A DNA stretch of 22,055 nucleotides from Candidatus Altiarchaeota archaeon. GTDB taxonomy: Archaea > Altiarchaeota > Altiarchaeia > IMC4 > SCGC-AAA252-I15. The notes under the pieces were generated by a model. It was given only the letters and a program-made list of their open reading frames with translations, was not told the DNA's origin and did no database searches. The translations under genes were made by a program, and so were the position numbers. Shown piece by piece: positions 1 through 22,055 of the stretch; the first letter of the stretch is position 1, and every line of letters starts with the position of its first letter. The stretch spans positions 1 to 22,055 of the forward strand of contig JAZDIN010000045.1 of the NCBI GenBank assembly GCA_043804895.1, read 5' to 3'.

Positions 1-2
1 TA

Positions 3-1127
3 TACGACCTAATCGTCAGGAGGTTCATGGCGACGTTCGGTAAGGACGCGGTCAGACAGACTGTAACAGTCAACCTTGAGAATAACAAGGAGCCGTTCAT
101 CGCCAAAGGGAACACGACTGTGGCGAAAGGCTGGCACGTGTACTACGGACCATATGCGAAGTTCGAGGAGACTGAACTGCCAGCCCTTGAGGAGGGCGAC
201 GTTGTTGAGGTGAAGGACGTCATAGTACACAAGAAGGAGACAAAACCTCCGAAGAGGTACACGCCCGCGTCAATCATCAGGGAGATGGAGAAGAGAAACC
301 TCGGCACTAAGGCGACACGCTCCCAGATAGTGGATATACTTTTCAGGAGAGGCTACGTCGACGGGAAATCGCTTGAGGTCACCCAGCTTGGCCTGAGCGT
401 CGTGGACGCACTCACAAAATACTGCCCAGCGGTGTTGAGCGAAGACCTCACAAGGAAGTTCGAGGACGAGATGGAGAACATCACCGAAGGCAAACTAACT
501 TCCGAGGCGGTTATAGAGGAGGGCAAGACCACCCTCGAAGCCATACTCACTGAGTTCAAAGCTAACGAGGCGAAGATAGGGCAGGCCCTTGTGAAGAGCA
601 TAGTCGACTCCAAACGGAAGAAGATGGGAGTCGGCAAATGCCCGAAATGCGGAAGCGAACTTGTGATAAGGGCTTCGAAGCTTGGAAACCAGTTCGTGGG
701 TTGCAGCAACTACCCGAAGTGCACGCATACGTGGCCGCTACCGAAGGACGCGTTCAAGAAGATTGGAGAGTGCAAGGAATGCGGGTACGCTGTCCTGACG
801 TCTAATTCAAGGGGTAAGAGGAAGTACAACATCTGCGTGAACCCTGAATGCCCAAGCAAAAAACACTCCAAGATTGCGGGGGACATAGGGAAATGCCCTA
901 AATGCGGAAGCGAACTCACTGTCCGAACCTCAAGGTATGGGGGCCAGTTCGTAGGGTGCACAGGATACCCTAAGTGCACGAACCTGTGGCCGCTGCCGAA
1001 GGACACATTCGAGAAGATTGGACAATGTAAGGAATGCGGCTACGCCGTGATAACTGTGAGCCCAGAAGGTAAAGGAAAATATGATGTTTGCGTTAACCCG
1101 GAGTGTCCGACTAGAAAGAAGATTTGA
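3..1127 (+). CDS. topA: DNA topoisomerase IA (5'-truncated by window), C-terminal zinc-ribbon repeats
   Basis: Frame is open from base 3 (YDLIVRRFMATF). Contains TKPPKRYTPASIIREMEKRNLGTKATRSQIV and LSEDLTRKFEDEME motifs, then CPKCG...FVGCSNYPKC topoisomerase zinc ribbons. Confidence 0.95.
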   Translation, partial: YDLIVRRFMATFGKDAVRQTVTVNLENNKEPFIAKGNTTVAKGWHVYYGPYAKFEETELPALEEGDVVEVKDVIVHKKETKPPKRYTPASIIREMEKRNLGTKATRSQIVDILFRRGYVDGKSLEVTQLGLSVVDALTKYCPAVLSEDLTRKFEDEMENITEGKLTSEAVIEEGKTTLEAILTEFKANEAKIGQALVKSIVDSKRKKMGVGKCPKCGSELVIRASKLGNQFVGCSNYPKCTHTWPLPKDAFKKIGECKECGYAVLTSNSRGKRKYNICVNPECPSKKHSKIAGDIGKCPKCGSELTVRTSRYGGQFVGCTGYPKCTNLWPLPKDTFEKIGQCKECGYAVITVSPEGKGKYDVCVNPECPTRKKI

Positions 1128-1325
1128 TCAGGTGCTGGCAGGCTCGGCAAGCTCTAGAACGCCGCTCTTGCTCCGGTATATGATGCCACGCTCCTGCAGC
1201 ACTTTCAAGGACACGGATATGTCCTTCTTGTCTATGCCGCGCCAGCTGAGCTCCTCCTCAAGGTAGGTTATCTTCGCTGCCTTCAGCTCAGTGAGCAATT
1301 CGCAGATTAAGAGTTTACAATCCAT
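1128..1325 (-). CDS. Small hypothetical protein, possibly winged helix-turn-helix
   Basis: ORF abuts the topA stop. Pattern ...LEEELSWRGIDKKDISVSLKVLQERGIIYRSKSGVLEL resembles a wHTH. Start placed at MDCKLL; the ORF track start is 1355. Confidence 0.6.
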   Translation of the reverse strand: MDCKLLICELLTELKAAKITYLEEELSWRGIDKKDISVSLKVLQERGIIYRSKSGVLELAEPAST

Positions 1326-1402
1326 CCAACCACCGGAACATAGTATGGGCAACACTCATATAAAAAGACAAGGTAAATAAGAAAGCTTTTATATAACTTA
1401 CG

Positions 1403-2419
1403 ATGCGCCATTACGACCTGTGGCTCGACAGGTATGCGATGAGGAGAACCCAGATACTGACGACATGGTCCGGACTCGCAAAGACCGTCTGCGAACTGCG
1501 CTCCAGAATACCAGATGATAGGCTTTTCACCGAACTCAAGGACGCAGGCGAAGTCGGATACCGGATGGGTTTCGTAGACGGCGGCGAAGGGCTGAAGGAG
1601 CTCCTGGGTTTGGGGGTTTACTTCATAAGGGCCTCCGGCCTCCTCATGTCGAAGGAGGGGGACGGTGAACTTTTCATCCGCGACCTGGACATAAACGTGA
1701 TAGACTACGACGACCACACAAAGGAGAGAGTGGAGCTCCTGCGGGAGGGTATGGAATTCGACGTCGCCTTAAGGTGCGTGAAGGAGCACAAGCCCCAGAT
1801 GCTGTTTTTGGACGGCTCCCTTTACGTGAAGGCGAGGCGGAAGCCAGTTGAGTGCGTTGAATACGACCTTTACAGGAAAAAGTATGGCAGGCTGCTGCGC
1901 TCATGCAAGAAGGAGAGGGTTAGGCTGATAGGAGTCTCAGAGGACACGAGAAGCAGGCTCCTCTCAAGCCACCTGGGAAAGGAGTACGGGATAAAACTCC
2001 CCAGGTACATGACAGACTCCACAATACTGAGGATACTCTCCAAAGGCGGCCCCTACAGGAGCGTAGAGTTTGTGCCAAGACAAAGGTTGGAGACTGAAGG
2101 CCGCATCGAAGACGGCATCGTGTCTGAGTTCAAGACAGCCTACCTTCAGCCCACAGAATTGGCTAATCCGCTGCGCGTTGACGCACCCGACTGGGAGGAC
2201 GACTTCAGCGAAGCCATATCGGTGATATCGTCGTTGTGCAAGGGCTCAGGCCAGTACGGGTACCCGCTGCCGCTGTACATAGCCCACATGGACGCGAGGA
2301 TACCTGAAAGCCAGATGGAGTGGACCGCGAGGCAGATAGTCAATTATGTATCAAAAAGAGACAGCGTGCTCGGCAGCGCGGTGTTGAAGGCGACGAGAAG
2401 GGGTATGAGGCCCAAATAG
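1403..2419 (+). CDS. nurA: NurA-family 5'-3' nuclease
   Basis: Motifs GFVDGG, MLFLDGSLY, IGVSEDTRS, LRVD and GYPLPLYIAHMDARI are typical of NurA. TATA-like TTTTATATAA lies ~15 nt upstream of the ATG. Confidence 0.88.
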   Translation: MRHYDLWLDRYAMRRTQILTTWSGLAKTVCELRSRIPDDRLFTELKDAGEVGYRMGFVDGGEGLKELLGLGVYFIRASGLLMSKEGDGELFIRDLDINVIDYDDHTKERVELLREGMEFDVALRCVKEHKPQMLFLDGSLYVKARRKPVECVEYDLYRKKYGRLLRSCKKERVRLIGVSEDTRSRLLSSHLGKEYGIKLPRYMTDSTILRILSKGGPYRSVEFVPRQRLETEGRIEDGIVSEFKTAYLQPTELANPLRVDAPDWEDDFSEAISVISSLCKGSGQYGYPLPLYIAHMDARIPESQMEWTARQIVNYVSKRDSVLGSAVLKATRRGMRPK

Positions 2420-2421
2420 TT

Positions 2422-3066
2422 TCATTCGAACCTTGGCTTGTCCAGGTCTCCGCTTTGGCTGTATCCCCTCCTCTCCCAGTAGCCCTTGTACTTTGGGTCG
2501 TTTGAGAGTTCGATTTCAGTCACCCATTTTATCCACTTGTAGCCCCACTTGTCCTCTGCCACAAGCTGGAACGGGAAGCCGCGCTCCGGCGGGAGGGTGA
2601 CGTTGTTCATCTTGTATGCGAGGAGTATGCTGTGGTCAAGGACGTAAGAGAGTGGGAACGACGTCGTGTACCCGTCATACGCGTGGAAGATTATAGTGTT
2701 CGCCTCAGGTTTCACATTAGCTTCGCTGATGAGGTCCCTTACGAAGACGCCCTCCCAACGCAGCGTGACATCCCACCCTTCGACGCAGTATAGTGTCACG
2801 ACCTTAGAGTACCTCTGGTGCGAGAGCACTTCATCGTATGTGTACGACTTCGGGGAGTCAACGAGGCCGGTGACTTTAAGGCTATAGCCAGACGCATTCA
2901 CGTACTGCGGGCCTTTAATGGAGTTCTCACGGAAGTCGTAGACTGAGGACAGGTCCTTACCCTCGTAGTGCCTAACTTCCACAGACCCAAGCTCGACCAC
3001 ACCACCAGGCTGAGGCTGAATGCAACCCAACGTCAACAGAACAAGAAGAACAGCCATAATCCCCAT
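2422..3066 (-). CDS. Molybdopterin-dependent oxidoreductase (sulfite oxidase/MsrP-like), lipoprotein-type signal
   Basis: LKVTGLV, YCVEGW (Mo-ligand Cys), DGYTTSFPL, LPPERGFPFQLVAEDKWGYKWIKWVTEIEL, GYWERRGY. N-terminus has a hydrophobic stretch ending LTLGC. Confidence 0.9.
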   Translation of the reverse strand: MGIMAVLLVLLTLGCIQPQPGGVVELGSVEVRHYEGKDLSSVYDFRENSIKGPQYVNASGYSLKVTGLVDSPKSYTYDEVLSHQRYSKVVTLYCVEGWDVTLRWEGVFVRDLISEANVKPEANTIIFHAYDGYTTSFPLSYVLDHSILLAYKMNNVTLPPERGFPFQLVAEDKWGYKWIKWVTEIELSNDPKYKGYWERRGYSQSGDLDKPRFE

Positions 3067-3148
3067 AGTATCGCATAAGAAGCCAACAGATAAAAGACAG
3101 GCAGTAACCTAGATGAAACTGGAGATATTATGACCTAATCTATTTGAC

Positions 3149-4168
3149 CTAACCCTCGCCGCCTGCCAACATATCCTCAAGAAACTTTTGCATGTAGAAC
3201 CTGTTGTGCGGGTCAACGAGGTAAACTGCCTGGAGGCCGATGATGTGTTTTTTGAAGTCTTTCTCTGATTTCCCGTACTTCTTCGCAATCTTGGCCAAGT
3301 TTCCTCTGGCCGCTGGCGACAGCCTCGTTAGTGATTCATCCAGCTGCTCTGCCATGTGGGTTATGCCCTCCAGCCGATTGACGTCCGGGCAGTTCTCAAG
3401 GACCGTGAAGAGATTAGATACCGGGATGTGATTGTTCAGCCGTACTGAAGCCTTGACTATGCGGTCTGCGATGGGATTCAACATGCTTCTGAGGCTTTCA
3501 GGCTGTTCGGAACGCAATGGATGGGCTGGAGTCTCCGCGAGGCGAGCTATCTCAAAGTCGACTATCTTGTCCTTAGTATCTTCTAAGCCGCATAATCCTG
3601 TCACTATCTCAAACTTGAACTCCATCATATGCCGCATCAAAACCGTCTCCTCATGGGCGAGTATTTCCGCCTTAGGTTGGATGCTTTTCTGGGACACCAC
3701 ATCTTTAGTCTGCTTCGGCTTCATGTACGCAACCGCCACCGCACCCAACACTTCCCTGCCTAACTCGGGCCTCGTTTCCCCCAGATTTTTAAGAAAATAG
3801 TCCAGGTTCTGGAGGCGTTCGAAGTCGTAGCATGACAGTAGAACATCACGCAGGTCCTTGGATGGGATCTTCTCAGCCAGCCGGGATGAGACGTCCAGTA
3901 TGCGTCCCGCTGATTGCCGGAGGTACTCGTCGTTGACTTCGGGCTTGAGTGAGTTGTAGAATGAGCCGTGGTTTCTCTTGAATTGGGTTACAATCCAATC
4001 GGCCGCCTCTGGGGGGGCCTTTGGTTGGGGAGTCCTCTGACTGAGGAGTTCGGCAAGGTATGACATGAGGTAACAGTCAGCTGAGACTTGGGGTGTGTAC
4101 TGAAGGGGTGTGATATCTTCTATTGGGCTCCCATCCTTCACGCCAATCTTCGCAATCTTCCTGAACAT
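3149..4168 (-). CDS. Hypothetical protein with internal two-fold repeat
   Basis: 339-aa ORF filling the gap between genes. No family recognised. A repeated A.RI...S.RL...IP...L..VL..C.D..RL unit is visible. Confidence 0.75.
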   Translation of the reverse strand: MFRKIAKIGVKDGSPIEDITPLQYTPQVSADCYLMSYLAELLSQRTPQPKAPPEAADWIVTQFKRNHGSFYNSLKPEVNDEYLRQSAGRILDVSSRLAEKIPSKDLRDVLLSCYDFERLQNLDYFLKNLGETRPELGREVLGAVAVAYMKPKQTKDVVSQKSIQPKAEILAHEETVLMRHMMEFKFEIVTGLCGLEDTKDKIVDFEIARLAETPAHPLRSEQPESLRSMLNPIADRIVKASVRLNNHIPVSNLFTVLENCPDVNRLEGITHMAEQLDESLTRLSPAARGNLAKIAKKYGKSEKDFKKHIIGLQAVYLVDPHNRFYMQKFLEDMLAGGEG

Positions 4169-4193
4169 GATAAAAAACAGGAAGGATACGCTA

Positions 4194-4886
4194 TTATACT
4201 CTCCCGACAGGGTAGATGTATAGTGGTTCCTCGTCTTTTGACACGCTGAGTAGGTCCCTCACCTGGTCCGGGTTGAATGCTCCGACTGCGACTGTGCCTA
4301 GGCCGATTGCTTCGGCTTGTAGGTAGATGTTCTGGCCTGCGTGGCCTGCTTCCATGTGGACGTACATTACTCCGCGGTTGCCGTATCTACTCGTCGTCCG
4401 GTTGTAGTTAGCTGTGAGGATTATCGTGGCTGGGGCATCTTTTATCATGCTCTGGCCGAGTGCGGCGTCTGCGAGTTCGCCTCTGAGGTCTCCTGAGACT
4501 ATTTGTGTGATAGCGTGCTCCTTGGGCAGGTAATGGTATACCCCTGGTTTGAGGCCGTCGACGTTGCCGACGACTGCGTATGCTTCAAGCGGGTATGTGG
4601 CTCCTGCCGACGGCGCAGTCCTCCCACCCCATTCTGCTGTGAGGCCTTGGGCAGACCAAAGGAGCTGCGATATCTCTTTCAGCGTCAGCGGCTGGTTCTT
4701 GTACTGCCGTATTGAGCGGCGTTTGTTCAGTGCTTCCTCCACTGACAATGTGCCTTTTGTTTCGGGTTTTGGGAGTTTCACCAAGCTAGAGTTAGGCACT
4801 ACAACCGCCTCGTCAACGTGACCTGACAACGACGCCAACGCTATGACCGCAAAGGCCGCCAAAGCGATGATCAGCCGCCAGTCCAC
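4194..4886 (-). CDS. SagB/ThcOx-family nitroreductase-like dehydrogenase with N-terminal hydrophobic anchor
   Basis: RRSIRQY, LSQLLWSAQG-like EISQLLWSAQG, RTAPSAGATYPLE, EAGHAGQNIYLQAEAIGLGTVAVGAF. Confidence 0.92.
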   Translation of the reverse strand: MDWRLIIALAAFAVIALASLSGHVDEAVVVPNSSLVKLPKPETKGTLSVEEALNKRRSIRQYKNQPLTLKEISQLLWSAQGLTAEWGGRTAPSAGATYPLEAYAVVGNVDGLKPGVYHYLPKEHAITQIVSGDLRGELADAALGQSMIKDAPATIILTANYNRTTSRYGNRGVMYVHMEAGHAGQNIYLQAEAIGLGTVAVGAFNPDQVRDLLSVSKDEEPLYIYPVGRV

Positions 4887-4916
4887 CTTAAATACCTATT
4901 AGATTAGTTTAATAAT

Positions 4917-5534
4917 ATGAGGTATGCGGCCTCCGTGTTCTGCGTCTGCATCCTATGCGGCTGCATTCAAGGGGGAGGCGACGCCAGCACAGCACCCAAA
5001 TTGGAGGGGGTGAGAGAGATGAAAGTTCTTTTTGTAGTGGCTCAGAAGGATTTCAGGGATGAAGAATATCTTACGCCGAAAGGAATCCTCGAGAGGGCCC
5101 ACGTCGCAGTCAGGACAGCAAGCCCTGACGGTGGAGTGTGCGAAGGCATGCTCGGGGCGAAAGTTAAGGCTGATATGAAAATCAGCGATGCAAACTACAG
5201 GGACTACGATGCCATCGTCGTGGTCGGAGGGGCTGGAAGCCCCAAATACCTCTGGGGGGACAGCAGACTCCAGAGCATTCTGAAGTCAGCCTATGATGAC
5301 GGTAAGGTCGTGGCAGGGATATGCCTCTCCGGCGCCGTACTGGCGAAGGCCGGAGTGCTTGAAGGCAAGAGGGCGACAGTGTTCGAGACCCCTGAGACTC
5401 TGAAGGCCCTCCGAGAGGGGGGAGCAGAGTATGTCGGTGGAGATTTGGTTGTTGATGGTAAGGTTATAACGGCCTCCGGCCCGCAGGCTGTTGACCGGTT
5501 CGGCCAGAACATATTAAATATGTTGGAACAGTAA
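4917..5534 (+). CDS. DJ-1/PfpI family protein (possible lipoprotein signal)
   Basis: DFRDEEY, YDAIVVVGGAG, AGICLS (nucleophile-elbow Cys), VVDGKVITASGP. N-terminal ILCGC. Alternative start at MKVLFVV. Confidence 0.92.
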   Translation: MRYAASVFCVCILCGCIQGGGDASTAPKLEGVREMKVLFVVAQKDFRDEEYLTPKGILERAHVAVRTASPDGGVCEGMLGAKVKADMKISDANYRDYDAIVVVGGAGSPKYLWGDSRLQSILKSAYDDGKVVAGICLSGAVLAKAGVLEGKRATVFETPETLKALREGGAEYVGGDLVVDGKVITASGPQAVDRFGQNILNMLEQ

Positions 5535-5571
5535 CTGTTTTTAAGTGCGAATATCTAATGTATGTCAGATT

Positions 5572-6156
5572 ATGGGCAAGATGGAAATTTTGTTGGTTGG
5601 AGTTTTGGTCGTCTTAGCGTTGCTCATAGGTATGCTGTTCGGAGGCTCAAGCATATGGTTCCTCAAGCCCACGGGGGAGGGGGGAGTCACAGAGAAGGTA
5701 GTCAATAAATACGTGTGCTCTGACGGGAGCGTAAAGGACAACCAGAACAAATGCCCGAAGACTGTGACAGGCGCGGACGGCAAGATGGAAGTGGTATGCC
5801 CACCATGCAAAACAAGCGACACCACATCACCCTTACGCAAATGTGACTGCGTGCAGTGCGAATCCCAATGCGGCGTAGCATACACGCCGACAACCACTAC
5901 ACTTTACATTCCACCGTGCACTGTCTGCACGTCTAACGCTGAGTGCGGTCAGCCAAGCTACAGCGAAATACGGTGCAAGAACGACGATACATACAAGATG
6001 TACCTTGAGCCGTACTGTGCTGACGAGGACGGTAAGAAATGCTGCAAGACAACAGAGACCGTTAAGGATTTAACCCCATGCCCGCAAGACCAGCGGTGCG
6101 TGAAAGGACAAGGCTGCGAGATAAGAGAACAGGCCCCTGAAGAGGAGACCGCATAG
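5572..6156 (+). CDS. Membrane-anchored cysteine-rich hypothetical protein
   Basis: N-terminal TM segment (ILLVGVLVVLALLIGMLFG), YVCSDGS motif, many Cys and a PTTTT linker. Start placed at ATG 5572. Confidence 0.8.
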   Translation: MGKMEILLVGVLVVLALLIGMLFGGSSIWFLKPTGEGGVTEKVVNKYVCSDGSVKDNQNKCPKTVTGADGKMEVVCPPCKTSDTTSPLRKCDCVQCESQCGVAYTPTTTTLYIPPCTVCTSNAECGQPSYSEIRCKNDDTYKMYLEPYCADEDGKKCCKTTETVKDLTPCPQDQRCVKGQGCEIREQAPEEETA

Positions 6157-6157
6157 G

Positions 6158-6985
6158 TTATTCTCTGTTTTTTTGAACAGTCAGTTTTCCGACCGTTAAC
6201 ATGAGTTCCTTGATTTCAACCTCATTACACCCTGTAGTCTCAGCAATCACCTTCGGCTCCATCCTGGCAAGGTCTCCTGCGGTTATTATGCCCTGCTGAG
6301 ATAGCTTAAACCGCGCATCATCGCTCAGGTGAGGCATGATGGTTATGGGGTAAAGGCACTTCGAATCTATAAGGTCCTGGAGGCTCTCCCCGTGCGGGTA
6401 ACCCCATGAGGTGACGCGGACGTTCTTGCACTTGCAGTACTTTAACGCATCCTCGGAGCATTTCGTGTTAGAGACAACCCACGCACTCTTGAAATTGTTC
6501 CCGCCATCAACCAAATCCTCAAACCGCGCGAACGTGTATAAAGCCTCCTTGAGGCCAGTGTAGTATCCAGGCTGGTTGTGGTACTTGCACTCCACCATGT
6601 ACCTGCCTGCCGAATCCTCGACTATCAGGTCAACCTCGTGGGTGACGCACATCCCGTTCAGCTTCTGGTTCAATTTCACACTGAACCCGTGGGCTTCAAG
6701 AACCTTCGCGATGTACTTCTCGAACGGGAATCCACTCGGCCCCAGGCGCATGATAGCGTCCTTGAGGCTGAATCGCACCGCAGAGTCGAAGTCATGCTTG
6801 TGCAAGAGCTGGAAGGCTATATGGTATATCTCACCGGTTGTTATGCCATCATACGCCTTAGTCTCAACCTCGGCGACTATCCCATCAGCCAGCTCCTTCT
6901 TGGCCCCGGACCGGATTAACGCGTAGGAGACCTTCCTAGCGTCGAAATCCTCGAACTCCCCTGAATGCTTCCTTACCTGGACCAT
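6158..6985 (-). CDS. ATP-cone domain + Mrr-like PD-(D/E)xK restriction endonuclease domain protein
   Basis: MVQVRKHSGEFEDFDARK...YDGITTGEI (ATP cone), LGPSGFPFEKYI, HEVDLIV...VECKYH. The true start is likely ATG 6985, because the longer ORF overlaps the DUF1003 gene. Confidence 0.88.
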   Translation of the reverse strand: MVQVRKHSGEFEDFDARKVSYALIRSGAKKELADGIVAEVETKAYDGITTGEIYHIAFQLLHKHDFDSAVRFSLKDAIMRLGPSGFPFEKYIAKVLEAHGFSVKLNQKLNGMCVTHEVDLIVEDSAGRYMVECKYHNQPGYYTGLKEALYTFARFEDLVDGGNNFKSAWVVSNTKCSEDALKYCKCKNVRVTSWGYPHGESLQDLIDSKCLYPITIMPHLSDDARFKLSQQGIITAGDLARMEPKVIAETTGCNEVEIKELMLTVGKLTVQKNRE

Positions 6986-7042
6986 CAGATTAAGAATAGG
7001 CTGGAGGGCATTTAAAAACCATGAACCTTGTAATAGATAACA

Positions 7043-7732
7043 GTGAAGAACAACAACGTCTGCTGCCTGTGCCATACGGAACATCCTCATAGTAAGCTGA
7101 CTGTCGGTGAAATCCTGAGGCCGAAGGTGTTTGACTTCATACACAAGCAGCATCCTGATTTCACGCACGAGAAGATGATTTGTACCGTCTGCCTGAACGA
7201 TAAGAGGTCTGAGTACATACTCAGCCTCCTCGGGGAAGACAACAGGAAGATATCCCACCTCGAGCATGAGGTGGCCAGGAGCATAAAGGAGAATGAGATG
7301 CTCTCCGCGAACATCATGGAGGAGTACGACGAGAAGCTGACATTGGGAGAGCGGCTGTCTGACAGGATAGCTACATTCGGAGGCAGCTGGACATTCATAA
7401 CAATATTCGCGCTCTTGATCTCCGCCTGGATTATCGTGAACGTCTACCTCATACAGAAGCCTGTCGACCCGTTCCCGTTCATACTCCTCAACCTCATGCT
7501 CTCATGCCTTGCGGCAGTCCAGGCCCCCGTCCTCATGATGAGCCAGAACAGGCAGGAGGCCCGAGACAGGATGAGGTCGAAACACGACTACCAGATTAAC
7601 CTCAAGGCCGAATTGGAGATACAGCACCTGAACGAGAAGCTCGACCTCCTCCTCAAGCACCAGTGGCAGAACCTCATCCAGATACAGCAGATACAGACGG
7701 ACATACTAGGGGAGATCAGGGAGAGGAGGTAA
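7043..7732 (+). CDS. DUF1003 membrane protein
   Basis: TLGERLSDRIATFGGSWTFI, DPFPFILLNLMLSCLAAVQAPVLMMSQNRQEARDR...DYQINLKAELEI. N-terminal CxxC...CxxC. Confidence 0.93.
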   Translation: MKNNNVCCLCHTEHPHSKLTVGEILRPKVFDFIHKQHPDFTHEKMICTVCLNDKRSEYILSLLGEDNRKISHLEHEVARSIKENEMLSANIMEEYDEKLTLGERLSDRIATFGGSWTFITIFALLISAWIIVNVYLIQKPVDPFPFILLNLMLSCLAAVQAPVLMMSQNRQEARDRMRSKHDYQINLKAELEIQHLNEKLDLLLKHQWQNLIQIQQIQTDILGEIRERR

Positions 7733-7740
7733 CACACCCA

Positions 7741-8775
7741 CTATTTTAATATAGTGAATGTACCGAATTTCTGGTTTTTGCGGTGGGAGTCAGAGCCCGC
7801 AGTCACTAGAAGCCCGTCTGTTCTAGATGCTTCAGCTATTTCGTCAGCTTCTCTCAGTGGGTGCGAGGGATGGTATGCTTCCACGCCGTCAACGCCGAGT
7901 TTTTTCAGTTTAAGAAGTAGGGTTGGCCATTCCTCCTTGCCGAGTTTTTCCCTCATGTGAGGGTGCGCTAGAATCACAAGGCCCCCTGCAGCATGTATGA
8001 CGTCGATGAACTCTACGATGTCGGGTTTGTTTACGCTGAAGTCGCCATACGTATTCCTCAACCATTTCACGATGTCATGCTGGATATCATGGCCGGTTTT
8101 GCGCCTCATCTTCCCATTGTGGTTTTTCATTTCGTACATGCTAATCCCGAGATAATCTTCTACACGGTTATCGTTTTCAGGGTGGTCCCAGATGTCCTTC
8201 GCAAGCACCTGGTAAATGTTCCTCTTAATCGAAAGGCTCTTAAAAAGGTCTGGCGAGAAGCAGAAATCTTCCTTCTCAAGCTGGCCCTTTATGTAGAGCG
8301 CCTTATCTATGTCCTTTTCTCTCCCGCTTGAATAGTCTTCGACAAACTTCCTTAACTGGGGATTCTCAGTATCCACTGCGACACCCAACATATGCATCTT
8401 GGTCATCTCAGTGATGCCCGTATGGTCGAAACGCACGGAAACCTCGATGCCAGCTATAATGTTAGCCTCATCCTTAGGCCCCAGCACCCTCTTCAGCTTT
8501 TCGAGCTCGTTGATAGCTAGGATAGCACCATATATGGTGTAGTGGTCTGTGACGATGACTTTGTATTTACCCTTGTAAACCTCAAGTGCCAGCTCCTCAG
8601 GGCTTCGTTCACCATCTGAAGCAGTCGTGTGAATCTGCCCGTCATACTTACCTCCTTTGAGGCGAATCCGTTGAGATTCAATGTGGGATATGGGGTCATC
8701 ACCGCTTTTTTCAATGACATCAATCACCCTTTCAGGAACGTAATCCAACCACTTACTTCGCCCCTTATAAGCCAT
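7741..8775 (-). CDS. PHP-domain metal-dependent phosphoesterase
   Basis: QIHTTASDG, TDH, GIEVS, HMLG, LAHP, GVEAYHP and GSDSH motifs. Start placed at MAYKG. Confidence 0.88.
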   Translation of the reverse strand: MAYKGRSKWLDYVPERVIDVIEKSGDDPISHIESQRIRLKGGKYDGQIHTTASDGERSPEELALEVYKGKYKVIVTDHYTIYGAILAINELEKLKRVLGPKDEANIIAGIEVSVRFDHTGITEMTKMHMLGVAVDTENPQLRKFVEDYSSGREKDIDKALYIKGQLEKEDFCFSPDLFKSLSIKRNIYQVLAKDIWDHPENDNRVEDYLGISMYEMKNHNGKMRRKTGHDIQHDIVKWLRNTYGDFSVNKPDIVEFIDVIHAAGGLVILAHPHMREKLGKEEWPTLLLKLKKLGVDGVEAYHPSHPLREADEIAEASRTDGLLVTAGSDSHRKNQKFGTFTILK

Positions 8776-8932
8776 ATATACATTAGTGTAGGACGAGTAA
8801 ATAACGTTATTCGCCGAATTCCTCAGCCCGAAACGTCTTCGCGGTCGGGTGTTGCGTCTATGCCAACGAACTCTAATTCTGGGAATCAACTGAGTCTATC
8901 ACTTTTAAAGGCTAGTATGTAATTTAGAACGG

Positions 8933-11827
8933 GTGGTTGGAGTGAAGAGGATAGTCGCCTTAATAGTTGTTTTTGTTTTGTTGTCTGGAGATGCTGCTGC
9001 GTTTTCGCTGAATGACTTGATTGATTACATACTGGGCCTCTTTGGTGGCGGCGGGAAGCAGCCTGACAATGTCGTGTGCAATCCCCCTTACATCAAAGTG
9101 GGTGGCAAATGCTGTTTAGATAGAAACGATAACAGGATATGCGACAAGGACGAGACCACGACTACACAGCCGAGGCAGACAACTCAGACGACGCAAACGA
9201 CTCAACCATCATCTGCTGTGACAACCACACTACAGTCAACTGTAACCACACTGAAGACGAACCTAAATTATGGTAGGGTCACGCTTACTGGCACGCTCGT
9301 GAACGACGTCGACCCAGTTTTGACCGCTGATAAAAGCATACTAGTGCAACCGACTGACGAGGCCAGCAAAGGCTCGTTCCTCGACGTAGTCGACATGGTC
9401 TCAGCAACGCAGCTTGGCGCGGTCATGCTCTCAGGCAGGCTCCTGACCGGAGTCGATGCAGTCATACTAGACAACGGGAAGACAGTCTTAATGCCCACAG
9501 CAGCCTCACCCCAAGCCTACCTGGACGTCATAGACCTGCCAACGAAGTCAAAGGTGAAAAGCCTTAAACTCGCCGCTGAACTGCAGGAGGACGTGGACGT
9601 GCAGGCGACGCCAAATCAGAAGAATGCGTTAATGGCAACAAGACTGGACGCCAGCAACAGCTTCTTAGAGGTGATTGACCTCACAACCAACGCGATAACG
9701 AAGAAGGTGGCGCTCCAAGGCGACCTCAAGGAGGGCGTCGACTGTCTCGTCACAAGAGACAGCGGCAAGGCTGTGTGCCCGACAAACAAGGTGGCTGTGG
9801 GAAGCAACCTACATTTCATAGACCTGGCGTCTGGGGTGCTCCTTAAGGTCTTGGGCGTCGACGGCGCCCTGGAGGGGGACGTGGACTTGAAGATGAGATC
9901 CAACGACGAGATAATACTCATGCCAACCAAGACCCCGGTGAGGGGGTTCCTCTCCATAATAGAGGCTAAGACGATGTCGATTGAGAAGAAGCTGGAGTTG
10001 AGCGGCACATTAAAGGAGAGCGTCGACACATACTTCCTGCCTGGCGAGAAGACCGCATACATTCCTGTCACAAACGGCAACCAAGGCTACGTCGACATCA
10101 TAGACGTAGTCGGCAAACAGGTGAAGTACAGCGTGAAACTGACAGGCGACCTCGTGAAGGGAGTCGACGGCAAACACCTACCCGACGGCTCAATGATTCT
10201 GATGCCAAACCAGAAGGGAAGCACCGCCTACCTGGACATCATAGACCCATCATCAGGAACGGTTGTGAAGTCAGTGCAACTCTCCGGAACGCTCCAGACT
10301 GCTGTTGACGTTCAGGTGACCGAGGACGGGAAGACAGCATACATGCCTGTGAGAAGACCAGGGAGGGGTAAAATCGACATCATAGACGTCGCCTCAGGCG
10401 CGCTAGTGAAGACAATAGACCTTAAGGCAGACCTCAAAGAGGATGTGGATGCGCTGTTGACAGTCAGTACAAAGAGGATTGCCATACCATCCAGCAAGAA
10501 CATCGCATACATCGACGTCATAACCAACACGCCAGCTAACTCACTCACAGCGATGACAACAGGGATGGGCGTCGGCTACGTCGACGTCATAGACACAGGC
10601 AGCAACAACGTGTTCGGGAGCATGAGCCTCCCAGGAGACATAGTAGTCGGAGTCGACGGCATATCAGGCGAACTCGCATCAACGACTCCAGACCCAGATG
10701 AAGACATGACCTTAAGCCTAGAACAACCCAGTGTAACCTCCACAACCACCACAATCCCGCAGCAAACCACCACAACACTATGGACGCCGCCACCTGACTC
10801 AACATCAACAACTATCCCTGACAACATACCCACGACCACGACGCTCAGGGTGACCACGACAACCCAGGGCGCAGTCATCACCCCAAGGTGCGGTGACGGA
10901 TACCTGTCCACACCTAACAGTCCCGGAGGCGGAAGCGAGGAATGCGACCTCAATGACAACCCCCAATACAGTTGGGCTGGAGGCAACGTGTACCCATGCC
11001 CAACCGGCCTTGAGTGCGTGAACTGCAAGTGCGTCGGATGCGGTGACGGCAGACTCCAGAAGGGCGAAGAATGCGACCCCAACAACAAGAAGAGCAAGGT
11101 GAACGGTCAACTCCTCTGGCAGGGCCAGGAGTACGCGTGCAGTGGCCAGTACGAGTACTGTGACTCGAGCACATGCACGTGTGAGTCATCGGTCCAGTGC
11201 ACCGGCGACCTGTATAACGCAGACAATTGCAACGGCGCATGCAACAGCCAGTGCAAGGAGTGCGCGCCATACCAGCAGACACCATGCTACTACTGCAAGA
11301 ACAGAGACTGCAGCCAGATAGACTCAGGCGGAGTCAGCCTCTACAACACTGCTTCCGAATGCAACCAACATTGCCCCCAAGGCACAGGCCAATGCATAAG
11401 CTGGAGCACATGCAGCAACTGCTACTATTGTAAGAACTACGTGTGCGGAAACGGCGCGGTGGAACCGGGAGAACAGTGTGAGAAGAACTCAGACTGCCCC
11501 AGCTACCACACATGCAGCCAATGCCAGTGCGTGACAGACTGTAACGGATACTGCGGAAGCGTAGGCCAAGGTTTCACCAACTACGGCGGCATCGGAAGCT
11601 CAGACCAGTGCTCCTCACAGACGAACCCGAACTCAGTACTCAAACAGTTAATAGACCAGATGAGCGAAACCTGCTACGCAGTCTGCGGGAAAGGCTACTT
11701 CATGGACGGCCTCAACGACAACTGCTGCTGCACCAAAACCAACAAAGTCCACTGCCTAGACTGCCCAGGCCAAAACCCAGACTGCAACACAGCACTAAAC
11801 CAATGCAAAGCAAGCATCCCGATGTGA
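8933..11827 (+). CDS. Large secreted/surface protein: signal peptide, Cys module, Thr-rich linkers, ~47-aa beta-propeller-like repeats, Cys-rich CGDG/EECD repeats
   Basis: Signal peptide ending DAAA-F; CNPPYIKVGGKCCLDRNDNRICD; nine L.G.L...VD...P......(L/I)D(V/I)ID repeats; PRCGDG...EECD, CGDGRLQKGEECD, CGNGAVEPGEQCE. Confidence 0.9.
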   Translation: MVGVKRIVALIVVFVLLSGDAAAFSLNDLIDYILGLFGGGGKQPDNVVCNPPYIKVGGKCCLDRNDNRICDKDETTTTQPRQTTQTTQTTQPSSAVTTTLQSTVTTLKTNLNYGRVTLTGTLVNDVDPVLTADKSILVQPTDEASKGSFLDVVDMVSATQLGAVMLSGRLLTGVDAVILDNGKTVLMPTAASPQAYLDVIDLPTKSKVKSLKLAAELQEDVDVQATPNQKNALMATRLDASNSFLEVIDLTTNAITKKVALQGDLKEGVDCLVTRDSGKAVCPTNKVAVGSNLHFIDLASGVLLKVLGVDGALEGDVDLKMRSNDEIILMPTKTPVRGFLSIIEAKTMSIEKKLELSGTLKESVDTYFLPGEKTAYIPVTNGNQGYVDIIDVVGKQVKYSVKLTGDLVKGVDGKHLPDGSMILMPNQKGSTAYLDIIDPSSGTVVKSVQLSGTLQTAVDVQVTEDGKTAYMPVRRPGRGKIDIIDVASGALVKTIDLKADLKEDVDALLTVSTKRIAIPSSKNIAYIDVITNTPANSLTAMTTGMGVGYVDVIDTGSNNVFGSMSLPGDIVVGVDGISGELASTTPDPDEDMTLSLEQPSVTSTTTTIPQQTTTTLWTPPPDSTSTTIPDNIPTTTTLRVTTTTQGAVITPRCGDGYLSTPNSPGGGSEECDLNDNPQYSWAGGNVYPCPTGLECVNCKCVGCGDGRLQKGEECDPNNKKSKVNGQLLWQGQEYACSGQYEYCDSSTCTCESSVQCTGDLYNADNCNGACNSQCKECAPYQQTPCYYCKNRDCSQIDSGGVSLYNTASECNQHCPQGTGQCISWSTCSNCYYCKNYVCGNGAVEPGEQCEKNSDCPSYHTCSQCQCVTDCNGYCGSVGQGFTNYGGIGSSDQCSSQTNPNSVLKQLIDQMSETCYAVCGKGYFMDGLNDNCCCTKTNKVHCLDCPGQNPDCNTALNQCKASIPM

Positions 11828-11844
11828 GGATTGGACAGAGGGAG

Positions 11845-11866
11845 TAACCCCCTTTTAGGGGGGTTA
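11845..11866. terminator. Hairpin between convergent genes, possible bidirectional terminator
   Basis: TAACCCCC-TTTTAG-GGGGGTTA lies between the stops of 8933-11827 (+) and 11864-13522 (-). Confidence 0.5.
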
Positions 11867-13522
11867 TTTCATCCTTTTTTTGTATTTTTCGTAAGCCTCA
11901 TTCGTCCTAGTGTTGTGTTTCTGCTGCAGTTCTCGTATCGCCTCAGGAAGCCGTTCCTGTTTTTCCATATCCTGTTTCTCCTTGCCTGCCTCAGTAAGCA
12001 TTCTGTTGAAGTCTTCCAAGCTCAGTTCGGTGATTTCCTTTTCAATCACCTTGTCGGACACGTAGAGGAATTCATATTCATATTTATCGAACACTTCCCA
12101 CATCTTGTCCAAGCCTTGTTCTTTTAGTTTACGTGTCATGGCCTCTAATTGCTTGTTTGCCTCAGATGAACTGCCGAGATTATGGCTAGTGGGTATGGGC
12201 TTCAATGTCACATTATCAGAACCAAACCCCGCTTCCAGAGCGGACGCTGTTACTAAAGTATCAATCATCCGAAAATCCTCGGATACTCCGGTACCGCGCT
12301 CCCCCTTCGGAAGCATCAGTTCCTCAGCCACGTAGCCGCCATAGGAGCAGGCTATTTCCTCTATGACCTGATTCAGACTAAGGTGTTGTCTCTCATCCCC
12401 CTCTGGGGCAGTATACCCTAACATTGTGACCCCTGTGAAGGTGATAATCTTTGGGGATGGAACATGTTCCAGGTATTTTTGCGCGAACGCATGACCGAGT
12501 TCGTGGTATACCGTCGTTATTCTATCGTATGGACGCTGCATGAACTTCGTTCCCTCGGCCTCGAATGTGCGTTGGAACGCTTTTTCTAGATGTTCTTTCT
12601 TTATGGTTATTGCCTCGTCTTTCTTGGGTGTTGTTGCCTCAGTAGTAGACTGTGTGGCTGATTCTTGAGTGGTGGACTGTCCGGCCGCATATCTTGCTAT
12701 GTTTTCTGCAGTGGAAAGCAGCTGTTTAATCTCGGCATATGACATATTGCTCGTCCGGCGAGCCAACTCATCGATGGTTATCCCTGTTGAGAGTAACTTC
12801 AGCCGGGGATTGGCTTCTTTTTCAGTAGGCTTGGTCGTTGCTAATGTGTGTAATATTTCCTTCCTCTCATCCTCGTCCGGGATTTTCATAGCAACCCAGT
12901 AGTCAGCCAGTGATGGGTATATCTCCTCTGGGTTGATTTCCGTGGTATCGGCTATGAAAACAGGCAGAATACTCTTGGATGTGGACAGTCTGCTGGTTTC
13001 ACGCAGGAGTTCGTTGAGGCTAATCCCGTCACCATCCAATTCTTTTATCCCGCGGATGACAAGCATCTTAGTGCCTCCTGTCTCGCTGAAAGCCTGTAGA
13101 AGGTCGTTGAGGCCGTCCTTGCCCCACTGTTTGTGGATGTCCCTAAGCTCTACCAATTCGACTTTAAGTTGTTTTGCGCCTACTTCGCCTGCGAAACAGT
13201 CGGATGCATGGCCTTTCCCTGTCGAATCCCACCCAAAGATTAGTACAGCCCGTGGTAGTTCGACGCCTTGATTTCTCCGCTCTTCATCCGAAAGGTTGAG
13301 TATTTGTATTATCTCGCCGAAGGCTGCTTTAGCCTGGTGCTGCCCTATCAGGTCGGTGAATTTAACAGTCGGAGACTCGATGCTGTCAATATGCGCCCTT
13401 ACAGTCTCATCCCACACAGTAGGCCTTTTCCCATAATACTTTAATACTTCCCCGCGCGGGCCGTAAAGTAGAGGTTCCTTAGTGTCCTCTGTTATTGGCT
13501 TTCTAGAGACGATTTCAGGCAT
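11864..13522 (-). CDS. FtsH-like protein: degenerate AAA module + M41 zinc peptidase, no TM segments
   Basis: TVKFTDLIGQHQAK, GVELPRAVLIFGWDSTGKG, IPDEDERKEIL, LARRTSNMSYAEI, YHELGHA, YGGYVAEE, TGVSEDF. Confidence 0.85.
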   Translation of the reverse strand: MPEIVSRKPITEDTKEPLLYGPRGEVLKYYGKRPTVWDETVRAHIDSIESPTVKFTDLIGQHQAKAAFGEIIQILNLSDEERRNQGVELPRAVLIFGWDSTGKGHASDCFAGEVGAKQLKVELVELRDIHKQWGKDGLNDLLQAFSETGGTKMLVIRGIKELDGDGISLNELLRETSRLSTSKSILPVFIADTTEINPEEIYPSLADYWVAMKIPDEDERKEILHTLATTKPTEKEANPRLKLLSTGITIDELARRTSNMSYAEIKQLLSTAENIARYAAGQSTTQESATQSTTEATTPKKDEAITIKKEHLEKAFQRTFEAEGTKFMQRPYDRITTVYHELGHAFAQKYLEHVPSPKIITFTGVTMLGYTAPEGDERQHLSLNQVIEEIACSYGGYVAEELMLPKGERGTGVSEDFRMIDTLVTASALEAGFGSDNVTLKPIPTSHNLGSSSEANKQLEAMTRKLKEQGLDKMWEVFDKYEYEFLYVSDKVIEKEITELSLEDFNRMLTEAGKEKQDMEKQERLPEAIRELQQKHNTRTNEAYEKYKKRMK

Positions 13523-13552
13523 GATAAGATACGGGAATTACTTGGATAAATA

Positions 13553-14170
13553 CTAGTCTATCGTGTGGCATTCTTGTTTGAGTTGGTTGAGTTGTGTTAC
13601 GTCGAGCACGTTCGGGTTTAGGGGTATGATGAGCTTCGACTCTGAGGTGCTTATCCTGTCTCTCACCTGCTGGACGAGTCTGAGGACTATCTGGAAGTTG
13701 TTGTTGCTCACCAAATACTCAAGGCCTTCTAGGAGTATGATGCTCCTACTGTGCGCCTCTATGAAGTTGTTGATGAACATACTCACCTCCTGCGGCCCGA
13801 AAATAGAGGGGATGTCTTCCCCGGCCCGGAGCTTGCTCAACCAACAGACTTCAGCATTAGCTAGTTCAGGATTACATCTCAAAGCCTTAGGATTCGCTCG
13901 GCTGATGTAAAGGCCTCGGGGCACGTCCTTCAGCTCGCGGGTGAAAATCCCCATGGCCTTCTCGCACTTCTCCTCGAGAATCAGGTACGCGGACCCAACA
14001 TCCAACCTGACATCACCATCCGCTTTAGAGGATGCTGAACCCACCCGGAGGGCCTCCTCCCTCCGCTTCAGAATCTCATCCTCCTTCCGGAGGGCCGTCT
14101 CCTCAGAGTTCAGCTTCGCAATCTCCCTCCTAAGCTCCTCAGCAAGAACCTCCCTATCCCCATCAAACAA
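13553..14170 (-). CDS. DUF835 domain protein with N-terminal coiled coil
   Basis: GLYISRANP, CWLSK, IILLEGLEYLVSNNNFQIVLRLVQQVRD, LIIPLNP. Confidence 0.88.
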   Translation of the reverse strand: MFDGDREVLAEELRREIAKLNSEETALRKEDEILKRREEALRVGSASSKADGDVRLDVGSAYLILEEKCEKAMGIFTRELKDVPRGLYISRANPKALRCNPELANAEVCWLSKLRAGEDIPSIFGPQEVSMFINNFIEAHSRSIILLEGLEYLVSNNNFQIVLRLVQQVRDRISTSESKLIIPLNPNVLDVTQLNQLKQECHTID

Positions 14171-14214
14171 GACAAAACACCAGTAATACTATTAACAGAC
14201 GCTAAAAAAAGGGA

Positions 14215-14296
14215 TTCACCAGCATCGAGTGTTAAATAGTTTGTTAAGTTTAAGCAGGGTATAATCTAAGGAGGAACTAGGGGGTTTTAACCTTGT
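14215..14296 (+). repeat. Degenerate copy R0 of the cassette-boundary repeat
   Basis: TTCACCAGCATCGAGTGTTAAATAGTTTGTTAAGTTTAAG matches R2 at 32 of 40 positions by my manual alignment. Tail GGAACTAGGGG(G)TTTTAACCTTGT is shared with R1. Confidence 0.8.
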
Positions 14297-14332
14297 ATTT
14301 CCTGAATTTAATTGTATTGTCTGGATAATCAA

Positions 14333-14533
14333 ATACTGCGCCCTGAAGGGCGCAGTATGACTTACAATGTGGCCGAGACTGATGTCTCGGACACACACCG
14401 GAGGCTAAGAGCCTCCGCTGTGACACGCTCAAAATGCAGACAAGCAGAACAAACACAAGAGGTGCAAACGCGAGATGGGATCCTTACGCGATTCCTCTGC
14501 GACCTGAAGGTTGCAGTATCCTCGCATGTTTGT
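14333..14533. ncRNA. Candidate structured RNA or DNA hairpin cluster, family unknown
   Basis: Perfect stems at 14333-14358, 14373-14390 and 14399-14417. A multibranch domain is closed by ACAAACA..GAGG/CCTC..TGTTTGT (14449-14533) and contains a second TGAA-loop hairpin (14497-14516). Confidence 0.5.
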
Positions 14534-14551
14534 AATGAAACGCATTGAGGA

Positions 14552-14971
14552 ATGATGAAGAACAAGTCTTATTCAGGGTCATGCAGCGTCAAAGATGCCG
14601 ACATAGGCTATGTAGACCTGAAAAATTCAGTAATCCACATAGTAGAATCCTCTGACGGGCCGTATTATATGCAAAAGGATGCCAATGGAAAGGATATACT
14701 GACAGACATCCATGTCCTCGGAGCATGCCAACTCCATGTCGTGGATGATTCCGACTCCTTCAAAGAGAGGTTCTCTCCGGAGTTGACGTCAACGCTGAAG
14801 CGCCTAAGGCGCGCAGGAAAAAACAACATCCTGCTGCATTACAACCCCACAAGCCCCAACTCGGACTTCATCCACAATGTCGCCGAGGAAATGGGATTCG
14901 ACAAAAAGGAGGAGGGGTTAATGCAACTGGACCTGAAAAAGCACAACAAACACCTAAAACTGACGAAATAA
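14552..14971 (+). CDS. Hypothetical protein; C-terminus weakly GNAT-like
   Basis: 139-aa ORF preceded by GAGG. LRRAGKNNILLHYNP...AEEMGF resembles the GNAT C-terminal motif. Confidence 0.65.
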   Translation: MMKNKSYSGSCSVKDADIGYVDLKNSVIHIVESSDGPYYMQKDANGKDILTDIHVLGACQLHVVDDSDSFKERFSPELTSTLKRLRRAGKNNILLHYNPTSPNSDFIHNVAEEMGFDKKEEGLMQLDLKKHNKHLKLTK

Positions 14972-15206
14972 TTTTAGCCTTCGACGCCAGCACCTTTGTT
15001 GACGTCTATTTCTGCAACAGAGTGAGGGTATGAAAAACAACACCAGTGTCTGTAGTTAATGCAAGCATAAAATACCCCCTAAGGTGAACTACTACCTACA
15101 CTGCAGACAACCCAGAAATAAGGGGTTTTAAATCACACTCCAATCTAAATCGTCAAGCCCGGTAACAGGTAACAGTTTGCGTTGTGTTTTATTCAGGGAG
15201 GGGGAA

Positions 15207-15683
15207 ATGGATTATATGGCCGTTAAGACGACTGTTCTGCTTGTGGACGACAACGAGGACCTTCTCGTGTCGATTAAGGACGGCCTGGAATCCTACGACA
15301 GTGCATATGTGGTTGACTGCGTCAAGGACGCTTCCGAATGCCTAAAGTACGTCGAGCAAAAGAACCCAGACCTGGTTCTACTCAACATTATGCTCCCGGA
15401 CATGGACGGATTCACCCTCAGGGCGAAGCTGAAGATGACGGATGCTAAGGACGTTCCCGTCATCTACCTGACTGCGAAGTACGACATCGACATGACGAGG
15501 AAGATAGGCATGCTGACCGCGGACGACTTCATAGTGAAGCCTATAAACATGCATGAACTCATCCTTCGGATTCAGAAAGTCCTGATGTGGCGCTGCTACC
15601 GTAATGGAAAAACACCAAGGCCGCATATGGGCGGAAAGCGAAGGAATCGACAAAGGAGCCACAACCAACACACCACTGCCTAA
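15207..15683 (+). CDS. Receiver (REC) domain protein lacking the phosphoacceptor Asp, basic C-terminal tail
   Basis: VLLVDDNED, PDLVLLNIMLPDMDG, PVIYLTA, DDFIVKP. Purine-rich GGGAGGGG precedes ATG 15207. Confidence 0.9.
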   Translation: MDYMAVKTTVLLVDDNEDLLVSIKDGLESYDSAYVVDCVKDASECLKYVEQKNPDLVLLNIMLPDMDGFTLRAKLKMTDAKDVPVIYLTAKYDIDMTRKIGMLTADDFIVKPINMHELILRIQKVLMWRCYRNGKTPRPHMGGKRRNRQRSHNQHTTA

Positions 15684-15730
15684 AGGCTGACAAATATGTG
15701 CTTTATGTTCTTATACTGCGTAATAGGTCT

Positions 15731-15880
15731 ATGAAGAATAATAAATACAGCCTGAAATGCAATTATTTTATGGGGGGTCAATGCACCAATACTCTTACCG
15801 AGTCGACGTTTGTTGTAGATGATTCCACAAGATCTGAATACTTCTGCAGGACCTGCACTTACCGGCCACAAAACATGTGA
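15731..15880 (+). CDS. Small four-cysteine hypothetical protein
   Basis: MKNNKYSLKCNYFMGGQCTN...YFCRTCTYRPQNM, 49 aa, co-oriented with its neighbours. Confidence 0.45.
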   Translation: MKNNKYSLKCNYFMGGQCTNTLTESTFVVDDSTRSEYFCRTCTYRPQNM

Positions 15881-15943
15881 TCCAGGGGGGCCGGTATCTT
15901 TCCCAGTTATTGGCTTATCTTCAGGTAGTCGCTATATACTCAC

Positions 15944-16297
15944 ATGAAAGTCATTAACCGGGCCGGCCGCGGCAGATCCAGGGACGGCAGATCAGGCGAG
16001 TCTGAACGAGGCGGATTCGGGGGATTCGACAGGAGAGGACCGGAGAATAGGTTTTCAGGCGGGTTCCGTAGGGGGGAGCCTGGCGGAAGGTCTAGGCCTC
16101 AGATGCATGAAGCAGTCTGTTCCAAGTGCAAGCAACGGTGTGAAGTCCCTTTCAAACCTTCACCCACTAAACCCGTTTACTGCAGCGCATGTTTCAGGAA
16201 GGACGAGCCGGAAAAAAGGCCGTCAAATCTGTCTGATGAGCTTGGCAGAATCAACGACAAACTCGATAGGATAATGCGGGCGCTGGATCTGGGTTAA
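15944..16297 (+). CDS. CxxC-x17-CxxC domain protein with RG/RGG-rich N-terminus and short coiled C-terminus
   Basis: QMHEAVCSKCKQRCEVPFKPSPTKPVYCSACF; C-terminal ELGRINDKLDRIMRAL. Confidence 0.9.
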   Translation: MKVINRAGRGRSRDGRSGESERGGFGGFDRRGPENRFSGGFRRGEPGGRSRPQMHEAVCSKCKQRCEVPFKPSPTKPVYCSACFRKDEPEKRPSNLSDELGRINDKLDRIMRALDLG

Positions 16298-16592
16298 ACA
16301 ACCCACCCCCAAAGTAACAACAATTATGCGATTTATAAACGCAGACGTCCTACTAAAGGACTATATCGAGCATTGTTTAGGTCAGGTGGCACTTAAATCT
16401 TGTTCTTTAAAAAAAAAATAATGGGGTAATTAAGCAAATTCGGGTATTAAACGCTCAAACGCACTGTAAACGTCGGAGATTGCCATAACGGTCCGATTAT
16501 TCATGTTGAATGCGAAACTGACGTGATAAACACTCACGGCTACTTTAAGCCGATATTAAATGAGAAATTAAAAAATTAAGGAGGTGAATTAA

Positions 16593-16763
16593 ATGCCAGG
16601 AAGAGATTTCGGAGGAGGAGGTTTTGACAGGGGCCCAAGGGAGATGACCGATGCCGTATGCAGCGAATGCGGCGCATCATGCCAGGTTCCGTTCAAGCCA
16701 ACCGAAGGAAAACCAGTATACTGCAGGGAATGCTACGCGAAAAGAAGACCAAAACGCTTCTAA
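16593..16763 (+). CDS. Second CxxC-x17-CxxC domain protein (56 aa, not in the ORF track)
   Basis: Manual translation: MPGRDFGGGGFDRGPREMTDAVCSECGASCQVPFKPTEGKPVYCRECYAKRRPKRF*. Strong SD AAGGAGGTGA at 16578-16587. Confidence 0.93.
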   Translation: MPGRDFGGGGFDRGPREMTDAVCSECGASCQVPFKPTEGKPVYCRECYAKRRPKRF

Positions 16764-16882
16764 AGCTTGACAGTAGAGTGGGAATACCGTACAATAACTA
16801 ATTCTTTATTTTATAAACCCCCTCAGCCAACGGCACACACCCGACACATAATTTTCCGGAGATACCCCACACACACGATAAA

Positions 16883-16963
16883 TTCGCCCCGATCGGGACT
16901 AGAACAGTTTGTTCAGTTTAGGTGGGGGAAACTCTGAATAGGAACTAGGGGTTTTAACCTTGT
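16883..16963 (+). repeat. Cassette-boundary repeat R1
   Basis: TTCGCCCCGATCGGGACTAGAACAGTTTGTTCAGTTTAGGTGGGGGAAAC followed by tail GGAACTAGGGGTTTTAACCTTGT. Confidence 0.95.
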
Positions 16964-17051
16964 GTGTGTGCGTTTTTTGGCGGGGGGGGACTTTTACTAG
17001 TTCCTCTGTTAACTCACCAGCCATACCCTGTTTTTACCATTTGTTGTCAAT

Positions 17052-17891
17052 TTACTTAGCTTTGGTAAATATTGCAGCGGTGAAGTCAATCTGGTCCAAG
17101 ATTGGTTCATTACCAACCATAAACTCGCCAGTTTCTCCACTCACACAATCTGTCTTTTGTACCGCTCTCCCTAGGAAAGTATATGAAGGACAGTAAGTTT
17201 GGCTAGCTGTAAGAGAACCATCCCCTACTTCAACGCAAAGACCGACATAGTTTTGCCAAGATGGTTGCATCCCTCCTACCTCATCTATACATCCTTGTGC
17301 GCTTCTCACATACAACCATTCACTCCCTCCAGTAGATTGACTTTCACTTTGGCAATGTTCACCACTCATTTCCCATGCATTATATAGCACCTTGAAGTAG
17401 TTGGCACAAGCAGTACAAACTCCTGCTACTGGGTCACAAACGGCAACTTGTGGTTTGTTTCCTCCTTTGTTGCCGGCATTACCTGCCCCACAACCGGTAG
17501 AGTCAACACATTCTACAGCACCAACACACGCCTTTGCCGACGGGCTCCAGCCACAGGCGTTTACAAGATAGTCCTGTATGTTCGGGTCGTATCTCCAATT
17601 ACAATCACCGTTCTGATAGTTGAGGTTTAACCCACTAGCCCCACAGGTCTGACCTAGACCTATCGGGCATTGAATCACTTCCCGACTACCTGCAATTTTA
17701 CTAACATCTGCTGAATTAGGACTATCTGAGCCCTTATAGAAGAAGTGGCACATATGTTTTGCAGGGCCCACGAGTATACCCTTTCCGCCTACTGCGGCAG
17801 TCGACAACGTGTCCGGCCACTTGGCCCCGAACCAAACAACCACGCCAATAGCAACTAACACTATTACCGCCCCAGTCAAGAGATTAGCCAT
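17052..17891 (-). CDS. Membrane-anchored cysteine-rich hypothetical protein
   Basis: MANLLTGAVIVLVAIGVVVWFG TM anchor, then many Cys and Gly residues. SD GGAGGT upstream of ATG 17891. Confidence 0.82.
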   Translation of the reverse strand: MANLLTGAVIVLVAIGVVVWFGAKWPDTLSTAAVGGKGILVGPAKHMCHFFYKGSDSPNSADVSKIAGSREVIQCPIGLGQTCGASGLNLNYQNGDCNWRYDPNIQDYLVNACGWSPSAKACVGAVECVDSTGCGAGNAGNKGGNKPQVAVCDPVAGVCTACANYFKVLYNAWEMSGEHCQSESQSTGGSEWLYVRSAQGCIDEVGGMQPSWQNYVGLCVEVGDGSLTASQTYCPSYTFLGRAVQKTDCVSGETGEFMVGNEPILDQIDFTAAIFTKAK

Positions 17892-18015
17892 CTTTTGAAC
17901 CTCCAATGTATAGTATATATATCATCGGATTAGTTAAAAGACCTGCGATTGTCTCATCTACCACCATAAATCTGGGGTAGAGTATAATCTTTCCTTTTTT
18001 CGGTACCCTGATAAA

Positions 18016-18065
18016 TTCGCCCCGATCGGGTTTTAAACAGTTTGTTCAGTTTAAGTGTGGAAAAC
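18016..18065 (+). repeat. Cassette-boundary repeat R2
   Basis: TTCGCCCCGATCGGGTTTTAAACAGTTTGTTCAGTTTAAGTGTGGAAAAC. The upstream TTCCTTTTTTCGG.AC.CTGATAA is shared with R4. Confidence 0.93.
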
Positions 18066-18097
18066 TTTCTATATGACTACACTTCCAAGGTATGTAG

Positions 18098-19048
18098 TCA
18101 TATGTCTTTAAGGTTTTTTCCTAGCTTATCATAGGATCTTAACATCAGGTCAATGCTCGGCCTTATGTTGCTCTCTTTTTGATATGCATGGAGGGAGGAA
18201 TAGTACTCTCTGTCGGACTTAACTTCAATATTCACTGGAGGTAGTCCGTGTTTCAACAGTATGTTGTTCATTAGTAGTCTTCCGACCCTGCCGTTTCCGT
18301 CCTCAAACGGGTGGATGCTCTCGAATTGGTTGTGGACGACTGCTGCAAGGACAATGGGGTGATACCTGTTTTTGCTCTTTTTGTACCACTCAACAAGCTC
18401 TTTCAGAAGACTCAACACCTTATTCTGCGGTGCGCCCCTGTGGACCACCTCTCCAAGCCTGTTTTTCACAACTACTTCCACTCCTGGGGGACGCATCCTG
18501 CCTGCGAACCTCTTGGAGTTCTTGAAGACAATCCTGTGCAAATCCGTCATCAATTCGATTGACAGGTGTTCCTTCGTTTCCCTAACCAACTTGACCGCGT
18601 CAGATACTCCATACGTCTCAGCAATCTCATCCTTGGCTTTGTCAGGCCACTTATCATTCTCTAGTATACCTTTAACTTCGGCTAAATTCACAGTCGAACC
18701 TTCTATTGCGTTCGTATCATATGCGAAAAGCTCCGTGAACCTAACCCACTGCTCTTCAGACAGATGGCTTATTTTGATGTCGTGCTTTCCTACCAAGGAC
18801 TTGATAGATGCCATCTCCTGAGGGGACAGAACAGTCTTCAGGGGGTCGCGGATGTTCTTGTACGACTGCGCCTGCCACATCAGCTCCTTCTCAGCAGCAG
18901 GCCGCAACGATGCAACCTCCTTCTCGGTGAGGTTGACTCCGAGGTACTTCCTCAGCCTCTTAACTTTGCCTTCGTGACGGAAAGAATGAGCCGCATAATA
19001 GAACTTCTTCCCGCCGCGCTTCTGAACCTCAATGTGCATCAATAACAC
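18098..19048 (-). CDS. Fic family protein
   Basis: Canonical Fic motif HPFEDGNGRVGR. DTNAIEG resembles the (S/T)xxxE(G/N) inhibitory motif. N-terminal KKFYYAAHSFR...RKYLG domain. Start may be ATG 19039. Confidence 0.95.
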   Translation of the reverse strand: MLLMHIEVQKRGGKKFYYAAHSFRHEGKVKRLRKYLGVNLTEKEVASLRPAAEKELMWQAQSYKNIRDPLKTVLSPQEMASIKSLVGKHDIKISHLSEEQWVRFTELFAYDTNAIEGSTVNLAEVKGILENDKWPDKAKDEIAETYGVSDAVKLVRETKEHLSIELMTDLHRIVFKNSKRFAGRMRPPGVEVVVKNRLGEVVHRGAPQNKVLSLLKELVEWYKKSKNRYHPIVLAAVVHNQFESIHPFEDGNGRVGRLLMNNILLKHGLPPVNIEVKSDREYYSSLHAYQKESNIRPSIDLMLRSYDKLGKNLKDI

Positions 19049-19092
19049 TATATGACTACAAGTTTAAATATGATTACAGGTATATGACTACA
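19048..19092 (-). promoter_or_regulatory. Fic promoter region: TATA-like box bracketed by ATATGA(C/T)TACA direct repeats
   Basis: Copies at 19050-19060, 19068-19078 and 19082-19092, with TTTAAATA between the first two. Confidence 0.6.
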
Positions 19093-19181
19093 GATAGAAC
19101 AGAGTGTTCAATCCCCTACGGGTGTTCGGACAACATAAAGAATAACGCCCATGGATACATTATAACTGCGAATTGGCTAGC

Positions 19182-19265
19182 TTCGCCCGCATCGGGACTA
19201 GAACAAAATGTTCGGTTTAAAGGGGCGTACTTTTAGGAGGGGGGGAATAAGGGTTTTAACCCCTG
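19182..19265 (+). repeat. Cassette-boundary repeat R3
   Basis: TTCGCCCGCATCGGGACTAGAACAAAATGTTCGGTTTAAAGGGGCGTAC followed by tail GGGTTTTAACCC. Confidence 0.95.
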
Positions 19266-19284
19266 TTCATATACTGTAGATGAG

Positions 19285-20400
19285 ATGGTGGTTTGGTTGC
19301 GTATACTAGGTGGTTTATTTTTACTGTTTTTGGTGTGCGGGTGTATAACTTCACAAATAGAGGAGACAACGACAATAAGAACACCTGAACCCGCAGTTTC
19401 CTCCACTACCCTCACCCCCACAACTTCAACTGTTTGCTACATTATCCGCAAGGGAGAGTCGATTAAAGAAGTACCGCCAAATGCCTGTTATATTATCGCA
19501 GATGAAGAGGAGCAGAAGAGTTTATCCTACTGTGATCATTTTGAAGGGGGGGAAAGGGATGAGTGCTATACGGAAATAGCAAGGCTGAATCAGGATATAA
19601 GATTATGTAACAAAATAGAGGTGAAAAAATCAAAATACGTTTGCAAGTATGGTCTGACACTAATCCTTTTAAGGGACAGGAATATAACTGTTGAAAAGGC
19701 ACTAGAGTTTTGTGAAGAAATGGGTGAAGCAGATATAAGAGATTTTCCTGAAAGCCTGTGTATTAAAAGTGTTGCTGTTGTTTCTGATCAGCCCCTCCTT
19801 AACCAAGATGCCGGCAAACAAATAACTCAAGAGGCAGACCTTAAAGAAGTAAGGAGCTGTTGGACTGAATCGTTTGAGTTTGAAGACAAAAAAATTGACC
19901 TTGTTGAAATTTCTTATGGCCCCCCACAGGACTGTTTTTCTGGATGTTTTCACAGTTCATTTGGGGGGATAATCGAAAATGGCGAATCTTTTCAGATTTG
20001 CAATTTCAATTACAATGCTGAGGGGAATAATTTACAGCTTTACCCTAAACCGCAAATTTTAGCCGGCCTTGTTGACTCTATGCAGATTTATTCAAACGTT
20101 TCTTTTGGAGGTGGATATAACTATTACAGAACTTTTTCTGACTGTTTTATAAGATATATGCACGAAATCAATTTGACTGAAGACTTTTGCTCAAACCTTT
20201 CAGATGAAGGGGAAAAACAAACATGCTTTGATTTGCTGATAGTTGACCAGAAAAAGTATGAGGATTGTGACAAGATTTATTTACCAAGATTAAGAGACCA
20301 TTGTTTTCTTCTTTCTGCTTTCAAATCAAAGGAAATCAATAAATGTGGGGGAATTTCTGATCTTGGAACCAGAGAATATTGCATTAACACGTTAGACTAA
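19285..20400 (+). CDS. Putative lipoprotein with Thr-rich linker and Cys-paired helical repeats
   Basis: LFLLFLVCGC signal; repeated C..(I/L/F).....(R/K)D.C(Y/F/I) units. Visibly more AT-rich than the left half of the window. Confidence 0.85.
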   Translation: MVVWLRILGGLFLLFLVCGCITSQIEETTTIRTPEPAVSSTTLTPTTSTVCYIIRKGESIKEVPPNACYIIADEEEQKSLSYCDHFEGGERDECYTEIARLNQDIRLCNKIEVKKSKYVCKYGLTLILLRDRNITVEKALEFCEEMGEADIRDFPESLCIKSVAVVSDQPLLNQDAGKQITQEADLKEVRSCWTESFEFEDKKIDLVEISYGPPQDCFSGCFHSSFGGIIENGESFQICNFNYNAEGNNLQLYPKPQILAGLVDSMQIYSNVSFGGGYNYYRTFSDCFIRYMHEINLTEDFCSNLSDEGEKQTCFDLLIVDQKKYEDCDKIYLPRLRDHCFLLSAFKSKEINKCGGISDLGTREYCINTLD

Positions 20401-20574
20401 TATAAACGTTCAAATAACAGTGAAAAGCTCTCAAACGGATTCTATAATAAAAAATTAGTCTAGTAGTCCTAAACTGGTATCCCGTCGTCTTATTGGGGTA
20501 TATCGGTCTCTCCATCGGATATGGAGTGCTGCATCCTTCTATAAAATCATTCCTTTTTTCGGAACTCTGATAAC

Positions 20575-20623
20575 TTCGCCCGCATCGGGACTAGAACAAT
20601 CTGTTCGGTTATGGCGGGGATAC
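20575..20623 (+). repeat. Cassette-boundary repeat R4
   Basis: TTCGCCCGCATCGGGACTAGAACAATCTGTTCGGTTATGGCGGGGATAC. Confidence 0.95.
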
Positions 20624-20689
20624 TCATTAGGAGTATTTATATACTTAGGTATCCCCATGTATACTTAGGAGTACTATCTGAGGGATTAC

Positions 20690-20932
20690 ATGGACACAAC
20701 AACGATAAAGCTCTATGGTGAGACGAAATTACAGTTGAACCAGTTTAGGGAATACAAAAACGAAAGCTATGACGAAATAGTAAAGAAACTAGTTTATATA
20801 GCCAGGACCGTGGGAAAAGACCCTAAACTAAGCAGTCAAACAGTCCGTGACATAGAGGCAGCCAGAGAAAGACTACGGAATGGAGAATTCTACAGTGAAC
20901 AGCAAGTTGCCAAGATGCTGGGCTTAAAGTGA
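20690..20932 (+). CDS. Putative antitoxin (ribbon-helix-helix-like N-terminus)
   Basis: MDTTTIKL...L..F....NESYDEIVKKL; C-terminal GEFYSEQQVAKMLGL. Overlaps the RelE-type gene by 4 nt (GTGA). Confidence 0.85.
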   Translation: MDTTTIKLYGETKLQLNQFREYKNESYDEIVKKLVYIARTVGKDPKLSSQTVRDIEAARERLRNGEFYSEQQVAKMLGLK

Positions 20933-21189
20933 AACAGGAGTACACGGTAAAGTTTGACACAGATGCGACAGAGGAGTTAGTGAAGCTGCCGCACGACATA
21001 TCTCGCAGAGTATACAAGAAGATAATTGAATCCAAACAAGACCCATACCATTATTGGGTGAGGCTAGAAGGCAGAACAGACTACAGGATACGAGTCGGAG
21101 ACTATCGGGCAATAGCAGACATCATCGAAAACGAAAAACTAATCTATGTGACCAAAATCGGACACAGAAAAACAATCTACCAAGAATAA
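20929..21189 (+). CDS. RelE/ParE family type II toxin
   Basis: YTVKFDTDATEELVKLP, RLEGRTDYRIRVGDYRAI, VTKIGHRKTIY. Confidence 0.93.
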   Translation: MKQEYTVKFDTDATEELVKLPHDISRRVYKKIIESKQDPYHYWVRLEGRTDYRIRVGDYRAIADIIENEKLIYVTKIGHRKTIYQE

Positions 21190-21307
21190 CCATTACTCCT
21201 CAATATCTTACCCCTAGAATCAGAACACAGTGTTCGAATCCCAGAGGGGGTTTTAACAGCACAAGCTATAGCCGCTATAAACCCCATATACTCTCTAATC
21301 AGCTGAT

Positions 21308-21356
21308 ATCGCCCGCATCGGGACTAGAACAAAATGTTCGGTTTAGAGGGGGATAC
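21308..21356 (+). repeat. Cassette-boundary repeat R5
   Basis: ATCGCCCGCATCGGGACTAGAACAAAATGTTCGGTTTAGAGGGGGATAC. Confidence 0.95.
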
Positions 21357-21468
21357 TTCCATAGCCTATCTGGGATACGTATGGATGGCTAGGGGTCCAC
21401 TGCCAAACACTGCATGTAATCCCCGAATTCTTATATCCTTATACACCCAATATATTGATTGGATATTG

Positions 21469-21762
21469 ATGAAAAGCATCACTCAGATTAGGAGGATACT
21501 CCAAAAGCGGAAGGAAGGTTTACATAAGGAATATGGAGTTAGTGAGATTGGGGTCTTCGGGTCTTTTGTGAGGGGGCAGCAGAATAGGCGCAGCGATGTC
21601 GACATACTCGTGGATTTCACCAAAACTCCTGACCTGTTCGAACTTATCAGGTTGGAGAACAGCCTAAGACGCTCGCTCGGCAGAAAAGTAGACCTTGTGA
21701 GAAAAGGCGGAATTAGACCTGAACTTCGGAGGAACATACTGTCCGAGGCAGTGATTATATGA
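21469..21762 (+). CDS. Minimal nucleotidyltransferase (MNT/MntA-type antitoxin)
   Basis: YGVSEIGVFGSFVRGQQNRRSDVDILVDF...LGRKVDLV. Real start likely ATG 21469 (MKSITQ), since the longer ORF runs through repeat R5. Confidence 0.93.
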   Translation: MKSITQIRRILQKRKEGLHKEYGVSEIGVFGSFVRGQQNRRSDVDILVDFTKTPDLFELIRLENSLRRSLGRKVDLVRKGGIRPELRRNILSEAVII

Positions 21763-22055
21763 GGAGAAAGCACAGCCTATATGTGAAAGACATCCTGGAC
21801 GCCATCACTCAGACAGAAAAGTTCGTTGACAGGATGAGTTACCCAGAATTCCAAGCAGATGATAGGACATCCAGCGCCGTTGTGAGAAAACTGGAGATAA
21901 TCGGCGAGGCAGCCAAGAACATACCCCTAGAAATCAGGCAGAAAAACAAGACCATACCCTGGACGGACATGGCCAAGACAAGGGATAAAATAATCCACGG
22001 ATACTTTGGGGTTGACTACGACGTAATCTGGAAAACGGTCAAAGAAAGGCTGCCA
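21759..22055 (+). CDS. HEPN/DUF86 (HepT-like) RNase toxin, 3'-truncated by the window
   Basis: Manual translation: MRRKHSLYVKDILDAI...LEIIGEAAKNIP...IPWTDMAKTRDKIIHGYFGVDYDVIW, with an Rx4HxY motif. ATGA overlap with the MNT stop. Confidence 0.93.
   Translation, partial: MRRKHSLYVKDILDAITQTEKFVDRMSYPEFQADDRTSSAVVRKLEIIGEAAKNIPLEIRQKNKTIPWTDMAKTRDKIIHGYFGVDYDVIWKTVKERLP

Follow-up and report, generated by a model that had tools for sequence, protein, structure and literature searches.

Archaeal integrative elements that depend on integrases of SSV or pTN3 type use 3' ends of tRNA genes as att cores, and the DNA captured in this way becomes fixed in the chromosome, which She et al. in 2001 reportedly called "gene capture in archaeal chromosomes". 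In the SSV-type capture the integrase gene is split. The attC sites of integrons, 57–141 nt in length, have the R'' motif RYYYAAC at one edge and the R' motif GTTRRRY at the other, and share an imperfect hairpin that is conserved in structure while the sequence varies. Cis-mobilizable elements (CIMEs) at 3' ends of tRNA or other genes, as in the ICESt1-type islands of streptococci, are described in the accessible part of the source as integrase-less segments with att sequences on both sides, stacked at the duplicated 3' end of a target gene and mobilisable in trans by a related integrase (PMC5704250). Tycheposons of Prochlorococcus, as presented in the accessible part of the preprint, are tyrosine-recombinase elements residing at few tRNA genes, and repeated integration into their islands displaces older elements, so that partial tRNAs, degenerated remnants and accessory cargo are found there (bioRxiv 10.1101/2020.12.28.424599). 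In the text available from a study covering integrons and CALINs, archaeal ones included, Altiarchaeota occur only once, as the root of a tree (PMC9668308). The locus described below belongs to an Altiarchaeota MAG (G000, 1.58 Mb, 88.7% complete), and its repeated unit is probably a tRNA-derived att site, with modules that would represent integrase-less CIME-like cassettes, stacked and moved in trans.

The window analysed here comprises 22,055 nt and is the whole of contig C45, so the search beyond position 22055 proposed in the initial annotation meets the end of the record. A repeat search registered five co-oriented units of ~57 nt (family D1, 67-nt frame) starting at positions 16877, 18010, 19176, 20569 and 21302, with spacings of 1133, 1166, 1393 and 733 nt; the same family includes a weaker copy at 14209 (64% identity). 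R1, a sequence-only model of the unit used for searches in both the window and the genomes, recognized all five on the plus strand with E-values from 2e-19 to 4e-15, and mean column identity of the unit alignment (A1) was 70%. A 35-nt IUPAC pattern with no more than 3 mismatches matched four of the five units and gave no matches in 100 dinucleotide shuffles. The five repeats noticed originally were, therefore, reproduced at the same places and spacings by the repeat search and by R1. One functional module follows each unit, two on the minus and three on the plus strand, and ORFs, profile matches and G+C content (45.9, 46.1, 38.5, 42.4 and 46.7% for modules 1–5, with 51.8% at positions 1–14200) agree with the earlier observation that these modules differ in orientation and base composition. 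The degenerate sixth unit retained the arm part alone, while its tRNA-derived core had decayed, and may represent the distal limit (oldest part) of the array. Inverted partial copies were found at right ends of two modules: the weak one, behind the Fic module, is where the long leftward extension of unit 3 ("class B") begins (19096-19232 is 71% identical to 21222-21358 over 137 nt, repeat family D2), and the other, behind the TA module, lies ~60 nt ahead of unit 5.

Table 1. Units, partial copies and gene modules in the array of contig C45
Feature	Position	Strand	Evidence
Degenerate sixth unit	14224-14268	+	R1 and nhmmer E 3.6e-4, model positions 14-58
Unit 1, core of tRNA-Asp type, then conserved arm	16880-16936	+	R1 E 2.2e-19
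Module 1, 284-aa Cys-rich protein, N-terminal hydrophobic helix	17052-17906	-	ORF, translation
Unit 2, core of tRNA-Asp type	18013-18068	+	R1 E 4.2e-15
Module 2, Fic-domain protein, 316 aa	18098-19048	-	PF02661, 70.4 bits
Inverted partial copy, weak, right end of Fic module	19097-19118	-	R1 E 0.12
Unit 3, core of tRNA-Arg type	19179-19235	+	R1 E 3.9e-15
Module 3, 371-aa Cys-rich protein, lipobox-like N-terminus	19285-20400	+	ORF, translation
Unit 4, core of tRNA-Arg type	20572-20627	+	R1 E 6.3e-16
Module 4, DUF7557 antitoxin-like gene	20690-20932	+	PF24434
Module 4, ParE/RelE-type toxin gene	20929-21189	+	PF05016
Inverted partial copy, arm and part of core	21205-21244	-	R1 E 1.3e-4, model positions 15-54
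Unit 5, core of tRNA-Arg type	21307-21359	+	R1 E 5.1e-16
Module 5, MntA-type nucleotidyltransferase antitoxin	21469-21762	+	PF01909
Module 5, HepT-type HEPN toxin	21759-22055	+	PF01934

Within each unit, the left third corresponds to a tRNA 3' end read as reverse complement, and the remainder is the conserved arm. This core spans the last ~15–22 nt of the tRNA gene, i.e. T-loop, 3' T-stem and acceptor strand, all as reverse complement, and together with the arm it has, judged by its sequence, the make-up of the att cores classically used by tyrosine integrases that target tRNA genes, an identity missed in the initial annotation. In units 3–5 an exact match of 15 nt to the reverse-complemented 3' end of tRNA-Arg(GCG) was found (G000:C52:34220-34442), and simple arithmetic gives a chance of about 0.003 for such a match in 1.58 Mb. 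Units 1 and 2 match the 3' end of tRNA-Asp(GTC) of relatives, the T-loop-derived part of unit 2 being diverged in A1. Of 49 genomes of the order, 28 have the 22-nt end of tRNA-Asp(GTC) with no more than 2 mismatches; 15 loci bearing this end were fetched, and ARAGORN called tRNA-Asp in 13 of them. R1 matches limited to model positions 3–27 coincide with these tRNA-Asp genes. The unit of G012 is equal in 22 of 22 nt to the tRNA-Glu end of another relative, G016. Since the T-arm is identical in tRNAs Asp-GTC, Arg-GCG and Glu-TTC, a single integrase family could act on each of them. Two different cores (Asp and Arg) are combined in the single array of C45, and the contig ends within this array in the direction in which the target tRNA would be expected; on C52 the distance between the tRNA-Arg gene and the contig end is 128 nt, and a join of C52 to C45 is possible.

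Neither tyrosine nor serine recombinases were registered in the window or in the assembly of G000 with profiles PF00589, PF16795 and PF00239 (for PF00589 even at E 10), and tblastn with integrases of relatives gave no matches and no integrase fragments there. The earlier statement that the window contains no recombinase thus holds, and applies as well to the 88.7%-complete assembly; activity of the system in G000 is, for this reason, putative. The lack of integrase fragments and of PF16795 matches in G000 also differs from the SSV-type capture. On contig C7 of G014 a 10.7-kb segment with a Xer-like tyrosine integrase (PF00589, 67.7 bits) is located between two units of the same strand, one partial (E 1.6e-4) and one full (E 2.6e-9). 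Integrases 81–91% identical to this one lie directly after tRNA-Asp and tRNA-Glu in G016. The integrase family and full units co-occur in G014 only, while G016 and G006 possess the integrase family but gave no R1 match. In G012 a complete P-core-P' junction is present, where the core has an arm immediately on either side, and in most junctions of the window the P' arm is absent from the immediate vicinity of the core. Compared by eye, the inverted copy ahead of unit 5 looks like the P' arm adjoining integrase genes of relatives; in a search of 100 kb with an HMM of the unit arm alone, similarity to P' arms was not significant (E 0.25 at the tRNA-Glu junction). Synteny comparison at the site of the G014 element revealed no clean empty site in G000.

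All 11 R1 matches of G000 fall into four clusters on three contigs (C45, the beginning of C29, and C4 with two clusters), and the units are co-oriented within each of them. Of the 21 genomes of family f1, 8 contain matches that extend past model position 45, and none of the 40 other genomes of the phylum does. This distribution bears on the possibility that the unit is a repeat of non-recombinational nature, either MITE/REP-like or an operator, both considered already in the initial annotation, or else a promoter or terminator, spread between accessory genes. The scatter over the genome expected from such a repeat was looked for, and the copies turned out to be confined to the four accessory clusters. 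Some features do resemble those of dispersed or regulatory sequences: TTTAGG/TTTAAG in the arm is similar to a TATA box, the unit can be folded into an imperfect hairpin (79.7% of cells paired versus 29–57% for slid registers), in the class B form inverted partial copies are spaced by about 85 nt, like TIRs, and a AGGGGTTTTAAC motif (repeat families D18/D20) recurs between units and plus-strand ORFs. However, the units showed no covariation beyond that of shuffles (the observed score was reached by 200 of 500), and RNAalifold predicted no structure for them. The genes beside units face either way, so there is no constant relation of a promoter or terminator to them, and neither identity to the 3' ends of three tRNAs nor the unit-bounded integrase element is explained by a repeat of this kind, which makes it very unlikely.

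Family searches gave no match for the module 1 protein in Pfam and NCBIfam or for the module 3 protein among family profiles. The MntA-HepT pair matched NF047752 and NF047751, both under the cut-off; its toxin is cut by the contig end and is ~15 residues short, with a 114-aa homologue in G014, and the start of the MNT gene was corrected relative to the initial annotation (Table 1). In the TA module an operator-like direct repeat is kept, and G004 has it too, at a place where there is no array.

Comparison of cassettes across relatives, suggested at the outset, revealed that three copies of the Fic module, two in G000 (C45 and C4) and one in G003, share their DNA boundaries and stand beside different neighbours. 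By blastn positions 18013-19095 match C4 41678-40598 (79.7% over 1084 nt), and the match in G003:C2 covers 18011-19099 of the window. From unit to unit this module measures 1166 nt on C45, about 1195 nt on C4 and about 1160 nt in G014, and Fic proteins, compared between two contigs of G000 and two further genomes, are 75–82% identical, with values of 80–82% even across genera. The identity of the Fic protein to that of another genus is 82%, while a response regulator compared within the genus shows 65%. Proteins of the TA module are 89% and 72% identical to those of G004:C90; the homology begins at ~20633, about 5 nt to the right of unit 4, and at the homologous module of G004:C90 there is no unit. 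Modules 1–4 have units on both sides and searches of the window and assembly gave no recombinase, which fits the definition of CIMEs. As compared with CIMEs in the accessible part of the source, integrase-less att-flanked segments and their stacking at att sites are common to both (PMC5704250); the Altiarchaeota segments differ in being single-gene, 0.7–1.4 kb long, arranged in rows of five or more and hosted by an archaeon, in having two tRNA cores per array with no intact tRNA adjoining the visible ends, and in that a conjugative helper is not evident.

Decay of integrated elements to CIMEs is a route documented in the part of that article available (PMC5704250), and one can suppose that the array consists of passive scars, where successive full-size elements lost the integrase and most genes and units are dead attR sites with no movement of single cassettes. 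The failure to find an integrase in G000 and the position of degenerate or core-only copies at array edges (14224, C4:43570, C4:12958, L034:9624 and L035:11041) are in line with this scenario. Yet conservation is much higher in the five units than in the sequence around them (E 1e-15 to 1e-19), each module is uniformly one gene or one TA pair, and independent decay should not trim the Fic module to the same ends and length beside different neighbours. We consider passive scars, therefore, unlikely.

The resemblance to integrons required separate consideration. Shared features, within the accessible text of the integron study, are a short site per cassette, mostly one gene in it, many TA genes and arrays free of integrase, as in CALINs of archaeal MAGs (PMC9668308). 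Nevertheless, a regular-expression scan of 16500-22055 on both strands detected no RYYYAAC...GTTRRRY pair 40–130 nt apart; the closest approach to such a pair in the unit is CTAGAAC with GTTCRGT, which deviate from the consensus and have no more than 5 nt between them. A scan of the window against Rfam gave nothing at the gathering threshold. The unit is conserved in sequence, while attC sites conserve structure instead, IntI was not found in G000, and the integrase family of relatives reaches 48.7 bits versus the 265-bit cut-off of the integron-integrase model TIGR02249. Compared with what the available text says of integrons and CALINs, Altiarchaeota units differ in the absence of attC core motifs and of IntI and in the apparent absence of structure-based conservation (PMC9668308), as well as in cassettes that lie in both orientations (two modules on minus and three on plus) with their own control regions, rather than as co-oriented promoterless ones, and in a site composed of a tRNA 3' end and an arm. 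A true integron or CALIN with atypical attC sites is thus extremely improbable. The initial annotation rightly denied that the repeat is attC; its "integron-like" holds for the layout, TA-rich cargo and presence of the same module elsewhere, and fails for IntI, attC cores, promoterless co-oriented cassettes and covariation in support of a folded site. Since the core is a tRNA end with an arm and an integrase lies between units in G014, "integron-like" is true of layout only, and the machinery is probably a tRNA-targeting integrase system.

If the units are tRNA-derived att sites, as we prefer to think, the ~57-nt unit would be one side of an att site for a tRNA-targeting tyrosine integrase, composed of a core copied from the tRNA gene end and an element-side arm (P), and the modules would be cargo flanked by att sequences, like CIMEs, which recombination between att sites, time after time, has stacked. 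An integrase of the Xer-like ~350–400-aa family, present in relatives and absent from the G000 assembly, could presumably excise, insert or reshuffle the modules in trans, with strand exchange probably in the shared T-arm part of the core; cassettes may move singly and may still do so now. Tycheposons, as far as the accessible part of the preprint describes them, encode an integrase themselves, often together with replication genes, and their islands begin at a full-length tRNA, in which the Altiarchaeota arrays differ; that part does not describe, for tycheposons, regular units of one gene each with a conserved arm of ~35 nt. The claim that the repeats are recombination sites of a gene-capture platform is retained as to recombination-site behaviour, while ordinary att x att stacking explains the data as well as a dedicated platform does. 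A free-standing cassette platform of this family with no tRNA anchor, in which one conserved Xer-like integrase, accepting any core with the shared T-arm, excises, captures and reshuffles in trans single-gene modules that each bear a tRNA-mimicking att site (core and P arm), is conceivable, though rather doubtful; if real, it would make archaea the owners of a functional counterpart to the integron, originated independently from tRNA-integrating elements. Where both sides of arrays are visible (C4 arrays and loci L030-L036 of relatives), no intact tRNA adjoins them, and in this they depart from the classical picture of elements accreting at a tRNA gene. Contig ends coincide with units or the target tRNA at the end of C45, the start of C29, the end of C52 and the start of G001:C73.

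The five co-oriented copies reported in the initial annotation, with spacings of 1133, 1166, 1393 and 733 nt, were recovered by a repeat search of the window, which also registered a sixth, weaker copy 2668 nt upstream of the main five. A 35-nt IUPAC pattern allowing up to three mismatches matched four of the five copies and had no match in 100 dinucleotide shuffles. R1, a sequence-only covariance model built from 20 units, placed the units as listed in the table together with a degenerate copy and two inverted partial ones, and both ORFs and domain matches agree with the earlier statement that one functional module accompanies each copy. The host genome, G000, is assembled to 1.58 Mb in 71 contigs (88.7% complete), of which C45, the window, is one whole contig of 22,055 nt.

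Repeat units, their modules and related arrays. R1 E values of the five units in the window span 2e-19 to 4e-15.
Feature	Location	Strand	Units (n)	Evidence or content
Unit 1	window 16880-16936	+		R1
Unit 2	window 18013-18068	+		R1
Unit 3	window 19179-19235	+		R1
Unit 4	window 20572-20627	+		R1
Unit 5	window 21307-21359	+		R1
Degenerate unit copy	window 14224-14268			R1
Inverted partial unit copy	window 21205-21244			R1, E 1.3e-4
Inverted partial unit copy	window 19097-19118			R1, E 0.12
Module 1	window	-		284-aa Cys-rich protein, N-terminal hydrophobic helix
Module 2	window	-		Fic
Module 3	window	+		371-aa lipobox-like Cys-rich protein, 38% GC
Module 4	window	+		DUF7557 + ParE/RelE
Module 5	window	+		MntA-HepT, truncated by contig end
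Units	C45		5	R1
Units	G000:C4 40.4-43.6 kb		3	R1
Units	G000:C4 14.4-16.3 kb		2	R1; also a core-only copy at 12,958
Unit	G000:C29, 175 nt from contig start		1	R1
Relative's array	G014:C7 350.6-353 kb			Fic, Fic, Fic-like protein, AAA_14/DUF4143 ATPase
Relative's array	G003:C4			RsgA-like GTPase, secreted proteins, PIN
Relative's array	G001:C73, running into contig start			Cys-rich, ParE-like, Fic-like proteins

Neither Rfam, at the gathering threshold, nor ARAGORN returned a match in the window. The left third of the unit, its core, is, on the opposite strand, a tRNA 3' end comprising the T-loop, the 3' strand of the T-stem, the acceptor strand and the discriminator. The remaining approximately 35 nt form an arm (P) that is conserved and absent from tRNAs; it contains a GAACA-N3-TGTTC palindrome overlapping what is left of the T-loop, with GTTTAGG, a G run and AAC after it. 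Units 3-5 share 15 nt exactly with the end of tRNA-Arg(GCG) at G000:C52:34220-34442, so that the source gene of this core lies in the same genome as the array. Units 1-2 show a CG/GC swap relative to them and correspond to the end of tRNA-Asp(GTC); a unit in the relative G012 has the tRNA-Glu(TTC) end instead, at 22 of 22 nt; the T-arm is identical among the three tRNAs. Taken in the forward direction as a tRNA 5' end, the core matched over only 8 nt against 15-22 nt for the 3' end in reverse complement, and that option was discarded. The 22-nt end of tRNA-Asp(GTC), with up to two mismatches, was found in 28 of 49 genomes from the order; ARAGORN called tRNA-Asp in 13 of 15 loci fetched around it; of the other two, one was cut short and the one on G014:C7 is not a tRNA. 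Matches of R1 confined to model positions 3-27 coincide with tRNA-Asp genes. The tRNA-Arg(GCG) gene of G000 carries a 151-nt intron and is found by ARAGORN only with introns allowed; a search of the C52, C29 and C4 loci with Rfam at E 0.1 missed it and returned just two ordinary tRNAs. Introns of 100-150 nt are carried by many tRNA genes of G000, for which plain ARAGORN counted 10 tRNAs, Rfam 17 and intron-permitting ARAGORN 26, one call being the odd "tRNA-Stop(tta)".

The interpretation proposed in the initial annotation, recombination sites of an integron-like array, is partly supported: the role in recombination stands, while the sites are of the tRNA-att and not of the integron kind. That the repeat is not attC had been claimed already, and indeed no attC core pair was found. 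A hairpin with 79.7% of positions paired can be drawn for the unit, its covariation is no better than in shuffles and RNAalifold returned no structure, which leaves a folded, attC-like action unsupported. Nor is the repeat scattered over the genome, as R1 has 11 matches in G000, clustered on C45, at two places on C4 and on C29; the array of C45 is the longest, those of C4 having three and two units. At E of 0.001 or below R1 registered 17 of the 61 genomes of the phylum, a tRNA-Asp gene being the sole match in nine of them. Matches extending past model position 45 were obtained in G000, G001, G003, G004, G005, G012, G014 and G017, that is in eight of the 21 genomes of family f1, to which G000 belongs, and in none of the 40 other genomes of the phylum. 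A wider scan of a contig database gave no match with a 27-nt IUPAC pattern and mostly chance matches in bacteria with a 16-mer.

Several comparisons speak for movement of the modules. The Fic module was found in several locations. Positions 18013-19095 of C45 align with 41678-40598 of C4 at 79.7% identity over 1084 nt, the homology beginning at the unit and stopping where the inverted copy starts, and a copy on G003:C2 matches window positions 18011-19099. The unit-to-unit length of this module is 1166 nt in C45, about 1195 in C4 and about 1160 in G014, and its neighbours are different in each location. The Fic protein of C45 is 82% identical to that of G014, a member of another genus, 80% to the paralogue on C4 and 75% to that of G003; for the response regulator and zinc-finger proteins left of the array, identity to the same-genus G001 is 65% and 63%. 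The proteins of the toxin-antitoxin module are 89% and 72% identical to those of G004:C90, where DNA homology starts about 5 nt past unit 4 and the unit itself is absent. An FtsH-like neighbour taken as synteny anchor had orthologues in none of 20 relatives at E 1e-40, for which either the threshold or the anchor was ill-chosen. No clean orthologous locus was available for comparison with the C45 array, the homologues of the response regulator and zinc-finger genes on G001:C73 being in different order. The cargo of the arrays (Fic, ParE/RelE, MntA-HepT, PIN and Cys-rich surface proteins) suggests that they hold addiction, defence and cell-surface genes varying between strains, and such variation would account for assembly breaks at arrays. 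In four cases (C45 end, C29 start, C52 end and G001:C73 start) a contig terminates at or close to a unit or the target tRNA, in keeping with population heterogeneity or with collapse of repeats there. The missing C-terminus of HepT was used to connect C45 to another contig and gave no link. Arrays visible on both sides have no intact flanking tRNA.

G000 gave no match with PF00589, for which E was relaxed to 10, nor with PF16795 or PF00239, and tblastn with integrases of its relatives returned nothing there. PF00589 is present in 10 of 20 relatives within the family. One group of integrases (about 350-400 aa) shows 81-91% identity across G016, G006 and G014, and in G016 its members directly follow tRNA-Asp and tRNA-Glu. 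The integrase on G014:C7, which scores 67.7 bits with PF00589 and 48.7 with the integron-integrase model (cut-off 265), lies within a 10.7-kb segment that has a unit copy at either end, both in the same orientation. The left copy is partial (R1 E 1.6e-4); next to it come the P' arm, the sequence on the side of the core opposite to P, and then the integrase. The right copy is full (R1 E 2.6e-9, arm-only HMM E 1.5e-6) and aligns with unit 1 of the window. Judged by their N-termini, other genes of the segment probably encode a Vsr-like endonuclease, a DNA methyltransferase and a PIN/AbrB pair. At the G012 junction the tRNA-Glu core is flanked by the unit arm and, immediately on its other side, by the same P' sequence as is found after tRNA-Asp and tRNA-Glu beside the integrases of G016. 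Because both arms directly flank this core, we read the full site as P-core-P', of which the units of the window would represent the P-core side. By eye, the inverted partial copies (21205 and 19097) resemble P' arms shifted by about 60 nt. Against the integrase loci the arm-only HMM was significant only at the right junction of G014 (tRNA-Glu P' arm, E 0.25), and integrase-bearing and unit-bearing genomes overlap in G014 alone. On G016:C3 a second tRNA-Glu core 9.7 kb downstream has no unit-like arm, and G016:C4 has its second core-P' junction 7 kb downstream; therefore the elements of G016 do not use the P arm of the units. A search of G000 for an empty site of the G014 element gave no clean one; contig C55 keeps the element's outer flanks about 625 nt apart, with the unit and the inner flanking genes absent. 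Relatives also possess small Xer-like recombinase genes (about 270-284 aa), absent from G000 and G001, the five best-scoring of which (L037-L041: G008:C56, G013:C76, G018:C109, G015:C212 and G003:C17) start 430-650 nt from the contig start, suggesting a recurrent assembly break just upstream.

CIMEs (integrase-less elements flanked by att sequences; PMC5704250) resemble this system in tandem accretion, tycheposon islands (bioRxiv 10.1101/2020.12.28.424599) work similarly, and the likeness to integrons and CALINs (PMC9668308) is limited to layout. Unlike CIMEs and tycheposons as presented there, the system described here has modules of a regular, single-gene size, an arm that is conserved, two tRNA cores in a single array and an archaeal host, and the adjacent tRNA is missing where this can be seen. 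A full-text literature search combining Altiarchaeota, integrase and tRNA returned nothing on this subject, judging by titles and the beginnings of abstracts. Should a trans-acting integrase move cassettes singly, integron-style gene shuffling would have been reached by a second and independent route, with tRNA att sites, the commonest integration system, as its basis. The setting would be an uncultured phylum of deep-branching archaea for which the titles and opening abstract lines searched describe no gene-exchange mechanism, and the G014/G016-type integrase with the 57-nt site would offer a concrete, testable enzyme-site pair. Even if the data are read conservatively, the units remain of use for marking flexible genome islands in these MAGs.

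Several local motifs were registered beside the modules. The 3' end of the Fic gene is overlapped by an inverted repeat, TATATGACTACA, about 10 nt, TGTAGTCATATG (window 18070-18104), and three direct copies of TATGACTAC lie upstream of its start (19050-19095). The Fic-associated motif is also seen with Fic paralogues, and with some other units, in G000, G003 and G014 (beyond the window, G000:C4 near 41600, 14350 and 43540, and fetched loci L031 and L035), and may serve the Fic module as an operator. Copies of AGGGGTTTTAAC stand some 25 nt right of units and 20-60 nt ahead of plus-strand ORFs (window about 14280, 15120, 16950, 19250 and 21247; G000:C29 about 240), the response-regulator gene outside the array among them; the motif could act in ribosome binding or transcription start. 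At 20633-20668 two direct copies of TATACTTAGG precede the DUF7557/ParE pair; this repeat is kept in G004:C90, where the unit is absent, and looks like an antitoxin operator. A run of about eight G within the inverted repeat GGAACTAG ... CTAGTTCC (16975-16990) lies between unit 1 and the Cys-rich gene's 3' end, and a run of about 12 G follows the unit of G001; homopolymer tracts of this sort are liable to vary in length. A 964-aa ORF (8933-11827) with no Pfam match is internally repetitive, with several repeats whose length is about 141 nt or a multiple of it. The array is adjoined by a treble-clef zinc-finger gene (56 aa, PF23477, 16593-16763) with an 80% identical DNA paralogue at G000:C24:30201-30388, and a second PF23477 member of 117 aa occupies 15944-16297.

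Follow-up and report, generated by a model that had tools for sequence, protein, structure and literature searches.

Tycheposons of Prochlorococcus are tandem islands at tRNA genes that are built by tyrosine integrases (bioRxiv 10.1101/2020.12.28.424599). As far as the description in that account extends, the archaeal locus analysed here resembles them in its direct repeats, which are partial tRNA 3' ends, in successive insertions at one site, in the remnants and cargo units that lie between the partial tRNAs, and in the presence, in one relative (G042), of an integrase-bearing element that shares the site. Set against the same description, the units of our array are cassettes of 1.1-1.4 kb that encode no integrase, the repeat has about 45 conserved bases in addition to those of its tRNA part, an inverted second site is present on some cassettes at a fixed distance, and the array is not seen beside its tRNA because the contig ends. 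A further integrase type, the 'suicidal' SSV type, is described in PMC7253208.

A second point of comparison is the integron attC site, whose features are described in PMC8946536, together with the CALINs, which account for most of the published archaeal integrons (PMC9668308). In the features treated in these two reports, the present array is similar in that its cassettes are small, for the most part promoter-independent and rich in toxin-antitoxin genes, that those with a second arm end in an imperfect inverted repeat of about 120 nt, and that the array has no integrase beside it. It departs from the same features in lacking both a long foldable stem and covariation; moreover its core is tRNA-derived, conservation passes the outer box, the second arm occurs at some boundaries only, and no IntI was found. 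Lambda-type attP sites, for their part, consist of a core crossover region with arm-type recombinase-binding sites at fixed distances, about 150-250 bp in total. The locus described here likewise combines a core with a further putative recombinase-binding site on an arm carried by the element; unlike the lambda arrangement, this arm site is an inverted near-copy of the palindrome next to the core rather than a distinct arm-type motif, and its binding by a recombinase is a proposal. A literature search, with supplements (e.g. data S3 of PMC9668308) outside its scope, found no published description of the module reported below.

The window is a stretch of 22,055 nt that forms a whole contig (C45) in the genome of an uncultured member of the Altiarchaeota (G000; 1,583,362 bases, 88.7% complete). 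Two inverted palindromes had been noticed in it at a constant distance from a repeat. We describe here how each of these is the outer arm of a conserved docking site of about 150 bases, with which some small toxin-antitoxin cassettes end.

Results

An array of small cassettes separated by tRNA-derived repeats

The last 5 kb of the window are an array of small, low-G+C cassettes, mostly toxin-antitoxin-like, across which the G+C fraction drops from 0.50-0.55 to 0.38-0.47. The cassettes are separated by a direct repeat (R) of about 60 bp, comprising a core that, read on the minus strand, corresponds to the 3' end of a tRNA gene, the palindrome GAACA-N3-TGTTC and some 20 further conserved bases (Table 1). 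The cores of R3, R4 and R5 match over 15 nt, exactly, the 3' end of the tRNA-Arg(gcg) gene of the same genome, which lies at the end of its contig, and the R1-type core has 14 nt in common with the tRNA-Asp of a congener (G037). No tRNA gene was found in the window, where the array runs off the contig end. With the G037 tRNA-Asp as query, no orthologue was found in G000, where only short 3'-end matches were returned.

Table 1. Repeats, modules and cassette genes of the array, in window coordinates
Feature	Position	Strand	Description
R1 repeat	16877..16939	+	without partner; tRNA-Asp-type core
Cassette gene	17052..17906	-	284-aa protein, no Pfam family
R2 repeat	18010..18072	+	without partner; degenerate palindrome; left arm resembles that of R4
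Cassette gene	18098..19048	-	316-aa Fic/DOC-domain protein
P3 partner half-site	19097..19122	+	palindrome, tRNA T-loop-like stretch and short G+C dyad; inverted, diverged copy of the repeat core
M3 spacer	19123..19182		homologous to the spacers of other modules, no indel
R3 repeat	19176..19236	+	palindrome 19201-19213
R3 core	19183..19197	-	15-nt identity with the tRNA-Arg(gcg) 3' end (contig C52)
Cassette gene	19285..20400	+	371-aa protein, no Pfam family
R4 repeat	20569..20629	+	without partner; left arm resembles that of R2
Cassette	20690..21189	+	DUF7557 gene and ParE-type toxin gene
P5 partner half-site	21223..21250	+	palindrome; module alignment
M5 spacer	21251..21308		module alignment; interior comparison
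R5 repeat	21303..21363	+	palindrome 21327-21339
R5 core	21309..21323	-	15 nt of the tRNA-Arg 3' end, as in R3
Cassette	21334..22055	+	nucleotidyltransferase (MNT-like) and HepT-like ribonuclease; runs off the contig end

An integrase had been considered for the 316-aa gene next to P3 and was rejected, the product being a Fic/DOC protein. Operator-like direct repeats (19052-19092) and an inverted repeat (18073-18101) flank this gene. The Fic cassette is present at two loci in G000, with 80% protein identity, and in all five Fic loci that have a partner-type site beside the gene (C45, C4, G042, G043 and G038:C73) the 5' end of the gene points toward that site. The Fic gene of G038:C73 is a more distant one.

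Some boundaries carry an inverted second palindrome at a constant distance

The palindrome occurs six times without mismatch in the window, starting at 16902, 19097, 19201, 20594, 21223 and 21327, as against a mean of 0.03 in shuffles of the window, not one of which (0/100) reached six. The original prediction placed partner sequences at 19097 and 21223, exactly 104 bp upstream of the palindromes of R3 and R5, and likened them to the reverse complement of the repeat. Both sequences are there, both start-to-start distances (19097 to 19201 and 21223 to 21327) are exactly 104, and the partners are indeed inverted, diverged copies of the repeat core. Genome-wide frequency, which the prediction had singled out as its check, is low: the 1.58 Mb hold 13 matches, namely the six of the window, two in repeat copies on contig C4 and five unrelated ones, and a third module, on C4, also has the spacing of 104.

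Partners are confined to two of the five boundaries in the window (M3 and M5). As had been reported, R1, R2 and R4 lack one: within 400 bp of these repeats a search allowing up to one mismatch gave no partner, a model of the whole module matched them over its repeat half only, and no second arm was detected. Of 17 repeat copies in one listing, only four have the partner at 104 bp. Many repeats remain without it despite the modules that model searches added at other loci, so a partner is not required at every boundary. Where present, as on the Fic and ParE cassettes here and on Fic and MazE-PIN cassettes in relatives, the extra arm consists of a conserved spacer of about 58 nt followed by the partner, that is, the inverted and diverged palindrome copy with its T-loop-like stretch.

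Modules of different cassettes and genera are homologous

We aligned four modules, from the Fic cassettes on C45, on C4 and in G042 (which belongs to another genus) and from the ParE cassette. They align without a gap over 166 columns at a mean column identity of 75%, and the intervening DNA, which had been described as not obviously similar, is in fact homologous throughout. The 58-nt interiors are 48-69% identical, compared with about 27% for shuffles; five of the six pairs beat all 2000 shuffles, and the sixth, with 28/58 identical positions, falls below the shuffle maximum of 33. The G042 module, the fourth, again has a spacing of 104.

A sequence-only model built from five modules was searched over 61 genomes of the phylum and found further modules. 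Distances in the model alignment were taken from the 3' arm of the partner to the core, 78 nt being equivalent to a spacing of 104 and 70 nt to one of 96. The longer class comprises seven modules (the three of G000, the G042 Fic module, two in G038 and one in G039) and the shorter one five (G043:C19, G045, G047 and two in G041), with a single module, G042:C7b, at 79 nt (spacing 105). Thus in the set from two genera the spacing is 104 in seven of eight modules and 105 in the eighth, while the 96 class belongs to five modules of other genera; weaker model matches range roughly from 94 to 107. Over 16 modules the mean majority fraction was 0.85 in the partner palindrome, 0.75 in the core and 0.59 in the interior, values that are inflated because the model used to select and align the matches had itself been built from modules. 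The polarity of the module relative to R is identical in every copy found. Alignment establishes the module as homologous between cassettes and between genera, its length as conserved within lineages and the partner palindrome as its best-conserved part.

An 18-nt pattern run across the phylum at three mismatches matched a reversed control equally often, so only its matches with two mismatches or fewer were used. A metagenome pattern scan returned at least 118 loci, with one weak repeat-profile match (E 9e-4) among the matches listed, and all were taken as chance. Homologues of the ParE cassette in G040, G034, G009 and G044 are in no case followed by the module, although the G040 and G044 contigs end too close to the cassette for one to show. 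The G034 homologue is flanked by a different repeat.

The same arm lies behind tRNA genes in relatives

In three relatives an intron-bearing tRNA gene occupies the position of R: tRNA-Asp in G037, tRNA-Asn in G041 and tRNA-Ser in G043. By sequence comparison, these relatives carry the same arm directly 3' of real tRNA genes. In G041 the arm is found once beside the tRNA and a second time after one more cassette, which means that a cassette carries at least one of these copies, and the unusual T-loop variant of the G041 partner is that of the local tRNA-Asn at 11/11 positions. The position of the partner in G047 is where a predicted intron-bearing tRNA has its end.

A candidate integrase in one relative

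Searches of G000, at its 88.7% completeness, with PF00589, PF00239 and PF01797 gave no match, nor was a resolvase or invertase matched. Among 21 genomes of the family, ten have PF00589 matches, at 21 loci. Apart from an element in G042, none of these has a repeat or module within about 1.5 kb; the repeat profile gave one match (E 0.045) over all 21, and the module model gave none at the 16 compared with it. The order of features in G042 is R, a MazE-PIN cassette, the module, an element of about 10 kb and an R-like site. This element encodes a Dcm methylase, a Vsr endonuclease and a 350-aa protein matching PF00589 at 1.4e-18 (minus strand, L267:5021-6073), and its boundaries have in common an 11-nt core and one 20-nt arm, 80% identical, and no more.

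Discussion

We lean towards the view that the array is derived from a tRNA gene and that its partner-bearing boundaries are composite att sites of the attP type, served by a recombinase acting in trans. Partner, spacer, core and palindrome would then form one att site of about 150 bp, with partner and spacer as its cassette-borne arm, in an array lacking its own integrase. The recombinase, for which a tyrosine integrase like that on the G042 element appears the best candidate, would bind both inverted palindromes while a cassette is inserted or excised at the tRNA-derived core, and the 104-bp distance, passed on together with the arm, would be set by the architecture of this putative complex. 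Such a recombinase probably has in the partner a second binding site, in inverted orientation.

This bears on the interpretation offered with the original prediction, part of which stands. A composite recombination site fits well, since partner, spacer and repeat are conserved as a single module where cassettes end, and in relatives this module also adjoins real tRNA genes. The suggestion that the distance represents about 10 helical turns is weak: the 104 and 96 classes differ by 8 bp, short of a full turn, common ancestry accounts for part of the agreement in length, and strict helical phasing found no support across the modules compared. The fixed spacing is inherited as part of the docking site. 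An invertible segment was also put forward to explain the mixed orientations of the cassettes, and this part finds no support. In such a switch inverted sites would allow a recombinase to flip either the segment of about 91 bp or entire cassettes, and the array does contain mixed gene orientations and a recombinase-type palindrome in inverted copies. Yet the 5' end of the Fic gene faces the partner-type site in every locus where one lies beside it, the module has one polarity relative to R throughout, and no invertase or other recombinase gene is adjacent. A segment of 91 bp is moreover very short for inversion, and we regard this explanation as barely credible.

A relic is a more serious alternative, albeit an unlikely one. 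The partner would be a degraded piece of a tRNA 3' end or the scar of an old att site, copied passively along with its cassette and now without function, and the 104 bp would reflect recent common descent. The homology of the modules along their whole length is as this predicts, and so are the likeness of the partner to a T loop and, after it, the 3' portion of a tRNA, the predicted tRNA that ends at the partner position in G047, the different spacings of other lineages and the many boundaries without a partner. Passive decay sits poorly, however, with a partner palindrome that over 16 copies from several genera is better conserved than the spacer, with four copies free of indels though their interiors differ at 31-52% of positions, and with the G041 partner, which carries the variant T loop of the local tRNA-Asn. 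That partner and repeat are instead the outer and inner boxes of an integron-type attC, an imperfect palindrome folding as a single strand in a CALIN recombined by an integron integrase, seems to us quite improbable. The layout does agree: a box pair interrupted by a short unpaired spacer occurs twice, in inverted orientation, over about 117 nt at cassette 3' ends, and toxin-antitoxin genes abound in the cassettes. In integrons an imperfect palindrome of 57-141 nt closes each cassette, whereas here one is present at two of the five boundaries of the window. RNAalifold returned long-range pairing in its consensus, and CALINs are on record in archaea. Against this, minimum-energy folds of the single strands contain local hairpins only (z-scores -1.0 to -2.35) instead of the long attC stem with its unpaired central spacer and extrahelical bases, complementarity ends after about 12 bp with a 58-nt interior that is not self-complementary, the long-range pairs show no covariation (76.0% of cells paired, 76.5% in shuffles), conservation runs about 20 nt past the outer box, and the core is a tRNA 3' end. 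The lack of a PF00589 match in G000 points the same way, although a missing IntI does not by itself exclude a CALIN, since CALINs lack an integrase by definition. The outer box differs in all five repeats, at one position, from what we take to be the canonical attC consensus.

Another proposal is that the palindromes serve a dimeric transcription factor as operators, or belong to a structured RNA, in either case with a link to the expression of the cassettes. P3 is 49 bp from the Fic start codon, on its upstream side, R3, R4 and R5 each have a plus-strand gene downstream, and the spacer contains an invariant TATA-like tetranucleotide. P5, on the other hand, comes after ParE, the genes facing R1 and R2 do so with their 3' ends, and the orientation of the module follows R rather than the genes. 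As for a functional RNA, a permissive Rfam search of 14000-22055 gave four matches, all with E above 7, neither local nor long-range pairs covary above shuffles, and no reading frame is conserved across the module, none being open in all four copies. We hold a regulatory or RNA element to be very unlikely. A MITE or transposon with terminal inverted repeats was also considered and rejected: no target-site duplication is visible at the ends of M3 or M5, the right arm (R) occurs alone many times with its left half conserved, and modules are found only at cassette ends or beside tRNA genes.

Returning to the composite att site, a broader and more tentative reading is that the Altiarchaeota possess an undescribed, integron-like mode of gene capture. 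Toxin-antitoxin cassettes without a recombinase would carry a bipartite att site that imitates the T loop and 3' end of a tRNA, with two inverted, putatively recombinase-binding palindromes 104 (or 96) bp apart, and a tyrosine integrase from a separate element of about 10 kb would mobilise them in trans, the target being the tRNA gene (Arg, Asp, Asn or Ser) that the core matches. Whatever the fate of this wider proposal, the full docking site of one family of integrase-less cassettes behind tRNA genes is now defined, from core and palindrome through the spacer to the inverted second palindrome, and its comparison across genera shows constraint on both length and sequence. A relative supplies a named candidate integrase, so that the mechanism becomes testable with defined DNA, and the module model is a tool with which such arrays can be sought in other archaea.

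Conserved modules at cassette boundaries

Genome G000 of this archaeon (1.58 Mb in 71 contigs, 88.7% complete, the window being all of contig C45) holds 13 copies of the GAACA-N3-TGTTC palindrome: six in the window, two in repeat copies on contig C4, and five that are unrelated. Chance would put 0.03 in the window, and no shuffle among 100 reached six. As first noted, the palindromes of repeats R3 and R5 are each preceded at exactly 104 bp, start to start, by an inverted partner (P3, P5), and R1, R2 and R4 are partnerless, with none found at up to one mismatch within 400 bp. On C4 a third partner, matching with one mismatch, precedes repeat C4a by exactly 104 bp; this repeat terminates a second Fic cassette, whose Fic protein is 80% identical to that of the window. 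The fourth, also at 104 bp, stands beside a Fic orthologue in G042, a genome of another genus.

The intervening sequences had been thought dissimilar, which proved wrong. Four modules of partner, spacer and repeat (M3, M5, C4a and the G042 Fic module) align over 166 columns with zero gaps at a mean column identity of 75%. Their 58-nt interiors are 48-69% identical compared with ~27% in shuffles, five of the six pairs exceeding all 2000 shuffles and one not. Given this homology, the common 104-bp length is in the first place inherited; the indel-free alignment of such diverged modules nevertheless suggests a length constraint, judging by usual indel-to-substitution ratios.

A sequence-only covariance model built on five modules was used to search 61 genomes of the phylum and individual loci, recovering further modules in relatives. 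Spacing from the 3' arm of the partner to the core, read off the model alignment in window coordinates, was 78 nt (equivalent to 104) in seven modules (three in G000, the G042 Fic module, two on G038:C73, one on G039:C4), 79 nt in G042:C7b, 70 nt (equivalent to 96) in five (G043:C19, G045, G047, two in G041), and 74-83 nt in weaker matches. Module length is thus kept within lineages and is not universal. The proposed fixed spacing of about ten helical turns is weakly supported, as the 104 and 96 classes differ by 8 bp, which is no whole turn. Across 16 modules, picked and aligned by the model itself, the mean majority fraction was highest in the partner palindrome (0.85), followed by the core (0.75) and spacer (0.59).

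Single-strand folds of the modules contain small local hairpins and no long stem (z -1.0 to -2.35). An RNAalifold consensus joins partner and repeat through ~12 long-range pairs without covariation, and pairing in a 31-row alignment matched that of shuffles for both long-range pairs (76.0% vs 76.5%) and local hairpins (81.6% vs 81.7%). The complementarity therefore reflects conserved sequence in two orientations, leaving an attC-like fold or RNA unsupported, and fits two putative protein-binding sites. An Rfam search over 14000-22055 gave no match with E below 7, and the module has no conserved reading frame.

Features with coordinates in the window and at related loci
Feature	Location	Position	Remark
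Palindrome	window	16902	
Palindrome, P3	window	19097	
Palindrome, R3	window	19201	
Palindrome	window	20594	
Palindrome, P5	window	21223	
Palindrome, R5	window	21327	
Degenerate repeat copy	window	14214-14259	weak; profile E 0.097
Small treble-clef zinc-finger genes	window	15944-16297, 16593-16763	
G-run, T-run, AAC(C) motif	window	14283-14296, 15122-15133, 16948-16960, 19249-19262, 21247-21258	just 3' of several repeats and within P5
Inverted repeat at Fic gene	window	18073-18101	retained; spans stop codon
Direct copies of same 9-nt motif	window	19052-19092	two or three, upstream of Fic, around TATA-like box
Palindrome site	C4 of G000	~5085-5107	T-loop-like flanks
Palindrome site	C4 of G000	43568-43609	T-loop-like half on either side
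Self-complementary insertion, ~57 nt	L240 (G038:C73)	~1486-1545	splits one module between spacer and core

tRNA origin of the repeat core

The cores of R3, R4 and R5 are identical over 15 nt, on the minus strand, to the 3' end of an intron-bearing tRNA-Arg(gcg) gene at the end of contig C52. R1 and R2 carry a second core type, which has 14 nt in common with the 3' terminus of tRNA-Asp(gtc) from the congeneric genome G037; no orthologue was found in the G000 assembly with this tRNA-Asp as query. At three loci the repeat position is taken by an intron-bearing, minus-strand tRNA gene (tRNA-Asp in G037, tRNA-Asn in G041, tRNA-Ser in G043), which places spacer and partner directly 3' of the tRNA gene. 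The G041 arm (spacer plus partner) adjoins the tRNA and repeats ~960 bp on, beside a same-core repeat and with a PIN-type cassette in between, so at least one copy is cassette-borne rather than native flank. The unusual T-loop variant seen in tRNA-Asn at this locus is also that of the G041 partner (11/11).

Cassette array

A repeat profile search of G000 found 10 strong ~60-bp copies (E <=1.1e-6), five on C45, four on C4 and one on C29. Repeats in the window separate five units, which encode a 284-aa protein of no assigned family; a 316-aa Fic/DOC protein, whose identity rules this gene out as an integrase; a 371-aa protein, again of no family; a DUF7557 protein with a ParE-type toxin; and a nucleotidyltransferase with a HepT-like ribonuclease, this last unit extending past the contig end. 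Within the array, G+C is down to 0.38-0.47 from 0.50-0.55. The degenerate repeat copy suggests that the array formerly began ~2.6 kb further left, ahead of a response-regulator gene and the two zinc-finger genes. The recurrent G-run, T-run, AAC(C) motif is a possible promoter element. Together, the Fic gene and its motifs recur at 17 loci (L166-L182) from 16 further genomes of the phylum. Many of these loci lack the repeat, and the unit looks like a self-regulated, mobile Fic module. A DUF7557-ParE cassette at L219 (G034:C63, another genus) shares 68% DNA identity with that of the window and has a different direct repeat on both sides; cassette cargo appears common to arrays with different boundary sites.

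Search for a recombinase

PF00589 (tyrosine integrases), PF00239 and PF01797 have no match in G000, an incomplete assembly with arrays at contig ends. PF00589 matches occur at 21 loci in 10 of 21 family genomes. Within ~1.5 kb, the repeat profile gave one match at E 0.045 over all 21, and the module model gave none over 16 of them; apart from G042:C7, neither repeat nor module was found beside these genes. Read in module orientation, G042:C7 carries a repeat, a MazE-PIN cassette, a module, a ~10-kb element and an R-like site whose tRNA-Asp-type core bears a T-loop. The element encodes a Dcm methylase, a Vsr endonuclease and a 350-aa tyrosine recombinase (PF00589, 1.4e-18). Since its ends share just an 11-nt core and one arm pair 80% identical over 20 nt, a tie to the module system is only suggestive. 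A G038 contig opens with a module, after which comes the arm sequence found beside this element, a hint that such elements drop into assembly gaps. Separately, five relatives (L196-L200) have XerA-like recombinase genes (269-284-aa open frames, PF00589 E 1e-38 to 1e-46), all with the catalytic-domain match 430-650 bp from the contig start and three with short repeated motifs upstream; repeat DNA near a replication origin may be breaking these assemblies.

Discussion

The geometry is most simply read as integration of an element at the 3' end of a tRNA gene. Internal boundaries would then each form a complete attP-like junction, in which the tRNA-derived core joins one arm to the other arm of the next unit. 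The first arm would comprise the palindrome and ~20 conserved nt. The second comes in at least two kinds among cassettes: spacer plus partner, at the Fic and ParE cassettes of the window and at Fic and MazE-PIN cassettes in relatives, and a different, shorter kind common to R2 and R4.

The main rival reading is that the partner is a passive relic, in which case homology accounts for the equal lengths and many boundaries would simply lack a partner, as they do; the conservation profile, with the partner palindrome best conserved, speaks against it. An integron attC site fails on the absence of a long stem and of covariation and on a core derived from tRNA, and the outer boxes of the repeat depart from the canonical consensus. 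Among published systems, attC nonetheless comes closest in layout and cargo (PMC9668308, PMC8946536). An invertible segment, once offered as a possible cause of the mixed cassette orientations, finds no support, since the Fic 5' end faces the partner-type site in all five Fic loci that have one and module polarity relative to the repeat is constant in all copies. A regulatory role is possible for individual sites, although site positions relative to genes do not fit it.

Repeats made of partial tRNAs, and tandem insertion at tRNA genes, are familiar from earlier work (tycheposon preprint, bioRxiv 10.1101/2020.12.28.424599). Archaeal integrons have been published, Altiarchaeota appearing only as a tree root in the available sections (PMC9668308), and in the literature searched, toxin-antitoxin cassettes that lack an integrase and carry a bipartite T-loop-like att module are not described. 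The new elements are the architecture of the complete site with its length classes, a candidate integrase and the association with four tRNA species (Arg, Asp, Asn, Ser). ARAGORN predicted 10 tRNA genes in G000 without introns allowed versus 26 with them allowed (16 with predicted introns). As most tRNA genes require this setting, standard tRNA scans overlook both these genes and the attachment sites in this lineage.

Follow-up and report, generated by a model that had tools for sequence, protein, structure and literature searches.

The integrated elements described in archaea encode their own tyrosine recombinase or a casposase (PMC6563490). As set out in that account, they share with the locus analyzed here the use of tRNA targets, tRNA-derived direct repeats and the growth of arrays by reuse of one site, whereas the cassettes of the present locus lack a recombinase or casposase gene. 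The tycheposons of Prochlorococcus carry a tyrosine recombinase and a replication module (bioRxiv 10.1101/2020.12.28.424599). The islands in which they are described resemble the present array in lying beside tRNA genes, in holding partial tRNA copies between integrations and in containing degenerate remnants; here, in contrast, no tyrosine recombinase and no replication or packaging module is present, and the partial tRNA, 13-22 nt long, is fused to a conserved arm.

Among bacterial elements, CIMEs of the ICESt1/ICESt3 type are described as decayed ICEs or IMEs, thought to be moved by the integrase of a helper (PMC5704250). The likeness to CIMEs and tandem accretion, as portrayed there, lies in att-flanked units that lack genes for integration or transfer and accumulate in tandem at a target gene's 3' end: in the present array, att sites lie on both sides of the units, and integration and transfer genes are absent. 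Unlike CIMEs, the units here measure 0.7-1.4 kb, hold one or two genes, bear a dedicated conserved arm and reside in an archaeal host; furthermore, no helper with the same arm was found, and the integrase elements of relatives have another arm. Integron arrays without an integrase (CALINs) are also known, including in Archaea, in a preprint whose main text makes no mention of Altiarchaeota or tRNA (bioRxiv 10.1101/2022.02.06.479319). Small cassettes that each end in a recombination site, frequent toxin-antitoxin cargo and an array free of any recombinase are common ground with CALINs; the long imperfect attC hairpin and IntI are missing, and the sites derive from tRNA ends.

A gene-swapping island at tRNA-end sites is thus a known kind of structure. 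The present case differs from the known ones in its very small, integron-like units, in a single arm common to cassettes with different tRNA-type cores, in the mixing of core types within one array and in having no recognized recombinase. Judged by title and abstract, none of the papers retrieved on Altiarchaeota together with integrases, tRNA and mobile elements describes this system. We interpret the repeats as the att sites of small, mobile, integrase-less gene cassettes, composed of a tRNA-end core and an element-borne arm, a reading to which we assign a probability of about 75%.

Organization of the repeat array

The window, that is, the whole stretch of DNA analyzed, is a complete contig of 22,055 bp (C45) from the genome under study (G000; 71 contigs, 1.58 Mb, 88.7% complete). 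A repeat search of the window recovered six copies of a ~67-nt repeat (R0 to R5, Table 1), all in one orientation and the outermost degenerate, in an array that occupies window positions 14209-22055. From R0 to R5, the start-to-start spacings are 2668, 1133, 1166, 1393 and 733 bp. A 30-nt degenerate pattern covering the core and the hairpin-like part of the arm matches five times in the window, at the five good copies, and zero times in each of 100 dinucleotide-preserving shuffles; the repeat is therefore not a chance occurrence. The segment 19182-19213, singled out in the first-pass annotation, is the core and hairpin-like part of R3, where the pattern matches at 19184-19213. The GC content of the array is 44.7%, against 52.4% in window bases 1-11827, which counts in favor of reading the repeats as att sites.

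Table 1. Features of the repeat array in the 22,055-bp window.
Feature	Position	Strand	Description
R0	14209..14275	+	Degenerate outermost site with decayed arm; 64% in repeat search; nhmmer E 2.2e-07
Interval R0-R1	14276..16876	+	2668 bp start to start; 139-aa ORF (14552-14971) and response-regulator receiver protein (15177-15683)
Two small treble-clef zinc-finger proteins (PF23477)	15944-16297, 16593-16763		In interval R0-R1
R1	16877..16943	+	Asp-type core (16885-16897) and arm; model E 4.8e-15
Cassette 1 cargo	17052..17906	-	284 aa, N-terminal hydrophobic segment, 16 Cys, no Pfam family
R2	18010..18076	+	Asp-type core (18018-18030) and arm; left end of Fic cassette
Cassette 2 cargo	18098..19048	-	Fic/DOC-family protein, 316 aa (PF02661, 2.3e-19)
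Inverted copy of core-arm junction	19097..19125	+	T-arm-like on + strand; right end of Fic cassette; kept in C4 and G014 copies
R3	19176..19242	+	Arg-type core (19184-19196) and arm; site of the first-pass annotation
Cassette 3 cargo	19285..20400	+	371 aa, lipobox-like N-terminus, 21 Cys, no Pfam family
R4	20569..20635	+	Arg-type core (20577-20589) and arm
Cassette 4 cargo	20690..21189	+	DUF7557 protein (20690-20932, presumed antitoxin) and ParE-family toxin (20929-21189)
Second inverted copy of core-arm junction	21223..21250	+	Right end of cassette 4
R5	21302..21368	+	Arg-type core (21310-21322) and arm
Cassette 5 cargo	21469..22055	+	MNT nucleotidyltransferase (likely start 21469, end 21762) and HepT ribonuclease (from 21759, cut by contig end)

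On the minus strand, R3, R4 and R5 read GTTC-TAGT-CCCGA-TGCGGGC-G-A and R1 reads GTTC-TAGT-CCCGA-TCGGGGC-G-A, so that the TGCGGGC and TCGGGGC variants given in the first-pass annotation are confirmed on re-reading; R2 has the core of R1 but AAAA in place of TAGT. Two inverted copies of the core-arm junction lie ~50 nt ahead of R3 and R5. Together with the site that follows, each forms a 137-nt composite, 71% alike between the R3 and R5 places and also kept in the Fic cassettes of contig C4 and of a relative, G014.

The repeats are neither a tRNA gene nor a pseudogene or half gene: ARAGORN finds no tRNA gene in the window, Rfam gives no match in 13500-22055 at E≤1, and only ~20 nt are tRNA-like. 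A split-tRNA half was likewise rejected, the fragment being too short and a full tRNA-Arg gene existing elsewhere in the genome.

The cores match 3' ends of tRNA genes

Read along its sequence, each repeat joins a tRNA-like core to a conserved arm that appears to belong to the element. The core is a copy of the last 13-15 bases of a tRNA gene, comprising the 3' strand of the T-stem, the 3' strand of the acceptor stem and the discriminator. Two types occur in the array: tRNA-Arg(GCG) in R0 and R3-R5, and tRNA-Asp(GTC) in R1 and R2. For R0, agreement is 10/13 with the Arg-type core and 8/13 with the Asp-type core.

The 13-mer CCCGATGCGGGCG, the core of R3-R5, occurs at four places in the 1.58-Mb genome, namely the three repeats and C52:34430-34442, which is the 3' end of a tRNA-Arg(GCG) gene (C52:34220-34442). 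This gene forms a full cloverleaf with a seven-pair Watson-Crick acceptor stem and has a 151-nt intron at 37/38. Its T-arm reads TCGGG/TTCGAAT/CCCGA, followed by TGCGGGC and G, in the same register as the repeat. The 7+5+7+1 geometry of T-loop, T-stem, acceptor strand and discriminator that had been proposed for the repeat is thereby borne out, as is the expectation that some tRNA of this genome would have a matching 3' end. The identity with R3-R5 is 15/15 over the stretch that starts with the 3' strand of the T-stem and ends with the first base after the discriminator, and 20/22 when counted from G53, both differences falling in the T-loop (TAGT versus GAAT).

The core of R1 and R2 matches 13/13 bases at the end of tRNA-Asp(GTC), CCCGATCGGGGCG, in the same-genus genome G002, in agreement with an earlier guess at tRNA-Asp, and it differs at one position from the tRNA-Asp(GTC) of G001 and G014. 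A tRNA ending in TCGGGGCG, the R1/R2 core, is absent from the G000 assembly and present in relatives.

Neither default ARAGORN nor Rfam RF00005 detected the tRNA-Arg gene on C52, which came to light through an exact-word search and through an ARAGORN run that permitted introns. The 151-nt intron thus makes the target tRNA invisible to default tRNA finders, and because such an intron-bearing target escapes them, att sites at tRNA ends are easily misread as orphan repeats. With introns allowed, 17 of the 26 ARAGORN tRNA calls in G000 have an intron, some of them longer than 100 nt, and one call is a 'tRNA-Stop(tta)' (C56:7621-7786). Immediately 5' of tRNA-Arg, C52:34108-34190 begins like the 5' end of the tRNA and is kept in G003; it may represent either a duplication of the tRNA's 5' part or a structured leader.

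In G003 and G001, the tRNA-Arg end is duplicated 73-90 nt downstream within a small palindromic module, which makes this tRNA end a hot spot of recombination at the level of the genus as well. Another kind of tRNA-end repeat combines a reverse-complemented tRNA 3' end with a ~22-nt hairpin and a forward T-loop, T-stem and acceptor start, the three forming a small palindromic module. It occurs at G000:C4:91557-91625 and 93309-93377 (L054 558-626 and 2310-2378) and also 3' of tRNA-Arg in G003 (L061) and G001 (L062).

A conserved arm accompanies every core type

The arm spans at least ~35 nt and consists of the element's version of the T-loop (mostly TAGT), GAACA-N3-TGTTC and GGTTTA-GGTGGGGG, the full motif order being GAACA-N3-TGTTC-GGTTTA-GGTGG. 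Across 16 aligned sites, drawn from G000, six relatives and one metagenome contig, TGTTC is invariant, GGTTTA-GGTGG to its right is well conserved and the core to its left varies. ACTA (TAGT on the tRNA strand) is found in nine of the 16 sites, whatever core follows. The departure of TTCTAGT from the tRNA consensus, flagged at the outset as a caveat, is real and is explained by this part of the T-loop belonging to the element, the tRNA itself having TTCGAAT. The replacement of the 5' T-stem strand by GAACA-N3-TG was also seen as described.

The 5' half of GAACA-N3-TGTTC varies without compensation, none of the five pairs being changed on both sides. Single-strand folds of five 67-nt units give z-scores from +0.05 to -2.56, with one of five below -2, and those of two 146-nt composites give -1.22 and -2.11. 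Given the lack of covariation and folds no better than those of shuffles, a hairpin or attC was rejected and GAACA-N3-TGTTC is read as a putative protein-binding sequence.

The R' consensus of integrons is GTTRRRY, and the arm words GTTCGGT and GTTCAGT agree with it at only 6/7 positions. For the integron integrase IntI, the incomplete genome G000 returns zero PF00589 matches. Having neither an attC-type fold nor IntI, the system is not an integron.

Cassettes, cargo and the recurrence of the Fic cassette

The repeats delimit cassettes of 0.7-1.4 kb with one or two genes each, and a repeat precedes genes on either strand (Table 1). The product of cassette 1 is Cys-rich and predicted to be membrane-anchored or secreted. 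The longer interval R0-R1 may represent more than one decayed cassette; the shorter of its treble-clef zinc-finger proteins has a 90% identical relative at C24:30263-30385.

The Fic cassette occurs again between two sites at C4:40427-41679 of the same genome (80% amino-acid identity), between two sites in G014:C7 (82%) and beside one site in G003:C2 (75%). In the four-way alignment, homology extends from the left core across the arm and the gene and on through an operator-like promoter region. On C4 and in G014:C7 it continues as far as the next core; in G003, where no second site was recognized, it stops ~75 nt earlier. The sequences flanking the four copies show no relationship. The arm-side core is Asp-like at all four places (exact in the window and on C4, one mismatch in G014, three in G003), while the core on the other side is Arg-type in the window and Asp-type on C4 and in G014. 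From this constancy on the arm side and variation on the other, each cassette seems to carry its own core and arm and to be capable of docking at sites of both types. Comparison of these copies makes the Fic cassette demonstrably mobile.

Within the Fic cassette (18070-18106 and 19050-19095), an inverted ATATGACTACA-like pair follows the gene and three direct copies around a TTTAAATA box precede it; the ATATGACTACA/TTTAAATA words recur in each of the four Fic cassettes and resemble operators. The MNT-HepT pair of cassette 5 has a counterpart with 75% amino-acid identity ~1 kb downstream of tRNA-Asp in G014:C11, facing the tRNA in the same way. No excised or empty-site form was seen, which counts against reading the repeats as att sites; no public sequencing runs are listed for window 14000-22055.

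The arm at other loci and in relatives

Elsewhere in G000, the arm is joined to the end of tRNA-Met at C4:5086-5122 (13 nt, exact), 1.8 kb downstream of the intact tRNA-Met, and to the end of tRNA-Ser at C4:91727-91767, 2.5 kb from the intact tRNA-Ser. The tRNA-Ser repeat extends over 31 nt at 94% and takes in 20 nt of the downstream flank. Further core types accompany the arm in G003, G004, G012 and G017, in the same 4+5+7+1 layout. G005 has an arm site 10 kb downstream of its tRNA-Asp that keeps a flank native to tRNA-Asp in G014; this retained flank identifies the site as the mark of an insertion between tRNA-Asp and its flank. The 10-kb insert encodes surface proteins and glycosyltransferases and has no integrase. 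Other sites count against the att-site reading: no tRNA adjoins the sister arrays at C4:12958-16277 (cargo RsgA and CDF plus methyltransferase) and C4:40427-43600, and a site on C29 is Asp-type, yet its nearest tRNA is a tRNA-Cys 2.5 kb away.

With 150 candidates per genome scored, the site model detects sites in eight of 21 family genomes at E≤0.001, with at least 11 copies in G000 and at least one to three in the others. The arm pattern with one mismatch allowed is found in 10 of 20 family relatives and in two of 28 other genomes of the order, where the reversed control gave two hits; several genomes with a single hit show no core there, and these hits appear to be chance matches. Scanning public genome contigs with the arm pattern gave one archaeal match and three bacterial matches apparently due to chance, and a metagenome scan gave two loci or contigs. 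On the genomes scanned, the arm is apparently confined to this archaeal family.

Surroundings of the array

The array runs off the contig end inside HepT, and no intact tRNA stands beside it within the window. The tRNA-Arg gene lies 128 bp from the end of contig C52, and reading of these 128 bp revealed no cassette-end motif. Contig ends, of C45 and C52 or of others, show no overlap, and synteny with four relatives gives no link between the window and the tRNA-Arg locus. Contig C29 was rejected as a continuation of the window, its first ORF not being the HepT C-terminus. In all four relatives, as on C52, tRNA-Arg(GCG) lies beside ThiC. No arm site follows tRNA-Arg within ~14 kb in three of them or within the <1 kb to the contig end in the fourth. 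This absence, the 128 bp free of a cassette-end motif and the lack of an intact tRNA beside the array count against the att-site reading. None of the window genes occurs in these ThiC and tRNA-Arg neighborhoods, except for a short N-terminal match of a 964-aa protein.

This 964-aa protein (8933-11827) belongs to no Pfam family and has internal repeats with a period of ~141 nt; many proteins of relatives share its N-terminal ~100 residues. Around its relatives no arm site occurs, and a single tRNA lies there, an unrelated tRNA-Leu in G003 at a distance of 3.3 kb from the match. Within the family, only G000 has the genes on the left side of the array (11864-14170). Among them is a 552-aa protein (11864-13522), AAA-lid/M41-peptidase-like and adjoining a DUF835 protein (11864-14170 for the two), for which a search of 20 family relatives at E≤1e-20 returned nothing. 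The 552-aa and DUF835 proteins may already be part of a foreign island.

No recombinase accompanies the arm

A Pfam scan of the 15 ORFs of 11864-22055 revealed no recombinase. At genome scale, PF00589 has zero matches in G000 (the whole 88.7%-complete genome), G001, G004 and G005 and a single match in G003, a protein of ~283 aa that is taken, from its size, to be XerA-like. Resolvase (PF00239), Y1 transposase (PF01797) and archaeal phage integrase (PF16795) have zero matches in all five arm-bearing genomes, which are 81-92% complete, and this lack of a recombinase counts against the att-site reading; the genomes being incomplete, a helper may simply be missing.

In relatives, eight of the 10 loci examined have a tyrosine integrase no more than 1.6 kb from the 3' end of a tRNA, tRNA-Asp among them, which indicates that tRNA-targeting recombination is active in the family. 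As other family members have such tRNA-linked integrases, a helper recombinase acting in trans on the present cassettes is plausible by analogy. In G014 and G016, the elements with an integrase at tRNA-Asp and tRNA-Glu share the type of core and differ in the arm; the far ends of the relatives' integrase-bearing elements carry TGTTGG repeats, which counts against the att-site reading, and no element with both the GAACA-N3-TGTTC arm and an integrase was seen.

This second family of att arms, with TGTTGG/TGTTCTTGG repeats joined to tRNA-Asp or tRNA-Glu acceptor ends, occurs at L065 (19380-19431), L067, L068 and L060 (7032-7090) in G014, G016 and G002. It bounds 7-10-kb elements with a tyrosine integrase, one of which also has a C5 methylase and Vsr, and, at tRNA-Asp in G002, a 1.6-kb unit that has no integrase.

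Proposed mechanism and alternative explanations

The tRNA-end cores, the shared arm and the recurrence of the Fic cassette together lead us to regard the units as mobile integrase-less cassettes. We infer that a cassette in circular form would recombine through its core, either with a tRNA gene whose 3' end matches or with an existing array site, using a recombinase supplied in trans. The crossover would fall within the last bases of the tRNA, which would for that reason stay intact. Repeated events would stack cassettes head to tail, each keeping its own core and arm at the end far from the tRNA, and cassettes would also move between arrays. Compared with tRNA-gene islands, the bounding repeat here is a tRNA 3' end (Arg 15/15; Asp 13/13 in G002) and an intact tRNA is present at sister loci (tRNA-Met and tRNA-Ser on C4, tRNA-Asp in G005), while it is absent at two C4 arrays and no integrase lies inside the island.

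The first-pass annotation took every copy for a scar, the displaced 3' end of one minus-strand tRNA located just beyond the right end of the window, shifted to the left as small integrase-less units integrated one after another. R3-R5 are indeed identical to the tRNA-Arg(GCG) end, this gene is only 128 bp from a contig end, and the copies are oriented as a minus-strand tRNA on the right requires. Nevertheless, with Asp cores (R1, R2) and Arg cores (R0, R3-R5) sharing one array, the copies are not all displaced ends of one tRNA. The Fic cassette, whose arm-side core is Asp-like at four of four places and exact at two of them whatever lies on the other side, fits cassette-borne sites better than scars of one tRNA. 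Adjacency to a tRNA is also unproven: the contig ends first, and neither a contig overlap nor a synteny link supports a tRNA just past its right end. In this literal form the explanation is quite improbable. What endures of it are the integrase-less units, in keeping with sites at tRNA ends, the absence of an integrase and a mobile Fic unit; the single source tRNA is abandoned in view of the two core types.

An integron-like system with its own dedicated, unrecognized recombinase, whose sites only mimic tRNA ends and whose arrays can form anywhere, would account for the arrays on C4 without a tRNA, for cassettes common to different arrays and for the format of the cassettes (0.7-1.4 kb, one or two genes, toxin-antitoxin cargo common). 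It would also agree with the absence of all four recombinase families from the arm-bearing genomes, bar the one XerA-sized PF00589 match in G003. However, the sites near intact tRNA-Met, tRNA-Ser and tRNA-Asp match those very tRNAs, an attC-type hairpin is lacking (z +0.05 to -2.56; 0/5 compensatory pairs), and a helper may simply be missing from incomplete genomes, which renders this explanation unlikely. Least probable by far is a repeat that does not move and has a regulatory or structural role, for example as a promoter block, a terminator block or a REP-like element, with an incidental likeness to tRNA ends. The arm does contain a TTTA(A/G) stretch and a G-run, followed in some copies by a GGGGTTTTAAC motif, and the short palindrome GAACA-N3-TGTTC could bind a regulator; against this, individual copies agree in register with the ends of different actual tRNAs, in three cases beside the tRNA concerned, the homology of the Fic cassette ends at sites, sites stand ahead of genes on either strand, and Rfam returns no match.

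Mobile integrase-less cassettes with tRNA-end att sites therefore remain the preferred reading. A more speculative extension, which we consider possible though doubtful, is that Altiarchaeota have a gene-cassette system of their own, integron-like and based on tRNA mimicry, in which cassettes of one or two genes would carry sites of ~45 nt with a core that imitates a tRNA 3' end, allowing docking behind varied tRNAs or in arrays without damage to a tRNA, with a recombinase from outside the four families searched, none of which was found in four arm-bearing genomes.

Implications for gene exchange in Altiarchaeota

Altiarchaeota are uncultured, little-studied archaea with small genomes, and to our knowledge the ways in which they exchange genes are largely unknown. 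The recombinase that is missing from the cassettes is the main question raised by this system. The array offers a concrete and testable route of exchange, in which packets of one or two genes, encoding toxin-antitoxin pairs, Fic proteins and surface proteins, would be swapped between chromosomal arrays and between species by way of sites that look like tRNA ends.
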